Sequence record: NC_049825.1
Source of the DNA: Escherichia phage grams
Reading direction: 5' to 3' (one strand)
Length of the DNA stretch: 49,530 nucleotides
The position numbers and the translations under genes are program-made. How positions within the stretch are numbered: the first letter of the stretch is position 1; every line of letters starts with the position of its first letter. This document shows positions 1 to 49,530 of the stretch, piece by piece. The notes below the pieces were generated by a model. That model worked only from the letters and a program-made list of their open reading frames with translations, made no database searches and was not told where the DNA came from.

Positions 1-325
1 ATAGCGTCCAGCGGTCGCCAGCTTCATCAAAAACATAACCAGCAACAGCACCAAGCGCTCTTCCTTGCTCAATCTGGTAACGCTTTCCTTCTTTGAAATG
101 CTTTTTGCACGGGATTTTGTGATCTACAAATGTGCATTTAATTGTTTTTGTCTTGATATGACGATAGTCAGACTCAACAGCGTTTTGCCACTTACTACCC
201 TTTGCAATGCTCTTTACCTGGAATTGTTCCAACTCGATCACATCATAGCTACCAGCAATTTTTTCGTATACAGCTTTATAACGACCGTTCATCAAAACGT
301 TGGTTTTATTGCAGATAACTTTCAT
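1..325 (-). CDS. hypothetical protein, N-terminal part; gene runs off the left edge
   Basis: ATG at 325..323 preceded by RBS AGGAGAAATAAACG (minus strand); open frame to position 1 (108 codons, MKVICNKTNVLMNGRYKAVYEK...); frame is continuous with the C-terminal fragment at 49470..49530. Confidence 0.5.
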   Translation of the reverse strand, partial: MKVICNKTNVLMNGRYKAVYEKIAGSYDVIELEQFQVKSIAKGSKWQNAVESDYRHIKTKTIKCTFVDHKIPCKKHFKEGKRYQIEQGRALGAVAGYVFDEAGDRWTL

Positions 326-356
326 CGTTTATTTCTCCTTTCGTTTCGGTGAAGTG

Positions 357-402
357 ATTATGCCAGGCTTTTACACCTGGCTTTTAACAAAAAGTGCTAT
401 TT
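357..402 (-). promoter_or_regulatory. conserved 22-bp element plus -10 (CATAAT), leftward
   Basis: AAATAGCACTTTTTGTTAAAAG-N18-CATAAT on minus strand; spacer CCAGGTGTAAAAGCCTGG is a hairpin-forming dyad; stop codon of methyltransferase gene lies inside element. Confidence 0.55.
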
Positions 403-1107
403 TGCGTTAGATTCAAAGACTGCGCGAGCAAAACCGCGCGGGGTGAGGGAGCGGATCATCTTTGTGCGCGATGATTTTCCGCCAGTTTTGGCCCAGCCTG
501 GATTATCTTTGTCGTCCTCTTTCGGCAGTATTAAAGCGCGCGGAGGAATAACAAAGCCGTTGCCAGTCCAAAGACATGTTTTCTTAAAGTAGCGATCCCG
601 CGCCGGAATGATATCAGGGAAGTCGGGATGTTTATCATCTTCCGGTAAATATCCGGCGTAATCGCACGGATGGAACGTGTAATCAGGCTTACGCCATAAC
701 GTTGACAGCTTGCCTACAGGATTCTCTATCATGTAAGGAACACCGAAATAATCAGCGATATGCGCGGCTATTTTGCAAGTGTCGGCGGCCTCATTTTGGA
801 AGTTAGGATTTTCCATGCGCTTTTTAGCCCAATGGCGAGATCCGCTGTTTGCTAATTGTGTGCAAGGTGGGAAGGCCATAATGAAATCAGGTTTACCCCA
901 ATTTTCAAGTTTTGCGTTATATTTGAATAGATCATCAATCCACACATTAACGTAAAAAATATTATCATGGATTATGCGCACTGAGTGGTAATCTCCGTGA
1001 TCGGCATCATCGTAATTAAAGCAAATGCATTTATAACCAGCATCAGCCCAATCTTTAACAGCCTTACCAGATCCATCAAACAAAGAGAAAATTAAACCTT
1101 TATACAT
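397..1107 (-). CDS. DNA (cytosine-5)-methyltransferase
   Basis: 236 aa; motif I FSLFDGSGK, catalytic PC motif FPPCTQ, ENV motif MIENPVG in canonical order; RBS GAGGTGA upstream. Confidence 0.75.
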   Translation of the reverse strand: MYKGLIFSLFDGSGKAVKDWADAGYKCICFNYDDADHGDYHSVRIIHDNIFYVNVWIDDLFKYNAKLENWGKPDFIMAFPPCTQLANSGSRHWAKKRMENPNFQNEAADTCKIAAHIADYFGVPYMIENPVGKLSTLWRKPDYTFHPCDYAGYLPEDDKHPDFPDIIPARDRYFKKTCLWTGNGFVIPPRALILPKEDDKDNPGWAKTGGKSSRTKMIRSLTPRGFARAVFESNAK

Positions 1108-1116
1108 TTCATCACC

Positions 1117-1341
1117 TCAAAACGGAAAGCATCGCGCACAGTTAGGATCAAAATTGCAGCCGCAATCATTGACAATCATCGTTGGATCTGCAAATGCAGC
1201 GCCGCATTCATGATCCATATCCATATCACCCAGCGCATCATCAAGCGTCCTGATCTTATATGCAACTTCAAGCGCTGCCTCTTTATTTAATCCTGCATCT
1301 TCAGCCATTTGCAGGCGCTCAAAAAATCCGTCCTGACTCAT
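1117..1341 (-). CDS. hypothetical small Cys-rich protein (74 aa)
   Basis: ORF with C-terminal Cys cluster (HECG...NDCGCNFDPNCARC); start ATG overlaps stop of upstream small ORF (ATGA coupling). Confidence 0.5.
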   Translation of the reverse strand: MSQDGFFERLQMAEDAGLNKEAALEVAYKIRTLDDALGDMDMDHECGAAFADPTMIVNDCGCNFDPNCARCFPF

Positions 1342-1451
1342 TTCATAAGCTCCTTGATAACAACCAGAATAATAGCAAGACCAGCAGTGACAACCAAAAG
1401 ACCAATAAGGCCAATCATCACTCCAAATAAAATATCAAGAAATTTCATCAT
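1338..1451 (-). CDS. small hydrophobic membrane peptide (37 aa)
   Basis: MMKFLDILFGVMIGLIGLLVVTAGLAIILVVIKELMK; RBS AAAGGTGA 6 nt upstream; stop overlaps next start; below size cut-off of the ORF track. Confidence 0.4.
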   Translation of the reverse strand: MMKFLDILFGVMIGLIGLLVVTAGLAIILVVIKELMK

Positions 1452-1498
1452 TATTATCACCTTTATTTAAAGGGAGGCGAAAACCTCCCATTGATTAA

Positions 1499-1726
1499 TC
1501 AGACAGCCTTCCAGCTTTCAATAAACATGCTGTTTTCTTCCAGTAGTTTAATCAATTCTTCGCGTGTATATTTGCGGATTTTACTACCAGGATGCGAGCC
1601 AACAACAAACACACCTTTACCGCTTGTGATTGTTAACTGGTTGATTCCGCAAGATTTATCCATTTTCACGGCGACGCGGTGATGTGCATCAACAGTGTGC
1701 ATGATGTTAGTGATTTTAGCTTTCAT
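1499..1726 (-). CDS. hypothetical protein (75 aa)
   Basis: ORF with RBS GAGGA upstream on minus strand. Confidence 0.5.
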   Translation of the reverse strand: MKAKITNIMHTVDAHHRVAVKMDKSCGINQLTITSGKGVFVVGSHPGSKIRKYTREELIKLLEENSMFIESWKAV

Positions 1727-1900
1727 TATTCAATCCTCATTATATTTAGTGTGGTAACTATGCCAATTTTGCGAAATATTGTTTAACAATTCGTGATATC
1801 AGTTGAAATAGCTATGGCGCTTTGCTCGCTTGTCGTCTCCGCCATAATGATCATTAGAAACTGCAATCATCCAGGCATTATGGAATATTATTAGCTTCAT

Positions 1901-2194
1901 CTAATTAATGCCCACCACGTTAAAACTTACAGCTTTTGTTGCGCCAAATACATACGCCTCAACAGCGCCGCCAAATACGCGAATTTTTCCCTGTCCGTAC
2001 TGCGTATTCATATTGCGCCAAACGGTTCTATTAGAACAGAACGCGTTACCAGTCTTAATGAGATTATCCATCTCTTTTCTTAGATCATGATAATCAAGCC
2101 AGAATCTATAAGCGCGTTGTTTAATTCGCGCGCTTCCGGATGGCTGTTTTCGTGTTCCCAGGTAATCAGAGTAACCATTTTCAAATCCTCGCAT
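1901..2194 (-). CDS. hypothetical protein (97 aa)
   Basis: ORF immediately downstream of a motif promoter; short leader without clear SD, start uncertain. Confidence 0.4.
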   Translation of the reverse strand: MRGFENGYSDYLGTRKQPSGSARIKQRAYRFWLDYHDLRKEMDNLIKTGNAFCSNRTVWRNMNTQYGQGKIRVFGGAVEAYVFGATKAVSFNVVGIN

Positions 2195-2211
2195 TCGTTA
2201 TCGATGTGTGT

Positions 2212-2257
2212 AATATATCGGATCGCGAGGATTGAGTTTTAACAAAAAGTGCTATTT
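2212..2257 (-). promoter_or_regulatory. conserved 22-bp element plus -10 (TATATT), leftward
   Basis: AAATAGCACTTTTTGTTAAAAC-N18-TATATT on minus strand; 9-bp inverted repeat AATCCTCGC/GCGAGGATT flanks the -10. Confidence 0.55.
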
Positions 2258-2522
2258 AGTCCAGGAATTCGATTTCACGATCGCCAGTTAACGGATCTAC
2301 AAGCCAGAATCCGAGCGGTTCGCCGTAAACACCGCCATAGAATCCAAGCGCCGCCAGATCTTCACCTTTAACGAATGCCAGGTTTCCGCTACGGCTTACG
2401 TGCGACACGTTAACGATAACCGGAAAGGTGCGATCCTTAAACGCAGGCCGCAGGGCGTAACATCCGTTGTTGAGCAAACGGGCTTTGCGCTTAACTGGAA
2501 TAGGTGCATTGATTCGCGCCAT
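2256..2522 (-). CDS. hypothetical protein (89 aa)
   Basis: Internal ATG of track ORF 2256..2615 chosen because of RBS AAAGGGGAAATAAAG and to avoid overlap with upstream gene; stop TAA abuts conserved element. Confidence 0.5.
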   Translation of the reverse strand: MARINAPIPVKRKARLLNNGCYALRPAFKDRTFPVIVNVSHVSRSGNLAFVKGEDLAALGFYGGVYGEPLGFWLVDPLTGDREIEFLD

Positions 2523-2541
2523 CTTTATTTCCCCTTTGTTG

Positions 2542-2781
2542 TTAACCATGTTTAACAGCATCCAGAACATCACAGGATTCGTTAATAAACTTTGCCATGC
2601 GCTTATCATCACCAAAAGGAATTAGCGCGTTAAACTCGCGTTTGCTACTGAATACCGTCACTTTATGAAACGATGCGAACGGCATCGACGGGAACTCTAC
2701 TGTTTGCGTCAGGATCCGCAATCCCATCTTTTTGGCCCTTACCTGGGCCTCAGCGAGTTCAAAATCCACTTCATTAATCAT
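2542..2781 (-). CDS. hypothetical protein (79 aa)
   Basis: ORF; RBS GAGGAG; start overlaps stop of upstream gene (ATGA). Confidence 0.5.
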   Translation of the reverse strand: MINEVDFELAEAQVRAKKMGLRILTQTVEFPSMPFASFHKVTVFSSKREFNALIPFGDDKRMAKFINESCDVLDAVKHG

Positions 2782-3050
2782 TTCTTGATCTCCTCAGCAA
2801 TAAACTTCAGGACTTTGCGCAAAAACACTTCATTATTGATGGTCGCTGGCAATTCCTCTTTCACTTCTTGCGGCAGATAGATATTGCCGTGCCATGTCAA
2901 ACAATCGTAGTTGATACGATAAGAGCAAAGCCATTCGCAATCGTTATCCGCTTCCCAAATGCAGAGTTGCAGAACATCACCGAAATCCTCAACAGTCAGA
3001 TCCAGACCGTGACGCTTTGCAAAGTTGAAAGTGGTTTTGCTGATGTTCAT
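2778..3050 (-). CDS. hypothetical protein (90 aa), first gene of leftward operon
   Basis: ORF with RBS CAGGAGAAAGCAA; preceded by motif promoter at 3089..3134. Confidence 0.55.
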   Translation of the reverse strand: MNISKTTFNFAKRHGLDLTVEDFGDVLQLCIWEADNDCEWLCSYRINYDCLTWHGNIYLPQEVKEELPATINNEVFLRKVLKFIAEEIKK

Positions 3051-3088
3051 TTGCTTTCTCCTGATGGGTATCTCGTTTCGATGTGTGC

Positions 3089-3134
3089 ATTATGCCGAAT
3101 CCAGTCAGGCACGTTTTAACAAAAAGTGCTATTT
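3089..3134 (-). promoter_or_regulatory. conserved 22-bp element plus -10 (CATAAT), leftward
   Basis: Minus-strand reading AAATAGCACTTTTTGTTAAAAC-N18-CATAAT. Confidence 0.55.
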
Positions 3135-3786
3135 GCCTACTGGTCATTATTCCATCTATTCCATTAATCAGGAATAACAGGAATAACTCATTCGCGATCA
3201 CCTGGATTGTGAGACTTTGAGTTTGGTCAATTTTAATCAGTTGATTAACTTTTTGTGTGGAGGGGATAGAGAAACGCGGCCCTCTTGCGTCCTTTCCAGC
3301 AATCCTGGCGCGCGCATCTGTTATTTCTGTTCCCCGCGTTATCTCAATCAAGCCTCCGCACTTTGAGATAACGCAATCAGCGTTCATAAACAAAAAGAAC
3401 AAAATAAAATTTATATATATACACATAAAATCAATAAGTTAGTTATATATGTATTTATATTTGTTATTTACTGTTATGCTTGTTCTGTGGGTATATGGTA
3501 GTGTGGTATTGTTTTTGGTGATATGTATGTGTGGTTGTATACTTTTTAATCAATGGTAATGCGTGGTGATTTTTGTATGTATATATATGGGGTGGCGGCA
3601 ATCCTCCGTCAACCAGGTTAACAAGGTCATTTTTATCTGTTAAACCAATAACTTAACTTGTGCATTTTGTTATCTTTAAACGCGCCACACGCCAAAAGTC
3701 GTTATTAAAACACAAAATATATTGACATGTAGGAAAGGCAAGGCAATAATGCATCCAGTTTAAACGCAACAAAAGGAGTAGATGCC
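3135..3786. repeat. AT-rich non-coding region A (diverged paralogue of 32268..32692)
   Basis: No convincing ORF; shares AATCAATAAGTTAGT, GGTGATTTTT and TTTTGTTATCT blocks with region B. Confidence 0.6.
3722..3750 (+). promoter_or_regulatory. canonical sigma70 promoter (candidate early promoter)
   Basis: TTGACA-N17-AATAAT, about 36 bp upstream of ATG 3787. Confidence 0.6.
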
Positions 3787-4275
3787 ATGAGCGAAGAAAA
3801 TATTAGCACCATGTCGCGCAGTGAGTTCTGCGATATGCTTCGCACCCTGGGCGCGGCAATTGGTAGCGGTGAACGTAATAATGTATTCATGCCAGCACTT
3901 TTCTTGTGCGCTAACGTGGAGAACGGCGACGCAATTACAGCATCGTACATGCGCCAGGTTGTAAACCGCGTACCAGAAGTGAAGCAAAAAGGCGTGATCA
4001 GCATTAAGCGAAAGGTGACTGATGAGGGTGATGGCTTTGTGTTTACGCTCACAGAAGCCAAAAGCAAGCCACGCGTTCTGACTGGTGAAGAAATCGACGA
4101 GATCGCAGAAAAGCGCGCAGAGAAGGCGGTAAGCAAAATCCTTAATCACCTTGTAAGCGTAATGCCAAATATCACAGACCTGGAAGGCGATAAACTTGCT
4201 GGAGCGTGTGAGGCTATCGGGCGCTACCAGGATATGATTCGTAAACTCGCTGGAGGAAAAGAGGTAAAATTCTAA
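3787..4275 (+). CDS. hypothetical early protein (162 aa)
   Basis: ORF with RBS AAAGGAG; first gene downstream of sigma70 promoter. Confidence 0.6.
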   Translation: MSEENISTMSRSEFCDMLRTLGAAIGSGERNNVFMPALFLCANVENGDAITASYMRQVVNRVPEVKQKGVISIKRKVTDEGDGFVFTLTEAKSKPRVLTGEEIDEIAEKRAEKAVSKILNHLVSVMPNITDLEGDKLAGACEAIGRYQDMIRKLAGGKEVKF

Positions 4276-4319
4276 ATAGCACTTTTTGTCAAAAGTCAAA
4301 AACGATAACCAGGCATAAT
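4274..4319 (+). promoter_or_regulatory. conserved 22-bp element plus -10 (CATAAT)
   Basis: AAATAGCACTTTTTGTCAAAAG-N18-CATAAT; overlaps stop codon TAA of upstream gene. Confidence 0.55.
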
Positions 4320-4374
4320 AAATCACATAGGGCGGCACGGCGTCGCCCACTAAAACCAATCAGGAGAAAGCACC

Positions 4375-5265
4375 ATGTTAAAACTTACTGACATTAAATT
4401 CCCGATCACCTTCGAATCTCGCGGCGTTGGTCATTTCATGTTTACCGACGAGAAGACATGCACTAAGTTTAACGAATACGGAAGTCCAAACGCTTCAACA
4501 ATGGAGATTGAACACTTCATTGAAGCGCACAATAAACACTACAACTCACTCAGAGACTACGGCTATGCAATGCCAGGATATACCAGCTTACACTACAAGC
4601 CATATAAAGGCCAGGTGCTGCCAGTGCGCTCACCGGAACGCGCAGATATTCCGATGGTAGAAATGAAAACGTGCGACTATAAAAAATTGTGGTGCTTAAG
4701 TGTGGACAATATCAAGTATCCGATCGTATTCCGAACGACTGGTAAATCGACGATTCGCTACACATCTCGCGACAATGGCGTTTATAGCTATGGTACGAAA
4801 TCAGAGTTGAAAGTTGATTTCTTTGTCAACGGTCACAACAAATTCAATCCGCACAACGAAGAGGATAAAGTGTATTACGTGGAAGACATTACAAAACACT
4901 TGTTTGGAGAAACTCCATTCGGCGGCGGAAAGACGTCAATTCAAAAAATCATTGGCGAGGAGATCCACAAAGCGGCTGCCGAAATGAAAGCGCCTGGAGG
5001 CTGGCGTATTGACAAGAGCGCCTTTGCCTATCAAGAAATCGTAACGCAGGGCGCGATTGAAGATATGCCAGTTGCAGCCACGCTAAAAGGAGTCCAGCTT
5101 GATGACGGCACTTGGTATGAATTAACGGCCACACCAAAGACGATCGAAATTCATGATGATGTTGTTATCCTTCTGCTTCACTACGGCGGCACTAAAAACC
5201 GGACTGTTGCAGGTGAGATCAGCATCAAGCGCGGAGCGATGGTTAAGTGGAAGGTCAAAGTGTAA
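4375..5265 (+). CDS. hypothetical protein (296 aa)
   Basis: ORF with RBS CAGGAGAAAG. Confidence 0.65.
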   Translation: MLKLTDIKFPITFESRGVGHFMFTDEKTCTKFNEYGSPNASTMEIEHFIEAHNKHYNSLRDYGYAMPGYTSLHYKPYKGQVLPVRSPERADIPMVEMKTCDYKKLWCLSVDNIKYPIVFRTTGKSTIRYTSRDNGVYSYGTKSELKVDFFVNGHNKFNPHNEEDKVYYVEDITKHLFGETPFGGGKTSIQKIIGEEIHKAAAEMKAPGGWRIDKSAFAYQEIVTQGAIEDMPVAATLKGVQLDDGTWYELTATPKTIEIHDDVVILLLHYGGTKNRTVAGEISIKRGAMVKWKVKV

Positions 5266-5308
5266 ATAGCACGAATTGTTAAAACTCAAATGTGGGGCCA
5301 GGTATAAT
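5264..5308 (+). promoter_or_regulatory. conserved 22-bp element (GAATTG variant) plus -10 (TATAAT)
   Basis: AAATAGCACGAATTGTTAAAAC-N17-TATAAT; -10 flanked by near-dyad GTGGGGCC/GGCCTCAC. Confidence 0.55.
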
Positions 5309-5338
5309 GGCCTCACTTTCAACGAAGGGGATAAAACG

Positions 5339-5569
5339 ATGTACATTAACAAGAAGATGAAATGCGTTTCCGTTAACTATGGTTGTGCTGGAATGTTCAA
5401 GCCTGGCGAAATCTATATGGCGCAAAAGTTGAAATCGTCAACCGGATCTTTTTACGTCAGAAACAGCAAAGGGCATCGCATGTTCCTGAACGGTGGCGAA
5501 GGCACTAAGGTTATGGCGCACGCTATGGTGATTGCTGAATTTGAGGAGGTGAAGGATGGAGACAAATAA
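5339..5569 (+). CDS. hypothetical protein (76 aa)
   Basis: Internal ATG of track ORF chosen for RBS AAGGGGATAAAACG and position downstream of promoter. Confidence 0.5.
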   Translation: MYINKKMKCVSVNYGCAGMFKPGEIYMAQKLKSSTGSFYVRNSKGHRMFLNGGEGTKVMAHAMVIAEFEEVKDGDK

Positions 5570-5777
5570 GCGCGTTAAACACAAGTTTATTGATAATCAT
5601 GGCGATGCACTTGAGGTATATAAGTTTGGCGATCGCGTGTTTATTGATGGCACGTTTGAAGGTGGGCGCAGGCCGGATTTTAGGTCTATACTCACCATTG
5701 ACAAGGTGCGCAAGCTGGCGGATAAGTTAAATGATCTGGCAGATGAAATCGAATACAAGCAAATCCATTTTAATTGA
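5556..5777 (+). CDS. hypothetical protein (73 aa)
   Basis: ORF with RBS GAGGAGGTGAAGG. Confidence 0.5.
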   Translation: METNKRVKHKFIDNHGDALEVYKFGDRVFIDGTFEGGRRPDFRSILTIDKVRKLADKLNDLADEIEYKQIHFN

Positions 5778-5788
5778 TAGGTTTGATA

Positions 5789-6331
5789 ATGAAAAAATAC
5801 GAATTTGAACTTTGGGGAAGCAAATACCATTTTTCCACGAGCAAGCCGATTGTTATCGTTGACCTGGACGGAACGTTATCAGACGGAACGCATCGATTGC
5901 ACCTGCTTCCGACAGAAGATTTGCACCTTACAGAAAGCTGGTCTGAGTTCAATAAGGCGGCTGTTGGCGATTCGCCGATTAAGAGCACGGTTGCAGTGGT
6001 TAACGGTTTGTGGATGTCAGGATTTGCCATCGTTATCATGACCGGACGTAGCGATGAAGTGATGGAGGACACCTGCAAATGGATTAACGAAAACGGCATC
6101 AAGTACGATGCGTTAATCATGCGCCGCAGGGAAGACAACCGCAAAGACACAATCATCAAAGAAGAAGTCTTGCGCGCTATCGGCCTAGAAAACATCGTGT
6201 GCGCTTTTGATGATTCGCCGAACGTGGTTAAGCACTTCCGCAGCCTGGGAATCACAACCTATCAGGTCACGGAATACGACAAGCCACATAATCATATCCA
6301 ATCGCATGGCGTGGAGGAGTTGCGCAAATGA
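5789..6331 (+). CDS. HAD-superfamily phosphatase (polynucleotide 3'-phosphatase / nucleotidase-like)
   Basis: DxDGT motif IVIVDLDGTL, IVIMTGRSDE, KDTIIKEEVL, CAFDDSPNVV blocks recalled as resembling the phosphatase domain of T4 polynucleotide kinase; ATG at 5789 in frame with track ORF 5774. Confidence 0.55.
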   Translation: MKKYEFELWGSKYHFSTSKPIVIVDLDGTLSDGTHRLHLLPTEDLHLTESWSEFNKAAVGDSPIKSTVAVVNGLWMSGFAIVIMTGRSDEVMEDTCKWINENGIKYDALIMRRREDNRKDTIIKEEVLRAIGLENIVCAFDDSPNVVKHFRSLGITTYQVTEYDKPHNHIQSHGVEELRK

Positions 6332-6543
6332 TTGTGACGCACGATGTAGAGCCAGGCGCGAGCACTGCGCAGGACATGGTTTCCGGAATGACGCCAAAAT
6401 CGCACAGAATGGTACGCGTGCGCGGTTATAGCTTCAATGTCTCCCAAACACTCAAGGAGATCTTGGCCTTGCCAGAAGTAGATACAGCTCTTGTGGGTGT
6501 GCATACAAACGAATATGTTTCTTTCCACATTGTGACGAAATAG
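6328..6543 (+). CDS. hypothetical protein (71 aa)
   Basis: ORF; ATGA overlap with upstream gene. Confidence 0.5.
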   Translation: MIVTHDVEPGASTAQDMVSGMTPKSHRMVRVRGYSFNVSQTLKEILALPEVDTALVGVHTNEYVSFHIVTK

Positions 6544-6583
6544 CACTTTTTGTTAAAATAGCTTAACGGGCTTGCTGTATAGT
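6538..6583 (+). promoter_or_regulatory. conserved 22-bp element plus -10 (TATAGT)
   Basis: AAATAGCACTTTTTGTTAAAAT-N18-TATAGT; stop TAG of upstream gene inside element. Confidence 0.55.
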
Positions 6584-6614
6584 AAGCCCATCTACAACAA
6601 ACGAGGATTAAATC

Positions 6615-6878
6615 ATGGCTAATAAAGTTGAGTTTTTCAAAGCGGTGGACGTTATTGATGGTGCGCCTAGCTTCTTTGCTATCCATTCTATTGACGGCGA
6701 GGATATTGGGTACAATGTTATCCGTCGAGATGGAATCTCAAAACTTAGCGATCTTGTGAGTGTTATTGTGGCAAACGGAAAATGTGTGTTGCAAGATTCG
6801 CCACGAGAGCCGCGCCGCCGCGACATGGTAGAGCCTGTTCTGCTTTACACTCTGGTAATTGAAGGAGTAAACAAATGA
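6615..6878 (+). CDS. hypothetical protein (87 aa)
   Basis: ORF with RBS GAGGA. Confidence 0.5.
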   Translation: MANKVEFFKAVDVIDGAPSFFAIHSIDGEDIGYNVIRRDGISKLSDLVSVIVANGKCVLQDSPREPRRRDMVEPVLLYTLVIEGVNK

Positions 6879-7060
6879 TTTGGTTACTTGTATTTTTAGT
6901 GGTTTTCTTTTATATTTCAGGCTTATTCATCTTTCGCGCGCTGGTGAAAACATGCGATTGCACGGATAAAGATCAGCCTCTTGTTCTGATGTTCTGGTTT
7001 GTGTGGTTTTGGGTGGCGCTTTACCAGATTGTACGGGATGAAAACGGCTTTAAGTGGTGA
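6875..7060 (+). CDS. small membrane protein (61 aa)
   Basis: Hydrophobic N-terminal and C-terminal segments (IWLLVFLVVFFYISGLFIF, LVLMFWFVWFWVAL); ATGA overlap. Confidence 0.5.
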   Translation: MIWLLVFLVVFFYISGLFIFRALVKTCDCTDKDQPLVLMFWFVWFWVALYQIVRDENGFKW

Positions 7061-7115
7061 TTCTTGCTATAGCGCATTCATGCAGTGCGCTATGTTGAGA
7101 TAACAACAGGAGATC

Positions 7116-7244
7116 ATGAAGATGCGAAACTTCGAAAAAATCGTAACCAAGAAGAAGCGCTACAGCTATGATGAGCACCGCGAGATGAATCAACGCTATC
7201 GCAAGAAGCTACAGCGCCCAGGTAAACATTCAAGCCGATATTGA
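7116..7244 (+). CDS. small basic protein (42 aa)
   Basis: MKMRNFEKIVTKKKRYSYDEHREMNQRYRKKLQRPGKHSSRY; RBS AGGAG; below ORF-track cut-off. Confidence 0.35.
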   Translation: MKMRNFEKIVTKKKRYSYDEHREMNQRYRKKLQRPGKHSSRY

Positions 7245-7254
7245 GACAACTAAT

Positions 7255-7845
7255 ATGAAACGCGACATTATCATCCTTAACGGACCGCCAGGAGTTGGCA
7301 AGGATACGCTTGCGGCATACTTAACGGGCCATCGTTACGCAGCCGTTAAAGCGTCGTTTAAACAGCCTATGTTTGATATTGCGTTTTCCATGCTTGGCGT
7401 TTACCGATATGACGAGTTCATTGATCTGTATAACGACCGCGAGCAGAAAGAAAAGCCTCAAGCAATCTTGCAAGGCAAGTCGCCTCGCCAGTTCATGATC
7501 TGGATTAGCGAAGAAGTTATGAAGCCAGCTTTTGGTGAGCAATATTTCGGAAATCGCATGGTTGAGCAAGTACACGAGATGTACAGAGATTTAGCTGTTG
7601 TAATTAGTGATGGCGGATTCCCTGAAGAAATCAAGTCGCTAGTTAAGGCAGGCCATGAAGTGCATATTTGCCGACTGCATCGCGAAGGCTTCACGTTTGA
7701 TGGCGATTCACGAAACTATATTGACCTGAGCGGATACCATCACCGAGTAAAACATTACGACTTCACGATGATTGATGGCGATCCAGAAAAGACTGTTGAC
7801 GAGATCATCAAAACTGTCCAGTGGCAACACATCAAGATCAAATAG
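7255..7845 (+). CDS. deoxynucleoside monophosphate kinase-like P-loop kinase
   Basis: Walker A LNGPPGVGKDT; blocks YAAVKASFKQPMFDIAFSMLGV and VISDGGFPEEIKSLVKAGHEVHICRL recalled as similar to T4 gp1 dNMP kinase. Confidence 0.55.
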   Translation: MKRDIIILNGPPGVGKDTLAAYLTGHRYAAVKASFKQPMFDIAFSMLGVYRYDEFIDLYNDREQKEKPQAILQGKSPRQFMIWISEEVMKPAFGEQYFGNRMVEQVHEMYRDLAVVISDGGFPEEIKSLVKAGHEVHICRLHREGFTFDGDSRNYIDLSGYHHRVKHYDFTMIDGDPEKTVDEIIKTVQWQHIKIK

Positions 7846-7885
7846 CACGAATTGCTAAAAGCGGGGCGCAATGCCTCGCTATAAT
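7840..7885 (+). promoter_or_regulatory. conserved 22-bp element (GAATTG variant) plus -10 (TATAAT)
   Basis: AAATAGCACGAATTGCTAAAAG-N18-TATAAT; stop TAG inside element. Confidence 0.55.
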
Positions 7886-7915
7886 GCAAACACCAATCAA
7901 CGAGAGGAAATCATC

Positions 7916-8317
7916 ATGGTAGAGTTAAACGACATTCGCGTTGGAACAAAATTTCGCGTAACCTGGGCAGATAAATATTGCGGAGTTAGCAAGGGCCAGG
8001 TTGTTACTGTGGATAGTATTTATCGCGGATGCAGCAAAGACTTTCGCCGACCACGCATCAAGAATGGCTATATCATTACTCGACAACTTGGCTTTGATCA
8101 TTATTGCGTAGTGGCAACTCAAGGCGTTTTGATTGAGCTTAAGCGAATCAGCGATCATCGCGGCTGCCATGTTAAGACAATGAAAATTCCATTTCTGCGA
8201 GCGCGATACGATGCGCGACGTATGCGCCGACTTGCTCGCAATGCGATCAAGTTCAAAAAGCCTGATAATGTTCTTTACGGCATGTACAAGGGGATTGCGC
8301 GAAATGCTGGGAAATAA
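7916..8317 (+). CDS. hypothetical protein (133 aa), basic C-terminus
   Basis: Internal ATG of track ORF with RBS GAGAGGAAA. Confidence 0.5.
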   Translation: MVELNDIRVGTKFRVTWADKYCGVSKGQVVTVDSIYRGCSKDFRRPRIKNGYIITRQLGFDHYCVVATQGVLIELKRISDHRGCHVKTMKIPFLRARYDARRMRRLARNAIKFKKPDNVLYGMYKGIARNAGK

Positions 8318-8435
8318 CAACAACGCAACCAATCCTAAGCCACCGTTTGATTTTCATGAAATCATGATTGTGTTATTCTTGATTCTCTTAGTTATTTATT
8401 CAGTGAGGGCCGCACTATGGTTTTTAACGCACTAA
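8304..8435 (+). CDS. small membrane protein (43 aa)
   Basis: MLGNNNNATNPKPPFDFHEIMIVLFLILLVIYSVRAALWFLTH; weak RBS; overlaps end of upstream gene. Confidence 0.3.
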   Translation: MLGNNNNATNPKPPFDFHEIMIVLFLILLVIYSVRAALWFLTH

Positions 8436-8680
8436 AACGAATCTTTAAACCTGAATACCGGATCGTTGCTTGCACAGAATGCAAGATTTATTACCTGCAA
8501 CGCCGCCGCGTTATTAGTGGCGATTGGGAATATCTGACGGATGATGCTTTCGGCTTTTGGGCTATGGAGTTCAATAGCTACAGTGAAGCGCGTGAGTACG
8601 CTAAAAAGTTGCACAAGTTCCGACCTTACAAACTGCGTTTGCTGGTTGTCAAAAAGTGCGACGTATGGGATCACGAATGA
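8417..8680 (+). CDS. hypothetical protein (87 aa)
   Basis: ORF with RBS GAGGG. Confidence 0.5.
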   Translation: MVFNALKRIFKPEYRIVACTECKIYYLQRRRVISGDWEYLTDDAFGFWAMEFNSYSEAREYAKKLHKFRPYKLRLLVVKKCDVWDHE

Positions 8681-8856
8681 AAAGAGTAATTATCATTTTT
8701 ATTGCCGTTATCGCTGGTTGTTACCTGGCTTATAATTATAGCGGCATTGTTGAGTCAATCGGCGGGTTGATTATCTTCATGGCTGGCGGGTATGCTGGCT
8801 ATTGTGATGGATTCGAAAACGGAAAGCGATACATGCTGACCGAAAAAAAGAAGTAA
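8677..8856 (+). CDS. small membrane protein (59 aa)
   Basis: MKRVIIIFIAVIAGCYLAYNYSGIVESIGGLIIFMAGGYAG...; ATGA overlap with upstream stop. Confidence 0.45.
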   Translation: MKRVIIIFIAVIAGCYLAYNYSGIVESIGGLIIFMAGGYAGYCDGFENGKRYMLTEKKK

Positions 8857-8899
8857 TGTTAACCGCGCCGCTTCGGTGGCGCTAAAAGGAGGAAACAAA

Positions 8900-9208
8900 A
8901 TGGCTAAAAGCAATCGTAAAATGTTGATTAACGCATTCGAAAAGGCAGCACTTGAGCGTGGTTGGAATGACTCATTTCACACAGCAAACTGTATCCGCCG
9001 TTACGGATTCAAGAATTGCCGCTCATGGGCGCGTGAAATGGCTTCATGGTATGATTTTGATGCTCATTATCTTGATATGGATTGCGCCATGGTTGAAATG
9101 GATTGCGCCATGGTTGAAATGATTGAGCAGGCCGCACTAGAGGATCGACCATTAACGCAATCTGATTTTGACGATTTTGTGCGCGATGAAATCTATTACA
9201 TGAGCTAA
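8900..9208 (+). CDS. hypothetical protein (102 aa) containing an in-frame 21-bp tandem duplication
   Basis: ATG at 8900 with RBS AAAGGAGGAAACAAA; duplicated peptide MDCAMVE. Confidence 0.5.
   Translation: MAKSNRKMLINAFEKAALERGWNDSFHTANCIRRYGFKNCRSWAREMASWYDFDAHYLDMDCAMVEMDCAMVEMIEQAALEDRPLTQSDFDDFVRDEIYYMS
9079..9120 (+). repeat. perfect 2 x 21-bp tandem direct repeat inside CDS
   Basis: GGATTGCGCCATGGTTGAAAT repeated twice. Confidence 0.9.
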
Positions 9209-9251
9209 TAGCACTTTTTGTTAAAACTTCCGCGAGGGCATTTGTTAAAGT
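9206..9251 (+). promoter_or_regulatory. conserved 22-bp element plus -10-like TAAAGT
   Basis: TAATAGCACTTTTTGTTAAAAC-N18-TAAAGT (preceded by TG); stop TAA inside element. Confidence 0.5.
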
Positions 9252-9283
9252 GTCCTCATTGAAGCGAAACAGAGGAAATCAAA

Positions 9284-9496
9284 ATGAAAATTCGAATCAC
9301 CAGGGTTGACATTGACCGTAACGACGGAAGCATTACCCTTGAGCAATGCGGATTCAAAGTTGGTGACATTGTAGAGGTTGACGGATTCTTTCGCGATGGT
9401 TCTTACTGCGTGTTAGCAATCCGCAACACGGAAGAAATTCGAATCGGTGATAACATCGGCGTAAACCATGACGAATGCGAGGTAGTAGAAGAATGA
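9284..9496 (+). CDS. hypothetical protein (70 aa)
   Basis: ORF with RBS AGAGGAAA. Confidence 0.5.
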   Translation: MKIRITRVDIDRNDGSITLEQCGFKVGDIVEVDGFFRDGSYCVLAIRNTEEIRIGDNIGVNHDECEVVEE

Positions 9497-9726
9497 TCAC
9501 GATTAACCTTTCAGAGAAGCAAGCATATCAAGTGATGCGCTACATTTCTGGCTTTGGTATGGAAGGCGCTATGGGTGAGGTTGCGGATCAGATTTGCCGT
9601 CAACTTACACCAGCACCAACGCGAGCGGCAGAAACTGCAGCATGGCGCAACGAGGCTGGATACATCCAGAAAGCTATTGAAGACTGGAAGCGCAAAAACG
9701 AGACTGCGGAGGATGCAGGATTATGA
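9493..9726 (+). CDS. hypothetical protein (77 aa)
   Basis: ATG overlapping upstream stop (ATGA). Confidence 0.5.
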   Translation: MITINLSEKQAYQVMRYISGFGMEGAMGEVADQICRQLTPAPTRAAETAAWRNEAGYIQKAIEDWKRKNETAEDAGL

Positions 9727-10037
9727 TTTACATTCACTACTACCAGATCGGGACAAACGAAAACAAGCAGGAGCGCAGAGCAATTTGTGACACGCTCGAC
9801 GATGCGAAAGCACAGCAACGCGTTTTGGGTGGCGTAATTCAGGCTTTTGAGTCAGTGGAAGACATAGAGCGCCGAGAGCATTTGAAAGAGATTGTTGTTG
9901 ATGAAATTTCATCACTAATCGACGACATGACAAATCACGGGCCTGGTTCTCCGTGGGAAGAAGCCGGATCGACGGAGTGGGATTGCGCTAAAGTTGCAAC
10001 GCTTAACAACTTTCGTGAGTTGCTAGACGATTTTTAA
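9723..10037 (+). CDS. hypothetical acidic protein (104 aa)
   Basis: ATG overlapping upstream stop. Confidence 0.5.
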   Translation: MIYIHYYQIGTNENKQERRAICDTLDDAKAQQRVLGGVIQAFESVEDIERREHLKEIVVDEISSLIDDMTNHGPGSPWEEAGSTEWDCAKVATLNNFRELLDDF

Positions 10038-10107
10038 TTAAAATTGAATGCCTCATACAGCGAACAGGACGCATTTTGACGAGGTATTTTTTATGTAAGG
10101 TGATTCA

Positions 10108-10236
10108 ATGGGTAGCTATATAAAACCGTCGCAATGGTGCTCACAGAAGCAAGAGGAAGCATTGGAGCGCGACGATACTGAAACAGCAATGCACTATTTC
10201 GAAATGTACAACTTGTGGAAGGGTAGAGGTCTGTAA
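10108..10236 (+). CDS. small protein (42 aa)
   Basis: RBS AAGGTGA; stop overlaps next start (TAATG); below track cut-off. Confidence 0.35.
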   Translation: MGSYIKPSQWCSQKQEEALERDDTETAMHYFEMYNLWKGRGL

Positions 10237-10466
10237 TGTTTGGAATGAACGAGGCACAATTCAACGCTGCAAAACGCCAGGCTAAGAAGTGCGGCGAGGC
10301 AATGAAGGCGGATGTTGAAAAGCGCGGGAAGTATGTTGATGAAGTCATGAAGGGCATTATTGCCGAACATTATCAGCCAGTTGCGCCAATGCTGACAATT
10401 ACACAATTCATCTGGTTGTGTGGTTATCTTCGTGGGAGATGGGGAAACGCATTTGACCGCGAATGA
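10236..10466 (+). CDS. hypothetical protein (76 aa)
   Basis: ORF in operon context. Confidence 0.5.
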   Translation: MFGMNEAQFNAAKRQAKKCGEAMKADVEKRGKYVDEVMKGIIAEHYQPVAPMLTITQFIWLCGYLRGRWGNAFDRE

Positions 10467-10495
10467 TTGACAACGATTTCCTGATTGGTTAGCAT
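10467..10495 (+). promoter_or_regulatory. canonical sigma70 promoter
   Basis: TTGACA-N17-TAGCAT directly after stop codon of upstream gene. Confidence 0.5.
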
Positions 10496-10555
10496 ATTCA
10501 GCGTTTACATAAGAGCGGCATTAGTGCCGAACGGGTGGCGCGGTTGCCACGCAAC

Positions 10556-10620
10556 AATGGCGATGTGCTGGAGGTTATTGCGATGCAATATAATCCGTAA
10601 GACGTATCGCCTTTTTTTTT
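10556..10620 (+). terminator. candidate intrinsic terminator with long structured loop
   Basis: GGCGAT ... ATCGCC stem closing a structured region, followed by T9. Confidence 0.4.
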
Positions 10621-10632
10621 ATAGGTGAATAT

Positions 10633-10866
10633 ATGGAAAAGTACAAATTAACTTTCATGTTTAATAGCATGGTGATGAATCCCTTAAATGGTTACGCTTG
10701 CAATAGCTTTTCTGTTACCGTTAATGAGGATGAAATTGATGATGATGGAAAATTCATTCGAATTGGTGAATACTTGTACCCAGTGCACAATATCAATTGC
10801 ATCAAACGCGAGATCGTAAAAGATGAAGTACAAGGTAAGGTTGACGATCAGGCGAATGGGGCGTAA
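10633..10866 (+). CDS. hypothetical protein (77 aa)
   Basis: ORF with RBS AGGTGA. Confidence 0.5.
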   Translation: MEKYKLTFMFNSMVMNPLNGYACNSFSVTVNEDEIDDDGKFIRIGEYLYPVHNINCIKREIVKDEVQGKVDDQANGA

Positions 10867-11008
10867 TTGCTCGTCATGTAGACAAAGTTTTGAATGTGAG
10901 GTTGAAGCGCGCGGAGAGCTTGAGGCAGCAGCAAGAGCAAAAGAGTTGTCCGGCGCTAATCAAGACACTCACCAGTTTTCAATAGATCTTGTAAGGAAAA
11001 TGTCATGA
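10823..11008 (+). CDS. hypothetical small protein; start uncertain (10823 or 10856)
   Basis: ORF overlapping end of upstream gene; weak RBS. Confidence 0.25.
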   Translation: MKYKVRLTIRRMGRNCSSCRQSFECEVEARGELEAAARAKELSGANQDTHQFSIDLVRKMS

Positions 11009-11244
11009 GTTCTGTAATTATTGGTTTGGTTGCTTTAATCATTGGTGTTCTAATCGGCTTTGTTGCTGTATCTTTCGTGGTGGCTGTTGGTGTTCGCTAT
11101 AAGTCAAAAAAAGGTGAATTTGCTTTAGCGTTTTGGGATGAAGATCAGAAAGTTTGGCAGGTTCGCGGTCACTACTTATCAATCGGTGGCAGGATTCACA
11201 GCACTATGAAGACAAATCCAGAAAAAGTAAAATACAAGTATTGA
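11005..11244 (+). CDS. membrane-anchored protein (79 aa)
   Basis: N-terminal TM helix VIIGLVALIIGVLIGFVAVSFVVAV. Confidence 0.5.
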   Translation: MSSVIIGLVALIIGVLIGFVAVSFVVAVGVRYKSKKGEFALAFWDEDQKVWQVRGHYLSIGGRIHSTMKTNPEKVKYKY

Positions 11245-11251
11245 ACAACTA

Positions 11252-11275
11252 CCCGCCAAATGGCGGGTTTTTTAT
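11252..11275 (+). terminator. intrinsic terminator
   Basis: CCCGCCAAATGGCGGG followed by T-run. Confidence 0.7.
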
Positions 11276-11324
11276 TGCCTGCAATTTGTCTATAATGATG
11301 CTTTGTTATAAAGGAGGGCGCATT

Positions 11325-11846
11325 ATGGCTAAAAACGTTGAGCCAGCAGTAAAGGCTTGCAATTTTAAAAAACTATATAATAAGCAATATGGCGATATAG
11401 CAAAAATGACAAAGGCGCACAAGTACACGCCGGAGCAGGTATTTGATCTGGCTGTTCGTTACTTTACGTGGGCTGAGGAAAACCATATACAGGCTGCGGA
11501 AACGGCATCCTTTCAGGGTGACGTATACGAAAGTAAGATTCACAAGCCGCGCGTGTTCACCTTAAATGGATTCCGCTTATTCGCTGGCCTTTCTGCTTCC
11601 GTGCTTGAAAAATGGCGACGCGAGCCAGGATTCAGCGATGTTATGGACTTTATCGACGGCGTTGTTTACGAGCAAAAATTCCAGCTTGCTGCAAACAATA
11701 TTGTTAACGCCGGATTCATTGGTAAAGAGATCGGCATTGAAAAGCCAGCTACCGTTACCATTGAGAATAACACAAGCGCAAGCGTTGACGCTGTAACGGC
11801 GGAGGAAGTCAAAGAGGCGGTAATTGACATTCTGGAGAAGATATAA
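11325..11846 (+). CDS. terminase small subunit (putative)
   Basis: 173 aa ORF immediately upstream of and overlapping terminase large subunit; RBS AAAGGAGGG; assignment by position and size. Confidence 0.5.
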   Translation: MAKNVEPAVKACNFKKLYNKQYGDIAKMTKAHKYTPEQVFDLAVRYFTWAEENHIQAAETASFQGDVYESKIHKPRVFTLNGFRLFAGLSASVLEKWRREPGFSDVMDFIDGVVYEQKFQLAANNIVNAGFIGKEIGIEKPATVTIENNTSASVDAVTAEEVKEAVIDILEKI

Positions 11847-13414
11847 TGCTGATTTGGGAAGACTTAACAGCGGCGCAGAAACGCGCCGTTAAGGAAATGA
11901 GCGAATATTCATTCGAAAAGATGATCCGCATTTGGTTTCAATTATTGCAAGGTCAGAAATTCTTAGGAAACTGGCATTTCAGCTACCTATGTAGCGAAGT
12001 TGAAAAAATCATCAAAGGCGAGTCACAGAACGTAATTTTCAACATAACGCCAGGCAGCGGTAAAACAGAGATATTCTCGATCCATATGTCACCTTATGCG
12101 TCATTGAAAAGTAAGAAGGTGCGAAATCTTAATCTTTCGTTTAGTGATGGCCTTGTCCAGCAGAATAGTAACCGAATTAAGGAGATTATTGGTTCTCCAG
12201 AATGGCAGGAGCTATGGCCAGGAAAGCTGGCAAAGGCGAGCGCAAAGGATTTGATTGTAACCGATGGCGGCAAGGTTAAGTTACAAGTTAACTCGCGTTC
12301 TATCGGTGGTCAGGTTACTGGTCTGCGTGGCGGCTACATGGACGATGGATTTACTGGTATGCTGGTTCTTGATGATCCAGACAAGCCGGATGACATGCTT
12401 TCTAAGGTGAAGCGCGAAGCCGGACACATGCGCCTAAAGAACACGGTGCGATCGCGTCGAATGAAGGACACAACGCCCATCGTAATGGTCCAGCAACGGC
12501 TACACGTCAATGATTCAACATGGTTCATGACAAACGGCGGCATGGGCGGCATACAGTTTAAGGTGGTTAGTATTCCGGCGCTCGTTACTAAGGAATATCG
12601 CGAAACGCTTCCTGATTGGTTAAAGCCTGAGTTTGATCGCGATGTTTTGTCCAGTAAGCCAGTGATGATTGATGGAGTTGCTCATTATTCATTCTGGCCT
12701 GCTAAGGAAAGCGCGGAGGAATTGCTTGCGCTTCGAAATGCTGATCCGTACACGTTCGCTAGTCAGTATCAGCAACAGCCTGTTGCGCTTGGCGGTAACG
12801 TGTTTAAAACAGAGTGGTTTCAGTATTACGGCAGCAGCGAGAAATGCACGCTACCAAAACCGGATCGCTTTGAATATACATTTATCACGGTTGATACCGC
12901 ACAGAAAACAGGGGATCTTAACGACTACTCCGTGATCTGTTATTGGGGGATGTATAAAGATCGCGTTTACTTCATTGATGGTGTTCGCGGAAAATGGGAA
13001 GCACCAGACCTTGAGACTAATTTTGTTGCGTTCGTTAATCAGTGCTGGAAGCGCAATAAAGAATGCGGAACGTTGCGAAGGATTCATGTTGAAGATAAAT
13101 CGTCTGGCACTGGTTTGATTCAGAGTGCAGCGAAAAAAATAATGATCAAGATCAATCCCGTTCAGCGCGATAAAGACAAGGTTACTCGTGCAATGGACGC
13201 AGCGCCAGTAATGCGCGCCGGACGCGTAGCACTTCCAGAATCGCATCCTATGCTGGCTGAGATACTCGCTGAAGTTGCGGCGTTTACATTCGATGATTCG
13301 CATCCTCATGATGATATTGTTGATAACATCATTGATGCGGTTAACATTGAAATGAACATGGCAGATGATCCGGTAGGAAGAATGAAAAAATTGGCAGGTT
13401 TGCGGAACAAATAG
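11846..13414 (+). CDS. terminase large subunit
   Basis: 522 aa; P-loop ITPGSGKTE; N-terminal ATPase and C-terminal nuclease-sized domains; position before portal. Confidence 0.8.
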   Translation: MLIWEDLTAAQKRAVKEMSEYSFEKMIRIWFQLLQGQKFLGNWHFSYLCSEVEKIIKGESQNVIFNITPGSGKTEIFSIHMSPYASLKSKKVRNLNLSFSDGLVQQNSNRIKEIIGSPEWQELWPGKLAKASAKDLIVTDGGKVKLQVNSRSIGGQVTGLRGGYMDDGFTGMLVLDDPDKPDDMLSKVKREAGHMRLKNTVRSRRMKDTTPIVMVQQRLHVNDSTWFMTNGGMGGIQFKVVSIPALVTKEYRETLPDWLKPEFDRDVLSSKPVMIDGVAHYSFWPAKESAEELLALRNADPYTFASQYQQQPVALGGNVFKTEWFQYYGSSEKCTLPKPDRFEYTFITVDTAQKTGDLNDYSVICYWGMYKDRVYFIDGVRGKWEAPDLETNFVAFVNQCWKRNKECGTLRRIHVEDKSSGTGLIQSAAKKIMIKINPVQRDKDKVTRAMDAAPVMRAGRVALPESHPMLAEILAEVAAFTFDDSHPHDDIVDNIIDAVNIEMNMADDPVGRMKKLAGLRNK

Positions 13415-13440
13415 CACGAATCGACAAACCAATATATAAT
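13409..13440 (+). promoter_or_regulatory. degenerate copy of conserved element
   Basis: AAATAGCACGAATCGACAAACC followed directly by TATAAT and then a terminator hairpin; architecture differs from other copies. Confidence 0.3.
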
Positions 13441-13444
13441 CAAA

Positions 13445-13468
13445 GGCTGGTAAATCCAGCCTTTTTTA
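13445..13468 (+). terminator. intrinsic terminator
   Basis: GGCTGGTAAATCCAGCC plus T6. Confidence 0.65.
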
Positions 13469-13482
13469 TTGGAGGAAAGATA

Positions 13483-14763
13483 ATGAGTAAATCACGAATC
13501 GTTAAGGCTGACGGCTACAACGAGATCTTTAAAGGCGAGAATTGCAAATCGCGAGTAGAGCAACCATTCTACATGCAGTCAATGCCATACAAGACGCTTG
13601 CTGACTTTTACGAAAAAGATGGCCTGGCAAAAAGGATTATTGACGTAGTGCCAGAGGAAATGGTTTCCCCTGGCTTTACTGTTGACGGCGTGGCAGACGA
13701 GGCAGCATTCCGTTCTTTGTGGGATGAGAAGCGATTGAATGCAAAAATTATTGATGCGCTTTGCTGGTCGCGTTTGTTTGGCGGATCTGCAATCATTGCT
13801 CTTGTTCAGGATGGGCGAGCGCTCAAATCACCTGTAAAGCCTGGTGCCATGTTGGAGGATGTGCGAGTTTACGATCGCTATCAGATTCGCGTTGAAGCGC
13901 GCGAAACTAATCCCCGCAAGGTTCGCTATGGTGAGCCAGTGCTTTACACTGTAACGCCAGGCGGAGACTTGCCGGAATACCAGGTACACTACACGCGCGT
14001 TTGCATTATCGACGGTGAGCGGATACCTAACGCAAAGCGACGCAGCAATGATGGCTGGGGTGAGTCAGTTCTTAACAAGCGACTTGTTGAGGCTATTGTT
14101 GATTATAACTATTGTGAAACATTGGCAACGCAATTATTGCGGCGTAAGCAACAGGCGGTATGGAAGGCTAAAGGACTCGCTGACTTGTGCGATGATGAGG
14201 AAGGTGTTAGCGCGGCACGCCTGAGACTTGCGCAGGTTGACGATGAGGGCGGCGTAGGCAAGGCCATTGGTATTGATGCTGAGGATGAGGAATATGATGT
14301 TCTTAACTCTGACATTAGCGGAGTTGATTCTTTTCTGGAAAAGAAAATGGATCGCATAGTTTCCCTTTCAGGTATTCATGAAATCATCCTGAAAAATAAA
14401 AACGTTGGCGGCGTTAGCGCAAGCCAAAACACGGCGCTTGAAACATTCTATAAACTTATTGAGCGAAAACGCGTTGAGGATTACAAGCCTATCCTTGAAT
14501 TTCTATTGCCGTTCATCATTAGTGAGCAGGAGTGGAGCATTGAGTTTTCACCTTTGAGCGTGCCTAGCGATAAAGATCAGGCTGAAATTCTGAATAAGAA
14601 TATCGACTCAATCAGCAAGGCTATTGATGGTCAGTTCCTTGATGTTGAAGAAGCGCGAGACACGTTGCGAGCAATCGCCCCAAGCGTTAAACTAAAGGAC
14701 ACTAATAAAATCAAGCTGCCGGATCCAACGGAGCCGGAGCCAGGCACACAGGGGAATGAGTAA
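13483..14763 (+). CDS. portal protein
   Basis: 426 aa ORF between terminase and head morphogenesis genes; RBS GGAGGAAAG. Confidence 0.75.
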   Translation: MSKSRIVKADGYNEIFKGENCKSRVEQPFYMQSMPYKTLADFYEKDGLAKRIIDVVPEEMVSPGFTVDGVADEAAFRSLWDEKRLNAKIIDALCWSRLFGGSAIIALVQDGRALKSPVKPGAMLEDVRVYDRYQIRVEARETNPRKVRYGEPVLYTVTPGGDLPEYQVHYTRVCIIDGERIPNAKRRSNDGWGESVLNKRLVEAIVDYNYCETLATQLLRRKQQAVWKAKGLADLCDDEEGVSAARLRLAQVDDEGGVGKAIGIDAEDEEYDVLNSDISGVDSFLEKKMDRIVSLSGIHEIILKNKNVGGVSASQNTALETFYKLIERKRVEDYKPILEFLLPFIISEQEWSIEFSPLSVPSDKDQAEILNKNIDSISKAIDGQFLDVEEARDTLRAIAPSVKLKDTNKIKLPDPTEPEPGTQGNE

Positions 14764-15527
14764 TGAAAGTGAAGGGCGTCGTTAAACAATGGCGCTTTCC
14801 TGAAGCAAGCGAGCGGCAATTTAGCCGCTCAATTCAGGAGGCAATTAGAGATCTTGTAGTTCTCATGCGCAAGCGAACAAAAGCGATGAAGTTTGACGCA
14901 ACAGATAATGAGATCAACAGCGCAGAAGATGAAATTAACAGCCTGGCAACTGACCTTATAGCTGGCATTGTTTCCACTCTTCCTGCAATCGCGTTGACCA
15001 TTTATAAATTCAATGCGAAGCAGTTTATCAATGTTGCCAAGTCAACTGGCGGAAAGGATAATACGGCGGTAATTGTTTTGATCGCTGTTGGCGCTAACGC
15101 TAACGAGGATTGGTATCAGACGCTTTACGGTCAATGGTACGGCCTTACAGAATCATCGCTAAGGAAGTTATTCACAAATATTGTGTCTGACTGGTCAACA
15201 AACATTCGCAATGCAAACTTTCGCGGAAGCAATGATAAACAGGTTAATGATCTTGCAGAAAAGAGATTTGCTGTTTATAGCTCCTGGGGTAAAACTAGAT
15301 CAGAAAACATTATCGGCGCGTGGAATAGTCGCCTGATGCGCCAGCGCCTTTATGATGCTAAGGTGACTCATTATTTCTGGCATGGAATGTTAGATGATAG
15401 AGAGCGCTTGCAGCATGTGTTATGGGAAGGTAAAAGAATAGCGCTTGATGCAATTCATGATTTCCCTGGTGAGCCGTGGGGTTGCCGTTGCTGGGCGATT
15501 CCAGATTGGAATAATAAAGGAGAGTAA
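14763..15527 (+). CDS. head morphogenesis protein (Mu F / SPP1 gp7-like)
   Basis: 254 aa; C-terminal WGCRCW block typical of this family; position after portal. Confidence 0.6.
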   Translation: MKVKGVVKQWRFPEASERQFSRSIQEAIRDLVVLMRKRTKAMKFDATDNEINSAEDEINSLATDLIAGIVSTLPAIALTIYKFNAKQFINVAKSTGGKDNTAVIVLIAVGANANEDWYQTLYGQWYGLTESSLRKLFTNIVSDWSTNIRNANFRGSNDKQVNDLAEKRFAVYSSWGKTRSENIIGAWNSRLMRQRLYDAKVTHYFWHGMLDDRERLQHVLWEGKRIALDAIHDFPGEPWGCRCWAIPDWNNKGE

Positions 15528-15530
15528 TTA

Positions 15531-16643
15531 ATGAAGGCAAAACAAAGATTTGATAGCGTCCAGGTTAAGGCGCATTTTGATGATAATGGCTTTTTAGTGG
15601 ATCGCCCAATTGTGGCGCGAATTGGTTTGCAGGAGTACCGCACACCGTATGGAATCAGACGAGAGTTCCGACCAGCGTCAGAGGTGTTTAAGGCTGATTC
15701 GCTTGCTACGTTCGCAGGCAAGCCGATCACTATCGGTCACGTCACGGTAACGCCAGACAATGCGGATCAGGTTGTTGTTGGTTCATGCGCTGGCGCTGGT
15801 GTTCCAAATGGGATTGGCGTTGAAGTTCCGTTAAGCATTTACTCAAAGCGAGCAATTGAGAGTGCAAAAAAGAAAGACACGGCGGAAATTTCAGTTGGTT
15901 ACACATCGGTTGATATTGACAAGCCAGGCTGGGGTAATAATAAAACTGGTGATTACTTGTTTGAGGAAGACCTCAAGGAAGACTGGAAGCCTGATTCTTC
16001 TGATTGGGTTAAATTTGACGCCATTCAGACGAATATCCGTGTTAATCACATTGCACTTGTCTTTCGTGGTCGTGCTGGCATTGCCAAATTAAATCTTGAT
16101 AGTGAACAGGATTTTCCGTATAGTGACGAGGTTCTAAATGACAAAGGAGATGAGGAAATGACAGTAAAAATTAAACTTGATGGCGCGGTAGAATTTGATG
16201 TTCCAAAGGCCGTTGCTGATCATATTGAGGCGTTAAAGGCAGATGCAAAAGCTGCAACCGAAAAAGCTGATGGCCTTGAGGCAGAGCGCGACGCCCTGAA
16301 AACTAAAGTCGATGGCATTCCGGCGCAGATTGCAGAAGCTGTTAAGAAGGCAAAGACTGACGCAGAAGAACACGCCAAGCTGGTTGCAGATGCAACTGAA
16401 ATTGGCATCAAGTGTGACGGATTGGACGCTAAAGCGATCAAGGTTGCTTACGTCAAAGAAGTCACTGGCGCTGATATTTCAGAAAAAGCCGATGCATATA
16501 TTGAAACAGCTTTTGACCTTGCGAAGCAGTCTGATAAAATGGCGGCGCAGCGTAAATCTGTTAAGGGCGATTCTTTCGAATCTGGCAAGAGTGAAAAAAC
16601 CGACTCCCTTGATCCGACTGCGCGTTTGAAAAAACTTAAATAA
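15531..16643 (+). CDS. scaffolding / prohead core protein (putative)
   Basis: 370 aa with long C-terminal coiled-coil-like Ala/Lys/Glu-rich region; position between portal-associated gene and capsid genes. Confidence 0.5.
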   Translation: MKAKQRFDSVQVKAHFDDNGFLVDRPIVARIGLQEYRTPYGIRREFRPASEVFKADSLATFAGKPITIGHVTVTPDNADQVVVGSCAGAGVPNGIGVEVPLSIYSKRAIESAKKKDTAEISVGYTSVDIDKPGWGNNKTGDYLFEEDLKEDWKPDSSDWVKFDAIQTNIRVNHIALVFRGRAGIAKLNLDSEQDFPYSDEVLNDKGDEEMTVKIKLDGAVEFDVPKAVADHIEALKADAKAATEKADGLEAERDALKTKVDGIPAQIAEAVKKAKTDAEEHAKLVADATEIGIKCDGLDAKAIKVAYVKEVTGADISEKADAYIETAFDLAKQSDKMAAQRKSVKGDSFESGKSEKTDSLDPTARLKKLK

Positions 16644-16655
16644 GGAGAAATAAAC

Positions 16656-17168
16656 ATGGCTACAATTGGAGCAAGTTATTTTGCTGTAATGTCTCGTGCG
16701 TTACCTGGTCAGGTTTCTGACACTTCAGCTTATAATATTGATGGCGCTTGTGTTCTTGAGAATGCGGCAGGCAATCAGAATCAGTCTGTTTTTGTTGGTG
16801 TGGCGGTCCAGCATGGCGGCGTTGATGCTATGGGCAATAAGCTAATTAAGCCGATGGCGGCAAGCGGCAAGGCTTACGGCGTTGCAATTCGATCTCACTT
16901 TCAGACAACTTCGTCTGACGGTCGAATGATTTATGAATCTGGCGGCGGAATCAACGTAATGACTGAGGGGCGTGTTTGGATGTTGGCTAAAGACGCTTCC
17001 GCTCCAGCGTTCGGCGCTACAATCAAACTTTCTGATGATGGTCAGGTTGATACCGCGTCTGGCACTATCGAAACAAACTGGATCGCGACTGGTGATTTCA
17101 CCGAGTTTCAAGGCTTGAAGCTGGTAGAGGTTCAGGTGCAAAAAGTTCCGGCAGTTTCAGCAGGTTAA
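16656..17168 (+). CDS. capsid-associated protein, paralogue 1 (decoration-like)
   Basis: 170 aa; shares GVAV...RG-VW...G-I-TG pattern with next gene. Confidence 0.4.
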   Translation: MATIGASYFAVMSRALPGQVSDTSAYNIDGACVLENAAGNQNQSVFVGVAVQHGGVDAMGNKLIKPMAASGKAYGVAIRSHFQTTSSDGRMIYESGGGINVMTEGRVWMLAKDASAPAFGATIKLSDDGQVDTASGTIETNWIATGDFTEFQGLKLVEVQVQKVPAVSAG

Positions 17169-17175
17169 TAAATAT

Positions 17176-17199
17176 GGCGCTCACTGAGCGCCTTTTTTA
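17176..17199 (+). terminator. intrinsic terminator
   Basis: GGCGCTCACTGAGCGCC plus T6. Confidence 0.7.
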
Positions 17200-17213
17200 T
17201 ATTTGGGGTTATC

Positions 17214-17648
17214 ATGAGTGATTATTCAGTCATTGTTGGCGCTGAGTCGCCAGGGTGCATGGTCGATTCTTCAATAATGGTGATTAACGGATCTTTCGTG
17301 TGCGGAGATGAATTTATTGCGCCAGGTAAGATTGTGCGACTATCACATATAATAAATGGATACAAAATAGCAAGTGTTAATGGGGATCTTGTTATTGGCG
17401 TGGCAGTAAGGCCGCCGGACTCGTGCATATATGAGGAGGGTGATCCCGTTAATGTGGTTAGTAGAGGTAGTGTGTGGTGCTTAACTTCTGAGAGCGAAGC
17501 GCCAGAATATGGAGATAAAGTATTTGTAACGCAAGATGGAGATGCGGCATACAGTGAAGGCGACTTGCTGAGCGGTTGGATCTTTACTGGCGAACATGTA
17601 AAGGTTGATCATGATTCATATATTGTCGGGGTAAGCATTAGCGCATAA
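17214..17648 (+). CDS. capsid-associated protein, paralogue 2
   Basis: 144 aa; paralogous to 16656..17168. Confidence 0.4.
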   Translation: MSDYSVIVGAESPGCMVDSSIMVINGSFVCGDEFIAPGKIVRLSHIINGYKIASVNGDLVIGVAVRPPDSCIYEEGDPVNVVSRGSVWCLTSESEAPEYGDKVFVTQDGDAAYSEGDLLSGWIFTGEHVKVDHDSYIVGVSISA

Positions 17649-17665
17649 CACAAAATTATGTTGCA

Positions 17666-17687
17666 CGTTTAACAAAAAATGCTATCA
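17666..17687 (-). promoter_or_regulatory. conserved element in orientation opposite to flanking late genes
   Basis: Plus strand reads GTTTAACAAAAAATGCTATCA; no well-spaced -10 on minus strand. Confidence 0.35.
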
Positions 17688-17731
17688 TTGTGGCGTTACA
17701 TACTAACAGCCTTTATATATGGAGGGAGAAA

Positions 17732-18706
17732 ATGGAAAAAGAAAAATTTGATCAGCTAGATGCGGATATTGTTTCTAGCTATCTGGCTACTCGCGGCGTT
17801 AAGGGTGATGCTTCTGATATGGGTATCTGGACGGCGCAAGAGCTTCACAAGATCCGCTCAACTGCTTACGAGAAAGAATATCCGGCAGGTTCAGCGCTTC
17901 GTGTATTCCCTGTAACTAATGAGCTTTCTGATACTGATAAGACTTTTGAATATCAGATGTTTGACAAGGTTGGTTACGCAAAAATTATCGCTGATTACAC
18001 CGACGATCTGCCGACCGTTGACGCGCTGATGTCCAGCGAATTTGGTAAAGTGTTCCGCTTGGGTAACGCGTTCTTGATCTCCATTGACGAAATCAAGGCT
18101 GGTCAGCGCACTGGTAAGAGCCTTTCCACTCGCAAGGCAAACGCAGCGCAAAACGCTCATGATCAGGAAGTTAACCGCCTGGTGTTTAAGGGTTCAAAGC
18201 CGCATAAGATTCTTTCGGTGTTTGAGCACCCTAACCTGACAAAGATCGTGTCAACTGGCTGGTTAAGTGCTGATGAAAACACTAAGTTCCCGCAGGCAGC
18301 ATCTGATGAACTGGAAAAGGCTATTGAAACCATTCAGACCATCACCAATGGTCAGCACCGCGCAACCAATATCCTGATTCCGCCGTCTATGCGCAAGGTT
18401 CTTTCCGTTCGAATGGAAAACACCACTGAAAGTTATCTGGAATACTTCCAGAAACAAAACAGCGGAATCACCATTGACTCAATCGCAGAGCTTGAGGATA
18501 TTGACGGCACAGGAACGAAAGGTTGTCTGGTATATGAGAAAGACCCGATGAACATGTCGATCGAAATTCCAGAAGCATTTAACATGCTTCCTGCGCAACC
18601 AAAAGATCTGCATTTCAAAGTTCCGTGTACTTCAAAATGTACTGGCCTGACGATTTACCGTCCGTTTACGCTAGTGCTTATTACTGGCTTGAAAAAATCA
18701 GGTTAA
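17732..18706 (+). CDS. major capsid protein (putative)
   Basis: 324 aa; strong RBS GGAGGGAG; position after scaffold and before head-tail genes. Confidence 0.6.
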   Translation: MEKEKFDQLDADIVSSYLATRGVKGDASDMGIWTAQELHKIRSTAYEKEYPAGSALRVFPVTNELSDTDKTFEYQMFDKVGYAKIIADYTDDLPTVDALMSSEFGKVFRLGNAFLISIDEIKAGQRTGKSLSTRKANAAQNAHDQEVNRLVFKGSKPHKILSVFEHPNLTKIVSTGWLSADENTKFPQAASDELEKAIETIQTITNGQHRATNILIPPSMRKVLSVRMENTTESYLEYFQKQNSGITIDSIAELEDIDGTGTKGCLVYEKDPMNMSIEIPEAFNMLPAQPKDLHFKVPCTSKCTGLTIYRPFTLVLITGLKKSG

Positions 18707-18719
18707 TCGTATAACATTG

Positions 18720-18748
18720 GGGAATCCTTAACTTGATTCCCTTTTTTA
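18720..18748 (+). terminator. intrinsic terminator
   Basis: GGGAATC...GATTCCC plus T6. Confidence 0.7.
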
Positions 18749-18762
18749 TTGGAGGTTATGAA

Positions 18763-19035
18763 ATGGCTAAAGAAAAAACTGTAACGCTAAAGGTTTCCGG
18801 CGTGTGCCTTATCATTGTTGATGGTGAGCATTATCATCCAGGCAAAGAGTTTGACGTAGAAGAATCAAAATTGAAAACAAGCGCGTTTGAATATCTAATT
18901 GCAAAAGGCGATCTGGAGGTTAAAGACAACTCCGCATTGAACGAAGAAATCAAACAGAGCGCAGCAAGCAAACGTAAAAAAGACCCGCGAGAGGGCAAGA
19001 GCAAAGCCGAACTTGAAGACGGCGGCATCTATTAA
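18763..19035 (+). CDS. hypothetical structural protein (90 aa)
   Basis: ATG with RBS GGAGG. Confidence 0.45.
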
Positions 19036-19082
19036 TAAAGAGGGCGCTTATAGCGCCCTTTGTCATATCTGGAGGAAACAAA

Positions 19083-19499
19083 ATGGTTGATGAATTTTTC
19101 ACTGACGCAGAAATCACGCAGCAAATCGTAAAATTAGCGCCACCGATGAAGCAGATTGATCCAGATTTAATGGTGGCATGGATTGAGCTTGCAAAGGAAT
19201 TTGTTTGCAAGAAGCGGTTTAAAGAGTCATATCCTAAAGCGGTTGCTCTTTATACGTTGCACCTTATGACGCTTGATGGAGCCATGAAGCAAGAAGGGGA
19301 AAGCGTAGAAAGTTACTCGCGGCGAGTTGCGTCATTTTCCCTGACTGGTGAATTTAGCCAGACTTTTGATCGAGTGTCAGGCGACTCTGGCGGAAAAGAG
19401 ATTAGACAAACTCCCTGGGGGAAAATGTACGAAACGCTAAATCGTAAGAAAGGCGGTGGATTTGGCCTTGTGACTGGATTCCGGAGGCGCTGCAAATGA
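19083..19499 (+). CDS. head-tail connector protein (putative)
   Basis: 138 aa, position in head-tail joining cluster. Confidence 0.4.
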
Positions 19500-19867
19500 A
19501 CTATAACGAGATCGCAAGAATGGCAACCGAAGGAATTAACTTCTTTAGTGATAGCAACGGTGAGTTTAAGTGCATAACGCAGCGTGGAAGAGTTGAAATC
19601 ATCGGAGGCGAAGAAGTAGAAAAGCCAGAGATTAGTGTAATGATTAAGGGTTTAATTCGATCCCCAAAAGTCAGAGAGGTTGACGGCGAGACAATACGAG
19701 TAACCGATAAGTTGGGAATTTTTAACAATAAAGTTGAAATTAAGAACGGGTATCATATTGATGTTGATGGTGAATTATATGTTGTAGTTGAAGCAAGACC
19801 AATCAGGCAAACCAATGTCACTGTTGCTTATCGGCCTATTTTGAGAAGGATTTCTGTACATGGCTAA
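19496..19867 (+). CDS. head-tail joining protein (putative)
   Basis: 123 aa, overlapping start/stop with neighbours. Confidence 0.4.
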
Positions 19868-20303
19868 AAACTACACGATAAGGGAATTTCACGGCAACAT
19901 TGATGCGTGGATAAACGCCGTTGATAGTGGACTAAAAGATTGTGTTGAGTTATTCGCCGAAAAAGTACACGCAGATTTGGTTAAGCGTTCTCCGGTAGAT
20001 ACTGGTCGTTACCGTGGAAACTGGCAGGTAACAGCAAATAAGCCGCCATTGTATGCGCTTAACCAGTACGATAAGCACGGCGACAAAACGATCGCGGAAG
20101 GTAAGAGAGCTATATACGCAATATTGAGAGGTGGCGGAGCGGTAAGGGCCATTTATTTTTCAAACATGCTTATTTACGCTAACGCGCTTGAATACGGTCA
20201 TTCAAAACAAGCGCCAGCTGGTGTGCTTGGGATTGTAGCGGTTAAGTTGAGATCTTATATGGCTGAGGCAATAAAAGAATCGAGGGCAAAAAATGCACTA
20301 TGA
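19860..20303 (+). CDS. HK97 gp10-like neck/tail component
   Basis: 147 aa; VDTGRYRGNWQV block characteristic of the family. Confidence 0.5.
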   Translation: MAKNYTIREFHGNIDAWINAVDSGLKDCVELFAEKVHADLVKRSPVDTGRYRGNWQVTANKPPLYALNQYDKHGDKTIAEGKRAIYAILRGGGAVRAIYFSNMLIYANALEYGHSKQAPAGVLGIVAVKLRSYMAEAIKESRAKNAL

Positions 20304-20691
20304 ATTAATGCTATCGGCGCGTAAGGCGCTGGCGACTGAATACGAGAGCAGATTCACGATCGCTTATGAAAACGTAGAGTTTACGCCACCTGGTGACGGT
20401 TCGCCGTGGTTGAAATTTGACTATACCGAAGTTGACACAGAATACTTGTCATTGGATCGCAAATGTGTTTCATATATCGGAATGATTCAGGTTGGCATTG
20501 TGTTTCCGCCAGGTTACGGAACTGACAGACCGCGTGTGCTCGCTAAAGAGATTGCGCAATTCTTTTACGATGGTAAAATGTTGGAGCATGGTTATATATA
20601 TGAGGGTGCAAGAGTTCACAAGCCGCTCAAGAGTGAAAGCGGCTGGATTCTCCCAATAAGATTTTATGTTCGAATTGAAACAAAGGAGTAA
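20293..20691 (+). CDS. tail completion / terminator protein (putative)
   Basis: 132 aa, position before major tail protein. Confidence 0.4.
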   Translation: MHYELMLSARKALATEYESRFTIAYENVEFTPPGDGSPWLKFDYTEVDTEYLSLDRKCVSYIGMIQVGIVFPPGYGTDRPRVLAKEIAQFFYDGKMLEHGYIYEGARVHKPLKSESGWILPIRFYVRIETKE

Positions 20692-20696
20692 AAATT

Positions 20697-21359
20697 ATGC
20701 ATTTACCAAATGGATCGCAAATTTTCGTTGAGAGCAATCGCGGCAGCGAAATCCAAGCAACCGCAGTGTCAAACGCTAAAGATCCCGTTTTCACTGTTGC
20801 ATCTGGTGGCACTGCGTACAAGAAAGGCGATTATGTAATCATCACTGCATCCTCCTGGGGCAAGCTGATTGATCGTGTTATGCGTGTAAAGGCTAACGGT
20901 GAAGAAACAAGCGTAACTCTTGAGGGTGTTGATACTACCGATCAGAACGTGTTCCCGACTGGCGGCACTGCATCTTTTGCCAAGATTGATGCATGGACTG
21001 AGATCCCTTGCGTTCAGGATTTGTCGCAGGGCGGCGGAGAACAGCAATATTACACTTATCAGTGTTTGGCTGACGACCAGGAGCAGCAGTTACCTACCTA
21101 TAAGAGCGCGGTTTCTCTTACCTACACTTTTGCGCACGAATACGATAACGCGATCTATCCGTTACTTCGTGCAGCAGACGAATCCGGTGAAGTAACGGCG
21201 CTTCGCATGTATGTACCAAAAGCAAAAGAGATGCGTTGCTGGGCTGGTGTACTTTCGTTTAACGAGATCCCGCAAACGACCGTTAACGAAATGGAAACTG
21301 TTTCCCTGTCTGTATCCCTGAAAGGTCGATTCACCTTTCTACCTTCTCAAGTAGCATAA
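20697..21359 (+). CDS. major tail protein
   Basis: 220 aa; position before chaperone-frameshift-tape measure triad; followed by strong terminator. Confidence 0.6.
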   Translation: MHLPNGSQIFVESNRGSEIQATAVSNAKDPVFTVASGGTAYKKGDYVIITASSWGKLIDRVMRVKANGEETSVTLEGVDTTDQNVFPTGGTASFAKIDAWTEIPCVQDLSQGGGEQQYYTYQCLADDQEQQLPTYKSAVSLTYTFAHEYDNAIYPLLRAADESGEVTALRMYVPKAKEMRCWAGVLSFNEIPQTTVNEMETVSLSVSLKGRFTFLPSQVA

Positions 21360-21365
21360 TCACAA

Positions 21366-21388
21366 GGGGCGTTGCGCCCCTTTTTTTG
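21366..21388 (+). terminator. intrinsic terminator
   Basis: GGGGCGTTGCGCCCC plus T7. Confidence 0.8.
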
Positions 21389-21401
21389 TTACTGTACAAT
21401 C

Positions 21402-21447
21402 ATGCTACACGATTCATAATCAATTCTTTTAACAAAAAGTGCTATCA
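21402..21447 (-). promoter_or_regulatory. conserved element plus -10 (TAGCAT) pointing leftward, antisense to late genes
   Basis: Minus-strand reading TGATAGCACTTTTTGTTAAAAG-N18-TAGCAT. Confidence 0.4.
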
Positions 21448-21458
21448 AGGAGAAAGAA

Positions 21459-21776
21459 ATGTCAAAAATGAAATTGACGATTGGGCCGCTTCCTGACTTT
21501 AAATTACCAGTGAAATTTGCAATGCCTAACGGAGAAGATCAAACAATTATCTTCACAGTTCGCCACCGCAAAACAAGTGAGATTCACGAGCGCTACACGT
21601 CAGATACTCCAATGAGCGATGTTGAAATGATTACCTTCCTTGCTTCCGGTTGGAATCTTGATGATGAATTTAACGAAGAAAATATTAAACAGCTTCTTGA
21701 TTACTACCCAGCAACAGCAATCGGATTAACTAGCGCATACATGAAAGCGCTTGCGGGGCAGCGAGTAAAAAACTAA
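21459..21776 (+). CDS. tail assembly chaperone (G-like)
   Basis: 105 aa; ends ...QRVKN stop with slippery AAAAAAC at 21767..21773. Confidence 0.7.
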   Translation: MSKMKLTIGPLPDFKLPVKFAMPNGEDQTIIFTVRHRKTSEIHERYTSDTPMSDVEMITFLASGWNLDDEFNEENIKQLLDYYPATAIGLTSAYMKALAGQRVKN

Positions 21777-22087
21777 AAAGGGCGGTTTACCTGTTTTATC
21801 AGAAACCGCCGACAGATGCAGAGCTTGAGGCCGTTGGGCTTACAAGGGCAGACTATGAAGGAGAAGATCCGCCAGAGGTTATATTTGATAAAAGCATGAT
21901 GCAATCATGGGATATATTTTGCGCAATGCAAACGCAGTGGAGATGTTCTGGCGGTGGCGCTTACGGATTTGATTATAATGTCTTGCCTATGCTTTTTGAG
22001 ATTTACAAGGTTGAGGATCGCGAGATGGCGCTAAACGACTTGCGAATCATGGAGCAAAAAGCACTTGAAATGATGCATTCAAAATAA
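21459..22087 (+). CDS. tail assembly chaperone frameshift product (G-T-like), -1 frameshift at 21767..21773
   Basis: -1 frame is open for about 107 codons from the slippery heptamer A AAA AAC to stop at 22087, ending just before tape measure gene. Confidence 0.6.
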
Positions 22088-22108
22088 GCGCCTACGGGCG
22101 CTTTTTTA
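22088..22108 (+). terminator. intrinsic terminator / attenuator
   Basis: GCGCCTACGGGCGC plus T6. Confidence 0.6.
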
Positions 22109-22126
22109 TTATCTGGAGGATTAATA

Positions 22127-24799
22127 ATGTCAGAACAATACGCAGGATTGACGCTTGGGGTTGACGTTTCTCAACTCAACAATGCTGTAAAGTCTTTGCA
22201 GCAATTCAAGAAGGCAAACGACGACGCAAAGGGAAGCGTTGAAAGTTTTGTTGATTCAGAGGTTGTTGCAAGACAAAGAGCCAAACAACTGGCTGAGGAA
22301 TTGGCAAAGCAGAAGCAAGAATTTAAAGCAATTCAGTCGGCAATAGATCCGACAGCAAGCAAAATGGATAAGTTGCGCCAGGCTGCGACACAGCTTGATG
22401 CGCTTTGGAAAAAAGGAATTGTGCCGGATGATACATTCTTTGAGTTAGGATCGATTCTTGAGACGCAGCAAAATAAACTGATCGCAACTAAAAAGGCACT
22501 AACTGAAGAAGGCCGCGCAGCGCTTGAGGAAGCAAAAAATAAGGCAAGAGCAGAGGCTGAGGCAAGAAAGTTTATTGCGGCATTGCAGGCGCAAGCTGAC
22601 GCAGCGGAAAAAACAAAGTCAGAGCTTGTAGAAATGAGAGCCGCACAACTTGGAGTTAGTGCAGAGGCCGCGCAATTTATTGCAAAAATGAAGGAGCAGG
22701 AAAAACAAGCCTCAAAACTTGGCGTTTCTATGGGGCAGTACAAGCAAGCAATGGCGCAATTGCCAATGCAGATCACTGACGTTGTTACTTCTCTTGCTTC
22801 AGGTATGCCAGTATGGATGATCGCAATCCAGCAGGGTGGTCAAATCAAGGACTCATTCGGCGGTGTTGCTAATACGTTTAAAGCGCTAATGACATTTGTC
22901 ACGCCTTTAAGTGTAGGAATGACGGCGCTGACTGGTGCTCTTGGTTATGCTGCATATAATGCATACAAAACAAATGCACAGCTGAAGGAGATCACAAAAA
23001 CCGTTCAGGAGGCAACAGGTCTTTCAGGTGAGTTTGCAGAGCGGATCGCAACTGGAATTCAGGCGCTATCTGACAAGACAGGAGAGAGCGCAGACAATAT
23101 CGCAAAGGCTTATATAAGCACTAAGGATGGAGCAAGCGAGGCTATACAAAAACTCGTCGATGTTGGATTTACCTATGACGAAGCAAAGGCAAAAGTAAAC
23201 GAATACAAAAACGCATCAAGTTTTGTAAGTCTTAACAATGAAATTGCTGATCACAAAAACAAAGTTCTTGAGCTTGGCGATTCATGGTATGCGGTCTTAA
23301 AAGCAAAACGTGATTATGCTTCACCGTCCGGCGGGCTGTTGGGGAAAGAGCTTGGTTATGTAAATCCTATGTTGCAATTTGCGAAGAACACCTATGAGGA
23401 TATAGGAAAGATCGTAAAAGATGCGAATAGGGATATGGCGGAACGAGCAGCACGCATCGACAGAGAAAACCTTTCATTAAACAGAGTTCGATCGGCGCAA
23501 GAGGCTTTAAACAAAGCCATAGAGGATCAGAAGAACGTAGCAAGGACAGCAGACGAAGAGTTGAAAAAACGAGCGGCTGAGAACGTTGAGTTCAGGCGAA
23601 AAGAGCTTGAAGAGGCGAAGAAGGCGCAGCAGCAAAAGGAAAAAGTTGGTGGAGTTGTAAAAGCACCAACAGAGCAGCTTGATAAGGAGCTATATGTTCT
23701 CAAAGCGCAACTTGAAACACTAAAAGAGCACAGGACTGTAAATGATGTTATTTCACGCCAGAGGCAATCTTTGTGGAGTATTGAAAAGCAGATCCAGATC
23801 CTGGAGGAAGCGCAAAGCAAACGCAAGCTGACAAGAGCGGAACAGGCGTTACTAAACGAGCAAAAAACAGTTCTTGCTATGGCAAAAGAAAAGGCAGATA
23901 TAGGCGATCAGATTGTTTTGCAACAGAGAAAGAATAAGCAATACCAGGAAGGGCTTAAATTCATTCAGCAAACATCAGATGCTATTGACGCTATGAACTT
24001 GCGACAGTCTGGAGCTACAGATCTGCAAATCCAGCGAGAGCTTGAGTTGAAGAAGTTGCGAACTGATTATGTTGCTGGCGGCGGTAGTATCGACGATGAA
24101 ATTTATCAGCAGATGGAAGCAAAGCTGAAGGAGTATTACGCCACTGAGGATCAGCTTAGAAATAACTGGATTGCAGGAGCAAAGAACGCATGGGAGGTTT
24201 ACGGACAAGATGCAATGGATATGTACGGCAACGTGCAAGATATTGCAAGCGAGGCGCTCAACGGTCTAACCAACCAAATGGCTACATTCCTTGCAACAGG
24301 TAAGGCAAATTTTAAGAGCTTCGCAACGTCAATCATCCAAATGATTATCCAGATGATCACAAAGATGGTTATCTTTAATGCCATATCTGGTGCGATTGGC
24401 GGTGACACTTGGACGATTGGGAGCCTTCTTAAAAATGTTGGATTTGCAACTGGTGGATACACTGGCGACGGCGGGAAGTATGAGCCAGCAGGTGTTGTTC
24501 ATAAAGGCGAGTTTGTCATGACTAAGGAGGCCACGAGGCGGATCGGAGTTGGAAATCTTTACAAAATGATGCGCGGTTATGCAAATGGCGGCGTTGTTGG
24601 TGGATCTTCATACACTGGCGGCGGCGTTTCATCTGGAGCCACAAATCTTAATATTGGCGGGATCAGCGTTGATATTAACAACGGAAGCGATCCGAAAGGG
24701 TTGGAGACTGGCGTAAAAATGATTTTCACTGATATGATTAAGCGATCCTGTACGCAAGGTGGAGAAGTTTACGAATTTGTTATGTCTAAGCGGGGGTGA
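22127..24799 (+). CDS. tail tape measure protein
   Basis: 890 aa, Ala/Lys/Glu/Gln-rich coiled-coil-like sequence, Gly-rich C-terminal region; RBS GGAGG. Confidence 0.85.
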
Positions 24800-25152
24800 T
24801 AGTGAAACTTGAGCAATTCAAATGGTGTACGCAAACGCAAGGAGGCGGCGGCACTATGACCACATCAAATAACGACAGGGAAATCTCATTTGGTAATGGT
24901 TACACGCAGGTTGCGTCAGGAGGGTTTAACACTGTACGCAGGGAATTTTCCATTGTCTATGTGGGTAATGATTACCGAGATGTTGTTGACTTCCTGAATG
25001 GTCACAGGTTGAAGCCGTTTTTATGGTTTATGCCTGACGGTCAACCTGGTCTATTCAGGGTGAAATCTGGTAGCGTTGGATTGACTCCAATATCAGCAAC
25101 CGTTCAGGAAGTGAAAGCAACATTTACTGAGCAATTTACATCAATGCAATAA
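24796..25152 (+). CDS. minor tail protein (lambda M-like)
   Basis: 118 aa directly after tape measure. Confidence 0.55.
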
Positions 25153-25157
25153 TTCAA

Positions 25158-25180
25158 GCCGCCTTTGTGCGGCTTTTTTA
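25158..25180 (+). terminator. intrinsic terminator
   Basis: GCCGCCTTTGTGCGGC plus T6. Confidence 0.65.
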
Positions 25181-25213
25181 TTGATGATACAATGCACGAA
25201 AGGAGGTGCAATT

Positions 25214-25975
25214 ATGGCTAATGAAACAACAGGTCGCGCGGATCTTGAAAATTGTCTGCAAAGCCTTTACCCTGGCGAGATTATCACGCTAATTGAAATT
25301 GACGGCACAAAGTTTGGCGCAAACATTTACCGCATACACAATGAGAACATCTCATACACTGCGGAAGAATTATTGCAGGCGCGAGAAACTGGAGTTCTTC
25401 CGCCGAAAGAGATTACATTCCGTGGTGAGGTTTACGGCGCGCGCCCGTTCGGAATATCTGGAATCAACTTCACAAGCAACGGAAAGGCTGATAAGCCACA
25501 ATTGATACTATCAAACCTTGATAGCCAGGTGAGTGCGATGATTCGTAACTTTAACGGCATGATGCAAGCTAAGGTTACAATCTGGATCACGCCAGCGGAA
25601 TTAATGGGGAAAGATGGCAGCATTAAAGATGGCGCTTCAAGAAAGCTGGTTTATTACATTGAGCGCCCAAGCCATTACAATAGGATGATGGCAAAATTTG
25701 ATCTGACATCGCCTTATGATATGGATGGAATAATGATTCCTCCGCGAATAACTCAAAGCGTTTGTTATTGGGCGCAGCGTGGATGGTATCGAAGCGGAAA
25801 AGGTTGCGGATACAATGGATCGCGAATGTTTGACAAAGACAACAATCCTGTAACCGATCCATCTCAAGACTTTTGCGCAGGAACTGTAACAGCGTGCAAA
25901 CTTCGTTTTGGTGCAGATCAGCAGCTTGATTTTGGCGGCGCACCAGTAGCAAGCCTGTTAAGGAGAAACCAGTAA
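25214..25975 (+). CDS. minor tail protein (lambda L-like)
   Basis: ATG at 25214 with RBS AAAGGAGG; C-terminal four-Cys cluster as in gpL. Confidence 0.6.
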   Translation: MANETTGRADLENCLQSLYPGEIITLIEIDGTKFGANIYRIHNENISYTAEELLQARETGVLPPKEITFRGEVYGARPFGISGINFTSNGKADKPQLILSNLDSQVSAMIRNFNGMMQAKVTIWITPAELMGKDGSIKDGASRKLVYYIERPSHYNRMMAKFDLTSPYDMDGIMIPPRITQSVCYWAQRGWYRSGKGCGYNGSRMFDKDNNPVTDPSQDFCAGTVTACKLRFGADQQLDFGGAPVASLLRRNQ

Positions 25976-26706
25976 TGATTAGTGCAAAGATAAAACTTGA
26001 AATAATGCAGCACGTAAAAGATGAATACCCGCGCGAGGCGTGCGGGGTTATCACTCAAAAGTCGCGGGTACAGAAATATCACCGAATAACAAACGTGCAT
26101 GATGATCCTGAAAATCATTTTGAGATGGACGCAATTGAATACGTTGAGGCTTGTGAAAGTGGTGAGCTTATTGCTGTTGTGCATAGCCACACAGGAGACG
26201 GGGCAAGCACAATTCCAAGCGCCCATGATACATGCATGTGTGATGAAATGGGTGTTTCATGGGTTATTGTGTCATGGCCCGAAGGTGACATGAGAATCAT
26301 AGAGCCTGAATCTCGTCCCCTGATTGGTCGCCCGTGGTCGCTTGGTTCTTATGATTGCTGGGGTCTTATTATGGCATGGCACAAACAACATGGCGTTATC
26401 CTGAATGATTTCAGGAAACCATATGAATGGTGGAAGCCTGAGCACGGCGAAAATCTTTACCAGGAAAATTATCTGAAAGAGGGTTTTGTTGAAACAGGAG
26501 AGACGCCAAAACCTGGTGATATGGTTATCTTTCAGCTTTCCGCTCCAGTGTGGAATCATGCAGGTATTTATCTTGGCAACAATCAGTTGCTTCATCATGC
26601 CTTTGGTAAGTTGTCGAGGGTTGATTTGTATTCTGGATGGTATCAGGAACATGCAAAAACGGTTTGTAGACATAAGGATCTGAAATATGACTTTGAAGGT
26701 AATTAA
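25975..26706 (+). CDS. tail assembly protein (lambda K-like; MPN/JAB plus NlpC/P60)
   Basis: HSH...D metal-binding block and NlpC/P60 Cys (SYDCWGL) and His (WNHAGIYLG) motifs. Confidence 0.7.
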   Translation: MISAKIKLEIMQHVKDEYPREACGVITQKSRVQKYHRITNVHDDPENHFEMDAIEYVEACESGELIAVVHSHTGDGASTIPSAHDTCMCDEMGVSWVIVSWPEGDMRIIEPESRPLIGRPWSLGSYDCWGLIMAWHKQHGVILNDFRKPYEWWKPEHGENLYQENYLKEGFVETGETPKPGDMVIFQLSAPVWNHAGIYLGNNQLLHHAFGKLSRVDLYSGWYQEHAKTVCRHKDLKYDFEGN

Positions 26707-27283
26707 ATTATCTGGATCTTTAGGACGAAGATTTGGTGTATTTCATAAGCTGGCTGTTGATTCATACCCCGAAGCAATACGCGCACTATCTTCGCAGGTG
26801 GAAGGATTCAAGGACTACATGCAAAGCGAAGTAGGATCGCGAATGCGTTACGCTGTATTTGTTGACGGTAAGAATGTAGGACAGCACGATGAAAAATCGT
26901 GGCAATGCGCAAAGGAAGTGAGGATTATTCCAATCCCAACAGGTTCAAAGTCTGGCGGGTTGTTTCAGGTTGTTCTTGGTGCGGTTATTATGGCGACTGC
27001 ATTTTTCACTGGCGGCGCTTCACTTGCTCTGATGGGTGCTTTTGCATCGTCTGCTTTCATGATGGGTGGAGCAATGGTACTTGGCGGAGTAATGCAAATG
27101 ATTTCACCGCAGCAAGGAGGATCAAGATTGTCCTCACAGTCAGCAGAAAACAAGCCGTCTTATGCTTTCGGTGGCGCTGTTAACACAACGGCAGCAGGAT
27201 ACCCAATACCATTGCCATATGGTCAAAGGACAGTCGGCGGAGCTATCTGGTCGGCTGGCAGTTATGCAGAGGATAAGGCTTAA
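26687..27283 (+). CDS. tail assembly protein (lambda I-like)
   Basis: 198 aa with hydrophobic Gly/Ala-rich C-terminal half; position before J. Confidence 0.55.
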   Translation: MTLKVIKLSGSLGRRFGVFHKLAVDSYPEAIRALSSQVEGFKDYMQSEVGSRMRYAVFVDGKNVGQHDEKSWQCAKEVRIIPIPTGSKSGGLFQVVLGAVIMATAFFTGGASLALMGAFASSAFMMGGAMVLGGVMQMISPQQGGSRLSSQSAENKPSYAFGGAVNTTAAGYPIPLPYGQRTVGGAIWSAGSYAEDKA

Positions 27284-27291
27284 TATAAAAG

Positions 27292-27319
27292 AGTCGCGCG
27301 TTGCGCGGCTTTTTTTTTG
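27292..27319 (+). terminator. intrinsic terminator
   Basis: CGCGCG-TT-GCGCGG stem plus T9. Confidence 0.65.
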
Positions 27320-27329
27320 CCCGTATAAT
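27301..27329 (+). promoter_or_regulatory. sigma70-like promoter overlapping terminator, upstream of J
   Basis: TTGCGC-N17-TATAAT; partial conserved element AAATAGCAC at 27340..27348 in leader. Confidence 0.4.
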
Positions 27330-27363
27330 TCAACAAATTAAATAGCACAAAAGGTGAAAAAGC

Positions 27364-30300
27364 ATGGCTGAAAATATGATAACTGGCAGTAAGGGTGGAT
27401 CATCAAAACCTTATGTTCCAAAAGAGATGGAAGATAACCTGATCTCAATCAATAAAATCAAAATCCTTCTTGCAGTTTCCGATGGCGAGTGCGATCCAGA
27501 TTTTACACTTCGCGATCTGTATCTTGATGATGTTCCGGTAATTGCAGACGACGGAACTGTTAACTACCAGGGTGTGAGCGCAGAGTTTCGCCCAGGCACA
27601 CAGACTCAAGATTACATCCAGGGATTTACTGACACATCAAGCGAAGTGACGCTGGCGCGTGATATTACTACGTCAAATCCTTATGTGATTTCCGTAACCA
27701 ACAAAACATTATCTGCTATCAGAATCAAAATGCTAATGCCAACAGGCATTAAGCAAGAGGATAACGGCGATCTTGTCGGCGTTAAGGTTACTTATGCTGT
27801 TGATATGGCTGTTGACGGAGACTCCTACAAAGAAGTATTGCGAGACACTATCGAAGGTAAAACTCGTTCCGGTTACGACAGAAGCAGAAGGATTGACCTT
27901 CCGTCATTCAATGATCGCGTATTACTTAGGGTTAGAAGGATTACGGCAGACAGCGCATCTTCTCGTGTTACTGATCTGATTAAGCTACAAAGTTACGCTG
28001 AGGTTATTGATGCAAAATTCCGTTATCCTCTGACTGGTCTTGTATACGTTGAATTTGACAGTGAGTTGTTTCCTAACCAGATCCCAAATATTTCAATCAA
28101 GAAAAAGTGGAAACTGATTAATGTACCAAGCAACTATGATCCTGTATCTCGAGAGTATAGAGGTTCATGGGATGGAACATTCAAAAAAGCCTGGTCAAAT
28201 AATCCAGCATGGGTGCTTTACGACATCATTACAAATCAGCGTTATGGATTAGATCAGAGAGAGCTTGGTGTACAGGTTGATAAGTGGAGTCTTTACGAAG
28301 CTGCGCAATACTGCGATCAGAAAGTTCCAGACGGAAAAGGAGGCACAGAGCCACGCTATCTATGTGATGTTGTTATCCAGAGTCAGATTGAGGCTTATCA
28401 GCTTATTCGTGACATTTGCTCTATCTTCCGTGGAATGAGCTTTTGGAATGGCGAGAGTTTGTCAATCGTTATTGATAAACCACGCGATCCATCTTACATC
28501 TTCACAAATGATAACGTTGTTGATGGTGATTTCCAGTATACGACGGCAAGCGAAAAGAGCATGTACACGCAGTGCAACGTGACGTTCGACGACGAACAAA
28601 ACATGTATCAACAGGACGTAGAGGGCGTATTCGACACCGAGGCAGCATTGCGCTTTGGATACAATCCTACAAGCATAACCGCGATCGGATGTACACGCAG
28701 GAGTGAGGCTAATCGGCGCGGTCGATGGATACTAAAAACCAACTTGCGCAGCACTACGGTAAACTTTGCTACTGGACTGGAAGGCATGATCCCATCAATA
28801 GGTGATGTGATTGCTATTGCTGACAATTTTCACAGCAGCAACCTTAAATTAAACCTATCAGGGCGCGTGATGGAAGTTTCCGGCTTGCAGGTGTTCGTTC
28901 CGTTTAAGATTGACGCGCGACCAGGTGATTTCATTATCATCAACAAGCCGGACGGAAAGCCAGTTAAGCGCACAATCTCAAAAGTAAGCGATGACGGAAA
29001 AACCATTGAGCTAAACATTGGGTTTGGGTTTGAAGTTAAGCCGGATACAGTTTTTGCAATCGACCGCACTGACATTGCGTTGCAGCAATATGTTGTAACG
29101 AGTATCGGAAAAGGTGATGATGATGATGAATTTACATACTCCATCACGGCTGTTGAATATGACCCTAACAAATACGACGAGATTGATTACGGAGTAAACA
29201 TTGACGACAGGCCAACTTCAATTGTCCAGCCTGACACGATGGCAGCACCGGAAAACGTGCAAATATCCTCATACTCGCGAATTGTCCAGGGTGCAAGCGT
29301 TGAAACAATGGTTGTGTCGTGGGATAAAGTACCTTACGCATCACTGTATGAAATGCAATGGCGAAAAGGTGATGGCAACTGGCTGAATACACCACAGACC
29401 GCAAACAAAGAAATTGAGGTTGAAGGTATTTATTCAGGAAACTACCAGGTAAGGGTTAGATCTGTTTCTGCTTCAGGTTCTACGTCTCCGTGGTCCAGAA
29501 TTGTGACAGCTTCACTGACTGGTAAGGTAGGAGAGCCAGGCGCGCCAGTTAACTTAACCGCATCCGACAATGAAGTTTTTGGCATTCGTGTTAAGTGGGG
29601 GATGCCAGAAGGGAGCGGAGACACGGCATACATTGAGCTTCATCAGTCGCCAGATGGAACGGCTGAAAACTCAAGCCTGCTAACGCTGATCCCGTATCCA
29701 CAATATGAATACTGGCATGGAACTCTTCCGGCTGGTCATGTTGTATGGTATCGGATCAGGAGCGTAGACAGGATCGGCAACGTTTCCGGTTGGACTGATT
29801 TTGTTAGAGGTATGGCTTCAGATGATGTGGAGGCTGTTTTAGGAGATATTCTTGATAAGATTTTTGATACTGAAGCAGGTCAGGATCTGAAAGAGAACGC
29901 CATTGACAGTGCAAACAAGATAAAGGACCAGGCGCAAGCAATCATCCAGAATGCTCTTGCTAATGATGCTGATATTAAGTGGACGCGAGTACAAAACGGA
30001 AAGAGAAAGGCTGAATATGGTCACGCTCTTGAGCTTATAGCCACAGAGACTGAGGCACGAGTTACGCAGATTGAAGAATTGAGGGCGTCAATCGACGAGG
30101 ATATTGTTTCAAGCATAAAGACAGTGCAGGAGGCTATTGCCACAGAATCTGAAACGCGAGCAACTCAAATAAACGCTTTGGATTCAAAATTTACAACTGA
30201 AATTGACGGTGTAAAACGCGATACAGCAGCAAGCATTAATCAGGTGAATCAAACAATTGCCAACGAATCTGAAGCGAGAGCGCAGGCCGTTAACGCTCTT

Positions 30301-30942
30301 GATGCGAAGTTCACAAAGGAGATCGAAGATTTAAACGGAGTTATTAAGACTGAGGTTGAGGCTAACATCTCTGAAGTGAAACAGGCTATCGCTAACGAGA
30401 CAGAGGCAAGGGTGCAGGCTGACCAGGCGTTAACAGCTAAGTTTGGAGACGTTGAATCTGCATTAGCTCAAAAACTTGATTCATGGGCTGGCGTGTCGTC
30501 TGTTGGTGCTAAATACTCAATGAAACTTGGGTTAACTTACAACGGACAGCAGTACAGCGCAGGCATGATCATGCAGCTTTCGCAGAGTTCATCCGGCCTT
30601 ATCTCGCAGATTTTGTTTGATGCGAACAGGTTCGCCATCATGACAAGTTCGACTGGCGGGGTGTATACGCTGCCTTTCGTGGTGGAAAATAACCAGGTAT
30701 TCATTAACAGCCTGTTAGTGAAAAACGGTTCAATCACCAATGCGATGATCGGTAATTATATTCAGTCGAATAACTTTGTTGCTAATCAGCAGGGGTGGAG
30801 GCTGGATAAAAACGGCAGATTTGAGAACTACGGTTCTACATCTGGAGAAGGGGCCATGAAGTTGACCAACGAAACAATAAGTGTACGAGACGCAAACGGG
30901 CGCTTGCGTGTTCAGATTGGTAGGCTTACTGGTACATGGTAA
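27364..30942 (+). CDS. host specificity / central tail fibre protein (lambda J-like)
   Basis: 1192 aa; size, position after K and I homologues, Ala-rich coiled-coil segment and variable C-terminus. Confidence 0.85.
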   Translation: MAENMITGSKGGSSKPYVPKEMEDNLISINKIKILLAVSDGECDPDFTLRDLYLDDVPVIADDGTVNYQGVSAEFRPGTQTQDYIQGFTDTSSEVTLARDITTSNPYVISVTNKTLSAIRIKMLMPTGIKQEDNGDLVGVKVTYAVDMAVDGDSYKEVLRDTIEGKTRSGYDRSRRIDLPSFNDRVLLRVRRITADSASSRVTDLIKLQSYAEVIDAKFRYPLTGLVYVEFDSELFPNQIPNISIKKKWKLINVPSNYDPVSREYRGSWDGTFKKAWSNNPAWVLYDIITNQRYGLDQRELGVQVDKWSLYEAAQYCDQKVPDGKGGTEPRYLCDVVIQSQIEAYQLIRDICSIFRGMSFWNGESLSIVIDKPRDPSYIFTNDNVVDGDFQYTTASEKSMYTQCNVTFDDEQNMYQQDVEGVFDTEAALRFGYNPTSITAIGCTRRSEANRRGRWILKTNLRSTTVNFATGLEGMIPSIGDVIAIADNFHSSNLKLNLSGRVMEVSGLQVFVPFKIDARPGDFIIINKPDGKPVKRTISKVSDDGKTIELNIGFGFEVKPDTVFAIDRTDIALQQYVVTSIGKGDDDDEFTYSITAVEYDPNKYDEIDYGVNIDDRPTSIVQPDTMAAPENVQISSYSRIVQGASVETMVVSWDKVPYASLYEMQWRKGDGNWLNTPQTANKEIEVEGIYSGNYQVRVRSVSASGSTSPWSRIVTASLTGKVGEPGAPVNLTASDNEVFGIRVKWGMPEGSGDTAYIELHQSPDGTAENSSLLTLIPYPQYEYWHGTLPAGHVVWYRIRSVDRIGNVSGWTDFVRGMASDDVEAVLGDILDKIFDTEAGQDLKENAIDSANKIKDQAQAIIQNALANDADIKWTRVQNGKRKAEYGHALELIATETEARVTQIEELRASIDEDIVSSIKTVQEAIATESETRATQINALDSKFTTEIDGVKRDTAASINQVNQTIANESEARAQAVNALDAKFTKEIEDLNGVIKTEVEANISEVKQAIANETEARVQADQALTAKFGDVESALAQKLDSWAGVSSVGAKYSMKLGLTYNGQQYSAGMIMQLSQSSSGLISQILFDANRFAIMTSSTGGVYTLPFVVENNQVFINSLLVKNGSITNAMIGNYIQSNNFVANQQGWRLDKNGRFENYGSTSGEGAMKLTNETISVRDANGRLRVQIGRLTGTW

Positions 30943-30985
30943 AATCAAAGCGGGGCGATTGCCCCGCATCTATGGAGGTTTAATA

Positions 30986-31291
30986 ATGGCTGAATATGGT
31001 GTTTCAACGTGGGATGCTAACGGGAAGTATAACAACTACGGAATCAAGCCAGTTTCCGTTGTTGGTGTCATCAGCCTTGCCGCTGGTCAGACAAGCGGAT
31101 CGTGGAGCTTTAGCATTCCAAGTGGTTTTAAGGTTGGGTATGTTGTTTCACTTGATGAAGGTGCTAGAGGAGTTGGAAGGGAAATAGTAGCATCTGGAAA
31201 TACAATAAGAATTAGTCCTACATCGTCAATCGGTGCAAATAGATATTCTTCTTCAAAGTGCGAGTTAGTTGTTTTTCTTGAGAGGGTTTAA
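30986..31291 (+). CDS. hypothetical protein (101 aa), paralogue a
   Basis: ATG with RBS GGAGG; N-terminus MAEYGVSTWDANGKY similar to next gene. Confidence 0.5.
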   Translation: MAEYGVSTWDANGKYNNYGIKPVSVVGVISLAAGQTSGSWSFSIPSGFKVGYVVSLDEGARGVGREIVASGNTIRISPTSSIGANRYSSSKCELVVFLERV

Positions 31292-31292
31292 A

Positions 31293-31931
31293 ATGGCTGA
31301 GTATGGAGCGATGTTATCATTATCAAATGGGAATCCATTTGTTACACCAAAATCAACGCCATTTTGCTTATATGGCAAGTACACTTATTCATCTTCAGGC
31401 ACTTCTGCCTACCATAGCGCAAGCGCAAATATACCAGTAAATCAATCTTATCCATGCATGGCATTTATAAAAACAACAAACACACAACAGCCAACTGCAT
31501 TAATAGCTTACAGGAACGGTGGTAACATTTATGTAAACGGAGGCAATCCATACGGGCAATCATTTACAATGACTGTTTATATATTTGCTATATTCCCTCA
31601 AACTCTACCAAAATATGGTATGGCTATATGGGATGCAAGCGGAAAGTTGGTTTTAACTAATGAAAGCAGGGTGCTAACAGACCTTGTGACAATTGGCACT
31701 CCTGGATCTTCAGGTGGGACGAATATAGATCAGACATTATCTGGTTCTTATGCCGTTTGCCCATCAAGGCTTGGTGCGGTTATAGGTATGGGTGCGTCTG
31801 ACATATATACATCATGCAGGTATAATGGTTCAGTCACAAGGATAGGTGCAGCAAGGACAACTCCAGGGACGGGTTCTATAACAAATAACGGAAATTCAAT
31901 AATTGCAATAAAGACTGATATTTACGACTAA
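31293..31931 (+). CDS. hypothetical protein (212 aa), paralogue b
   Basis: N-terminus MAEYG and WDASGK block shared with preceding gene. Confidence 0.5.
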   Translation: MAEYGAMLSLSNGNPFVTPKSTPFCLYGKYTYSSSGTSAYHSASANIPVNQSYPCMAFIKTTNTQQPTALIAYRNGGNIYVNGGNPYGQSFTMTVYIFAIFPQTLPKYGMAIWDASGKLVLTNESRVLTDLVTIGTPGSSGGTNIDQTLSGSYAVCPSRLGAVIGMGASDIYTSCRYNGSVTRIGAARTTPGTGSITNNGNSIIAIKTDIYD

Positions 31932-31936
31932 TGAAA

Positions 31937-31962
31937 AAGGGGCTTTCGCCCCTTTGTTTTTA
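31937..31962. terminator. bidirectional intrinsic terminator
   Basis: AAAAAGGGGCTTTCGCCCCTTTGTTTTT: hairpin flanked by A-run and T-run, between convergent genes. Confidence 0.75.
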
Positions 31963-31963
31963 T

Positions 31964-32191
31964 TTACAGACTGCAATCAGCGTTTTTAAAGTTGTCAATG
32001 CTTACCCACTGAAAATTAAACGGATAGCCAGCCTTAACAAGAGTGCGGTCGCCAACTCGTTTTACTTCAAAAATAGCAACTGAATACTGCATACCGCTAT
32101 TTTCATAAATAGCCGTGCATTCACGTTTAGGCATATTTGCGCAACCAGTCAGGGTTACGGCTGCAATCAAAACGGCGATTAACTTTTTCAT
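31964..32191 (-). CDS. outer-membrane lipoprotein, Cor-like superinfection exclusion candidate
   Basis: 75 aa; signal peptide plus lipobox LTGC; small size, location just after the J gene and opposite orientation. Confidence 0.5.
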   Translation of the reverse strand: MKKLIAVLIAAVTLTGCANMPKRECTAIYENSGMQYSVAIFEVKRVGDRTLVKAGYPFNFQWVSIDNFKNADCSL

Positions 32192-32222
32192 GTTGGTGTC
32201 TCCTTCGTTGTTGTTGGTTGCA

Positions 32223-32267
32223 ACTATACACGATCTTACAGCAGGCGTTTAGCAAAAAGTGCTATTC
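32223..32267 (-). promoter_or_regulatory. conserved 22-bp element plus -10 (TATAGT), leftward
   Basis: GAATAGCACTTTTTGCTAAACG-N17-TATAGT on minus strand, upstream of lipoprotein gene. Confidence 0.5.
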
Positions 32268-32692
32268 TGTTCTTTTTGTTCTCCTGCGTTCTCAAATCTG
32301 CGGAGGCGTAAATTTAGAGCAAAAAGTGAGCAATAACAGAGCGCGATATATACAGATAAATATATATACATACATATAAATCAATAAGTTAGTAGTATAT
32401 ATATTAATGTTTGTTCTTTATTGTTATCTGTGTTTTGTGTGATTTTGTGTGCCTGGTGATTTTTCTGTGATTATGCATGTGTCAGTGGTTATGTGTGTCT
32501 ATATATCTATATCCGGCGCAAATTGAGGAACAAGAGAACAAAAAGACAACAAAGATATTTATCAATCACTTACATGTAAGTTTTGTTATCTAAGTTGGCG
32601 AGAACGTTGTTAAAACAGAAAAAACAAAATAACTATTGACTAAACGCATCAAATAGCTACAATGCAGGCATACCAACCAATGAGGGTAAATC
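32268..32692. repeat. AT-rich non-coding region B (diverged paralogue of 3135..3786)
   Basis: Shares AATCAATAAGTTAGT, GGTGATTTTT, TTTTGTTATCT and GTTGTTAAAAC blocks with region A. Confidence 0.6.
32636..32663 (+). promoter_or_regulatory. canonical sigma70 promoter (candidate early promoter)
   Basis: TTGACT-N16-TACAAT about 30 bp upstream of ATG 32693. Confidence 0.6.
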
Positions 32693-33754
32693 ATGAATAA
32701 GTTTATGGCGTACACCAGCGAAGAAATGAGTAATGAGCTTTATCACGATCCAGAAGCGTGGACGGCTGATTATGTTAGTGGATCAAGCCTGGCCGAGATT
32801 TACAGCACATGCCCGGCGGCGTGGAAGTTCAAGCCTCGTGACGATAAGAGCAAGGCGCTAGTTTTTGGTACACAGTCGCATACCAACTTTGAAAGCAATG
32901 AGCTTTTCGAAAAAACCTATCGACGCGCGCCAGCGCCAGAAGACTTTAAGGATCTGATAACTAGCCAAACTGCGCTTGCCGCAAAACTGAAATCATTTGG
33001 CCTGAAAGGTACAACCGGAAAGACTTATCCAGACCTTATCAAAATGATGGTCGATTGCGGAGAAGACCTTAACGTCATGTGGTTAATCGACATGATCGCA
33101 GAAAGCCAGGCCAGGGCCGACGGAGTGCAGTTAATCGACGCTAAAGACTACGACGCTTGCGTTGCAATGCGCCAGGTTCTGGAATCAATACCTGAACATA
33201 ACGCATGTATGAATAGCAAGACAGCACAACGTGAATTATCGTTGTTCGGTGAAATCAACGGCGTAAAAGTCAAAGTGCGATGCGATCACGTTGACGTAAC
33301 AAAGAACGTAACAGCAACTTTGATTGATGGTTACGATGAAAAAGGTCAACCGATTTGCCGCGATATTATTTATCCAGAGGCGATTGTGATCACTGACTAC
33401 AAAACAACAATGAGCGCTAATCCGGTTGAGTTTATGCGCCTGGCTTACAATCACGGCTATTATTTGAAAATGGCGTTGCAATGTGATTTATTCAGGAAAG
33501 CGTATCCAGAAGAAAAGCGACCTATAGTTGTGCGCCTGTTAGCGCAAGAGAAGAAAGAGCCTTATTTGCCGTTGGCTTTCCGCATGAACAGCGAGCAGTT
33601 GAAGATCGGGCGCATTCAGTACATGAGCGTAATTAACCAGTTTGCCATGTGCCAGCAGCATGACGTTTGGCCTTCGTATTCAAACGGTGAGCCGGAGGTT
33701 TGTCTTGATACTCCTGATTGGGTGCGCCGCCAGTTTAAGCAATATCTTATTTAA
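32693..33754 (+). CDS. PD-(D/E)XK exonuclease (recombination exonuclease candidate)
   Basis: 353 aa; RCDHVD and ITDYKT blocks fit a D...(D/E)xK nuclease core; heads an Erf/SSB module. Confidence 0.55.
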   Translation: MNKFMAYTSEEMSNELYHDPEAWTADYVSGSSLAEIYSTCPAAWKFKPRDDKSKALVFGTQSHTNFESNELFEKTYRRAPAPEDFKDLITSQTALAAKLKSFGLKGTTGKTYPDLIKMMVDCGEDLNVMWLIDMIAESQARADGVQLIDAKDYDACVAMRQVLESIPEHNACMNSKTAQRELSLFGEINGVKVKVRCDHVDVTKNVTATLIDGYDEKGQPICRDIIYPEAIVITDYKTTMSANPVEFMRLAYNHGYYLKMALQCDLFRKAYPEEKRPIVVRLLAQEKKEPYLPLAFRMNSEQLKIGRIQYMSVINQFAMCQQHDVWPSYSNGEPEVCLDTPDWVRRQFKQYLI

Positions 33755-33835
33755 ACAGCACAAATAGCTAAACAAATGAAAAATGCGGTGTTATAATTCA
33801 CCGCATAAGTTAACAACAAGCGTGAGGAAATAAAC

Positions 33836-34114
33836 ATGGAAAACAAACAAGTTTCAGATGTGGCAGTTCATATCAACAATTTTGCAACTGGCATGGCTAT
33901 GTTGCTTCGTGACTTTGTGGCGCCGCTTGATCCAACGGCAGGCGCAGAAGAAATGGAGTACATCAGAAAAGTAATGGATGCAGTCGATAACGTCGTACTT
34001 GTTGCAACAATGAGCGAAGACAACGATGAAGCAGTAAAGGCGGTTAAAGAAAGTACTGATCGCATGATGGAAAATCTGATTAAATTACACACCAAAGAAG
34101 AAACAAAGCATTAA
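33836..34114 (+). CDS. hypothetical protein (92 aa)
   Basis: ORF with RBS GAGGAAA. Confidence 0.5.
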   Translation: MENKQVSDVAVHINNFATGMAMLLRDFVAPLDPTAGAEEMEYIRKVMDAVDNVVLVATMSEDNDEAVKAVKESTDRMMENLIKLHTKEETKH

Positions 34115-34159
34115 CAGCAATAAGGCGGCGAAAGCCGCCATTAATTACGGGAATTAATC

Positions 34160-34816
34160 ATGAAACTATCAGAGCAATTCGACAAGGTTTTACCAGCACT
34201 GCATAAAGCGCGTAGTTTGTTTGTAAAGGTGAAGAAGGATAAGCAAAACACGCACCTCAAAAACCGTTACGCGACACTTGATGCCGTACTTGATGCAATT
34301 ACTCCAGCATTGAATGATAACGAGCTAATGTTGATGCAGGATATGATTGAAAGCGAACAACCTAACCGAATAAAGGTTGAAACTACAGTCCTGCATGTTT
34401 CCGGTCAGTGGGTTAAATTCTATGCTGAATTACCAATAGTTAAAAACGATCCTCAAGGTGTAGGATCTGCATTCACATACGCGCGCCGTTATGCAGCCGC
34501 CGCAGCATTTGGCTTAAGCCAGGCAGACGATGACGCACAGATTGCCGTTAAATCTGCAAACGACTGGAAACGTGACATTGAGAAATGCGAAAGCGTAAAT
34601 GAATTACAAGAAGTGCTTAAATCAGCATGGAAGGCAAGCGATCCGGCAAGCAAGCAGGTAATTAAAGAGCATTACGAAAAACGCAAGGCAGAGCTTGAGA
34701 TAGGCAAAGCACGAGGATTTAATCCAGCGCAACCAAAGCAAAATCTTGCCTCGCCAGAAGTTGACACAAAAAACGACGAGCAAGTAAAATCACAAAGTAT
34801 CACTGATTTTGAATAA
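34160..34816 (+). CDS. Erf-like single-strand annealing protein
   Basis: 218 aa; [14 protein letters not shown] block; location between exonuclease and SSB. Confidence 0.65.
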
Positions 34817-34860
34817 TTGACATGGGGCGATTGCGCCCCTTTTTTACAGGAGAATAAATA

Positions 34861-35313
34861 ATGCATATCATTACTGGTGAGATCCGAAAAGAGCCGCGAG
34901 TAAAGCAAATGCCTAACGGCAGCACACTTTATGTGGTTGAACTTTCAGAGCGATACAAAGATAAAGATGGAAACTGGCAATATACAAACTACAGTTTCTT
35001 TTTTAATGCGAAAACTGACGGACTTAATGGTTGGTATGCTGAGGCGTTCCAGGTTGGCAAGGTTATTTCTGTTTCTTGTGACACTCTGCGCATTGAAACG
35101 CGAGAATACAACGGAAAGATGTATTCAAGTTTAATGCCTGGTGGATTTGCAAATCTTATCTTCAGTCAGCGAGGGGAAAGCCAGCAACAATATCAGCAGC
35201 GAACGCAAGGAGGATGGGGCCAACCACAACAACAGAATCAACCGCAACAACCGCAACAGCCAAGACAAAGCAATCAACCTCCTATGGACTTTGACGACGA
35301 CATTCCTTTCTGA
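34861..35313 (+). CDS. ssb: single-stranded DNA-binding protein
   Basis: 150 aa; Gln/Pro-rich linker and acidic C-terminal tail DFDDDIPF. Confidence 0.8.
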   Translation: MHIITGEIRKEPRVKQMPNGSTLYVVELSERYKDKDGNWQYTNYSFFFNAKTDGLNGWYAEAFQVGKVISVSCDTLRIETREYNGKMYSSLMPGGFANLIFSQRGESQQQYQQRTQGGWGQPQQQNQPQQPQQPRQSNQPPMDFDDDIPF

Positions 35314-35317
35314 TCAA

Positions 35318-35345
35318 CAAAGGGGCATTACGCCCCTTTTTCACT
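35318..35345. terminator. bidirectional intrinsic terminator
   Basis: AAAGGGGCATTACGCCCCTTTTT between convergent genes. Confidence 0.7.
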
Positions 35346-35585
35346 TTCAGCCATCCCAAGCACGGCAATCACCTTAACAGCAATTCTCTTTGCAAGTTCA
35401 GTTTGATGAGCGTTAAGTTTTCCAGTGGTCATTATTGACAACATTCCGCTCATACTTCCAAGCCCGTTAAAATCTGACATTGCTGATTTCATTATTGATA
35501 TTGGTGAGTGACCTTCATCAGCTATTGTGTGCGCTCTCTCTGAAAGGTCTTTAACTACCTGATCAATTCCTTCACTTTTCGTCAT
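35328..35585 (-). CDS. hypothetical protein (85 aa)
   Basis: ORF, last gene of leftward operon. Confidence 0.45.
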   Translation of the reverse strand: MTKSEGIDQVVKDLSERAHTIADEGHSPISIMKSAMSDFNGLGSMSGMLSIMTTGKLNAHQTELAKRIAVKVIAVLGMAESEKGA

Positions 35586-36063
35586 TTGCTTTTCCTTCAG
35601 GAGTTGATTGCTGTTCTGGCATTACAGGCCACGGGCTAATTGATTCCCTTTCTGCTACTGGCTTTTCAGGTTCAATTCCTAAAAACTTTCCTACAAACTC
35701 ACCAACAAAATTTGAGCTATCGCTTACATAAACATGCATCCTGTCTAGATCTGCAACAGTAACGCTATTTGGTGCGATCATGATCCTCTGTTGGTGGAAA
35801 CCGATATACATCACATTAGCCGGACGCTCAAGAGTCCCCATATTTGGCGCAATTACGCCCATTATCCAACAATAATGAATGTTGCCATCAAGCGGCTCAC
35901 ATCCAGCGTTAAGCCAGTTTACTTTCTGGTGAGGAAACGCCATTGATGAATCAGTAGCATCACGCCGTAACGACCATTTAACGCCGCCAATCTCAATGAT
36001 TTGTTTCGGCCTCATCCCGTTGAATTGAGTCACGCCAGCGCCATTTTGATTAATGTTTTGCAT
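35572..36063 (-). CDS. hypothetical protein (163 aa)
   Basis: ORF in operon. Confidence 0.5.
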   Translation of the reverse strand: MQNINQNGAGVTQFNGMRPKQIIEIGGVKWSLRRDATDSSMAFPHQKVNWLNAGCEPLDGNIHYCWIMGVIAPNMGTLERPANVMYIGFHQQRIMIAPNSVTVADLDRMHVYVSDSSNFVGEFVGKFLGIEPEKPVAERESISPWPVMPEQQSTPEGKANDEK

Positions 36064-36077
36064 ATCGGTTAACCTTT

Positions 36078-36401
36078 TTACATTGATTTCATTTTACGCA
36101 ATGCGCAGATACAAGCGGCAGCAAGATCGGTTAATTCTTTCTCAATGCCATGATGCGAGCCGTCTGCCTTTTCGGTCATTAGCTCTTTGTATTCCATTTC
36201 TACAATCGACATTAAGCCGCCTGGCTTGTCAATGTGCGCGTCCCAGGTTTTAGGATAGTGCTTAGTTCTTTCCATAACACTTCCCATAACTGAATCATGT
36301 TTGCTATCTCGCTCATAATCATCATCATGATCATCACTCCCGATTGAAACTCGCGGCAAATGAATGCGCGGTATTTTATAGCCAGCATAACGGATCTTCA
36401 T
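36078..36401 (-). CDS. possible MazG-like nucleotide pyrophosphohydrolase
   Basis: 107 aa; paired EEx-EL-like blocks (VEMEYKELMTEK, EKELTDLAAACICALRK); weak. Confidence 0.3.
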   Translation of the reverse strand: MKIRYAGYKIPRIHLPRVSIGSDDHDDDYERDSKHDSVMGSVMERTKHYPKTWDAHIDKPGGLMSIVEMEYKELMTEKADGSHHGIEKELTDLAAACICALRKMKSM

Positions 36402-36450
36402 TATCTCGCCCTCTTGATGAAAAGCGCCCCGAAAGGCGCTTGATTTATTA

Positions 36451-37152
36451 TCAGCCGCAACAGCCAGTAGGCGGAGTCTGAGGAGTAGGCAACTTGAAGT
36501 TTACCAATTGCTCTACCTGGTTGATTTTGCAATTCAGTGCGGCGGTCTGGTTTGCCTGAGAAAGAGCAAAACGAGCCTCCTGCAACTGAGCTTTCATATC
36601 GCAAATCAGAACAGCCTGAGAATCAGCGAACTGTTGACGAATCAGATCTCGCGTTGCGTTACCTTGTCGCTCAATGTTCAGGTTAGTCTCGCAGCAACAT
36701 CTCTCAGCTGCAATCTGTGCCTGATAGGAACGCTCAAGAGCATTAACATCAGCAGCATTAATCGCAGCAACTGTCTGGTTAGTACCGCTAACAATCGCGG
36801 TATTCAGTCCGGCGAAACCTTGCACCGATGCAAGCAGGCTTTGCGTATTCTGGCTGGTAATGCCGTTAAATGTTGATGCGGCGGAGCGCTCAACGGCAAG
36901 GTTTGTGGAGTTTTGGCCTTGCAGAGTTTGCAGTCCTAGGTTGTTTACGCCTGTCTGGATGTTATTAATACCATCAAGAACAGCGTTAGCACCGACAGCA
37001 ACAGCCGCACCATCACCACCATAACCACCACGACCATTAAATCCGTTACCAAACCATGACCCAATCAGGCCGCCAACAGCACCGCCAAGACCAGCCGCGC
37101 CAGCTTCGCCACCAAAACCACCACCAGTAGGGAGTAAAGTCATATCTGACAT
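36451..37152 (-). CDS. glycine-rich, Cys-clustered protein (233 aa)
   Basis: ATG at 37152 with RBS AGAGGA; about 60-residue Gly-rich N-terminus, Gln/Asn/Thr/Ser-rich middle, CCC and CCG clusters near C-terminus. Confidence 0.55.
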   Translation of the reverse strand: MSDMTLLPTGGGFGGEAGAAGLGGAVGGLIGSWFGNGFNGRGGYGGDGAAVAVGANAVLDGINNIQTGVNNLGLQTLQGQNSTNLAVERSAASTFNGITSQNTQSLLASVQGFAGLNTAIVSGTNQTVAAINAADVNALERSYQAQIAAERCCCETNLNIERQGNATRDLIRQQFADSQAVLICDMKAQLQEARFALSQANQTAALNCKINQVEQLVNFKLPTPQTPPTGCCG

Positions 37153-37330
37153 AGTAAATTCCTCTTTGACGTTAAAAAAATTAAAAAAAGTTTGCAACAT
37201 TTATGTTACGACAAAGAGTATGCGCCAAATTACCAGGAATAGATATAAAACATTTGTAAGCGATATGTCAGCAAATGGCATAAAGACGAAAAAAGGCGCA
37301 GCCGTAGCAGCGCCTTGTGATTATTTTTTG

Positions 37331-38698
37331 TTAACTCTCAAGAGTTGTCTGTTTGTTGATTAATGCAGAAACAGCCGCTTTCAGTTCTTCAACCTCCTTT
37401 TCAAGTTTTGCTATTTTTTCTTTGTTATCAACATCACGAGAACGTAGAGCCTTTATTGCAGCCAATCCATCAAGAAGCATTGGTGTTTGATCTAAATGAA
37501 GAATGCCGCCAATTTCTTTTGTGTATTCTCTATCTATCTTTCTGATTTGTTGAGATATAACGCCCCTTCTATAACTTCTTTCTGGGCCATCAGATAAATA
37601 TGAAAATATTTTAAAATCCATCCTGTTTATATTGTCTAAAGCGCCTTCAATATTAAGATTTCCCTTAATATTTTTCATTGTTTCATCTGATATTGCGTAA
37701 GTGGTTAGGCCAGCCCACGCACTCCATGCTCCAGATTCCATTGTTCTTGCATAAAATGACGAATTACGTGCTGACAACTGAAAAACATAATTATCTGGCG
37801 AACCAACATGAGGGATATTTATACCAAATGTAACTAGGCTAGACGCTCCATTTGTTGAGCCAGTAAAGAATCTATAATATTTTGTGGAGTTTAAATCGCT
37901 CCAGTCTGAATCACCATACTCAGCCCATGCCAATTTTTGATTTTTTGCATATTCCTCAGTGCTTTGATATCCAGTTCCTCCTTGATCAATTCCCAATGGT
38001 ATCCATCCAGGAGTATTATTTTTTGTAACTCCCCATTCACCATTGTTTGCAAGACTGAATTTATAATCACCAACAGTCATTACTGTTGACGTTGTTTCTT
38101 GTACAAATCTGTCTACGCTTAGGTTTTTTCTTGCTTCACCTTTATCTGCAACATCGCTAAGGTTGTTGTTTTTGTTAAGCATATTTGCCGGATTTATGCT
38201 ATCTGCATATTCTTTCGCCTTATCTTCAGAAGCCTTAGCGGCATTTTTTGAAGTCAGAGCATCAGAAGCAGATCTCGCTGCGGCATCCTTGCTTTGATTC
38301 GCAGACGCTGCGTTTTCTTCCACCTGTTTAGCCAAATCTTGATAATGCTTCCAATCAAACGTCTTAAAGAATTCCAGCGCTTCCCCGATCTCTGATTCTT
38401 TACTCTGATAGTAGCGCAATGTTTCCGCTACATCTTGAGCAAGCCCATCAACAGTTATTGAGTCATGAAGCAAGATCGCGTAATTTGAGCGAGCAACTAC
38501 CGCACCTCCAGTTGTAATTGCACGAATGCTTGTATCGTTGATAACTTCAGTTATTACAGCAATCTGCAACGGCTGAGTTAAAAATACAATGGTCGCACCA
38601 GGGCGAATGAGTGTTAGTTGCTCTCGCCATTTTGTGTCGTATCCAGTGATATAACCTTGTGCGTCCATTGACGCTTGTCCGGTTCTGTAAATTGCCAT
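37331..38698 (-). CDS. tail fibre protein with C-terminal intramolecular chaperone domain
   Basis: ATG at 38698 with RBS GGGAGA; Ala/Ser/Lys-rich repeats like fibre shafts; C-terminal region recalled as resembling autoproteolytic chaperone domains of T5 L-shaped fibre. Confidence 0.65.
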
Positions 38699-38761
38699 GC
38701 GTTTTCTCCCATGTTGCATGTTAATGTCAATGCAGATAATAGCATTTGCTAAGGCCAAAAA

Positions 38762-38780
38762 AAACCCCGCAATGCGGGGT
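38762..38780. terminator. hairpin terminator
   Basis: A-run then CCCCGCAATGCGGGG. Confidence 0.5.
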
Positions 38781-38796
38781 AAAGTAGCAGTGACAT

Positions 38797-39729
38797 TTAG
38801 AGAAGTGATTCAGGCTTGAAAACCTTCCTCTCTATCCCTTGCCTGTAATTATCATTAATCGGCATCATAATTTCAAGTCCTCTTTCCTCGGCAGCAATGA
38901 TCGCGTCACGATCTGTGCTCTTACAGACAACTCGCATTCTTCTGTTGCCTTTATACCTGTAAGCTACAATCTCAATGTTAGTTGCATCAAAGCAGGCCCA
39001 AACCTCCTGACCAGTTGCAAGGTGAATATGTTGCGCATCAATCCAGTCAACGCAAAGATAGATAGTCTTATCTGTACTTCCGGTTCTAACAATCGACCCT
39101 CGCGTGTAGTCCTTTGCTAGAAAAGACTGATTACCTTCTTCATCAATGAAAAGCACATTGCACATTTCATCATCAATTTCATCTGAATGTACCAGGTAAC
39201 ATGGTAACGCGTGAATGTATCGACCATCTTTAACGCCGCATTCATAATAACCATCTTCAGGAGGATATATCCCTTCATAGGTGCTTAGCGGCGTGCGATC
39301 AAATTTTAGTGTTTTTGACATAACGCGCTCGCAGCATTCATGGCTTGCCTGTTTCCCGAACGAATAACCAGAATCACGAGATACTCGCTTATTTGCCTTG
39401 ATCCTATAGTCCTGCGGAACTTTTCCAAGAAATCGGCCCAAAATATTGATCACTTCGCTGTAAGGTTCTCCGGTTAGCTTCATGATCCAACCAATTCCGG
39501 TATCATTACCGCACACGTTGCAGATCGCACCGCCATCGCCTTTTTTATCGCCAAGTTTATCCGTCCATCTGAAGCGATCCTTTCCGCCGCAGTTGGGGCA
39601 AGATTGATGCTTGCCGTTAAAAACTTCATTTGGAAGACCGCAAATACTTTGTAGCGCCTCACGCCACAATCCTTGCATATATGGGAGAACATCTTCCTTT
39701 TGATAAACCATAAAGTTTTCGTTATTCAT
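38797..39729 (-). CDS. DNA primase (zinc-finger type)
   Basis: ATG at 39729 with RBS GAGGTG; [12 protein letters not shown]...CNVCG zinc-binding motif. Confidence 0.6.
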
Positions 39730-39783
39730 ATACACCTCAAACAAAAAGCCTGACAGATGATAACATCATGCCAGGCATTGTTT

Positions 39784-40257
39784 TTAGCAATTAGTGCTTT
39801 CAGGTTTATACAGGAATCCGCCAGGTTCATAATCTGACATTCTTACCACTCGCAACATTTCACGCTTATCACATCTCTTTGTGAGCGGTTTACCATTGGA
39901 ATCAAATCGCAGATCTGGACGGCAGAATGACGCGCGATAGCCTTGGCAGCCATATTTTTTGTAATCGTTATGCACCTTTTGAGCGCCAGCGGCTGAAATC
40001 ATACCGCGAACACGCCACTGATTTACAGTTTGCTGGCTAACGTTAAGACGTTTTGCCATTGCTGACACACTTCCGTAATACTCAATAAGGATATCAAGTC
40101 GCGCTTTTAGCCCGGCACGCACCTCATCTTTTAAAACATAGTATCCTGTAGGGCGCTTGCGCTTTTTCTTATCTTTACCCCGTCGAGTTCCGTTATTGCC
40201 ATTAATTGTGCGCTTGTCAATCTTTCCTGTTGATACTGCGATTCGCTGTTCTTTCAT
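39784..40257 (-). CDS. HTH DNA-binding regulator
   Basis: 157 aa; helix-turn-helix AKRLNVSQQTVNQWRVRG; basic N-terminal region; RBS GGAGAA. Confidence 0.6.
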   Translation of the reverse strand: MKEQRIAVSTGKIDKRTINGNNGTRRGKDKKKRKRPTGYYVLKDEVRAGLKARLDILIEYYGSVSAMAKRLNVSQQTVNQWRVRGMISAAGAQKVHNDYKKYGCQGYRASFCRPDLRFDSNGKPLTKRCDKREMLRVVRMSDYEPGGFLYKPESTNC

Positions 40258-40268
40258 TATTCATTCTC

Positions 40269-40314
40269 CAATAGCATTTTTTGTTAAACGATGATTTAAT
40301 GATTGTGTATTATA
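40269..40314 (+). promoter_or_regulatory. conserved element (variant) plus -10 (TATTAT) for helicase operon
   Basis: CAATAGCATTTTTTGTTAAACG-N17-TATTAT. Confidence 0.5.
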
Positions 40315-40336
40315 CACGCCAAATGGCATTACTCAA
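40309..40336 (-). promoter_or_regulatory. sigma70 promoter for regulator/primase operon
   Basis: Minus strand TTGAGT-N16-TATAAT with TG extension; -10 lies in near-palindrome GTGTATTATACAC. Confidence 0.5.
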
Positions 40337-40346
40337 AGGTTTTAGA

Positions 40347-42392
40347 ATGATTCCAAACATTGAAAAGCAAATATCAGCACTTGGTGAAGCGGTAATTAAA
40401 TCCATTCAGGAGCGATTCACTGTTGGCGAGATTGTGCCTTACCCTTACCAGTGCGTTGCATACGCTGAGATCGCAAAGCGCATGAAAAATTATGAGCATC
40501 CATTCTTTGTTAAAGCGTCCGTATCGGCTGGAAAAACATTGATGTTTGCAATGGTTGCTCACCAGTGCCGGAAAATGGGCTTGAAAATGATGGTCCTTGC
40601 TCGCCAGGCTGAGATTGTGGATCAGGATTCTGAAGAGATAACAAATCTTGGCGTGCCGAACTCCATCTATTGTGCAGGACTGAAGACAAAAAGCGCATAC
40701 TTTCCGATCGTTGTTGGTTCTGAGGGAACTGTAGTTAATGGACTGTTTAAAGCGCTTGGCGACTATGTTCCGCACGTTATCGGGATTGACGAGTGTCACC
40801 AGGTGGATTGGGAAGACCTTGCCGACGCCATAGAGAAAGACGAGTCATTTTTACAAATGACGACGAAGAAAGGCGAAAAAGTACCAAATCCAGATTATGA
40901 CATAACAAAGGGAAGCAGGAACAGAAATACAGAGTTCCTGATTGGTGAGGATGGCTTGCCAATGGAGGGAACAGGCCGCACGCAATACACTGTCATTATC
41001 ATGGAAATGATGCGACGTTGCAGGAAAGCATACGGTCATGAACTGCGCATCTTTGGTATGACTGGATCGGAGTTTCGCGGCGTAGTTCCAATACTGGTAG
41101 AAGATAAAAAGCAGAAAGGATTTTGGCGTGAACAGGTTACTAATATTGACACCAACTACCTAATCAAGTTCGGTTCTGTTGTTCCGACTAATTTTGGCGA
41201 CGTTGGCGATCTCGGGTATGACCTTTCAGAGTTTGAGGCATCCAGTGAGGATGGCGTTGCAGACTTTGACGCTAAAACGCTTCGTAGGATGGAACAAAAA
41301 ATTCATGAAGAAGCGACCATGACAAAGCGCATCATGGCGAAAGTGCACGAGATCTGTAAAAACCGTAACGGTGTACTTGTGACATGTGCAGGCGAAAGGC
41401 ACTGTAAAGAGGCAGCGGCAGCATTGCCGCCTGGAACGACTTACAGGATCATTACTGGTAAGACTGGCGATAACCAGCGCAAGGAGTGGTTGAAAGAAGC
41501 ATACGAGGGAAAGGTTAAATACATCTTCCAGGTGCAGGCGCTAACTACTGGCGTTAACGTGCCGTTTTGGGATACGTCTGTTATTCTGCGTAAGATTGGA
41601 TCTCTTACGTTGCTGATTCAGCTTTTAGGTCGCGGAATGCGACTACTTAAGAAGTGGCATAAGGAGCAAGGATTCCAGAAGGATGATCATCTAGTCATGG
41701 ATTTTTCAGGAACGATGGACGAGCTAGGGGAGCTTTATTTTGATCCGATACTGGAACAGGCGCAGCACCAGAAGCGATTTAGGAACGGTAAAGATCCGAA
41801 GCCTTGTCCTGTTTGCGGAACTCTTAACAGCTATTATGCTCGTCGTTGTATGAACGTAGATGAAAACGGCAACAGATGCGAGTGGTTCTTTAAATTCAGG
41901 ACATGTGATGATCAGATTGACCCGCGCACTAAAAAGATTATTCATCGCGGTTGCGGAACGAAGAATGATATTGCGGCCAGGGTATGCAGACATTGCGACA
42001 TGTCATTGATTGACCCTAACGAGAAGTTAAGCGGAAAGCACTACACAAAAAACGACTGGTTCCAAGTGCAATCTTTCGCGGTTGACATGACGAAAAACCA
42101 GAAAGGGATAATATTTAATTATGAGCTTTCCGATGGCATAGATACTTTCAAGGCGAGAGAGATATTTTTCCCTGAATCTGAAAGCCAAATTTGTCGCGCA
42201 AAATGGCGAAGCGTTGCTCTTAAGCACATACCAGATCGCCGTGTCGCTGGCATGGTCGCGAGCTATCGTAATGCACGTAAAATCATGCAATATGTGAATC
42301 ACATTATGCCACCATCGCGTGTGACTCACCGCAAGACGAGCAAGGGCGAAGATAATTTGTACAAGAAGGAATTTAATTATGGCAATGACTGA
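40347..42392 (+). CDS. superfamily 2 DNA helicase with C-terminal zinc ribbon
   Basis: Walker A SVSAGKTL, DECH box IGIDECHQV, motif VI QLLGRGMR; CxxC pairs near C-terminus; start at 40347 chosen for SD. Confidence 0.75.
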   Translation: MIPNIEKQISALGEAVIKSIQERFTVGEIVPYPYQCVAYAEIAKRMKNYEHPFFVKASVSAGKTLMFAMVAHQCRKMGLKMMVLARQAEIVDQDSEEITNLGVPNSIYCAGLKTKSAYFPIVVGSEGTVVNGLFKALGDYVPHVIGIDECHQVDWEDLADAIEKDESFLQMTTKKGEKVPNPDYDITKGSRNRNTEFLIGEDGLPMEGTGRTQYTVIIMEMMRRCRKAYGHELRIFGMTGSEFRGVVPILVEDKKQKGFWREQVTNIDTNYLIKFGSVVPTNFGDVGDLGYDLSEFEASSEDGVADFDAKTLRRMEQKIHEEATMTKRIMAKVHEICKNRNGVLVTCAGERHCKEAAAALPPGTTYRIITGKTGDNQRKEWLKEAYEGKVKYIFQVQALTTGVNVPFWDTSVILRKIGSLTLLIQLLGRGMRLLKKWHKEQGFQKDDHLVMDFSGTMDELGELYFDPILEQAQHQKRFRNGKDPKPCPVCGTLNSYYARRCMNVDENGNRCEWFFKFRTCDDQIDPRTKKIIHRGCGTKNDIAARVCRHCDMSLIDPNEKLSGKHYTKNDWFQVQSFAVDMTKNQKGIIFNYELSDGIDTFKAREIFFPESESQICRAKWRSVALKHIPDRRVAGMVASYRNARKIMQYVNHIMPPSRVTHRKTSKGEDNLYKKEFNYGND

Positions 42393-42798
42393 TAAAGGCG
42401 ATTATCTGGAGTTTTACGAAAGAGATCCGACAGATACGCTAAAAGAGGAATCTCACCAGATCGGGGCGTTTCAATGGTTAACTTATGCTCATCCTGAATT
42501 ACTGGCATGGCATACGAAAAACGAGGGCGACAAGGGGATCGCCACCGCAATGATGGATCAGCAAGCTGGGCTTGTTAAGGGCGTAAGTGATTTTATCATC
42601 CTGATTGGATTAAAAGGTCGTTACCCGTTCGCGGCAATTGAGATGAAGCGCGTCAATAAGTCCGGCAAGGGTAAGGCTTCACCAGTCAGCAAGGACCAAA
42701 AAGCCTTCTTGCGTCGTGTGCGTGAGCTTGGCGGATTCGCTGCCGTAACATACGGATATAAGCAATTCATGATCGCGGTAGAATACATGATGAAATAG
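42379..42798 (+). CDS. VRR-NUC domain nuclease
   Basis: 139 aa; SDFIILIG...AIEMK block fits PD-(D/E)XK of VRR-NUC; overlaps helicase stop. Confidence 0.55.
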   Translation: MAMTDKGDYLEFYERDPTDTLKEESHQIGAFQWLTYAHPELLAWHTKNEGDKGIATAMMDQQAGLVKGVSDFIILIGLKGRYPFAAIEMKRVNKSGKGKASPVSKDQKAFLRRVRELGGFAAVTYGYKQFMIAVEYMMK

Positions 42799-42838
42799 CA
42801 CTTTTTGTTAAAACAGGCGCGAAGGATTGCGCCATAAT
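42793..42838 (+). promoter_or_regulatory. conserved 22-bp element plus -10 (CATAAT)
   Basis: AAATAGCACTTTTTGTTAAAAC-N18-CATAAT; spacer contains GGCGC...GCGCC dyad; stop TAG inside element. Confidence 0.55.
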
Positions 42839-42872
42839 AACGCCAGTTCAACAAGCAACAGGTAATTAAGAA

Positions 42873-43574
42873 ATGAGTAAAGAAACTGAAGTGACATTTG
42901 AACAAATAGAACGCGAAACATTCATTGGCAATGCTCTTGCTACTGGTGGTCATTACCAGGCTGTTAAACCAAATCAATATTTCAAAGTGACTGGCAACCG
43001 CTATAACGGCAGCAATACGCCGGACATTGTGCGCGATTTGTGGTCTACTCCGTATGAGCTTGTCGCATGGATGGAAAGTGAATACGGTGATTATGACATC
43101 GACGCGGCTGCAAGCAAAGAAAATGCTGTATGTGAAAAATTCTACAGCAAGGAAACAAATTGCTTAAAGCGTTGGTGGGGTAGTAACAAGCATATATGGC
43201 TTAATCCACCGTACAGCAATATTACGCCATTTGTTAAGAAGGCGATTGAGCAAATGGAGCACAACAACCAGATCGACATGCTGTTACCTTGCGACACATC
43301 AACAGGATGGTTTTATGAAGCGCAACAGCGCGCAGCGGAAATCATCTGGATCACTGGCGAAGTTTACCAGGAAGACGGAACAGAATATTCCCGCACAGGA
43401 CGCCTTGCGTTTACCTCTGCTCTTACAGGTAAACCAGTGCAGGGCAACAACAAAGGCAGCGTTATTTTCATCATGCGCGAACTAAAAGAAGGTGAGCAGC
43501 AGAAAACGCGATACGTTAAAATCAGCGACATTTGCCCTTCGGTGGCAGACCGTCGCGCACGGAAACGGAGCTAA
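42873..43574 (+). CDS. DNA N6-adenine methyltransferase (Dam-like)
   Basis: 233 aa; NPPY catalytic motif (WLNPPYSN); RBS AAGAAATG context. Confidence 0.7.
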   Translation: MSKETEVTFEQIERETFIGNALATGGHYQAVKPNQYFKVTGNRYNGSNTPDIVRDLWSTPYELVAWMESEYGDYDIDAAASKENAVCEKFYSKETNCLKRWWGSNKHIWLNPPYSNITPFVKKAIEQMEHNNQIDMLLPCDTSTGWFYEAQQRAAEIIWITGEVYQEDGTEYSRTGRLAFTSALTGKPVQGNNKGSVIFIMRELKEGEQQKTRYVKISDICPSVADRRARKRS

Positions 43575-43578
43575 AACC

Positions 43579-43836
43579 ATGCAGAAAGAAAGAAGAGTTT
43601 TACTTAATGAAGATGGCGAATTTCTTTTGTATCGCGCTATGGTATGCGATGCACTTGATAAAAACCCTAACGTGAAAAAGATGATTGATTGCGATCCGTG
43701 GGAATTTTCAAGCGCATTAGATATGAGCTTTGAGGAGACAAAAAAACTCCCGCTTGAAAAATGGCACGAACAAATCAGAAATGACATGCAAGAATTTGTC
43801 GATTCTTGGAATTTTAAGAACGGAATGATCCACTAA
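43579..43836 (+). CDS. hypothetical protein (85 aa)
   Basis: Internal ATG of track ORF with RBS GGAGC. Confidence 0.45.
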   Translation: MQKERRVLLNEDGEFLLYRAMVCDALDKNPNVKKMIDCDPWEFSSALDMSFEETKKLPLEKWHEQIRNDMQEFVDSWNFKNGMIH

Positions 43837-43879
43837 TAGCACTTTTTGTTAAAACGCCCGGCCTTGTGTCGGGCATAAT
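43834..43879 (+). promoter_or_regulatory. conserved 22-bp element plus -10 (CATAAT)
   Basis: TAATAGCACTTTTTGTTAAAAC-N18-CATAAT; spacer GCCCG...CGGGC dyad; stop TAA inside element. Confidence 0.55.
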
Positions 43880-43911
43880 TATTTCATCAAAACGAACAAG
43901 AGGAAAACAAA

Positions 43912-44091
43912 ATGGTTGTTTACGATCCACGCGCTTTTAAAATTGCTCAAGAAGTTTCACGCGAATCTGTTGCTGGCGGTTCGGTTAACGGCTATCAGTT
44001 TGATTGGTCGGCAGCAATGACCTTGCTTAAGGTTGCATATGGTCACGCGCCAATTGAAACAGCGGAGGAATATTATAAGCATGAAGGTTGA
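43912..44091 (+). CDS. hypothetical small protein (59 aa)
   Basis: Strong RBS AAGAGGAAAACAAA; below track cut-off. Confidence 0.4.
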   Translation: MVVYDPRAFKIAQEVSRESVAGGSVNGYQFDWSAAMTLLKVAYGHAPIETAEEYYKHEG

Positions 44092-44323
44092 ACAAGGTAG
44101 GCAGGCTGTATGGGATCACGCAAAGGAATGCGGGATCGCAGAAGACATATCCAGGATAGCGAAATATTTTGATATTGCTGACATAAGCATTATCAGCGGC
44201 GACAAAATGACATTTCTCAATGAACGCCCGCGCAAGATGCATCGTGTCCCAGCAATACCAACAAAGATTGATTTCAAAGAGGCTATGGCGAAAATTCGCG
44301 AGCCGCGCAAATACTACAAATGA
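44081..44323 (+). CDS. hypothetical protein (80 aa); start uncertain (44039 or 44081)
   Basis: In frame with track ORF 44033..44323. Confidence 0.4.
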   Translation: MKVEQGRQAVWDHAKECGIAEDISRIAKYFDIADISIISGDKMTFLNERPRKMHRVPAIPTKIDFKEAMAKIREPRKYYK

Positions 44324-44421
44324 GGATTATTATCATGTGGCGTTTGTTACTTTTGCCCTTACCTGTTATGATGTCGATCTCTATTGTATATGTTGTCATA
44401 ATGAGATAAGGAGAATTTTTG

Positions 44422-45537
44422 ATGAAGCAAATCAAAATCACAGATGAACAATTTATCAATGAGCGCAAGCAGGGAAAGACATATAAGCAGATCGCTAATG
44501 AGTATGGCATGAACGTTCGCAGCATTGAGCGCCGCGCAGCACGACTTGCAAAGAAGGGAGAGATTGACACAAAAGGTGCGCCAGGATTTGGGATTGCTCG
44601 TGAATCTGTTTTACGACGCGCCAACGGTGAAGAAGTAATGAGATGGACAATCACCACTCGCGACAAAGAACAGTTAGAAGCATTAATGCAGGCCGCTATT
44701 GATGCATTTAGCGAAGAAGTCCCTCGACTTGATCCGCAGCAAGAATCACAAAAGGATTATAGCGAGACGTTATCACTGTATCCGATCTTTGATATGCACC
44801 TGGGCGCAATGGCGCATAAGCATGAATGCGGCGAGAATTGGGATACAGCAACAGCAGAGCGCGTAATGAATAATTTCATTGACTATTCCATCCAGTGCGC
44901 GCCGGATAGTGAAAAAGCTGTTTTGCTGATTGGTGGTGATATGCTTCACAGCGACGGACTGGAAGCGGTAACACCTGCAAGCGGTCACGTATTGGATCAA
45001 GATAGTCGATACGCAAAACTGGTTTACGTTGCCATCCGGTCAGTGCGTCGAGCAATCACAAAGCTGTTATCAAAACACAAAAACGTAGAGATTCAGATCA
45101 TTGAAGGCAACCACGACCAAAGCGGCATGATCTGGTTGCGCGCAGCAATGGCGGCAGCATATGAGAATGAGCCGCGAGTGCATGTTGATGTGTCTCCGCG
45201 AGTAGTTCATCACACACAATATGGCAAAACGTTCCTGGCATACCATCACGGGCATACTATCCGCAAACCTGAAACATTGCTCATGATGTGCGCGGCAGAC
45301 TGGCGCGAAGATTTCGGCAATTCAAAAATGATGTATGCTCACGTAGGGCACTGGCATCATCAGACAGTAACTGAAACAAGCCTTGGCATTGTTGAAGTGC
45401 ATAGCACTATGGCGGCAAAAGATGCATATGCTGCGCGCGGTGGATGGCGTTCTCGTCGCCGTGCGGCTGTTATTGTTTATGATAAAGAATACGGAGAAGT
45501 AGGGCGATTTATGCATTATCCAGAAATGGCTGGTTGA
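44422..45537 (+). CDS. metallophosphoesterase with N-terminal HTH-like domain
   Basis: Calcineurin-like motifs DMHLG, GGDMLH, GNHD, GHWHH; N-terminal YKQIANEYGMNVRSIERRAARL; RBS AAGGAG. Confidence 0.6.
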   Translation: MKQIKITDEQFINERKQGKTYKQIANEYGMNVRSIERRAARLAKKGEIDTKGAPGFGIARESVLRRANGEEVMRWTITTRDKEQLEALMQAAIDAFSEEVPRLDPQQESQKDYSETLSLYPIFDMHLGAMAHKHECGENWDTATAERVMNNFIDYSIQCAPDSEKAVLLIGGDMLHSDGLEAVTPASGHVLDQDSRYAKLVYVAIRSVRRAITKLLSKHKNVEIQIIEGNHDQSGMIWLRAAMAAAYENEPRVHVDVSPRVVHHTQYGKTFLAYHHGHTIRKPETLLMMCAADWREDFGNSKMMYAHVGHWHHQTVTETSLGIVEVHSTMAAKDAYAARGGWRSRRRAAVIVYDKEYGEVGRFMHYPEMAG

Positions 45538-45579
45538 ACTTTTAATCATTAAAATATAAATATAAATCATCAATTTAAT

Positions 45580-45612
45580 TGGGCGTGGCATTTTGCTTCG
45601 CCCTTTTTTTAT
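45580..45612 (+). terminator. intrinsic terminator
   Basis: GGGCG...CGCCC stem plus T-run. Confidence 0.6.
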
Positions 45613-45683
45613 TCCTTTTTGTGCGTTCAATGGTTAGGATACAATCAATTAATTGTTGACTTTTATCTACAGGAGATCTAATT

Positions 45684-45899
45684 ATGAAAGATTTTTTAAA
45701 CGCTGCAACTTCCGGCACTGGCGGCGCGTCAATCACTGGCGCGGTAACTGGTCAAACAACTATTGCAATAGCCAGCTTCGTTTTGATGGCTGCATTTGGT
45801 ATGTGGGGCGCTTATCTTCGTTGGCGTGATAGTAAGGCGCTACGTGACGCGCTTGAATGCGGTGATATTAAGAAGGCTATTGAAATCAGGGGTAAATAA
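45684..45899 (+). CDS. holin (pinholin-like)
   Basis: 71 aa; Gly/Ala/Thr-rich hydrophobic segments; directly upstream of endolysin; RBS CAGGAG. Confidence 0.6.
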
Positions 45900-46387
45900 T
45901 GAGCATAAAACAAAGAGTGACCGCTGCGGCTTTTGGCGTTGCTCTTGCTCTTACTTCTCCATTACTGGAGGAAATAGAAGGAGTAAAATATAAGCCGTAC
46001 AAAGATATTGCTGGAATATGGACGGTTTGCGCCGGAATAACTGGACCTGACGTAATACTAGGTAAGACGTACACACAGAGAGAGTGCGATGCGCTACTGG
46101 CAAAGCATATCAAGATCGCAAAGGATGAAGTTGATAAGCGCGTGAAGGTTGATATTCCTGATACAATGCGCGCGGCAATGTATTCATTCACGTATAATGC
46201 TGGCACTGGTGCTTTTAGAAATTCAACCATGCTTAAGCTGATTAATAAAGGCCGTTACATGGAAGCGTGCGATCAGTTATGGCGATGGACCAAATACACC
46301 AATCCAAAAACAGGAAAGAAAGAAACGTCTAAAGGACTGCGCAACCGCCGCGCCGTGGAATTTAAATATTGCATTAAGGAACTGTAA
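45899..46387 (+). CDS. SAR endolysin (lysozyme)
   Basis: 162 aa; weakly hydrophobic N-terminal segment [17 protein letters not shown]; E-x8-D-x5-T catalytic spacing; sequence recalled as closely resembling phage 21 R. Confidence 0.8.
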
Positions 46388-46389
46388 TT

Positions 46390-46776
46390 ATGAGAAAGTT
46401 ATCAGTAATCGCGATCGCTGTTATCTTGTCTGGATGTTCAAGCGTTATGCCACTGACCGGATTGATAGGAAGCAAGCCTGAAATAACAGCACAGGCTGGC
46501 GCGGAGAACGTTAAGCAGACAGTTGGCGTTACCGCAAAGCAGGACGCCAGCACAAAACAGGAAACCACAATAAAGGAATCTGCGGTTGATAAGGTGGACA
46601 CGTCCAGCAAGAAGGATTTCACAACATCAACCATTCAGGCCAATACCATCAAGGCTGATAAAATCCAGGTCGTGCAGGGTAATAACGGCAGATGGTACGA
46701 CCCCGTAATCATATGCGTGGTTGTGTTCCTTGTGCTGATTTGTCTTTACTGGAGGGAAAAGAAAAAGGAGGCTTAA
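46390..46776 (+). CDS. unimolecular spanin
   Basis: 128 aa; N-terminal lipobox ILSGC and C-terminal TM helix VIICVVVFLVLICLYW, the arrangement described for T1 gp11. Confidence 0.7.
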   Translation: MRKLSVIAIAVILSGCSSVMPLTGLIGSKPEITAQAGAENVKQTVGVTAKQDASTKQETTIKESAVDKVDTSSKKDFTTSTIQANTIKADKIQVVQGNNGRWYDPVIICVVVFLVLICLYWREKKKEA

Positions 46777-46800
46777 CGCCTCCTTTATTTTTATGCGTCG
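46770..46800. terminator. bidirectional intrinsic terminator
   Basis: GGAGGCTTAACGCCTCC flanked by A-run and T-run. Confidence 0.7.
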
Positions 46801-47006
46801 GGCCACATATGGCTTTCGTTTGTGAGTTTTTCATATTCGCGAACTTCAAATTCGCACTTATCACCGTACATCTCCGCGACTTTCTTCTCGTTCTCTACCG
46901 CTGATTCCTCGGTCCATCCATCAGCTTTGCTGTAAAGAGTTGGAATCTCACTGCTAGTACCGTTGGAGTGATTATAAACGCGAACTACTAAAAATTTGTT
47001 AGCCAT
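46791..47006 (-). CDS. hypothetical protein (71 aa)
   Basis: ORF downstream of motif promoter 47044..47089. Confidence 0.5.
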   Translation of the reverse strand: MANKFLVVRVYNHSNGTSSEIPTLYSKADGWTEESAVENEKKVAEMYGDKCEFEVREYEKLTNESHMWPDA

Positions 47007-47043
47007 GATGTTTTCCTTCTGGTCGTTTCGTTTCGATGAAACA

Positions 47044-47089
47044 AATATACCCGATACGAGATCGGGTGTTTTAACAAAAAGTGCTATTC
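47044..47089 (-). promoter_or_regulatory. conserved 22-bp element plus -10 (TATATT), leftward
   Basis: GAATAGCACTTTTTGTTAAAAC-N18-TATATT; spacer CCCGAT...ATCGGG dyad. Confidence 0.55.
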
Positions 47090-47204
47090 AATACGCTTTA
47101 CAGTAACCAACAAAACGCCGTCATCATCACACAAATTATGCTCTGATATATCAAACGCTCGCATGTCAGAATGAATGAGCGTTAACATTGCGTGCATGAA
47201 GTCG

Positions 47205-47597
47205 TCATGTGAGATTGAACTTACGGCGCAGAACTTCAATATTTTGTCTATTAGCATTTGACGTAAACAATTCTTCATCGCTCATTTCTCCGATCCGTAA
47301 AACATCCCTTACCCATTCGTTTTGCATACCTTCCAGGCTGTAAAGTTCAAACGAGAAAGGGCGATTTGCTGATCCTTTCTTACACCAGAACTTTCCACCA
47401 ACTCCATCAAGATAACCAGCGGTCATCATTCTTGCGCAAAATTCTTTTGAAACGGCAGTTGCAAACGTCCTCGGAGTAAATCCTGCGGCCCTTGCGAGCC
47501 GCTCACATTCTCTGTGCTGAAAGATAAATTTTGCTATATGTTGACGTGTAAACCACTCGAATGACTCACACCAGCGATACAGATCCAGAAGAAACAT
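47205..47597 (-). CDS. hypothetical protein (130 aa)
   Basis: ORF; start overlaps stop of upstream gene. Confidence 0.5.
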   Translation of the reverse strand: MFLLDLYRWCESFEWFTRQHIAKFIFQHRECERLARAAGFTPRTFATAVSKEFCARMMTAGYLDGVGGKFWCKKGSANRPFSFELYSLEGMQNEWVRDVLRIGEMSDEELFTSNANRQNIEVLRRKFNLT

Positions 47598-47599
47598 AA

Positions 47600-49183
47600 T
47601 TACCCTAGCAATGTTGGATTTACGAAAACAACACCATTAATTACACAAATATAATTTCTTTCCTCAAGCATCGGAAGCAGTTGCGTTTCCATGCGCTTCA
47701 TTACTCCAGCCTGGCCAACAAAAGGCTTAACTTTTCGTGCAGCCTCGTATATTGCGCGCACATTCAAGATCCCCTTGTTAGCCTTACCGTGTCGAGTGAT
47801 GATCTCGATTAGTTTACCCATTTCAGCATCATCACCAGCATAGCCAGAAGCGTTGGCGGCGCTAATGTATGTTTTGCTCAACTCGCTAAACATCAGCAGT
47901 GCTTCCTGAACGGTTTCAACCTCAATCTCTTTCGACTTCTGAGGGTATCCACCAGGATTAAACCAATTGCGGATAGTGTGCAAAACCGAAGCAATCCTTA
48001 TCACCTGCTTATCCATTTTGCCAAGCGCGCCGCGCAGCATTGTATGCGAATACTTTCCTCCATCGGCAAGGTGCGGCTCCATCTCCTGACGAGCCATGTT
48101 AAGCACTCGCATTGCTGATTTGCTGATCTTAAGCTGGATGTTTGATTCGCTCATTATGTTATGGATCAGCTTAAAATATTGGCTTTTCAGTTCTCCATCA
48201 ACAGGTTCATAAGTCGAATCACCGTTATCATCAACAAATTTTCGACGACCTAAAAATGATTCTTCACGCACAAGCAAATAACGTTCACTCACACCGATAC
48301 CGCGCGATCCTGCATCCATGATGGCATTAATTGTTTCATCCTGAGCAATTACTGCCATACAGCCAAGAGCTTTAAAACTCATGTTATTGTCTGCGTTTGC
48401 GCGAGCTATAGAAACATGACCGTGATCCCATGCTTTTAGCACAAGTTCGCTGTTTGTTTTGCGTTCGCTATTGGCATATGTCAGACCTAAAAGGCTGTTA
48501 ATACTCGTTGCCTCGTCTGAAATTACAGCAAAGTTACCCTGGCGATTGTTGATTCTTGCAAGTCCTTCAGGCGTGGTGTCTGAAACAGGGAAAACAATGT
48601 CACACATCTTTTCCAGCTTTTCTTCAAGATCTTCTTTCTCCTGGTATAGCGATTCCATATCAGCACCAGATCGCTCGCTCTTCATCTCTTTTGCAAGACC
48701 TGCCAACTTTGCCTGAATCTTTTTCCGCTCCTTCTTTCGCTGATCATTAATCCTTTCCACTTCAGCAACCATAGGAGCAAGAGCCAGGCTGTTAACGGCA
48801 GATTTACCAGTTGAAGGAGGCTGGCTTGTGACAACATAAAGAGCGGTTGGCTGATCCGTTCCGTGATACTCAACCGTGAATCGCCCAAGCATTGCAGCAG
48901 ACACACAGCCGATAAAATGCATATATGCCGATGATTCAGGGAATTGAACAGATCGAGCAATGTTTCGCGCCAACTTTCCAACAACATCAACATCATTGCC
49001 AAGAGAAATTACAGGGTAGCGATCGTTTCCGTTATTAACATCATTAACCTCACCCCAAAAGCTGGACGATTGACGGTATCCGTTAGCCTGAATGGACACG
49101 CGCACCGGAGACAATCCTTGTGCATCAGCTAATTCGATAATTTGTTTTGGTGTTAGTTTATTGGTTTCAAACGAAAAATTCAT
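47600..49183 (-). CDS. P-loop ATPase, replication-associated candidate
   Basis: ATG at 49183 with RBS AAAAGGAG; Walker A-like SQPPSTGKS and Walker B-like VISDE. Confidence 0.55.
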   Translation of the reverse strand: MNFSFETNKLTPKQIIELADAQGLSPVRVSIQANGYRQSSSFWGEVNDVNNGNDRYPVISLGNDVDVVGKLARNIARSVQFPESSAYMHFIGCVSAAMLGRFTVEYHGTDQPTALYVVTSQPPSTGKSAVNSLALAPMVAEVERINDQRKKERKKIQAKLAGLAKEMKSERSGADMESLYQEKEDLEEKLEKMCDIVFPVSDTTPEGLARINNRQGNFAVISDEATSINSLLGLTYANSERKTNSELVLKAWDHGHVSIARANADNNMSFKALGCMAVIAQDETINAIMDAGSRGIGVSERYLLVREESFLGRRKFVDDNGDSTYEPVDGELKSQYFKLIHNIMSESNIQLKISKSAMRVLNMARQEMEPHLADGGKYSHTMLRGALGKMDKQVIRIASVLHTIRNWFNPGGYPQKSKEIEVETVQEALLMFSELSKTYISAANASGYAGDDAEMGKLIEIITRHGKANKGILNVRAIYEAARKVKPFVGQAGVMKRMETQLLPMLEERNYICVINGVVFVNPTLLG

Positions 49184-49210
49184 TGATGATAACTCCTTTT
49201 TGATGCGGCA

Positions 49211-49256
49211 ATAATACCGCACCAATGCTACCCGCATTTAACAAAAAATGCTATTT
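49211..49256 (-). promoter_or_regulatory. conserved element (variant) plus -10 (TATTAT), leftward
   Basis: AAATAGCATTTTTTGTTAAATG-N18-TATTAT; ATGCGG/CCGCAT dyad flanks spacer and -10. Confidence 0.5.
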
Positions 49257-49472
49257 TATCCGCTCTATGCTAACTAAGATTTTTTCTGGTTCCTTTGCAC
49301 TATGGCAATGCGCGGTTACAGAATCAACAAAATCAAAGTAAAGTGATTTGTGATATGAGAATCCAATCAGCCATCCAACCATTGTTTTCTTTATTGGCCT
49401 GACTATATCGCCAGGCTTAAAGGTTTTTGTTGCTGAATAAGTCACCTTATAGCGATATTCAGTCTTGATCAC
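49251..49472 (-). CDS. hypothetical protein (73 aa), GTG start
   Basis: GTG start overlapping stop of upstream fragment (GTGA); stop TAG inside conserved element. Confidence 0.4.
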   Translation of the reverse strand: MIKTEYRYKVTYSATKTFKPGDIVRPIKKTMVGWLIGFSYHKSLYFDFVDSVTAHCHSAKEPEKILVSIERIK

Positions 49473-49530
49473 TTATACATAGCCTCAAACAAATGGCAGC
49501 CACCAGCGGAAAATCCTACTTCTTCGCGGT
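49470..49530 (-). CDS. C-terminal fragment of gene entering from right edge (likely same gene as 1..325)
   Basis: Open frame ...REEVGFSAGGCHLFEAMYK stop; frame continuous with 1..325 if ends are joined. Confidence 0.4.

What the first reader, a model, noticed from the sequence alone, without database searches (positions are those of the whole stretch)
36451..37152. Glycine-rich, cysteine-clustered protein downstream of the tail fibre gene
This 233-aa protein has an N-terminal stretch of about 60 residues dominated by Gly and Ala, a Gln/Asn/Thr/Ser-rich middle, and Cys clusters (CCC and a C-terminal CCG). I do not recognise this composition from the standard tail proteins. It is co-transcribed after the tail fibre and followed by a MazG-like gene and two unknown genes. 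It could be a fibre-associated or virion component, a secreted or membrane-active factor, or an exclusion or host-modulating protein.
Basis: seen in the sequence. Interest (0 to 1): 0.55.

Follow-up and report, generated by a model that had tools for sequence, protein, structure and literature searches.

The report
Membrane-anchored cysteine-cluster protein leading phage cassette
The glycine-rich, cysteine-clustered protein is real and widely conserved, but it is probably not a tail-fibre part: it is the first gene of a four-gene accessory cassette of unknown function that phages gain and lose as a unit, and relatives carry a true membrane anchor where this protein has its glycine-rich stretch.

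Summary
The ORF is real: minus strand, 37152→36451, 233 aa, with a good ribosome-binding site. It matches phrog_9288 (unknown function) end to end and nothing in Pfam, NCBIfam, PADLOC or PDB. The family is broad, with 123 clusters at 50% identity. Its fixed features are a GxxxG glycine zipper (G27, G31), a QGF motif and CCC, which is present in 100/100 diverse members. AlphaFold gives a disordered N-terminus and a confident ~105-residue helix. In 14 of 63 non-redundant homologues the glycine zipper is replaced by a true hydrophobic transmembrane helix behind an acidic N-tail. That suggests a single-span anchor with the N-terminus outside and the C-terminus inside the cell.

The conserved neighbours are the three downstream genes, not the fibre. 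These are a MazG-like protein of the all-α NTP pyrophosphohydrolase type and two unknowns. All four genes are missing together from the sister-genus phage swan01, whose fibre locus is intact. T5-like phages that acquired only the first gene keep it as a pseudogene. A terminator hairpin separates the gene from the fibre gene.

My best reading is a membrane-anchored helical thiol-cluster protein acting with its cassette partners in the infected cell. The function is unknown, and a packaged or ejected virion protein is not excluded.

The parts
36451..37152 (-). CDS of the 233-aa protein (phrog_9288 family), stop codon included
37159..37164 (-). Ribosome-binding site GAGGAA, 6 nt before the ATG
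   Evidence: read directly from the sequence
37129..37152 (-). Conserved N-terminal tail MSDMTLLP. The family pattern is M-[TSDE]-D-[MIL]-[NT]-L-[LIV]-[PE]. The tail is acidic and has no Lys or Arg.
37048..37104 (-). Glycine-zipper segment, aa 17-35 (AGAAGLGGAVGGLIGSWFG), carrying G23xxxG27xxxG31xxxG35. G27 and G31 are family-invariant. 14/63 homologues have a true transmembrane helix at this position.
36994..37128 (-). Gly/Ala-rich region, aa 9-53, predicted disordered, including the Gly/Trp/Phe/Arg-rich stretch that follows the zipper
36829..36996 (-). Helix 1, aa 53-108. Gln/Asn-rich and amphipathic with a period of about 3.65 residues. Low model confidence.
36793..36822 (-). QGFAGLNTAI motif, aa 111-120. 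Q111 is invariant. The unit occurs 1-4 times in homologues.
36499..36816 (-). Helix 2, aa 113-218: one continuous helix of about 105 residues, pLDDT 82-91
36691..36699 (-). Invariant CCC, aa 152-154
36601..36603 (-). Cys184 in the 'LICD' motif, 32 residues after the CCC. A Cys at +32 or +36 is the first Cys after the CCC in 82/100 of the diverse set and occurs in 31/63 non-redundant representatives.
36454..36492 (-). Pro/Thr-rich tail ending in Cys-Cys-Gly, aa 221-233 (LPTPQTPPTGCCG). Distant homologues end in Pro-rich stretches followed by GCGC-type tails or poly-Thr tails.
37293..37316 (-). Intrinsic-terminator hairpin after the tail fibre gene, followed by a T-run at 37292-37287
   Evidence: -15.8 kcal/mol, z = -3.8; present in relatives
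37194..37209 (-). Conserved stem-loop in the 5' leader, just downstream of a -10-like box (CATACT, 37217-37222)
   Evidence: (5-bp core paired in 13/13 sequences, two covarying pairs)
36422..36441 (-). Hairpin between this gene and the next cassette gene, with a weak T-tail
   Evidence: -12.3 kcal/mol, z = -1.8
36078..36401 (-). Cassette gene 2 (d1, phrog_9157): MazG-like protein of the all-α NTP-pyrophosphohydrolase superfamily, with an Asp/His-rich N-terminal extension
35572..36063 (-). Cassette gene 3 (d2, phrog_8329), 163 aa, unknown function, acidic tail
35328..35585 (-). Cassette gene 4 (d3, phrog_7239), 85 aa, unknown function; its sequence looks helical (not modelled)
37331..38758 (-). 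Upstream lateral tail fibre gene with a Peptidase_S74 intramolecular chaperone. This is context, not part of the cassette.

Best explanation
The protein belongs to a widespread, uncharacterised phage family with a fixed layout. From N- to C-terminus it has a short acidic tail, a GxxxG glycine zipper that is a true transmembrane helix in some relatives, a Gly/Trp/Arg-rich stretch, Gln/Asn-rich amphipathic helices, a long continuous helix carrying an invariant CCC and usually one more Cys 32 residues on, and a Pro/Thr-rich tail that often ends in a Cys cluster.

I infer that it attaches to the host inner membrane through the N-terminal segment. The short acidic tail would face the periplasm and the helical rod would sit in the cytoplasm. 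It probably self-associates through the glycine zipper and the long helix. The thiol clusters would then either bind a metal or cofactor or cross-link the chains.

It is the lead gene of a self-contained four-gene accessory cassette. The partners are a MazG-like protein, often with a His-rich extension, and two unknown proteins. The cassette moves between phage genomes as a unit. I propose that it acts during infection as a host-directed or exclusion module at the membrane, not as a component or chaperone of the lateral tail fibre.

Shown: family membership, the invariant residues, the long helix, transmembrane helices in homologues, cassette linkage, and cassette presence or absence as a unit. 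Inferred: membrane insertion of this particular protein, its topology, oligomerisation, metal binding and biological role.
For: - **Family and signature.** The protein matches phrog_9288 full length. Searches found 123 clusters at 50% identity and 429 profile hits. Invariant residues are G27, G31, Q111 and C152-154, and CCC is present in 100/100 diverse members.
- **Membrane anchor.** Of 63 non-redundant representatives, 14 have a hydrophobic transmembrane helix (apparent insertion free energy of 2 kcal/mol or less, e.g. WWIIILFLFAF) at the position of the zipper. The N-tail has mean net charge -1.8, and 53/63 are more positive after the segment than before it. GxxxG occurs at least twice in 54/63.
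- **Cassette.** BLASTP and iterated HMMs find d1, d2 and d3 immediately downstream on the same strand in essentially every intact locus fetched, including distant phages with quite different upstream genes. Per-genus counts of phage records holding this gene and d2 are nearly identical once about 80 T5-like remnants are set aside.
- **Unit gain and loss.** Warwickvirus swan01 has primase, fibre, a 92-aa gene and an S74 protein, then SSB, with all four cassette genes absent. Hanrivervirus KarlJaspers has the same fibre set plus all four.
- **Decay without partners.** The T5-like copies beside intact S74 fibres, which lack d1-d3, are frameshifted or truncated in all 3 examined.
- **Separate transcription signals.** A terminator hairpin follows the fibre gene. 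Relatives have promoter-like boxes and a covarying leader hairpin.
- **Possible metal theme.** d1 is MazG-like (PDB 2p06, E=1.2e-4) and often carries His-rich tracts. Some homologues end in CHNGCHGCC or GCGC tails.
Against: - The window protein's own segment is only weakly hydrophobic (Kyte-Doolittle 1.13; summed Hessa scale about +5.2 kcal/mol). It would not be called a transmembrane helix on its own.
- The charge asymmetry comes mostly from the acidic N-tail, not from a basic C-flank, so the topology call is soft.
- No oligomer, metal or membrane result could be computed here.
- In many lineages the cassette lies next to, and co-oriented with, virion genes. These are tail fibres (18/27 S74 plus 2/27 Caudo_TAP among close relatives; L081, L040), virion or internal proteins (L079, L043), the stretch between MuF and scaffold/capsid genes (L045, L084, L085), and the position just before terminase (L041). 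That pattern would also fit a packaged protein.
- The consensus promoter scan found no sigma-70 site in the window's 178-nt spacer, so read-through from the fibre gene cannot be excluded.
- No experiment on any family member was found in the literature.
Confidence: 0.42

Rival explanations
1. It is a packaged or ejected virion protein. It would be carried in the particle, alone or with cassette partners, and released at infection. Its fusion-peptide-like or transmembrane N-terminus would insert into the host envelope, and the helical rod would help span the periplasm or deliver cargo. The analogy is to podovirus ejection proteins or to packaged anti-restriction proteins.
For: The cassette is repeatedly adjacent to and co-oriented with structural genes. 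It follows fibre genes (L081 and L040), virion or internal-virion proteins (L079, L043), sits inside the head module between MuF-like and scaffold/capsid genes (L045, L084, L085), and lies just before terminase (L041). The N-terminus resembles membrane-inserting peptides: there are repeated sub-threshold HA2 hits and true transmembrane helices in homologues. The two helices together would be about 24 nm long if extended (1.5 Å per residue, from general knowledge). Accessory status is compatible with packaged anti-defence proteins.
Against: The HA2 hits are not significant (E of 0.24 or higher). The cassette includes an enzyme-like MazG-type protein and lies in early-like regions in other phages (L038, L039, L042, L069). 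It is dispensable between sister genera. No virion proteome lists it, but the only relevant dataset found is for swan01, which lacks the gene and yielded only 5 proteins, so it says nothing either way.
Confidence: 0.2
2. It is a lateral tail fibre accessory: an assembly chaperone, distal subunit or cap. This is what the BASEL annotation of the KurtStettler fusion protein ('putative lateral tail fiber chaperone') and the gene's position suggest.
For: The gene lies immediately downstream of an S74-ended fibre gene in 18/27 close relatives and downstream of Caudo_TAP in 2/27. Remnants travel with fibre genes into T5-like phages. A natural in-frame fusion to an S74 fibre protein exists in KurtStettler. 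The composition is fibrous, Gln/Asn/Gly/Ser/Thr-rich with repeats.
Against: There is no similarity to any tail-fibre or chaperone family. The upstream fibre carries its own intramolecular chaperone. swan01 has the same fibre gene set without this gene. The T5-like copies are pseudogenes beside intact fibres. In several distant phages the cassette is not near fibres. A terminator lies between the fibre gene and this gene. Homologues carry a transmembrane helix.
Confidence: 0.08
3. It is a soluble cytoplasmic thiol or metal-binding coiled-coil protein with no membrane association. In this subfamily the Gly-rich N-terminus would be just a disordered low-complexity region.
For: The window protein's segment is too weakly hydrophobic to be called a transmembrane helix. 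CCC is invariant and C-terminal Cys or Cys/His clusters are frequent. The partner d1 often has a His-rich extension.
Against: GxxxG is invariant and is positionally equivalent to real transmembrane helices in 14/63 relatives. The acidic-tail and aromatic-belt arrangement (SWFGNGW) is conserved.
Confidence: 0.12
4. It is an accessory lysis or envelope-disruption protein of the spanin or holin type: a membrane anchor, a helical periplasmic rod with disulfide-forming Cys, and a Pro-rich end.
For: The architecture superficially recalls an i-spanin joined to the Pro-rich o-spanin (from general knowledge). In L037 the cassette lies a few genes upstream of an endolysin.
Against: Phages of this genus already have holin, endolysin and u-spanin together elsewhere in the genome. 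The protein has no lipobox and no basic N-terminus, and the charge pattern favours a cytoplasmic C-terminal domain. The cassette is absent from the lysis-competent swan01.
Confidence: 0.06
5. It is a colicin- or pesticin-like released factor. An N-terminal TonB-box-like peptide followed by a Gly-rich unstructured region and a long helix would engage TonB-dependent uptake in neighbouring cells or compete for TonB.
For: The N-terminus MSDMTLLPTGGG resembles the pesticin N-terminus with its TonB box as I recall it (from memory, not tested). The layout of a Gly-rich disordered region followed by a long helix recalls colicin translocation and receptor-binding domains. Many siphoviruses of these groups use TonB-dependent receptors (PMC8594841).
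Against: Beyond close relatives, the motif is conserved only as an acidic residue followed by a hydrophobic pattern. No cytotoxic domain is present. Homologues carry a transmembrane helix right after the motif. Nothing here tests TonB binding.
Confidence: 0.04

Closest known systems
PHROG family phrog_9288 (unknown function), listed as 'hypothetical protein' in Hanrivervirus, Nonagvirus/Seuratvirus, Sashavirus, PY100, eiAU and others
   Same: Full-length sequence match at E=1.7e-123. This is the family the protein belongs to.
   Different: The family has no assigned function. The annotations seen in GenBank are positional or automatic guesses with no support found here: 'putative sugar-binding protein' for the KarlJaspers orthologue, and 'putative lateral tail fiber chaperone' for the KurtStettler fusion protein.
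Tail fibre assembly proteins (Caudo_TAP / lambda Tfa type) and Peptidase_S74 intramolecular chaperones
   Same: In close relatives the gene lies directly after a lateral tail fibre gene.
   Different: No sequence or profile similarity. The fibre already has an S74 chaperone. The linkage is lost in distant phages and in swan01.
Pf3 coat protein-type single-span membrane proteins, N-terminus out and C-terminus in, with signal-peptide-independent insertion of a short acidic N-tail (from general knowledge)
   Same: A short acidic N-tail without Lys or Arg, no signal peptide, one hydrophobic or GxxxG segment, and more positive charge after it.
   Different: The cytoplasmic domain here is large, about 190 aa. 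The window protein's segment is much less hydrophobic than a normal transmembrane helix. Insertion and topology are untested.
Phage phi29 p16.7, a membrane-anchored coiled-coil protein that organises replication at the membrane (from general knowledge)
   Same: An N-terminal anchor followed by a cytoplasmic helical or coiled-coil domain, encoded among replication and recombination genes in T1-like phages.
   Different: No sequence similarity. The protein here is acidic, with no DNA-binding domain. This is an analogy of architecture only.
Viral class I fusion peptides (influenza HA2), glycine-zipper proteins (SlyB) and class II microcins
   Same: A Gly/Ala-rich hydrophobic stretch with aromatic residues (GGAVGGLIGSWFGNGW) followed by a long helix. 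Both family profiles repeatedly hit HA2 residues 4-70 and SlyB.
   Different: All hits are statistically insignificant (E 0.24-8). I judge the resemblance to be compositional, not homology.
Spanins (Rz/Rz1, T1 gp11)
   Same: A membrane anchor, a helical rod with conserved Cys, and a Pro-rich end.
   Different: It is not in the lysis cassette, has no lipobox, has the opposite charge bias at the N-terminus, and a u-spanin is already present.

Membership tests
phrog_9288 | Full-length profile match | tested here: met
   E=1.7e-123, residues 1-233 against profile positions 1-234 of 234
Tail fibre assembly chaperone (Caudo_TAP / Tfa; Phage_tail_APC) | Sequence or profile similarity to the family | tested here: not met
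   No Pfam hit below E=0.05; the only PHROG hit is phrog_9288
Tail fibre assembly chaperone (Caudo_TAP / Tfa; Phage_tail_APC) | Obligate genetic linkage to a fibre gene that needs a separate chaperone | tested here: not met
   The upstream fibre has its own S74 chaperone domain. swan01 has the same fibre set without this gene. The linkage is absent in L038, L039, L041, L042 and L069.
Tail fibre assembly chaperone (Caudo_TAP / Tfa; Phage_tail_APC) | Required for fibre folding or present on the fibre tip | not testable with these tools
   Needs genetics or virion proteomics
Single-span inner-membrane protein, N-terminus out and C-terminus in (Pf3-coat-like insertion) | Hydrophobic segment long and hydrophobic enough to span the bilayer | tested here: inconclusive
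   Window protein: Kyte-Doolittle 1.13, Hessa sum about +5.2 kcal/mol, so not sufficient alone. 14/63 homologues score 2 kcal/mol or less at the same position.
Single-span inner-membrane protein, N-terminus out and C-terminus in (Pf3-coat-like insertion) | Short acidic N-tail, no signal peptide, more positive C-flank | tested here: met
   The N-tail has D3 and E16 and no Lys or Arg. Family mean is -1.8 before the segment, and 53/63 are more positive after it.
Single-span inner-membrane protein, N-terminus out and C-terminus in (Pf3-coat-like insertion) | Experimental membrane integration and topology | not testable with these tools
   Needs fractionation and reporter fusions
Glycine-zipper membrane motif (GxxxGxxxG) | Tandem GxxxG in the hydrophobic segment, conserved | tested here: met
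   G23/G27/G31/G35 are present and G27 and G31 are invariant. At least two GxxxG in 54/63. No Pfam Gly-zipper family was hit, so this is a motif, not family membership.
Spanin (i-, o- or u-type) | Lipobox or basic N-terminal signal-anchor, and location in the lysis cassette | tested here: not met
   No lipobox in the sequence. The N-tail is acidic. Holin, endolysin and u-spanin lie together elsewhere in KarlJaspers.
Colicin/pesticin-type TonB-dependent translocation domain | TonB box that binds TonB, plus receptor-binding and cytotoxic domains | not tested
   The only basis is a remembered resemblance of MSDMTLLPTGGG to the pesticin N-terminus. No cytotoxic domain was found, and the motif is loosely conserved.
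Influenza HA2-like class I fusion protein | Significant sequence or fold similarity | tested here: not met
   Best E values are 0.52 and 0.29. Foldseek gave no hits.
All-α NTP pyrophosphohydrolase (MazG-like) - the neighbouring gene d1, not the target | Profile similarity to the superfamily and an EXXE...EXXD motif | tested here: inconclusive
   The d1 profile hits PDB 2p06 (AF_0060) at E=1.2e-4. 3/22 members weakly hit PRA-PH and 1/22 hits MazG. E70-x2-E73...E90-x2-D93 is present in the window protein, but only E70 is invariant in the family. That AF_0060 belongs to the MazG-like superfamily is from memory.
Known anti-phage defence proteins (PADLOC) | Profile match | tested here: not met
   No hit for any of the four cassette proteins at E of 1 or less

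The most novel reading that the evidence does not exclude
The four genes form a previously undescribed mobile phage module. A glycine-zipper or transmembrane-anchored rod, with an invariant CCC and terminal Cys clusters, would assemble at the host inner membrane. There it would work with a His-rich MazG-like enzyme and two unknown proteins as a metal- or nucleotide-linked host-takeover, exclusion or counter-defence system with no characterised relatives.
Probability: 0.25. Interest if true: 0.75.

Novelty: categorically new. Interest (0 to 1): 0.55.

Why it matters
T1-like, 9g-like and many other phages used in therapy collections and as model systems (e.g. BASEL) carry this cassette, and none of its four proteins has a known function. 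The analysis gives three practical gains.

- **Annotation.** The gene should not be labelled as a fibre chaperone or sugar-binding protein.
- **Definition.** The family now has a signature (GxxxG, QGF, CCC, a Cys at +32) and a four-gene unit that can be searched for.
- **Ready comparisons.** Nature already provides informative cases: Hanrivervirus has the cassette and Warwickvirus lacks it with the same fibre locus, and T5-like phages carry decayed orphan copies.

If the module proves to be a membrane-based takeover, exclusion or counter-defence device, it would be a new kind of phage accessory system. If it proves to be a packaged protein, it would add a new class of ejection protein shared across tail types.

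Tried and rejected
- **Family libraries.** Pfam, NCBIfam and PADLOC gave no credible hit for the target.
- **Solved structures by sequence.** Two family profiles returned only insignificant HA2 and SlyB hits. I treat these as compositional.
- **Structure prediction.** With close homologues the model was a single low-confidence helix. A more diverse alignment improved confidence but not the fold information.
- **Heptad analysis.** There is no 3.5-residue periodicity, so I do not claim a canonical left-handed coiled coil. Residues 54-150 show about 3.65.
- **Rfam.** The region gave no relevant RNA family.
- **Promoter scan.** No sigma-70 match in the window's own 178-nt spacer. The promoter idea rests on relatives only.
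- **Bacterial genomes.** One scan, with one motif pattern, found only 2 metagenome-assembled-genome contigs. The family is therefore rare as a prophage, though the search was narrow.
- **Literature.** Searches for 'lateral tail fiber chaperone', phrog_9288, glycine zipper and virion proteomes found nothing on this protein. I also checked the BASEL, 9g, KanT1 and aquatic-coliphage papers. The PY100 virion-proteome paper is not held.
- **Ideas rejected.** A double-glycine-leader microcin: no matching leader spacing and no exporter gene seen among the neighbouring genes. A SAR-type or Sec signal anchor: the N-terminus is acidic. A DNA-binding role: the protein is acidic, with 11 Lys+Arg against 15 Asp+Glu.
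- **Cassette partners.** d2 alone and as a profile gave no PDB hit. d1 alone gave none.
Full report
**1. The observation.**
The ORF lies on the minus strand: ATG at 37152, stop at 36453-36451, 233 aa. A GAGGAA ribosome-binding site sits 6 nt upstream. Homologues begin at the same Met, so the 233-aa reading is right and the longer 249-aa ORF is not.

Residues 1-60 are 35% Gly and 15% Ala. Residues 61-220 are dominated by Ala, Gln, Asn, Leu, Thr and Ser. The cysteines are at 152-154, 184, 208 and 231-232.

The window is a T1-like phage of Drexlerviridae, closest to Hanrivervirus isolates such as vB_Eco-B1.3, Fulano1, damhaus and KarlJaspers.

**2. The family.**
The protein matches phrog_9288 (unknown function) over its full length at E=1.7e-123. 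It has no credible match in Pfam, NCBIfam or PADLOC.

- A word-indexed search found 230 clusters of 225-265-aa 'hypothetical proteins'.
- An exhaustive profile search of 1.84 billion representatives found 123 clusters at 50% identity, mostly 200-290 aa.
- A profile of the distant members found 429 proteins.

Across 100 diverse members, about 30% identical to the query, the invariant columns are G27, Q111 and C152-C153-C154. M1, G31, S32, F34-G37, N117, T167, R168, L170, D185 and K187 are nearly invariant.

- CCC is present in 100/100.
- A further Cys 32 or 36 residues after the CCC (Cys184, the 'LCD' motif) is the first Cys after the CCC in 82 of the 100 and occurs in 31 of 63 non-redundant representatives.
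- The QGF[AS]GLNTAI unit occurs 1-4 times.
- The N-terminus follows M-[TSDE]-D-[MIL]-[NT]-L-[LIV]-[PE].
- C-termini are Pro/Thr-rich and in 17/63 representatives end in a Cys cluster, such as GCC, GCGCNGCGC or CHNGCHGCC.

**3. Structure.**
With an alignment of close homologues, AlphaFold2 gave a disordered N-terminus and one low-confidence helix. With the diverse alignment it gave four parts:

- residues 1-52 disordered;
- helix 53-108, pLDDT about 50-57;
- a break at VQGF;
- one continuous helix 113-218, pLDDT 82-91, followed by a disordered tail.

Alignment-averaged hydrophobicity has a period of about 3.65 residues over 54-150 and no clear heptad signal. The safe statement is 'long amphipathic helices that almost certainly pack in an oligomer'. 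A specific coiled-coil type cannot be claimed.

**4. The N-terminal segment is probably a membrane anchor.**
The window protein has G23xxxG27xxxG31xxxG35, and G27 and G31 are invariant. The segment is weakly hydrophobic: Kyte-Doolittle 1.13, and a summed Hessa scale of about +5.2 kcal/mol.

Among 63 non-redundant full-length representatives:

- 14 have an unmistakable hydrophobic helix at the same position, for example GILIILFFLIF, WWIIILFLFAF or LIGILLIAALF;
- 7 are intermediate;
- the tail before the segment is short (median start at residue 18) and acidic (mean net charge -1.8);
- 36/63 have no Lys or Arg in that tail;
- 53/63 are more positive after the segment than before it.

These members carry the QGFAGLNT, CCC and later motifs, so they are true relatives.

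From the positive-inside rule and the known behaviour of short acidic N-tails (general knowledge), I infer the N-terminus faces out and the C-terminus faces in, with the rod and its thiols in the cytoplasm. This is inference. For the glycine-zipper subfamily, membrane integration itself is unproven.

Both family profiles repeatedly picked up influenza HA2 fusion peptide plus helix A, and SlyB, but at E of 0.24 or higher. I take this as compositional resemblance only.

**5. Context: the conserved partners are downstream, not upstream.**

*Upstream.* In the window the upstream gene is a lateral tail fibre with a Peptidase_S74 intramolecular chaperone. Among 27 close-relative loci, 18 have an S74 protein and 2 a Caudo_TAP protein upstream.

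*Downstream.* In distant phages the upstream genes vary widely. They include 7-deazaguanine synthesis genes (L038), a divergent early-like junction (L039), a metallophosphoesterase (L069), a GpJ/fibre/chaperone set (L040), virion or internal-virion proteins (L079, L043), a jumbo-phage fibre gene (L081), and MuF-to-scaffold head genes (L045, L084, L085). In L041 the cassette lies just upstream of terminase.

What stays constant is the downstream run. It consists of a MazG-like protein of about 80-160 aa (d1, phrog_9157), a protein of about 130-200 aa (d2, phrog_8329) and a protein of about 60-100 aa (d3, phrog_7239).

- BLASTP links these across phages at E values down to 7e-51.
- Iterated HMMs find d1 and/or d2 immediately downstream, on the same strand, in essentially every intact locus fetched.
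- In the phage collection the target occurs in 218 records and d2 in 138. Per-genus counts are the same or nearly so (Yersinia 17/17, Shigella 6/6, Edwardsiella 4/4, Klebsiella 3/3, Escherichia 64/60). The exception is about 80 extra, mostly Salmonella, T5-like records.

**6. Three natural experiments.**

- **Unit gain and loss.** Warwickvirus swan01, from the sister genus, has primase, lateral fibre, a 92-aa gene and an S74 protein, followed directly by the convergent SSB gene. None of the four families is detectable in the 50,000 of its 50,865 bases that were scanned. Hanrivervirus KarlJaspers has the same fibre set plus all four genes. The cassette is one indel, and the fibre locus does not need it.
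- **Orphan copies decay.** In T5-like Epseptimavirus, a copy sits right after the S74-ended fibre gene but without d1-d3. It is decayed in all three cases inspected. In polluks it starts MSDRTLLP..., is interrupted after about 110 codons and continues in another frame. SuperGirl keeps a 41-aa remnant. L035 has a truncated 125-aa ORF. The likely history is hitch-hiking with the fibre 3' end followed by decay.
- **A tolerated fusion.** In KurtStettler the family member, lacking its first ~16 residues, is fused in frame to the end of an S74 fibre protein. An intact N-tail is therefore dispensable for plaque formation in the laboratory. The BASEL label 'putative lateral tail fiber chaperone' belongs to this fusion product.

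**7. Transcription signals.**
The 178-nt spacer after the fibre gene contains a hairpin of -15.8 kcal/mol (z = -3.8) followed by a T-run (37316-37287). The same hairpin occurs in relatives.

Downstream, relatives have TTGTCA/TTGTAA-type -35 boxes and TAGAAT/TATGCT-type -10 boxes. The window aligns CATACT there but has a poor -35 box, and the consensus scan reports no promoter.

Right after the -10 position lies a short stem-loop (37209-37194). Its 5-bp core is paired in 13/13 diverse sequences, with A-U to G-C exchanges at two pairs. The covariation score is 0.293 against 0.187 in shuffles, reached by 0/500 shuffles, and slid controls give 0.125 or less.

An independent transcription unit starting with a 5' hairpin is plausible but not shown. 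Read-through cannot be excluded.

**8. The partners.**
The d1 profile hits PDB 2p06 (AF_0060) at E=1.2e-4. A few members weakly hit PRA-PH or MazG.

The window protein has E70-x2-E73...E90-x2-D93, but only E70 is invariant in the family. 'MazG-like' therefore holds at superfamily level, and catalysis is uncertain.

Many d1 proteins carry His-rich N-terminal tracts, for example HHHHHYHHGHH. The window's version is Asp/His-rich. Together with the Cys clusters of the target this hints at metal handling, but it is only a hint.

d2 and d3 match nothing. A complete holin, endolysin and u-spanin cassette lies elsewhere in this genus.

**9. Weighing the explanations.**
The fibre-accessory reading fails on four counts: family membership, the swan01 comparison, the T5-like pseudogenes, and the distant contexts.

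The best-supported reading is a membrane-anchored helical thiol-cluster protein that works with its three co-inherited partners during infection (confidence about 0.4).

The main rival is a packaged or ejected virion protein (about 0.2). It is kept alive by the frequent adjacency and co-orientation with structural genes, including a position inside the head module in one subfamily.

Three readings are less likely: a soluble metal-binding protein, a lysis accessory, and a TonB-box-bearing released factor.

No publication on the family was found. The one virion proteome from this phage group is for swan01, which lacks the gene, and it detected only five proteins (PMC6563131).

**10. Novelty and scores.**
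The sequences are in databases as hypothetical proteins. Neither the protein nor the four-gene unit resembles any characterised system in the libraries searched. I therefore rate it as categorically new in kind, with the caveat that it is uncharacterised, not that a new mechanism has been demonstrated.

Interest is 0.55. This is a widespread, sharply defined family with an unusual invariant CCC, a likely membrane anchor and ready-made natural controls, but its function is still unknown.

Noticed in passing
window 37194-37222 (minus strand); aligned regions of L006, L010, L013, L015-L019, L023, L025, L028, L030: A short stem-loop directly after a conserved -10-like box in the leader of the gene. 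Its 5-bp core is paired in 13/13 diverse phages, with two covarying pairs. It could be a 5'-terminal mRNA-stabilising hairpin or an operator.
   Followed up: partly
L001 3981-5513 (Escherichia phage KurtStettler bas22_0024): A natural in-frame fusion of an S74-containing fibre protein to a family member lacking its first ~16 residues. This fusion is annotated 'putative lateral tail fiber chaperone'.
   Followed up: partly
L003 5749-6339 (Salmonella phage polluks); L002 5959-6084 (Escherichia phage SuperGirl); L035: T5-like Epseptimavirus phages carry frameshifted or truncated remnants of this gene right after their lateral fibre gene. Some of the fragments are annotated as 'tail fiber protein'.
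   Followed up: partly
L090 (Escherichia phage vB_Eco_swan01, LT841304) 924-4352: This sister-genus phage has the same primase and fibre locus but lacks all four cassette genes. It is a clean natural deletion or insertion of about 2 kb.
   Followed up: yes
window 36078-36401 (minus strand) and homologues in alignment A8: The MazG-like neighbour has an Asp/His-rich N-terminal extension. In many relatives this becomes long His runs (e.g. HHHHHYHHGHH). In others it is an Arg/Gly/Asp-rich extension or a 344-aa fusion.
   Followed up: partly
MG065636.1, MG065637.1 and other 'Campylobacter phage' records: About 20 GenBank records named as Campylobacter jejuni phages are about 95% identical to this E. 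coli T1-like phage region. They are probably contaminating T1-like coliphages, not Campylobacter phages.
   Followed up: no
window 31964-32191 (minus strand): A 75-aa ORF with a lipoprotein signal (MKKLIAVLIAAVTLTGC...) downstream of the J-like tail tip gene and two small ORFs (30881-31931). It looks like a Cor-type superinfection-exclusion lipoprotein next to the receptor-binding-protein locus.
   Followed up: no
window 38699-38758 (minus strand): The listed fibre ORF starts at a TTG. PHROG tail-fibre profiles align from residue 21 (MAIYRTGQ...), so the real start is probably the ATG 20 codons downstream.
   Followed up: no
JLBYU09, JLBYU41, phage 36, herni, phiE31-2: Cassette genes d2 and d3 are annotated in some records as 'TerL', 'matrix protein' or 'transcriptional regulator'. 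No support for these names was found here.
   Followed up: no
L045, L084, L085, L088 (low-GC metagenomic phage contigs): A subfamily with a true transmembrane helix, sometimes two CCC motifs, and CNCNCN or GCGC tails. It is encoded inside the head module between MuF-like and scaffold/capsid genes. Its downstream neighbours were not recognisably related to d1-d3.
   Followed up: partly

Follow-up and report, generated by a model that had tools for sequence, protein, structure and literature searches.

A lateral tail fibre gene of Escherichia phage grams with a predicted self-cleaving chaperone domain and a mosaic core

Our analysis indicates that the minus-strand gene at 37331-38698 of Escherichia phage grams very probably encodes the lateral tail fibre of a T1-like siphovirus, which would mature with the help of a Peptidase_S74 chaperone and act within the model of adsorption in which a glycan is bound first. 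The window, that is, the whole stretch of DNA analysed, spans 49,530 nucleotides and corresponds to MN850567 (49,530 bp, a Hanrivervirus of the Drexlerviridae that was isolated on E. coli K-12 MG1655; Olsen 2020); across its first 25 kb it shares 95-96% identity with herni, JLBYU41, pSf-1 and further Hanriverviruses. The identity of the gene, the order of its domains, its intact Ser-Lys dyad, its conserved locus and its intragenic cassette were computed here. The architecture and the cassette behaviour had already been published (Olsen 2020, Maffei 2021) and the protein is already annotated in this way, so that neither is new. The value of the results lies mainly in annotation: the anchor, the coiled coil, the variable region, the knob and the predicted cleavage site at Ile336/Ser337 are now pinned to positions in the protein.

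The gene and the signals around it are the following.

37331..38698 (-), lateral tail fibre gene (open reading frame and start codon, PHROGs match, identity to the NCBI protein; precursor of 50.3 kDa)
38706..38710 (-), ribosome-binding site GGGAG, 7 nt upstream of the fibre ATG, read off the sequence
38764..38780 (-), terminator-like hairpin followed by T8, between primase and fibre gene (-15.3 kcal/mol, z=-3.1)
37287..37316 (-), terminator-like hairpin followed by T6, directly past the fibre stop codon (-15.8 kcal/mol, z=-3.4)

The reading frame opens with an ATG at 38698, ends with its stop at 37331 and encodes 455 residues plus the stop codon. Its longest mechanical version opens 20 codons earlier, at a TTG at 38758 (475 aa), but we rejected this start because it falls within the T-tract of the primase terminator, has no ribosome-binding site, and because 22 of the 23 fibre homologues start with MAIY or MALY at the position of the ATG. 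The best PHROGs match of the protein is to tail fibre families (E=5.9e-84), and with the NCBI entry 'tail fiber protein [Escherichia phage grams]' it shares 100% identity; its UniRef name is 'Peptidase S74 domain-containing protein'. The frame, the start and the fibre families thus bear out a sequence-only reading of this DNA, which had described a fibre-like protein of 455 residues on the opposite strand. None of 200 shuffled sequences folded as well as the hairpin past the stop codon. A scan for sigma-70 promoters returned fewer sites than in shuffles, and the interval from the upstream terminator to the fibre start codon contained none.

The protein can be divided into five consecutive parts, the last of which carries the two residues of the predicted active site.

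38459..38698 (-), N-terminal beta-rich anchor, aa 1-80 (Depo32-type match, conservation, AF2 strands)
38189..38458 (-), Ala/Ser/Lys-rich alpha-helical heptad shaft, aa 81-170 (AF2 helices, composition, heptad signal)
37910..38188 (-), variable beta region with a fibre repeat unit (.. GGTG), aa 171-263 (matches to several stretches of other fibres, divergence)
37691..37909 (-), distal knob domain, aa 264-336, tip of the predicted mature fibre
37334..37690 (-), Peptidase_S74 intramolecular chaperone auto-cleavage domain, aa 337-455 (Pfam, PDB profile, Foldseek)
37688..37690 (-), codon of Ser337, predicted nucleophile (invariance, alignment to S-D-x-R-x-K)
37673..37675 (-), codon of Lys342, predicted general base, five residues past Ser337 (invariance, spacing)

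The proximal half of the fibre comprises the anchor and the shaft. Residues 1-163 match Depo32 of Klebsiella phage GH-K3 and its relatives in the PDB (7vyv, 7vz3, 7lzj; E=1e-52), and the paper on Depo32 assigns the matching region, in KP36-like, T1-related phages, to a conserved N-terminal anchor with a helical bundle. The AF2 monomer has strands across aa 2-77, and aa 1-120 are 98-99% identical to the nearest relatives. Residues 1-80 form the Drexlerviridae-wide anchor, by which the fibre would be attached to the virion. The anchor is followed by modelled helices at aa 83-113 and 116-167 and by a region of biased composition (18% Ala, 12% Ser and 11% Lys over residues 121-215). In the grams fibre the heptad autocorrelation reaches z=1.9 across some 50 residues, whereas longer homologues give z=3.5-7, and the alignment of the 23 homologues shows that in-frame indels make the shaft differ in length from one protein to another. 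Because of this heptad signal and of the modelled helix over aa 83-167, we interpret the Ala/Ser/Lys stretch as a predicted coiled coil rather than a beta shaft. The stretch had earlier been read as a shaft with Ala/Ser/Lys-rich repeats: the composition and the shaft-like character stand, but the repeats hold only weakly and the shaft would be of the coiled-coil type.

The distal part has few close relatives. When aa 186-336 were searched exhaustively against 1.84 billion cluster representatives, 114 relatives appeared at E<=1e-3, and just one at E<1e-30; the latter, P0003, is 50% identical over the distal 140 residues and is, with P0002, one of the two closest proteins from the metagenome collection. 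The matches divide the region in two. The first portion is a fibre repeat unit bearing the GGTG motif, which is present in 3-5 copies in longer fibres, so that query positions ~3-60 match several stretches of fibres of 1,000 aa. The second is a terminal domain of ~75 residues with the signature D-W-N...Q.AGRN..FY.R..E.G.W..W. Over aa 189-336, the modules share 30-48% identity with fibres from T5-like Salmonella phages; no T5-type chain is found among the PDB matches of the tip profile, and the knob model does not retrieve a T5 fibre chain either. What the model of the knob does retrieve are the knobs of R-type pyocins (6cl5, 6cl6, 6cu2) and of the receptor-binding proteins of Staphylococcus phage K/phi812 (5m9f, 9euf). 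The best hit of the tip in a profile search of the PDB is also an R2 pyocin, at an E=0.28 that is below significance. Hence, aa 264-336 are modelled with a pyocin-type knob fold, and we restrict the claim to fold, without family membership, because the relationship between sequence profiles is not significant.

Searches for known domains in the tip were negative. Pfam and NCBIfam matched nothing there, and found no beta-helix or enzymatic domain in the protein; Pfam on 23 tip-domain sequences gave no relevant family, the single match being that of one member to BamE (E=0.086). In the full-length AF2 monomer aa 196-301 are poorly modelled; as a Foldseek query, the monomer recovered the intramolecular chaperone (ICA) domain only, plus spurious matches to an ATPase and to Uba1. 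The knob, the putative tip of the mature fibre, is likely to be its ligand-binding part. In the fibres of R-pyocins, tandem knobs precede a separate domain at the tip of the fibre. For this reason, that the lone knob of grams is the sole binding domain is something that we infer.

The C-terminal domain belongs to Peptidase_S74. Pfam places this family (PF13884) on aa 337-389 with E=1.6e-6 and a score of 28.7 bits, which exceeds the gathering score of 22. The profile of the whole domain matches a T5-type L-shaped tail fibre in the PDB (8hqz_d, 1.8e-24), the ICA of MyRF (7dc3, 2.2e-12) and, further down, 6f45 (2e-10), 8jov (4.3e-10) and 3gud (1.7e-3). Foldseek aligns the model of the domain with the MyRF ICA over 123 columns (E=4.8e-4, TMt 0.59-0.63). 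In the AF2 model, strands occupy 363-402 and a helix spans 404-452, and pLDDT is 70-86 over most of the domain; a small beta part and a long C-terminal helix, which forms the trimeric coiled coil, are what the S74/ICA fold leads one to expect. The suggestion that the C-terminal region resembles autoproteolytic chaperones is therefore confirmed by domain search, PDB profiles and structural comparison.

The residues expected to carry out the cleavage are intact. In S337-DETM-K342, both members of the dyad are invariant in the 23 homologues, which are 43-83% identical to the query, and the two are in register with the S-D-x-R-x-K motif of 6f45, 8jov and MyRF. The spacing between serine and lysine is the same as in MyRF S587/K592 and endoNF S911/K916, two dyads shown by mutagenesis to be indispensable, with cleavage taking place just before the serine (PMC8326128). 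Because the grams dyad lines up with these two, and the cut precedes the serine, self-cleavage is predicted between Ile336 and Ser337. If it occurs, the precursor of 50.3 kDa would give a mature fibre of 36.9 kDa and a released chaperone of 13.5 kDa (computed masses).

The gene has the ssb/recombination block on one side and the primase on the other; this is the site that the Drexlerviridae conserve for lateral fibres, and not an unusual placement. The same gene order is found in six relatives, JakobBernoulli, vB_Eco-B1.3, herni, Fulano1, JLBYU09 and vojen: exonuclease, recombinase and ssb, followed on the other strand by three small genes, a Gly-rich gene and the tail fibre, and then by primase, regulator and helicase. 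A lateral tail fibre is annotated at this locus in all six, in JakobBernoulli as 'lateral tail fiber protein'. This fits the description of the locus by Maffei 2021 (S1C Fig), with conserved syntenic flanks and genes that share only their 5' end, the rest being highly diverse.

The comparison of nucleotide sequences reveals a mosaic core within the gene.

37411..38305 (-), variable cassette within the gene, about aa 132-429 (breakpoints from blastn with six relatives, GC content)

The flanks are 91-96% identical to the six relatives, with breakpoints inside the fibre gene: identity reaches 37392-37410 on one side (37675 in two phages with a related chaperone domain) and restarts at 38211-38365 on the other. 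Between the breakpoints there is no nucleotide match, except for a shaft segment of ~180 nt common to grams and those two phages. The GC content of 37411-38305 is 37.4%, against 44.1% genome-wide, which is at the 1.1 percentile of windows of the same size. The ~95% identical flanks, the core without match and its low GC support the view that the core of the gene has been exchanged among otherwise ~95% identical Hanriverviruses and is a candidate intragenic host-range cassette. Olsen 2020 had already noted that unique fibre versions among the Hanriverviruses of the same phage set pointed to divergent host ranges. The proposal that this gene is a host-range cassette thus finds a basis in the mosaic core and its composition, but its original argument, the separate location of the gene, is no evidence, since the locus is family-wide. 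Closer relatives narrow the specificity determinant further. Relative to P0002 and P0003, aa 1-195 and 334-455 are 96-99% identical, aa 196-263 only 32%, and the knob ~60%; because divergence is concentrated in aa 196-333, the determinant would lie within ~140 residues (aa 196-336). This segment could guide fibre-swap engineering in T1-like phages.

The fibre is not the only candidate receptor-binding protein of grams.

27364..30942 (+), J-like protein of the central tail tip, 1192 aa (matched by lambda_TipJ of NCBIfam at E=6.2e-133, under the curated cut-off)
30881..31931 (+), locus downstream of J with outer-membrane/Cor-type superinfection-exclusion and membrane proteins (PHROGs 557 and 425)

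The fibre gene lies ~6.4 kb beyond the J-like gene, on the other strand and adjoining the primase, which agrees with the earlier claim of a second fibre besides a J-like central one. The families PHROGs 557 and 425 are described as 'outer membrane protein' and 'membrane associated protein', and a Cor superinfection exclusion protein is annotated downstream of J in relatives; this locus is associated with the specificity for the terminal receptor. The stretch 30881-31931 is 94.2% identical, over 100% of the query, to JLBYU41, a phage shown experimentally to depend on FhuA. Because of this similarity, the J-tip module, and with it the terminal receptor of grams, is probably of the FhuA type. There are two fibre systems, as had been proposed, but they would not be independent, because the accepted model is one of sequential action.

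According to this model, fibre and J-tip module would act one after the other. By analogy with the solved S74 systems (endoNF, T5 pb1, MyRF), the C-terminal domains would set three chains in register, after which the trimer would cut itself at the predicted site and free the chaperone, leaving the mature chain with the knob as its exposed tip. From what is proposed for Drexlerviridae and T5, the fibres would then bind reversibly to a variable surface glycan, most likely of the O-antigen type, and this binding would speed or permit access to the terminal receptor, which the J-tip module would read irreversibly at the tail tip. The two-step adsorption, by the fibre and then by the J-tip/FhuA-type module, is the accepted view, although it was never directly proven for Drexlerviridae; in the words of Maffei 2021, the O-antigen role of their lateral fibres 'has never been directly demonstrated'. 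The family model also implies that the fibre would be dispensable on rough K-12. In JLBYU09, a sister Hanrivervirus grown on a K-12 derivative, all that remains of the fibre gene is two fragments of 207 and 95 aa (3526-4372 of L005). These fragments are consistent with a fibre that is dispensable on rough laboratory hosts.

The isolation host of grams is K-12, which has no O-antigen, and this bears on the nature of the ligand. The main rival reading of the grams allele, which we regard as unlikely, keeps the same fibre but gives it another ligand, the core of rough LPS or an outer-membrane protein, so that it would aid the infection of K-12. Isolation on MG1655 with an intact fibre gene is what this reading expects, and some Drexlerviridae do require an intact LPS core, and Rtp requires LPS (Maffei 2021 among the sources); the tip without recognizable lectin or enzymatic domain is also in its favor. 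Yet, the distal part is hypervariable among near-identical phages, as expected if it recognizes variable glycans and not a conserved core, and most of the fibre gene was lost in JLBYU09 in spite of its growth on K-12. Another reading is that the grams fibre, the shortest allele among the 23 aligned homologues and with 40-60 shaft residues fewer than its nearest relatives P0002 and P0003, might be decaying or being minimized by in-frame deletions on hosts where it is useless, to the point of no longer binding anything useful; JLBYU09 is an example of such a loss. This reading is improbable, because the reading frame, the anchor, the knob and the chaperone domain are intact, both residues of the dyad are kept, and heptad indels alter shaft length across the whole family.

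The glycan-binding lateral fibre remains the preferred reading also when compared with that of a tailspike with depolymerase activity. The latter arises because the best PDB sequence matches carry the name 'Depolymerase', but these matches are confined to aa 1-163, where the anchor and helical bundle are shared. Pfam and NCBIfam show no beta-helix or enzymatic domain that could account for the activity, and the remaining 170 residues are too few for an enzyme body and fold as a small knob. We rejected the tailspike reading on the grounds that the PDB matches are limited to the shared anchor, and regard it as hardly credible.

Comparison with known systems places the grams fibre among several families that share some of its parts. 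One is Gp36 of JakobBernoulli (Bas07), from the same genus and locus, with ~92% nucleotide identity at the 5' end of the gene and the same plan of anchor, coiled coil, tip and C-terminal intramolecular chaperone (IMC); Humolli 2025 describes it as a coiled coil with a receptor-binding tip and a C-terminal IMC. The distal parts are, however, unrelated at the nucleotide level, Gp36 has 741 aa against 455 in grams, and a 'T5-like tip' is reported there whereas the grams fibre has a single knob. The T5-type L-shaped fibre (pb1 family; 8hqz chain d) shares the S74 domain, and is also presumed to bind a glycan reversibly ahead of a porin receptor. The S74/ICA proteins endosialidase endoNF, phage GA-1 neck appendage (3gud) and MyRF (7dc3) resemble the grams domain in profile, fold and Ser-x4-Lys register, and in its location at the C-terminus past a trimeric stalk; but S74/ICA tailspikes have a triple beta-helix where the grams fibre has a coiled coil and a knob, and in grams the cleavage is predicted. 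Depo32 (GH-K3 gp32; 7vyv, 7vz3), from a Klebsiella Webervirus, has the anchor and helical bundle in common with aa 1-163, and would therefore attach to a T1-like tail in the same way, but continues into a beta-helix lyase body and a carbohydrate-binding module; the grams fibre has neither and ends in S74. Finally, the knobs of R-pyocins and of phage K/phi812 differ from that of grams in that their sequence similarity to it is not significant, and, in the case of R-pyocins, in that grams has one knob directly before the predicted cleavage site.

Several observations concern the gene directly downstream of the fibre (36454-37152, minus strand). It encodes a protein of 233 aa with a Gly-rich N-terminus and Cys clusters (CCC...CCG), which belongs to PHROG 9288, a family to which no function is assigned there, and which had no match in Pfam and NCBIfam; against the PDB it gave weak matches only (E ~0.05), to the fusion-peptide region of influenza HA2, that are probably compositional. 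Homologues were located at 3731-4513 in L007, 4791-5432 in L008 and 3839-4462 in L009. The gene is found directly downstream of lateral fibre genes in Drexlerviridae, Queuovirinae and T5-like phages, with amino acid identities of 68% in the Seuratvirus SeppeHuegi and of 45% in the T5-like Epseptimavirus vB_SenS-3. The protein may be a fibre-associated or membrane-active accessory. We rejected the idea that its gene belongs to the variable cassette, since beside quite different fibres it stays 91-95% conserved. Two further proposals, that the rare grams fibre allele may define an uncharacterised receptor specificity via its lone knob and that the Gly-rich gene may be a hitherto overlooked lateral-fibre accessory, are tentative, and we regard them as unlikely.

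The Gly-rich gene carries independent in-frame C-to-T nonsense changes at Gln codons in three isolates: TAA in JakobBernoulli (L001 3143-3847, minus strand), and TAG in both SeppeHuegi (L007 3731-4513, plus strand) and vB_SenS-3 (L008 4791-5345, plus strand). Past the nonsense codon, JakobBernoulli and SeppeHuegi keep the sequence conserved, and in frame, up to the gene's end; in vB_SenS-3 this holds at first, with the frame damaged later. Either the stop codons are read through or the gene was recently knocked out, a loss that would have been tolerated or selected for in culture. Because of these changes annotations split the gene, as in the 'putative sugar-binding protein' of JakobBernoulli. 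The gene is part of a four-gene block (35328-37200, minus strand), together with genes for proteins of 107, 163 and 85 aa, for which Pfam gave nothing usable. The block is collinear in SeppeHuegi (52-68% amino acid identity) and in Yersinia phage vB_YenM_39 (34-47%), and in the latter there is no fibre gene beside it.

A last observation concerns public records. About 20 entries named 'Campylobacter phage', with Campylobacter jejuni as host (MG065636, MG065637, MG065640, MG065641 and others), are 89-94% identical to grams, and the identity spans the fibre, primase and Cor loci. Because these genomes look like those of T1-like coliphages, the records are likely the result of contamination or mislabelling, as judged from their sequences.

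What the first reader, a model, noticed from the sequence alone, without database searches (positions are those of the whole stretch)
40258..40346. Divergent promoters sharing a palindromic -10 region between the HTH regulator and the helicase
The element-type promoter for the helicase (plus) and a sigma70 promoter for the regulator and primase operon (minus, TTGAGT-N16-TATAAT) use overlapping -10 hexamers inside the near-palindrome GTGTATTATACAC (40305..40317). The adjacent gene encodes a helix-turn-helix protein, so this palindrome is a plausible operator through which it controls both replication operons. That would be unusual regulation for a phage with no lysogeny genes.
Basis: inference. 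Interest (0 to 1): 0.5.

Follow-up and report, generated by a model that had tools for sequence, protein, structure and literature searches.

The report
Shared two-way promoter in T1-like phage
Between the regulator gene and the helicase gene of this T1-like phage sits a compact two-way promoter whose symmetric -10 box is conserved across the whole phage family, but the longer palindrome around it is not conserved, so it is probably not a dedicated repressor-binding site.

Summary
The window is a T1-like virulent phage (Drexlerviridae, Hanrivervirus; 97-98% identical to phages vojen and pSf-1). The sequence facts hold. GTGTAT-T-ATACAC (40305..40317) is a perfect palindrome. It contains a plus-strand -10 (TATTAT, 40308..40313), placed 21 nt after the family's 21-nt direct-repeat box. 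It also contains a minus-strand consensus -10 (TATAAT, 40314..40309) with TTGAGT 16 nt upstream.

This is the standard geometry of a bacterial bidirectional promoter: -11A and -7T pair reciprocally, and the predicted start sites lie 18 bp apart. The 7-bp core TAnnATA is invariant or nearly so across 17 diverged lineages, including the A that serves only the minus promoter. Equivalent minus promoters are already annotated in phages TLS (P57) and SA30RD.

The outer arms (GTG/CAC) are not conserved and do not covary (P=0.42). They also differ between phages with near-identical recognition helices. Palindromes of this size occur at the chance rate in the window (26 seen, 24.6 expected).

The HTH protein is Cro-like, so an operator role is possible, but nothing here supports it. 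The "regulator and primase operon" is doubtful: a strong terminator and a separate repeat-box promoter lie between the two genes.

Verdict: a real, conserved feature, but ordinary in kind.

The parts
40269..40289 (+). 21-nt direct-repeat (DR) box, cAATAGCATTTTTTGTTAAAc. It is the upstream element of the helicase promoter. Its TTGTTA (40281..40286) lies 21 nt from the -10.
   Evidence: Family of 14-17 copies in the window. Matches the TLS consensus aaATAGCACnnnTTGnTAAAA (PMC11447400). Invariant at this locus in 17 lineages.
40308..40313 (+). Plus-strand -10 hexamer TATTAT of the helicase promoter. Predicted start near 40320/40321.
   Evidence: At the fixed 20-21 nt offset from the box, as in the other copies. 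A-11 (40309) and T-7 (40313) are invariant. The start site is inferred, not measured.
40309..40314 (-). Minus-strand consensus -10 TATAAT of the regulator promoter. Predicted start near 40302/40303.
   Evidence: It is TATAAT in 31 of 36 distinct relatives, otherwise TATACT, TATCAT or AATACT. Position 40314 (minus T-12) is invariant although it lies outside the plus hexamer.
40331..40336 (-). Minus-strand -35 TTGAGT with a 16-nt spacer. It overlaps the helicase ribosome-binding region (AAAGG, 40335..40339).
   Evidence: Relatives have TTGAAT (T1, Tunavirus), TTGTCA (Webervirus) and TTGACT (Tlsvirus) at 16-17 nt, and weaker matches elsewhere.
40305..40317 (.). Perfect palindrome GTGTAT-T-ATACAC. 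The core TATTATA (40308..40314) is functional symmetry; the arms GTG/CAC are lineage-specific.
39784..40257 (-). Cro-like HTH protein of 157 aa, the homologue of T1 gp23 and TLS gp57. Ribosome-binding site GGAGAA at 40269..40264.
39738..39776 (-). Hairpin GCCUGGCAUGAUG-UUAU-CAUCUGUCAGGC followed by UUUUUGUUUG. Likely an intrinsic terminator that ends the regulator transcript.
   Evidence: RNA fold -21.5 kcal/mol, z = -4.88. Equivalent terminators are annotated in T1, SA30RD, Sushi and TLS (T57).
39782..39798 (-). DR box AGCACTAATTGCTAAAA overlapping the HTH stop codon, with -10 TATCAT (39762..39757) 21 nt downstream in the hairpin loop. This is the primase's own promoter.
   Evidence: Equivalent to TLS DR10 and the T1 box at 35994-.
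38797..39744 (-). DNA primase (probable ATG at 39729). Terminator at 38780..38764.
   Evidence: Pfam Zn_Ribbon_Prim, E = 1.7e-13. Terminator scan.
40347..42392 (+). Superfamily 2 helicase (homologue of T1 gp22), the first gene of the plus-strand unit.
   Evidence: Pfam ResIII and Helicase_C. Synteny in 16 annotated relatives.

Best explanation
The region is a bidirectional sigma-70 promoter built on one symmetric -10 element (TATTATA, 40308..40314).

Host RNA polymerase can open this element in either orientation. Reading rightward it uses TATTAT and is guided by the family-wide DR box upstream, giving the helicase transcript from about 40320. Reading leftward it uses the consensus TATAAT together with TTGAGT 16 nt upstream, giving the regulator transcript from about 40302.

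The two -10 hexamers occupy the same base pairs: plus A-11 pairs with minus T-7 and the reverse. Only one polymerase can therefore be bound at a time, and the two directions are coupled by competition.

The regulator gene is a small self-contained unit of promoter, gene and terminator. The primase has its own DR-box promoter.

The three outer base pairs on each side, which extend the core to a 13-bp palindrome, are a lineage-specific accident of flanking preferences and not a conserved protein-binding site.

Shown: the sequence geometry, its conservation, and the lack of conservation and covariation of the arms. Inferred: the start sites, activity in both directions, and competition.
For: 1. 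Geometry. Plus -10 at 40308..40313 and minus -10 at 40314..40309 give reciprocal -11A/-7T pairing and 18 bp between predicted starts. This is the most common configuration of bacterial bidirectional promoters (PMC10268837; PMC12825309).
2. Conservation of the core. In 17 genus-level lineages the only invariant or nearly invariant columns between the DR box and the ribosome-binding site are 40308, 40309, 40311, 40312, 40313 and 40314. Position 40314 is useful only as T-12 of the minus promoter. At the other DR promoters of the window that position is A in about 4 of 14.
3. Minus -10. It is TATAAT in 31 of 36 distinct sequences.
4. Specificity. The reverse promoter scores 10/12 here, against 3-9 at the other DR promoters of the window, 4-9 in T1 and 2-9 in vojen.
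5. Need. The minus-strand gene has no other upstream promoter, because the DNA upstream is the plus-strand helicase gene.
6. Independent annotation. TLS P57 next to DR11 and the SA30RD promoter feature.
7. Purifying selection. The 101-nt region is at least 99% identical in 58 records, while the flanking 1.2 kb is 96.9-98.3% identical in the 40 best records listed.
Against: There are no transcription start-site data for any T1-like phage in the library searched, so both promoters remain predictions.

The DR box has no proven function; the TLS authors list a 'stoperator' (a repeated repressor site that blocks transcription), an enhancer site or an UP element as options. Its TTGTTA is 21 nt from the -10, too far for a normal -35, so the plus promoter may need a factor or may be weak.

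In some genera the minus -35 is poor, 3/6.

A palindrome over both -10 boxes, next to a Cro-like gene, is the classic layout for autoregulation. Two Tempevirinae variants (window/WaterSpirit and tonijn) both keep extended dyad symmetry.
Confidence: 0.62

Rival explanations
1. The 13-bp palindrome is the operator of the adjacent Cro-like protein. A dimer binds over both -10 boxes and represses its own gene and the helicase unit together.
For: The HTH domain is Cro-like, and Cro proteins bind dyad-symmetric operators as dimers (my own knowledge). The site covers both -10 hexamers. The recognition helix varies between genera, as operator/repressor pairs do. WaterSpirit carries the same palindrome and tonijn an alternative 7-of-8 dyad.
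Against: The arms are absent in T1, SA30RD, L029 and others, which have 0-1 complementary pairs. There is no cis covariation of left and right flanks: 22 pairs against 20.8 +/- 3.9 in permutations, P = 0.42. Near-identical recognition helices go with different flanks. The site has no second copy, whereas Cro/CI systems use several operators. A 13-bp site is short, with half-site centres about 7 bp apart. Palindromes of this size occur at the chance rate. All conserved positions are explained by RNA polymerase contacts.
Confidence: 0.15
2. The regulator acts elsewhere, for example at the DR boxes or at another site, as an activator or repressor of the DR-box promoters. It affects its own promoter only indirectly: when the rightward helicase promoter is activated, polymerase competition lowers leftward regulator transcription.
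For: The regulator gene is one of only three TLS genes with a canonical sigma-70 promoter, while most other units carry DR boxes. The DR TTGnTA is 21-22 nt from the -10 in every copy, which suggests a helper factor. Activators that stimulate one direction of a bidirectional promoter repress the other through competition (PMC12825309). The protein's N-terminal basic arm is its most conserved part.
Against: The DR box is almost invariant across genera while the recognition helix is not, which argues against helix-to-box recognition. There is no experimental link. The early genes themselves carry DR boxes, so at least some must fire without a phage protein.
Confidence: 0.13
3. Only the leftward promoter is real. 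The DR box is not a promoter element but a stoperator, an enhancer site or a leader-RNA element, and the helicase is transcribed from another start.
For: The function of the DR box is unproven. Three copies in the window lie antisense and directly abut the ribosome-binding site of a gene on the other strand: the HTH gene, the major head gene and the tape-measure chaperone gene. The reverse-complemented box therefore sits in those mRNA leaders.
Against: A -10-like hexamer at a fixed 20-21 nt from the box in nearly all copies, the box orientation towards the downstream gene, and a constant distance of about 76 nt to the start codon fit a promoter. No alternative plus-strand promoter-like site was found in 40258..40346.
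Confidence: 0.1

Closest known systems
Bacterial bidirectional promoters arising from -10 symmetry (Warman et al. 2021, Nat Microbiol; PMC10268837; PMC12825309), for example PacrA/acrR and PsoxS/soxR
   Same: One shared, nearly symmetric -10 element. Reciprocal pairing of -11A and -7T. Predicted start sites 18 bp apart. Divergent mRNAs, one of them for a regulator. Mutually exclusive polymerase binding.
   Different: The start sites are not mapped here. One direction uses a phage-specific upstream repeat box instead of a normal -35. The setting is a virulent phage replication module.
Phage TLS P57 / DR11 and T1 gp23-gp22 intergenic regions (PMC11447400 Table S1; NC_005833)
   Same: Orthologous locus. 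The DR box abuts the regulator's start codon. The minus promoter TTGACT-N17-TATCAT (TLS) or TTGAAT-N17-TATAAT (T1) overlaps the plus -10 by five of six bases. The regulator is followed by its own terminator, and the primase has its own DR box.
   Different: The published annotation lists P57 and DR11 separately and does not note that the two -10 boxes are shared. TLS and T1 lack the 13-bp palindrome.
Lambdoid Cro/CI operator-promoter regions (lambda OR with PR/PRM; P22 and N15 Cro)
   Same: A Cro-like HTH gene next to a divergent promoter region. Dyad symmetry overlapping promoter elements.
   Different: Lambdoid regions have several 17-18 bp operators and separate, non-overlapping -10 boxes. 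Here there is one 13-bp dyad whose arms are not conserved, no partner repressor and no lysogeny module.
MerR-type promoters
   Same: An over-long distance between a -35-like hexamer and the -10 (21 nt here). A divergent regulator gene at a bidirectional promoter, as with SoxR.
   Different: The regulator is Cro-like, not MerR-like. There is no conserved dyad in the spacer, and the spacer is longer than the 19-20 bp typical of MerR promoters.

Membership tests
Bidirectional promoter (shared symmetric -10) | -10 hexamers on opposite strands overlap so that -11A and -7T of each pair with -7T and -11A of the other | tested here: met
   Plus TATTAT at 40308..40313 and minus TATAAT at 40314..40309. 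Kept in all 36 distinct relatives, including the variants TAGTATA and TATGATA.
Bidirectional promoter (shared symmetric -10) | Divergent transcription start sites 7-25 bp apart, most commonly 18 bp | not testable with these tools
   Predicted starts near 40320 and 40302 are 18 bp apart. No start-site data were found.
Bidirectional promoter (shared symmetric -10) | RNA is produced in both directions | not testable with these tools
   Indirect only: genes with ribosome-binding sites on both sides, no other promoter for the minus gene, and selection on minus T-12.
T1-like 21-nt direct-repeat element (TLS 'DR') | Sequence aaATAGCACnnnTTGnTAAAA, pointing towards a gene start about 76 nt downstream | tested here: met
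   cAATAGCATTTTTTGTTAAAc at 40269..40289, differing from the consensus at its two flanking lower-case positions and at one conserved core position (C to T in ATAGCAC), 78 nt before the helicase ATG.
Cro-type repressor with palindromic operator | Protein has a Cro-like helix-turn-helix fold | tested here: met
Cro-type repressor with palindromic operator | Operator half-sites are conserved, or covary with the recognition helix, among relatives | tested here: not met
   Arms are not conserved. No covariation, P = 0.42. Similar helices go with different flanks.
Cro-type repressor with palindromic operator | Operator of about 14-20 bp, usually in several copies | tested here: not met
   A single 13-bp dyad with no other copy at up to 2 mismatches.
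Cro-type repressor with palindromic operator | Protein binds the site as a dimer | not testable with these tools
   Needs a gel shift or footprint, or complex modelling.
MerR-type promoter | A MerR-family regulator binds a dyad in a 19-20 bp spacer | tested here: not met
   The regulator is Cro-like. The spacer is 21 nt, AT-rich and without a conserved dyad.

The most novel reading that the evidence does not exclude
The Cro-like protein is the unknown factor that governs the DR-box promoters of T1-like phages, whose -35-like TTGnTA sits an unusable 21-22 nt from the -10. It is made first from one of the very few canonical sigma-70 promoters in the genome. By switching the overlapping helicase DR promoter on, it would then shut its own promoter off through polymerase competition at the shared -10. 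That would be a self-limiting early-to-replication switch with no dedicated operator.
Probability: 0.1. Interest if true: 0.6.

Novelty: new member of a known kind. Interest (0 to 1): 0.3.

Why it matters
Transcription control in T1-like phages is essentially unstudied, although T1 is a classic phage and Drexlerviridae are among the most commonly isolated coliphages and Klebsiella phages.

This locus gives a concrete, family-wide example of a bidirectional promoter that drives two mRNAs in a virulent phage. It also shows that the only annotated regulator is an isolated unit of promoter, gene and terminator. Both points make the roles of the regulator and of the enigmatic 21-nt repeat box directly testable.

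The feature itself fits an established promoter class and was partly annotated before, so it does not change current understanding.

Tried and rejected
1. Extra copies of the palindrome or its half-sites as further operators: none at up to 2 mismatches.
2. Hairpin or cruciform role: weak as single-stranded DNA (-2.5 kcal/mol, z = -1.15), and the site lies between the two predicted starts, so it is not transcribed.
3. Statistical rarity of the palindrome: rejected.
4. Covariation of the arms across 19 lineages: none.
5. Matching recognition-helix classes to flanking sequence: no correspondence.
6. Variation within the lineage to see whether the arms are spared: the whole 101 nt is at least 99% identical in 58 records. 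The two single differences seen (haarsle, A14a) fall outside the palindrome, so this test has no power.
7. GC skew as a sign of a replication origin at this locus: the skew simply follows gene orientation.
8. Literature search for start-site or transcriptome data on T1-like phages and for gp23 function: nothing found.
9. Full-length structural relatives of the regulator: only uncharacterised T1-like 'transcriptional regulators'.
10. Sigma-28-like or extended -10 readings of the DR promoters: considered by eye and dropped as inconsistent across copies.

Full report
**What the window is.** The 1.2 kb around the finding is 97-98% identical to Escherichia phages vojen and Henu8, Shigella phage pSf-1 and others. 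The whole window is collinear with vojen (Drexlerviridae, Tempevirinae, Hanrivervirus), circularly permuted by about 1.6 kb. It is therefore a T1-like virulent siphophage. The gene order primase (-), HTH protein (-), helicase (+) is the T1 order gp24/gp23/gp22. It is kept in every relative examined, from Tunavirus, Rtpvirus and Rogunavirus to the Klebsiella Webervirus group and a Yersinia phage.

**The observation.** The intergenic region runs from 40258 to 40346. GTGTATTATACAC at 40305..40317 is a perfect 6+1+6 palindrome and is unique in the window. The consensus scan finds TTGAGT (40336..40331)-N16-TATAAT (40314..40309) on the minus strand. At 10/12 it is the best-scoring site in the 5 kb scanned.

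The core AGCACnnnTTGnTAAAA occurs 14 times in the window against 0.18 expected. A looser scan lists 16 matches, this locus among them; the one at 8661- is weak. Together with the boxes at 7844+ and 39798-, which only picks up, that makes about 17 copies. Nearly all of the 15 analysed have a -10-like hexamer 20-21 nt after the box. At this locus the box is at 40269..40289 and the hexamer TATTAT is at 40308..40313.

This box is already described. The TLS re-annotation reports a 21-nt direct repeat, aaATAGCACnnnTTGnTAAAA, in 21 places. [quoted passage not shown] It is also present in T1, Rtp and Rogue1. Its function is unknown; a stoperator, an enhancer site and an UP element are all offered (PMC11447400).

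**Geometry.** The plus hexamer occupies 40308..40313 and the minus hexamer 40314..40309. Plus A-11 (40309) is thus the partner of minus T-7, and plus T-7 (40313) is the partner of minus A-11. The predicted start sites, near 40320 and 40302, are 18 bp apart.

This is exactly the commonest configuration of bacterial bidirectional promoters. In those, the near-symmetry of TATAAT lets RNA polymerase bind in either orientation, and the two binding events exclude one another (PMC10268837; PMC12825309; both cite Warman et al. 2021).

**Conservation.** I collected this intergenic region from 59 loci, which gave 36 distinct sequences. A further alignment covered 17 genus-level representatives, including T1 itself.
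- Between the invariant repeat box and the helicase ribosome-binding site, the only invariant or nearly invariant columns are 40308, 40309, 40311, 40312, 40313 and 40314. Together they form the core TAnTATA.
- Position 40314 lies outside the plus hexamer and matters only as T-12 of the minus promoter. It is A in all 17 lineages. At the window's other repeat-box promoters the same position is A in about 4 of 14.
- The minus -10 is TATAAT in 31 of 36 sequences. The exceptions (TATACT, TATCAT, AATACT) keep A-11 and T-7.
- A TTGnnn hexamer lies 16-17 nt upstream on the minus strand in Hanrivervirus, Tunavirus (T1: TTGAAT-N17-TATAAT), Webervirus (TTGTCA) and Tlsvirus (TTGACT). It is weaker in the other genera.
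- Among all repeat-box promoters of the window, T1 and vojen, only this one has a good reverse promoter: 10/12 against 2-9 for the rest.
- Others have predicted the same minus promoter. TLS lists P57 (ttgactaaatgccatttgcggcatatcat) as one of only three canonical intergenic sigma-70 promoters, right beside DR11. The SA30RD record annotates it too.

The overlapping divergent promoters are therefore real in the comparative sense. No transcript mapping exists for any T1-like phage in the library searched.

**The palindrome beyond the core.** The arms GTG/CAC are not conserved.
- T1 and SA30RD have GTG..GCG and GTG..TCG, with no complementary pairs. Webervirus has TG..CA. Sf12 has GT..AC. Several lineages have none.
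- A permutation test over 19 lineages asked whether left and right flanks complement each other more in cis than when paired between lineages. They do not: 22 pairs against 20.8 +/- 3.9, P = 0.42.
- Left "GTG" and right "CAC" each recur, but independently of one another.
- In Warwickvirus, WaterSpirit carries the window's palindrome while tonijn has GAGTcTATTATAtACTC. This is the one hint of maintained symmetry, and it is an anecdote.
- Palindromes of this size are not rare. The window has 26, and block shuffles give 24.6 +/- 5.4. In this AT-rich segment an arm of at least 6 appears in 14% of shuffles.
- As a DNA hairpin the site is weak, and it lies between the two predicted start sites, so it is not in either RNA.

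**The HTH protein.**
- It belongs to a family confined to T1-like phages: 118 homologues, mostly on contigs of about 50 kb, and PHROG 2856.
- The best-conserved segment is an N-terminal basic arm, DKRTINGNNGTRRGKDKKxRKR. The recognition helix varies between genera.
- Phages with nearly the same helix have different flanks around the -10. The window (VSQQTVNQWR) and tonijn (VSQQVVNQWR) differ in this way. So do three lineages with [ST]HQ[TV]IQQWRKRG, which carry GCGTT..GCCGC, CCACG..CAGTC and GGCGC..CATTC.

An operator read by that helix should not behave like this. The operator idea is reasonable a priori, because a Cro-like protein sits next to a dyad over both -10 boxes. But nothing found here supports it, and several tests go against it.

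**The operon claim.** Just past the HTH stop codon, on the minus strand, lies a perfect repeat-box core (39798..39782). Its -10, TATCAT (39762..39757), follows at the usual 21 nt. That hexamer sits in the loop of a strong hairpin followed by UUUUUGUUUG (39776..39738; -21.5 kcal/mol, z = -4.88). T1, SA30RD, Sushi and TLS (T57, DR10) annotate the same terminator and box. The regulator is therefore most likely a self-contained unit of promoter, gene and terminator, and the primase has its own promoter. Read-through cannot be excluded.

**Mechanism proposed.** The region is one bidirectional promoter. The leftward direction (consensus -10, 4/6 -35) is a standard host promoter for the regulator. 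The rightward direction (5/6 -10, repeat box, no properly spaced -35) drives the helicase unit. Because the -10 is shared, strong firing in one direction should depress the other, as shown for E. coli bidirectional promoters. The geometry and its conservation are shown. The start sites, activity and competition are inferred. I put this at about 0.6, the operator model at about 0.15, a model in which the regulator acts at other sites with indirect feedback at about 0.13, and "only the leftward promoter is real" at about 0.1.

**Novelty.** This is a new, well-conserved member of a known class. Its parts were already annotated in TLS and SA30RD, though the shared -10 was not pointed out. The open and more interesting questions are what the repeat box does with its 21-22 nt distance to the -10, and what the regulator binds.

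Noticed in passing
window 39738..39798 (minus strand): A DR box overlaps the HTH stop codon. Its -10 (TATCAT) sits in the loop of a strong terminator hairpin. Transcripts from upstream would therefore stop here, while primase transcripts would start inside the hairpin's descending arm.
   Followed up: yes
All DR-box promoters, e.g. window 399-, 42796+, 43837+, 47086-; L061 (T1) 38954+, 41957+: The -35-like TTGnTA of the box lies 21-22 nt from the -10 in every copy, too far for sigma-70. The spacer often holds a GC-rich hairpin (inverted repeats enriched, P = 0.012). In T1 several of these hairpins are annotated as rho-independent terminators. The units therefore look like fused terminator-promoter modules in which the T-rich -10 doubles as the U-tract.
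   Followed up: partly
window 17669..17684 (-) and 21429..21444 (-); L061 (T1) 15085- and 18849-: Two DR boxes lie antisense inside the late structural operon. Each sits just upstream of the ribosome-binding site of a plus-strand gene (major head protein, ATG 17733; tape-measure chaperone, ATG 21459), much as the helicase box abuts the HTH gene. The reverse-complemented box would sit in those mRNA leaders. Function unknown.
   Followed up: partly
window 32270..32635: A non-coding, very AT-rich gap of about 370 bp lies between cor (minus) and the exonuclease VIII gene (plus). It contains ATATATAC runs, TTTTGTGTG-type short repeats and long imperfect inverted repeats. A canonical TTGACT-N16-TACAAT promoter follows at 32636..32663, the equivalent of TLS P51. 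It could be an origin or a regulatory region.
   Followed up: partly
window 39784..40257 (protein); alignment A1: The regulator's most conserved part is not the helix-turn-helix but an N-terminal basic arm (DKRTINGNNGTRRGKDKKxRKR, many invariant residues), predicted with low confidence and probably disordered. A C-terminal motif, GYRASFCRPDLRFDxNGKP, is also conserved. The recognition helix is variable.
   Followed up: partly
window 40318..40327: A small dyad, GCCAAATGGC, lies in the spacer of the leftward promoter, at about +1 to +8 of the helicase transcript. It is shared in related form by Hanrivervirus, Warwickvirus and Tlsvirus. Other genera have the usual CAAACGA leader there. An in-frame ATG at 40323 lies upstream of the annotated helicase start.
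   Followed up: no
search hits H1-H5, H24, H25, H102, H107 (MG0656xx records): About twenty GenBank records named 'Campylobacter phage' (one fetched record is flagged UNVERIFIED) are 97-98% identical to this coliphage over 1.2 kb. They are classified as Hanrivervirus and are probably mislabelled or contaminant assemblies.
   Followed up: no
window 7844..7860 (+): A further DR box of the 'GAA' class (AGCACGAATTGCTAAAA). My first, stricter scan missed it. Counting this box and the one at 39798-, the window has about 17 copies.
   Followed up: no

What the first reader, a model, noticed from the sequence alone, without database searches (positions are those of the whole stretch)
43856..43879. GC-rich dyad symmetry between the conserved element and the -10 hexamer
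In at least seven copies the 18-bp spacer contains or is flanked by a short GC-rich inverted repeat: 43856..43874 GCCCG/CGGGC; 42816..42832 GGCGC/GCGCC; 363..380 CCAGG/CCTGG; 47050..47067 CCCGAT/ATCGGG; 2212..2235 region AATCCTCGC/GCGAGGATT; 5292..5316 GTGGGGCC/GGCCTCAC; 49211..49240 ATGCGG/CCGCAT. The stem sequences differ between copies while the position is conserved, so it is more likely a structural feature (terminator or processing hairpin for read-through transcripts, or DNA structure affecting open-complex formation) than a common operator.
Basis: seen in the sequence. Interest (0 to 1): 0.55.

Follow-up and report, generated by a model that had tools for sequence, protein, structure and literature searches.

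The report
RNA hairpins built into phage promoters
In this T1-like coliphage most copies of a repeated early promoter carry a GC-rich stem-loop hidden in the promoter's free positions, most likely an RNA hairpin that marks the end of the upstream transcript; the repeated promoter element itself matches the binding site of the host stress activators MarA/SoxS/Rob.

Summary
All seven dyads exist, and 11 of 18 copies of the repeated promoter in the window carry a stable hairpin (z -2.4 to -6.2). Across 379 unique copies from T1-like phages, 76% fold to -10 kcal/mol or better, against 19% of shuffles.

The hairpins take two positions. Class 1 fills the 18-nt spacer and ends at -12. Class 2 has its 5' arm in the spacer, the -10 hexamer in or near the loop, and the discriminator as its 3' arm, ending at -1. 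Both stop before the predicted start site.

Stems covary. They carry G·U pairs on the sense strand only (sense RNA more stable in 87 of 130 copies, antisense in 22). They are commoner where a same-strand gene ends at the element (80% vs 33%). Only 18% have a U-rich tail.

Best reading: RNA hairpins that act on read-through transcripts as attenuators or 3'-end protectors. This is the design described as PeSL cassettes in T4-like phages.

The conserved element is the known T1/TLS 21-nt direct repeat. I find that it matches the marbox consensus exactly, in class II position. This link was not found in the literature searched.

The parts
43836..43855 (+). Conserved 20-nt element ATAGCACTTTTTGTTAAAAC of the focal copy. 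It overlaps the stop codon of the upstream ORF (43492..43836) and lies at about -50..-31. It is the known T1/TLS direct repeat, and its core 43839-43853 matches the marbox consensus GCAHWWWWTGYYAAA 15/15.
43856..43874 (+). Focal hairpin, class 1: GCCCGGC-cttgt-GTCGGGC. It has 7 pairs including one G·U and a 5-nt loop, dG -13.0, z -3.6. It fills the 18-nt spacer, and its last base is the first base of the -10 hexamer. The tail is AUAAUUAUUU.
43874..43879 (+). -10 hexamer CATAAT, 18 nt after the conserved element.
43880..43895 (+). Discriminator TATTTC, then the predicted start site A at 43886, then the conserved leader ATCAAAACGA. The SD is at 43898-43903 and the ATG at 43912. The start site is inferred, not mapped.
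42816..42833 (+). Class 1 hairpin of copy 42798+ (GGCGCGA-agga-TTGCGCC), dG -11.4, z -2.5. Element 42795-42814, -10 CATAAT 42833-42838.
362..381 (-). Class 1 hairpin of copy 397- (GCCAGGT/GCCTGGC), dG -13.7, z -4.6. Element 381-400.
7860..7880 (+). Class 1 hairpin of copy 7845+ (GCGGGGCG/GCCTCGCT, with G·U), dG -14.5, z -4.5.
47049..47067 (-). Class 1 hairpin of copy 47084- (ACCCGAT-ctcgt-ATCGGGT), dG -9.3, z -2.4. The tail AUAUUUGUUU is terminator-like.
5292..5316 (+). Class 2 hairpin of copy 5269+ (GTGGGGCCA-ggtataa-TGGCCTCAC). The -10 hexamer TATAAT is mostly in the loop, with its last T in the stem. dG -16.4, z -4.7.
6568..6589 (+). Class 2 hairpin of copy 6543+ (GGGCTTGCT-gtat-AGTAAGCCC). 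The core arms are GGGCTT and AAGCCC, the latter being the discriminator. The predicted helix runs on into the -10 TATAGT, whose first three bases lie in the loop. The 3' arm ends at -1. dG -14.8, z -4.2.
9234..9257 (+). Class 2 hairpin of copy 9211+ (GAGGGCATTT/AAGTGTCCTC, with G·U). It ends at -1. dG -14.2, z -3.6.
33783..33806 (+). Class 2 hairpin of a further, one-mismatch copy at 33758+ (ATGCGGTG-ttataatt-CACCGCAT). dG -13.2, z -5.5.
39748..39776 (-). Class 2 hairpin of a further copy at 39797- (GCCTGGCA...TGTCAGGC followed by TTT). dG -18.1, z -6.2. It corresponds to the true terminator that follows the repeat in T1 (35930-35971) and TLS (T57).
49200..49225 (-). Class 2 hairpin of copy 49251- (GGTGCGGTA-ttat-TGCCGCATC). 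The whole region has dG -18.7 and z -4.7.
2184..2233 (-). Copy 2252-: a long-range 9-bp helix, AATCCTCGC in the spacer with GCGAGGATT covering the downstream Shine-Dalgarno. There is no local hairpin.

Best explanation
The dyads encode RNA hairpins written into the positions of a repeated early promoter that are free to vary.

The promoter reads as follows: stop codon of the upstream gene, a 20-nt conserved element at -50..-31, an 18-nt spacer, a -10 hexamer, a 6-nt discriminator, A(+1), and the leader TCGAAACGA. RNA polymerase does not read the spacer or the discriminator base by base, so the phage uses them for a stem-loop. Either both arms lie in the spacer (class 1, typically 7+4+7 = 18 nt), or one arm lies in the spacer and the other in the discriminator (class 2).

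The hairpin ends at -12 or -1, so it is absent from the promoter's own mRNA. It is present in any transcript that reads through from the upstream gene. There it marks the 3' boundary of the upstream unit. It attenuates read-through, strongly only where a U-rich -10 and discriminator follow, as in the focal copy. It may also protect the upstream mRNA's 3' end after processing.

Shown here: the hairpins exist, are enriched, covary, are biased to the sense strand, and stop before the predicted +1.

Inferred: the start site, the presence of read-through, and the split between termination and stabilisation.

The cassettes also look like exchange points between phage genomes, as PeSLs are.
For: - Enrichment.
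- Two sharp end positions at -12/-11 and -1.
- Covariation: one search gives 90.5% paired against 65.9% shuffled and 19-40% slid, with 6 of 7 pairs changed on both sides. Ortholog clusters show GCCCGG/GTCGGGC vs GCCAGG/GTCTGGC at the focal promoter, and GGGGTA/TACCCC, GGGGTG/CACCCC, GGGGCA/TGCCCC.
- Strand asymmetry: sense RNA is more stable than antisense in 87 vs 22 of 130 non-redundant copies (Wilcoxon 3e-11). Composition does not explain this and it vanishes without G·U pairs. It holds with strand-symmetric selection (57 vs 8) and for the spacer alone (24 vs 10, P = 0.004). GAAA, GCAA and UUCG loops recur.
- Context: a hairpin is present in 80% of copies that follow a same-strand ORF, against 33% of those that do not (P = 7e-6). 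The three copies that point against the late genes lack hairpins.
- Precedent: PeSL stem-loops sit between -35 and -10 or over the -10, are polyG/polyC rich, and one of them cut lacZ read-through like a strong terminator.
- T1's GenBank record annotates three of these spacer hairpins as rho-independent terminators. The consensus scan ranks the focal hairpin as the top terminator-like site in 40000-49530.
- Exchange points: 12 of 47 homology-block ends lie within 50 nt of a cassette, against 5.8% expected. Two blocks begin and end in consecutive cassettes.
Against: - No transcript 5' or 3' ends are available for any T1-like phage in the library searched. The start site and read-through are therefore assumed.
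- Only 15 of 82 hairpins have a U-rich tail, and T content after class 1 stems is barely above that of hairpin-less copies (4.85 vs 4.45). Canonical termination cannot be the general function.
- The same genome uses clear T-run terminators in the late region.
- About a third of copies work without a local hairpin.
- The covariation set was hand-picked for shared register.
- The sequences are phylogenetically related.
- Part of the G·U bias in class 2 could come from the fixed T's of the -10 hexamer.
- A C-to-T bias on the non-template strand could add to it.
Confidence: 0.6

Rival explanations
1. They are ordinary, efficient Rho-independent terminators that end each upstream transcription unit, with the -10 hexamer and discriminator serving as the U-tract.
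For: - The T1 record annotates three orthologous hairpins as terminators.
- TLS T62 and T57 directly follow direct repeats DR12 and DR10.
- The focal hairpin and 47049-47067 pass a simple terminator scan.
- Promoter-coupled terminators are reported as widespread in bacteria.
Against: - Only 18% of hairpins have at least 5 T in the 8 nt after the stem.
- Class 2 stems are followed by AUCGAAACGA.
- There is no T enrichment relative to hairpin-less copies.
- True terminators in the same genome have long T runs.
Confidence: 0.15
2. The dyads act at the DNA level. A GC-rich spacer and discriminator, or an extruded cruciform, would tune open-complex formation or activator dependence of the promoter.
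For: - The hairpins lie wholly inside the promoter.
- Class 2 makes the discriminator GC-rich (C 54%), a feature known to destabilise open complexes (general knowledge of rRNA-type promoters).
- MarA can activate by distorting base pairing next to its site.
Against: - The sense-strand G·U bias and RNA-type tetraloops are not expected for duplex or cruciform DNA.
- Loops of 4-12 nt and 6-9 bp arms extrude poorly.
- Hairpins depend on an upstream same-strand gene.
- GC richness alone would not require complementarity or covariation.
Confidence: 0.12
3. The stem-loops matter mainly for genome plasticity. They would be recombination or nuclease hot spots that move gene cassettes between phages, with no role in transcripts.
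For: - Homology-block ends are enriched at cassettes, and two blocks are bounded by consecutive cassettes.
- The same cassette occurs in the unrelated T4-like phage KP15.
- PeSL crossovers map in or next to the stem-loop.
Against: - Recombination needs only the conserved flanks, not a variable stem.
- It does not explain covariation, strand bias, or the end positions at -12 and -1.
- The breakpoint enrichment is modest, and the early region is variable in any case.
Confidence: 0.08
4. The dyads are operators for a dimeric DNA-binding protein, or are chance matches in GC-rich spacers.
For: Dyad symmetry in an over-long spacer recalls MerR-type promoters (my own knowledge). The phage encodes a Cro/YdaS-like HTH protein.
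Against: - Stem sequences differ in nearly every copy, so there is no common operator.
- Chance is excluded by the shuffles.
Confidence: 0.03

Closest known systems
PeSL (promoter-early stem-loop) cassettes of T4-like phages RB49/phi1, also T4- and KVP40-like (Arbiol et al. 2010, PMC2839356; Comeau et al. 2014, PMC4122927)
   Same: - A repeated intergenic cassette running from the stop codon to the next ATG.
- A host-RNAP early promoter with a stable stem-loop placed between the upstream box and -10 or over the -10, the two commonest PeSL positions.
- G-run then C-run stems.
- Dense among small ORFans.
- Cassette boundaries coincide with gene gain and loss.
   Different: - The family is different (Drexlerviridae).
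- The upstream box is not a consensus -35 plus AT-rich region. It is a 20-nt element identical to a class II marbox.
- Most stems lack a U-tract.
- Terminator activity and mini-circles were not tested here.
Promoter-coupled terminators in bacteria (Fletcher et al., bioRxiv 2026, 10.64898/2026.08.19.745784)
   Same: Termination signals of the upstream unit and the promoter of the downstream unit share the same DNA between tandem genes. The hairpin overlaps promoter elements.
   Different: In that work the stem-loop overlaps the -35, a T-tract lies just upstream of the -10, and 3' ends map about 10 bp before the TSS. Here the stem lies in the spacer or discriminator, downstream of the upstream box, and usually has no T-tract.
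The 21-nt direct repeat aaATAGCACnnnTTGnTAAAA of phages TLS, T1, Rtp and Rogue1 (PMC11447400)
   Same: It is the same conserved element, with the same orientation and the same distance of about 76 nt to the start codons.
   Different: That paper leaves the function open (stoperator, enhancer or UP element). It mentions neither the fixed -10 hexamer 18 nt downstream nor any stem-loop.
Class II marbox promoters of the MarA/SoxS/Rob/RamA regulon, e.g. micF
   Same: - The element matches GCAHWWWWTGYYAAA (15 exact copies in the window).
- It is in forward orientation, centred at about -40/-41, with no -35 and a canonical -10.
- micF reads GCACTGAATGTCAAAAC-18 nt-TAGAAT, the same frame and spacing.
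   Different: - The micF spacer has no hairpin.
- Binding and activation by host proteins were not tested.
- 11-16 consensus copies per 49-kb genome is far denser than in the host.
Intercistronic stem-loops that protect upstream mRNA from 3' exonucleases (REP elements, malE-malF type; my own knowledge)
   Same: GC-rich hairpins without a U-tract, between co-transcribed genes.
   Different: REPs are a conserved sequence family that lies outside promoters. Here the stems are unrelated in sequence and lie inside a promoter.

Membership tests
PeSL-type composite promoter/stem-loop cassette | Repeated intergenic motif holding a host-RNAP promoter plus a stable stem-loop located between the upstream box and -10, or overlapping -10 | tested here: met
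   There are two position classes, with 3' arms ending at -12/-11 and at -1. The PeSL positions are described.
PeSL-type composite promoter/stem-loop cassette | The stem-loop attenuates or terminates transcription coming from upstream | not testable with these tools
   Support is indirect only: sense-strand G·U bias, tandem-context dependence and 18% with a U-rich tail.
PeSL-type composite promoter/stem-loop cassette | Cassettes flank variable small genes and coincide with recombination junctions | tested here: inconclusive
   12 of 47 block ends lie within 50 nt of a cassette, against 5.8% expected. Two blocks are bounded by consecutive cassettes. Only three relatives were compared, and the ends are not independent.
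Intrinsic (Rho-independent) terminator | GC-rich hairpin immediately followed by a U-tract | tested here: not met
   The feature is met by the focal hairpin and by 47049-47067. It is met by only 15 of 82 hairpins family-wide, so it is not met as a general property.
Promoter-coupled terminator (Fletcher et al. 2026) | Stem-loop over the -35, a T-tract just upstream of the -10, and a 3' end about 10 bp before the TSS | tested here: not met
   The stem lies downstream of the upstream box, and there is no T-tract before the -10. 3' ends are not available.
Class II marbox promoter (MarA/SoxS/Rob/RamA) | Match to the marbox consensus 5'-GCAHWWWWTGYYAAA-3' | tested here: met
   The window has 15 exact and 3 one-mismatch sites, against 2.7 expected at up to one mismatch. 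303 of 432 unique family copies are exact, and there are 11-16 per genome.
Class II marbox promoter (MarA/SoxS/Rob/RamA) | Forward orientation, overlapping the -35 position, centred near -41, no recognisable -35, canonical -10 | tested here: met
   The element lies at -50..-31 relative to the predicted +1. The spacing to the -10 is 18 nt in 379 of 432 copies. This frame is identical to micF as read from the E. coli genome. The TSS is predicted, not mapped.
Class II marbox promoter (MarA/SoxS/Rob/RamA) | Bound and activated by MarA, SoxS, Rob or RamA | not testable with these tools
   No phage-encoded MarA homologue was found (tblastn E = 2.9), so a host protein would be required.
MerR-type promoter (operator dyad in an over-long spacer) | The same dyad operator at every regulated promoter | tested here: not met
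   Arm sequences differ between copies.
Sigma-54 (-24/-12) promoter | TGGCAC-N5-TTGCW with invariant GG and GC | tested here: not met
   The element is TAGCAC-N3-TTG(T/C)T. The spacing is wrong, it has AG instead of GG, and often GT instead of GC. The consensus is from my own knowledge.
RNase III processing site (T7 type) | About 20 bp of double-stranded RNA | tested here: not met
   Stems have mostly 7-10 pairs. The length requirement is from my own knowledge.
Any Rfam family | Match at the gathering threshold | tested here: not met
   No matches in the whole window.

The most novel reading that the evidence does not exclude
The cassette is a dual-use unit not described before. On DNA it would be a consensus class II marbox promoter, so that 15-18 early promoters per T1-like genome are fired by the host's stress activators (Rob, MarA, SoxS; RamA in Klebsiella and Salmonella). 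On RNA, its spacer and discriminator would form a hairpin that shuts off or caps read-through from the upstream gene. Each small early gene would then be expressed mainly from its own activator-dependent start. The unit would also move between unrelated phage families, since it occurs in the T4-like phage KP15. Hundreds of replicated marboxes could in addition titrate these activators away from host efflux and porin promoters.
Probability: 0.35. Interest if true: 0.8.

Novelty: new variant of a known kind. Interest (0 to 1): 0.58.

Why it matters
It explains a long-noted but unexplained repeat of T1-like phages as a complete promoter cassette, and it shows that the cassette carries a second, RNA-level signal in the positions the polymerase does not read.

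It extends the PeSL design from T4-like phages to an unrelated family. That suggests a general solution for dense phage genomes: ending one unit and starting the next within about 75 bp.

The marbox match gives a directly testable link between phage early transcription and the host regulators that drive multidrug resistance. This could affect phage-antibiotic combinations and phage growth on mar/ram-derepressed clinical strains.

Tried and rejected
**Readings of the conserved element that were rejected**
- Sigma-28, sigma-54 and UP-element readings fail on spacing or key bases (sequence inspection).
- TTGTTA as a -35 would need a 22-bp spacer.
- The inverted repeat TAGCA-N5-TG(C/T)TA inside the element, and its predicted 5-bp RNA helix, were noted but not pursued. 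The asymmetric marbox reading fits all 15 positions.

**Readings of the hairpin that were rejected**
- An N4-type DNA-hairpin promoter and a phage RNA polymerase. No such gene is present: the ORF list is, and the TLS paper reports none.
- An antisense-strand terminator (hairpin followed by GUUUUAAC). One site is flagged, but the strand bias favours the sense strand.

**Analyses that were weak or led nowhere**
- A third class, with an anti-Shine-Dalgarno sequence in the spacer, has only weak support: 3 of 24 against 1.9% in shuffles.
- Fixed-register column covariation over all copies is diluted because registers vary. The top diagonal sums to -25, with z up to 3.7.
- The anchor test on GGGG/CCCC gave few cases.
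- A single-mismatch census gave G:T 13 against A:C 4, P = 0.05, which is suggestive only.
- A targeted IMG/VR scan for focal orthologs returned only 3 loci.
- Alignment A1 mixed two registers and was discarded.

**Literature gaps**
- The T1 (Virology 2004) and Rtp (J Bacteriol 2006) genome papers are not held. I cannot exclude that they comment on these hairpins.
- No TSS or 3'-end data set for a T1-like phage was found.
- No paper linking marboxes to phages was found.

Full report
**What the window is.** The 49.5-kb window is essentially a whole T1-like siphophage genome of the Drexlerviridae. It is 96% identical to Escherichia phage damhaus, genus Hanrivervirus.

A pattern search finds 15 copies. 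A weight matrix finds a 16th at 7845, and a consensus search adds 33758(+) and 39797(-). Every copy points toward a downstream gene with a ribosome-binding site.

The layout is fixed:
- the stop codon of the upstream gene overlaps the element;
- 18 nt later lies a -10 hexamer (CATAAT, TATAAT, TATAGT or TATTAT; 379 of 432 unique family copies have exactly this spacing);
- 6 nt after the hexamer lies an A followed by a conserved leader, TCGAAACGA, and about 20 nt further on lies the start codon.

**The observation.** One is imperfect (5292-5316, one G:T). One is long-range (2184-2233).

Perfect dyads of at least 5 bp within the 20-nt spacer window occur in 4 of 16 copies, against 0.54 expected (P about 0.0005). 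Folding the spacer, -10 and discriminator gives stable structures in 11 of 18 copies, with dG -9 to -19 kcal/mol and z -2.4 to -6.2. The folding tool agrees for the focal and six other regions.

To test generality I pulled 120 IMG/VR loci holding the exact 20-mer and added T1. Among 379 unique copies in the standard register, mean MFE is -13.0 against -7.4 for dinucleotide shuffles. 76% against 19% reach -10 or better.

**Anatomy.** The hairpins fall into two classes.
- Class 1 fills the 18-nt spacer, typically with 7 bp, a 4-5-nt loop and 7 bp. It ends at the first base of the -10 hexamer. Examples are the focal 43856-43874, 42816-42833, 362-381, 7860-7880 and 47049-47067.
- Class 2 has its 5' arm in the spacer at about -24..-19. 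The -10 hexamer sits in the loop or is partly paired. The discriminator (-6..-1) is the 3' arm, ending exactly at -1. Examples are 5292-5316, 6568-6589, 9234-9257, 33783-33806, 39748-39776 and 49200-49225.

The distribution of 3' arm ends peaks at -12 (61 copies) and at -1 (70 copies). The hairpin therefore always stops before the predicted start site. It occupies exactly the promoter positions that are not read base-specifically.

**DNA or RNA, and which strand.** Taking all 130 non-redundant copies without preselection, the sense-strand RNA folds better than the antisense RNA in 87 cases and worse in 22 (mean difference -1.9 kcal/mol, Wilcoxon 3e-11).
- Shuffles of the same sequences give +0.4, and the difference disappears when G·U pairs are forbidden.
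- The bias survives a strand-symmetric choice of hairpins (57 vs 8; both classes).
- It survives restriction to the spacer alone (24 vs 10, P = 0.004).
- Class 1 loops are often GAAA, GCAA, GAGA or UUCG.

A cruciform or a protein operator would not show this asymmetry. It points to an RNA made in the direction of the genes.

**Covariation.** Orthologous promoters keep the helix while changing it. The focal promoter has GCCCGG...GTCGGGC in some phages and GCCAGG...GTCTGGC in others. Another group shows GGGGTA/TACCCC, GGGGTG/CACCCC and GGGGCA/TGCCCC, with wobble intermediates.

In 21 class 1 hairpins sharing one register, 90.5% of cells pair, against 65.9% in shuffles and 19-40% with slid partners. 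6 of 7 pairs change on both sides. This set was hand-picked, so the figures are an upper bound. Some orthologous positions carry entirely different hairpins (cluster 0), which suggests replacement by recombination.

**Context.** The hairpin lies upstream of +1, so it can only be in RNA that comes from upstream. In agreement, 80% of copies preceded by a same-strand ORF of at least 150 nt have a hairpin of -8 kcal/mol or better. Only 33% of copies without such an ORF do (P = 7e-6). The three copies that point against the late genes (17682-, 21442-, 32262-) lack hairpins. The copy at the divergent junction (40274+) has only a weak helix (-3.5 kcal/mol, z 0.1).

**Terminator or not.** The focal hairpin has a U-rich tail (AUAAUUAUUU). 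It is the top terminator-like site in the scan of 40000-49530, and 47049-47067 also qualifies. The T1 GenBank record annotates three orthologous spacer hairpins as rho-independent terminators. In TLS two predicted terminators directly follow direct repeats.

Family-wide, however, only 15 of 82 hairpins pass the same tail criterion: 10 of 36 in class 1 and 5 of 46 in class 2. T content after class 1 stems is close to that of hairpin-less copies. Class 2 stems are followed by AUCGAAACGA. The late region of the same genome uses textbook T-run terminators.

I conclude that the common function is not efficient intrinsic termination. Attenuation, 3'-end protection or insulation of read-through RNA fits better, with real termination at a minority of copies that includes the focal one.

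[quoted passage not shown] Their stems often run polyG then polyC. They lie between small ORFans, act as attenuators or terminators in a lacZ assay, and mediate modular shuffling.

The T1-like cassettes have the same two positions and the same G-run/C-run polarity. Comparison with three relatives shows homology blocks ending at cassettes more often than expected: 12 of 47 within 50 nt, against 5.8%. Two blocks (4274-5261 and 7840-9278) start and stop in consecutive cassettes. A recent preprint on promoter-coupled terminators in bacteria describes a related but geometrically different overlap.

**What the conserved element is.** The 21-nt repeat is already published for TLS, with a note that T1, Rtp and Rogue1 have it. 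Its function was left open, and neither the -10 nor any stem-loop is mentioned.

I find that it matches the published marbox consensus 5'-GCAHWWWWTGYYAAA-3' at all 15 positions in 15 copies in the window, and at 14 of 15 in three more. 2.7 sites are expected at up to one mismatch. T1, damhaus, morffagbaw and haarsle have 11-16 exact copies each, and 303 of 432 unique family copies are exact.

The element is in forward orientation and centred at about -40/-41. There is no -35, and the -10 is canonical. These are the published rules for class II MarA/SoxS/Rob/RamA promoters.

The E. coli micF promoter, read directly from a genome, is GCACTGAATGTCAAAAC-18 nt-TAGAAT-7 nt-G(+1). This is the same 17-mer frame and the same 18-nt spacing. 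The phage encodes no MarA homologue. I found no paper linking marboxes to phages. Binding and activation remain untested.

**Spread beyond the family.** One IMG/VR hit is Klebsiella phage KP15, a T4-like Slopekvirus. It carries a complete class 2 cassette, with element, 18 nt, TATAGT, GGGGTA/TACCCC stem and ATCGAAAC leader. The cassette is annotated 'putative middle promoter; discovered using MEME'. About 350 nt upstream is a degenerate copy with a true terminator in the same place.

**Verdict.** The finding is real and family-wide. It is best explained as an RNA hairpin embedded in a promoter, that is, a PeSL-like cassette. Its exact role, whether attenuation or 3'-end protection, needs transcript mapping. 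The surrounding promoter is probably a class II marbox promoter. That is the more surprising result, and it is easy to test.

Noticed in passing
window 43839-43853 and 17 other sites (one search list): The conserved promoter element is an exact match to the MarA/SoxS/Rob marbox consensus GCAHWWWWTGYYAAA. It lies in class II position and orientation, with the same frame and 18-nt spacing as E. coli micF. T1-like genomes carry 11-16 exact copies each. The link was not found in the literature searched.
   Followed up: yes
window 43886-43895 and the equivalent position of most copies: A conserved leader, A(+1)TCGAAACGA (variants ATCAAAACGA, ATCGACAACG, AACGAAACGA), starts at the predicted TSS. Its function is unknown. 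It could be an initial transcribed sequence, an RNase site or a translation enhancer.
   Followed up: no
window 17666-17685(-), 21426-21445(-), 32246-32265(-): Three copies of the element point against the late structural genes. Equivalent copies exist in T1 (15083-, 18847-). They lack hairpins and may drive antisense RNAs or small minus-strand genes.
   Followed up: partly
window 2184-2233(-): In copy 2252- the spacer pairs over 9 bp with the Shine-Dalgarno of the downstream gene. Read-through RNA would therefore mask the ribosome-binding site, while the promoter's own mRNA would not. Anti-SD in the spacer is only weakly enriched family-wide.
   Followed up: partly
L015 10011-10085(-) and 10386-10440(-) (Klebsiella phage KP15, NC_014036): A T4-like Slopekvirus carries the same cassette (element, 18 nt, TATAGT, GGGGTA/TACCCC stem, ATCGAAAC leader), annotated as a putative middle promoter. 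A neighbouring degenerate copy holds a true terminator. This suggests transfer of cassettes between phage families.
   Followed up: partly
window 4274-5261 and 7840-9278: Blocks of homology to relatives (morffagbaw, haarsle) begin and end inside consecutive promoter cassettes, as expected for cassette-mediated gene shuffling.
   Followed up: partly
window 39784-40257(-) and 40309-40336(-): A 157-aa protein with a weak Cro/YdaS-type HTH match, annotated 'transcriptional regulator' in relatives, has one of the few canonical sigma-70 promoters (TTGAGT-16-TATAAT). That promoter is divergent from marbox copy 40274+.
   Followed up: no
window 11251, 13442, 17176, 18719, 21364, 22086, 25156 (+); 46764-46786 (both strands): The late region uses textbook hairpin-plus-T-run terminators, several of them bidirectional. 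They contrast with the promoter-embedded hairpins.
   Followed up: no
window 43837-43851 (inside the element): The element contains an imperfect inverted repeat, TAGCA-N5-TG(T/C)TA, predicted to form a weak 5-bp RNA helix upstream of the main hairpin.
   Followed up: no
public records MG065679, MG065643, MG065670 and others: Twenty GenBank records named 'Campylobacter phage' are about 85% identical to this coliphage region. They are probably mislabelled or contaminant T1-like phages.
   Followed up: no

What the first reader, a model, noticed from the sequence alone, without database searches (positions are those of the whole stretch)
44422..45537. Fusion of an HTH-like domain with a calcineurin-type metallophosphoesterase
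The C-terminal two thirds carry the ordered metallophosphoesterase motifs (DMHLG, GGDMLH, GNHD, GHWHH), as in SbcD/Mre11 nucleases and protein phosphatases. The first 60-100 residues resemble a DNA-binding helix-turn-helix. The gene lies between replication/methylation genes and the lysis cassette, and could be a DNA-targeted nuclease or phosphatase involved in recombination or in countering a host defence.
Basis: seen in the sequence. Interest (0 to 1): 0.45.

Follow-up and report, generated by a model that had tools for sequence, protein, structure and literature searches.

The report
Conserved T1-like phage HTH–metallophosphoesterase gene
This is a real gene for a DNA-binding domain joined to an Mre11-like metal-dependent phosphodiesterase, but it is a catalogued core gene of T1-like phages whose exact job has never been tested, and is probably a DNA nuclease used in phage DNA replication.

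The parts
44408..44413 (+). Shine-Dalgarno sequence AAGGAG, 8 nt before the ATG
   Evidence: Read directly from the sequence. An in-frame TAA at 44407-44409 prevents upstream extension.
44422..45537 (+). Complete coding sequence of the HTH-metallophosphoesterase (371 aa plus stop)
   Evidence: ORF list. PHROG 704 matches residues 5-370 with E=1.5e-147. It is 98.9% identical to the 'DNA repair exonuclease' of phage morffagbaw.
44422..44565 (+). N-terminal three-helix HTH domain (residues 1-48), LuxR/GerE/sigma-70 region 4-like
   Evidence: AF2 helices 8-16, 21-28 and 32-44 at pLDDT 79-94. The N-terminal profile hits RhlR 3e-5 and GerE 3.6e-5. Pfam HTH families are hit by many members.
44584..44718 (+). 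Family-specific beta-hairpin (residues 56-80, with G69 and invariant W75) plus helix 82-99
   Evidence: AF2 secondary structure. W75 is invariant and G69 is >=90% conserved. No known domain was assigned.
44719..44766 (+). Linker (residues 100-115), lower confidence
   Evidence: pLDDT 72-83 and no regular secondary structure.
44767..45534 (+). Calcineurin-like metallophosphoesterase core (residues 116-371)
44785..44805 (+). Motif I, PIFDMHLG (D124, H126 invariant)
44932..44955 (+). Motif II, GGDMLHSD (D173 invariant; H176 and D178 >=90%); the GD-x-x-H form seen in Mre11
   Evidence: The comparison with Mre11's GDLFH is from established knowledge.
45103..45117 (+). Motif III, EGNHD (N230, H231 invariant)
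45244..45255 (+). Motif IV, HHGH (H276 invariant)
45346..45360 (+). Motif V, GHWHH (H310 >=90%, H312 invariant)
45581..45610 (+). Hairpin GGGCG-GGCA...UGCU-CGCCC followed by a run of seven U; probably an intrinsic terminator that closes the transcription unit before the lysis cassette
   Evidence: RNA fold -16 kcal/mol, z=-3.2, 1 of 200 shuffles as stable. The consensus scanner missed it.

Best explanation
The gene encodes a standalone, catalytically intact, two-metal (probably Mn2+) phosphodiesterase of the Mre11/SbcD/PolD-DP1 structural type. Its N-terminal LuxR/sigma-4-like helix-turn-helix, together with a family-specific beta-hairpin, most likely holds the enzyme on DNA, taking the place of the capping domain and Rad50/SbcC partner that Mre11-type nucleases use. 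I think it works as a DNA exo/endonuclease in the phage's DNA replication, recombination and nucleotide-supply programme. That could mean processing DNA ends or intermediates, breaking down host DNA to feed phage synthesis, or both. Shown: the ORF, the domain architecture, conservation of the active site, structural kinship, family size, core status in Drexlerviridae, and absence of a partner ATPase. Inferred: that DNA is the substrate, that the HTH binds DNA, and the biological role.
For: - helicase, VRR-NUC and Dam upstream in this window;
- 5'-3' exonuclease and endonuclease VII upstream, phosphatase, dNMP kinase and ligase downstream in PP99;
- SSB next door in a Vibrio phage;
- thymidylate synthase in an N4-like phage;
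- placement between an O-like initiator and a DnaB-like helicase in a viral contig that is probably a prophage (L037);
- a helicase in L210.
Confidence: 0.55

Rival explanations
1. It is a nucleic-acid end-healing enzyme. The MPE domain would remove 2',3'-cyclic or 3'-phosphates (as in the phosphoesterase module of Clostridium thermocellum Pnkp) and work with the phage's HAD-type PNKP phosphatase/kinase and a ligase to repair broken DNA or RNA, for example after attack by a host nuclease.
For: In Kagunavirus, a Yersinia myovirus, PP99 and many Drexlerviridae, the gene is directly followed by a PNKP-type HAD phosphatase, with a DNA ligase close by in PP99 and a Campylobacter phage (PMC13164509). 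The window itself encodes that phosphatase at 5774-6331.
Against: The adjacency is confined to enterobacterial-phage clades: 5 of 59 dereplicated loci. In this window the genes are about 10 kb apart across the genome ends. The third cassette gene is a dNMP kinase, which fits nucleotide supply better than end repair. CthPnkp-type and lambda-type phosphatases did not rank near the top structurally.
Confidence: 0.15
2. It is a small-molecule phosphodiesterase (cyclic nucleotides, Ap4A, nucleotide-sugar or similar). It might degrade a host immune signal, with the HTH serving autoregulation or localisation.
Against: It is a core gene of the family, not a variable accessory gene. There is no PADLOC hit. 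A DNA-binding domain is conserved throughout. It sits in replication modules. Known anti-signalling phage enzymes have other folds (established knowledge).
Confidence: 0.12
3. It is primarily a transcription factor, or a replication-origin or partner-binding protein, and the phosphoesterase domain plays a structural or sensing role, as in the inactive B-subunits of eukaryotic DNA polymerases.
Against: Every catalytic residue is invariant over more than 140 diverged sequences, unlike the degenerate polymerase B-subunits. That argues for selection on catalysis.
Confidence: 0.08
4. It is a protein Ser/Thr/Tyr phosphatase like lambda phosphatase (NinI).
For: It belongs to the same superfamily. In the L037 contig it occupies a position within the early/replication region.
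Confidence: 0.03

Closest known systems
PHROG 704 / 'putative phosphoesterase' or 'DNA repair exonuclease' of T1-like and many other phages (e.g. damhaus gp33, morffagbaw, NBD2)
   Same: Full-length HMM match (E=1.5e-147). 94-99% identity to annotated proteins. Same position before the holin gene (PMC13164509).
   Different: Nothing. This is the family it belongs to. The names are automatic annotations, and no biochemical or genetic characterisation was found.
Mre11 / SbcD nuclease subunit of the Mre11-Rad50 (SbcCD) complex, including phage T4 gp47 and T5 D13
   Different: No capping domain or Rad50-binding helices: the protein ends with the MPE core. No Rad50/SbcC gene in the window or next to relatives. 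It carries an N-terminal HTH plus hairpin instead. There is no significant sequence similarity (E 0.3).
PolD small subunit DP1 (archaeal 3'-5' proofreading exonuclease)
   Different: No OB-fold domain and no DP2 polymerase partner. T1-like phages encode no DNA polymerase in the annotated genome.
Cluster A mycobacteriophage metallophosphoesterase (Bxb1 gp47 RDF, L5 gp54, A10ZJ24 Gp48; PHROG 221)
   Different: A different family: hhalign probability 8.5%, with only motifs III-V aligned, and a different PHROG. It is 255 aa with motif I at residue 10, so it has no HTH or hairpin. It acts as a serine-integrase directionality factor, which has no counterpart here.
Ligase-associated nuclease MPE / PdeM (Pseudomonas putida MPE, PDB 6nvo)
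   Same: A small standalone Mn2+-dependent MPE DNA nuclease. There is a weak local sequence hit around motif III (TIGR04123 E=3.8e-4; 6nvo E 0.9).
Lambda protein phosphatase (NinI) / PPP family
   Same: The same superfamily, and also phage-encoded.

Membership tests
Calcineurin-like metallophosphoesterase superfamily | Ordered motifs DxH / GD / GNH(D/E) / H / GHxH that supply the two-metal site | tested here: met
   D124-x-H126, G172-D173, G229-N230-H231-D232, H276 and G309-H310-x-H312 are all present and invariant or >=90% conserved in 143 relatives.
Calcineurin-like metallophosphoesterase superfamily | Beta-sandwich MPE fold | tested here: met
Calcineurin-like metallophosphoesterase superfamily | Pfam PF00149 (Metallophos) gathering score | tested here: not met
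   14.0 bits against a cut-off of 21.5. The family is too divergent for the Pfam model, so membership rests on motifs and fold.
PHROG 704 (phage 'DNA repair exonuclease') | Full-length match to the family HMM | tested here: met
   E=1.5e-147, residues 5-370 against profile positions 3-389 of 390.
Mre11/SbcD | Nuclease domain with Mre11-type motifs II (GDxxH/D) and III (GNHD) | tested here: met
Mre11/SbcD | C-terminal capping domain and Rad50/SbcC-binding helices | tested here: not met
   The protein ends at residue 371, within the MPE core. Only 180-190 residues align to Mre11 or SbcD.
Mre11/SbcD | A co-encoded Rad50/SbcC SMC-like ATPase | tested here: not met
   None in the annotated close relative, none among the large ORFs of the window, and none among the immediate neighbours in 58 dereplicated loci.
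Mre11/SbcD | Mn2+-dependent exo/endonuclease activity on DNA | not testable with these tools
   Needs biochemistry.
PolD DP1 / polymerase B-subunit | OB-fold domain plus association with a cognate polymerase catalytic subunit | tested here: not met
   The N-terminal region is HTH plus hairpin plus helix, not an OB fold. No polymerase gene appears in the annotated relative.
PPP / lambda-type protein phosphatase | Signatures GDxHG, GDxVDRG and GNHE | tested here: not met
Mycobacteriophage Cluster A MPE (Bxb1 gp47, PHROG 221) | Sequence or profile homology over the whole MPE | tested here: not met
   hhalign probability 8.5% over 86 columns. gp47 hits PHROG 221, while the query hits 704.
LuxR/GerE - sigma-70 region 4 type HTH (N-terminal domain) | Helix-turn-helix fold detectable by profile | tested here: met
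   The N-terminal profile hits RhlR 3e-5, GerE 3.6e-5, DesR 5.8e-4, and NarL/FixJ at about 3e-3. Among 60 members, GerE is hit by 8 and Sigma70_r4_2 by 11. AF2 shows three helices.
LuxR/GerE - sigma-70 region 4 type HTH (N-terminal domain) | Sequence-specific DNA binding | not testable with these tools
   Needs EMSA or ChIP. The recognition helix is poorly conserved across the family.
Known anti-phage defence or anti-defence proteins | Match to a PADLOC model | tested here: not met
   0 families at E<=1.

The most novel reading that the evidence does not exclude
The HTH-hairpin-MPE family would be a distinct class of Rad50-independent, DNA-tethered Mre11-like nucleases that are core to T1-like phages. 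It could be the molecularly unassigned activity behind host-chromosome breakdown and nucleotide salvage in T1, acting with the HAD-type phosphatase and dNMP kinase that are its direct neighbours in several phage lineages. Alternatively it could be an essential replication-fork or concatemer-processing nuclease, analogous to Bxb1 gp47.
Probability: 0.3. Interest if true: 0.5.

Novelty: already known. Interest (0 to 1): 0.25.

Why it matters
This is one of the most widespread phage proteins that still lacks a tested function: more than 2,000 phage records and about 4,500 sequence clusters. It is nearly universal in Drexlerviridae, a family used heavily in phage-therapy and defence-system research. 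If it is a DNA-tethered Mre11-like nuclease that needs no Rad50, it would show a second way of controlling this nuclease fold. It could also explain how phages that lack their own polymerase handle DNA ends or recycle host DNA. As a scan finding it is ordinary, because the gene and its domain content are already annotated in public records.

Tried and rejected
- Single-sequence AlphaFold gave an unusable model (pLDDT 44.6) and was replaced by the alignment-based model.
- Sequence searches against PDB with the protein or the full-length profile gave nothing significant for the MPE part.
- The search for related loci failed with the broad alignments A1 and A5. The AFDB50 fold library was unavailable.
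- I suspected a family-wide three-gene cassette (MPE, then PNKP-type phosphatase, then dNMP kinase) after seeing it in three unrelated phages. An iterative HMM search found it in only 5 of 59 dereplicated loci, so it is rejected as a family-wide feature and kept only as a clade-limited association.
- BLAST clustering of neighbours was too insensitive. A Pfam scan of the neighbours at positions ±1 found no recurrent partner.
- Identity with the characterised mycobacteriophage MPE family is rejected.
- An anti-defence role is not supported (core-gene status).
- The promoter-like site at 44344-44372 is not evidence: fewer sites were found than expected by chance.
- Literature searches for functional work on the T1-like protein, or for the T1 host-DNA degradation gene, found nothing usable.

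Full report
**1. Observation.** The window contains an ORF at 44419/44422-45537 on the + strand.
- The ATG at 44422 lies 8 nt after an AAGGAG box, and an in-frame TAA at 44407-44409 rules out a longer reading.
- The four quoted strings are present in the canonical order: DMHLG (124-128), GGDMLH (171-176), GNHD (229-232) and GHWHH (309-313). HHGH (275-278) serves as motif IV.
- Downstream there is a stable hairpin followed by a U-run at 45581-45610. After it comes the holin-endolysin-spanin cassette.

**2. Where the window comes from.** The region is 94-97% identical at the DNA level to Hanrivervirus genomes such as damhaus, haarsle, pSf-1 and morffagbaw, which are T1-like siphoviruses of the Drexlerviridae.
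- In those records the gene is annotated 'putative phosphoesterase', 'DNA repair exonuclease' or 'hypothetical protein'.
- The protein is 98.9% identical to the morffagbaw product.

**3. Family.**
- PHROG 704 matches the whole protein (E=1.5e-147).
- tblastn finds relatives in 2,039 phage records, 1,705 of them covering at least 80% of the query. They span Drexlerviridae, Guernseyvirinae, an Autographiviridae genus, N4-like Schitoviridae, and Vibrio, Flavobacterium and Rhodobacter phages.
- An exhaustive HMMER scan of 1.84 billion cluster representatives gives 4,550 hits at E<=1e-3 and 971 at E<=1e-30, almost all 370-420 aa long.
- In an alignment of the query with 142 diverse representatives (29-93% identity to the query, most 30-40%), D124, H126, D173, T184, N230, H231, H276 and H312 are invariant. 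G69, W75, G128, E135, H176, D178, D192, R196, R252, H310 and D334 are at least 90% conserved.
- Every one of those sequences has 99-197 residues before motif I. The 'fusion' is therefore the ancestral architecture of the family and not a local event.
- A few very distant relatives lack the extension, for example the 310-aa Campylobacter phage proteins.

**4. Structure.** Without an alignment AlphaFold failed (pLDDT 44.6). With the alignment it gave pLDDT 93 and pTM 0.78. The layout is:

| Residues | Element |
|---|---|
| 8-16, 21-28, 32-44 | three helices (HTH) |
| 56-65, 71-80 | beta-hairpin carrying G69 and W75 |
| 82-99 | helix |
| 100-115 | linker |
| 116-371 | MPE sandwich |

- A profile of residues 1-105 from 60 members hits LuxR/GerE-type DNA-binding domains in PDB: RhlR 3e-5, GerE 3.6e-5, DesR 5.8e-4, and NarL and FixJ at about 3e-3.
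- Individual members hit HTH_1 (17 of 60), HTH_23 (14), HTH_8 (13), HTH_28 (13), Sigma70_r4_2 (11) and GerE (8).
- The N-terminus is therefore a genuine HTH. DNA binding itself is inferred.

**5. Nuclease or phosphatase?**
- PP5, calcineurin and a lambda-like phosphatase score about 9. Foldseek agrees.
- Motif II is GD-x-x-H and motif III is GNHD, as in Mre11. The PPP signatures GDxVDRG and GNHE are absent.
- The gradient is shallow, however. MJ0936 (14.2), LpxH (13.8), YfcE (12.8), and Rv0805 and GpdQ (12.5) are small-molecule phosphodiesterases, so structure alone cannot fix the substrate.
- Unlike Mre11/SbcD, the protein has no capping or Rad50-binding region.
- No SbcC/Rad50 gene occurs in the window or beside relatives.

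**6. Context.** From 248 fetched loci I kept 59 after dereplication at 70% identity.
- There is no universal neighbour.
- A cassette of MPE, then a PNKP-type HAD phosphatase, then a dNMP kinase occurs in Kagunavirus, a Yersinia myovirus, the podovirus PP99 and some Drexlerviridae (PMC13164509). It is found in only 5 of the 59 dereplicated loci.
- This window encodes both of those enzymes elsewhere, at 5774-6331 and 7255-7845.
- Other neighbours are:
  - helicase, VRR-NUC and Dam in this window;
  - 5'-3' exonuclease, endonuclease VII and ligase in PP99;
  - SSB;
  - thymidylate synthase;
  - an O-like initiator and a DnaB-like helicase flanking the gene in the L037 viral contig, probably a prophage;
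  - a helicase in L210 and a dATP/dGTP pyrophosphohydrolase in L089.
- The recurring theme is DNA replication, repair and nucleotide metabolism.

**7. Literature.** I found no functional study of this family. Two papers characterise a different phage MPE family, the Cluster A mycobacteriophage proteins.
- A10ZJ24 Gp48 is a phosphodiesterase that degrades linear, plasmid and genomic DNA. It is toxic, damages the host chromosome, and is needed for phage DNA replication in M. tuberculosis (PMC12287305).
- gp47 is only a superfamily relative of the present protein (hhalign probability 8.5%; PHROG 221 versus 704), and it lacks the HTH.

**8. Conclusion.**
- The best-supported mechanism is a catalytically active, Rad50-independent, Mre11/DP1-like DNA phosphodiesterase tethered to DNA by its HTH. 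It would act in phage DNA replication or recombination and possibly in recycling host DNA (confidence about 0.55).
- The rivals are end-healing with the PNKP-like enzyme, a small-molecule phosphodiesterase, a mainly regulatory or structural role, and a protein phosphatase, in decreasing order of likelihood.
- The gene, its family and its domain content are already in public annotation, so as a discovery it is ordinary.
- What remains open is the function of a very widespread phage protein, which a handful of simple experiments would settle.

Noticed in passing
window 5774-6331 (+) and 7255-7845 (+): The window encodes a PNKP-type HAD phosphatase (PHROG 415 'polynucleotide kinase', E=1.2e-65; only about 185 aa, so probably the phosphatase module alone) and a dNMP kinase (PHROG 139, E=2.8e-50). 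In several other phage lineages these two genes directly follow the HTH-MPE gene. Here they lie in the early region, about 10 kb away across the genome ends.
   Followed up: partly
window 45581-45610 and 45656-45685: A stable hairpin plus U-run (fold z=-3.2) sits right after the MPE gene. A sigma-70-like site (TTGACT-18-AATTAT) lies just before the holin gene. Together they suggest the lysis cassette is a separate transcription unit. The consensus terminator scanner missed the hairpin.
   Followed up: partly
L037 3617-8556 (IMG/VR viral contig, probably a prophage; MPE 64% identical): In this E. coli-type viral contig the HTH-MPE gene lies between an O-like replication initiator and a DnaB-like helicase. 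An HNH endonuclease gene, probably a homing element, is inserted just upstream of it.
   Followed up: partly
phage records MG065667 (Campylobacter phage A127, 47 kb) and about 20 other 'Campylobacter' records; protein P0046 ('Streptococcus phage MBBL140', 49 kb contig): Records labelled as Campylobacter or Streptococcus phages carry proteins 78-86% identical to this coliphage protein, on genomes of T1-like size. These look like T1-like contaminants or mis-assigned hosts.
   Followed up: no
window 47600-49237 (-): This 544-aa protein is annotated 'DNA helicase' in the close relative damhaus. In Pfam it matches only DUF3987 (E=2e-43).
   Followed up: no
window 4375-5265 (+): This 296-aa ORF in the early region has no Pfam match at E<=1e-4.
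   Followed up: no
L089 7040-7891 (+): In one environmental phage contig the gene after the HTH-MPE has a dATP/dGTP pyrophosphohydrolase (MazZ-like) C-terminal domain. That enzyme is associated with phages that replace adenine in their DNA.
   Followed up: no
window 43492-44323 (+): Three small conserved ORFs of unknown function (PHROGs 2676, 2180, 2817) sit between the Dam methylase gene and the HTH-MPE gene.
   Followed up: no
protein P0054 (Shigella phage 2019SD1, 396 aa, 'UNVERIFIED_ASMBLY'): This homolog matches the query in three separate stretches and covers only 53% of it in one alignment. That suggests an assembly error or a rearranged gene in that record.
   Followed up: no
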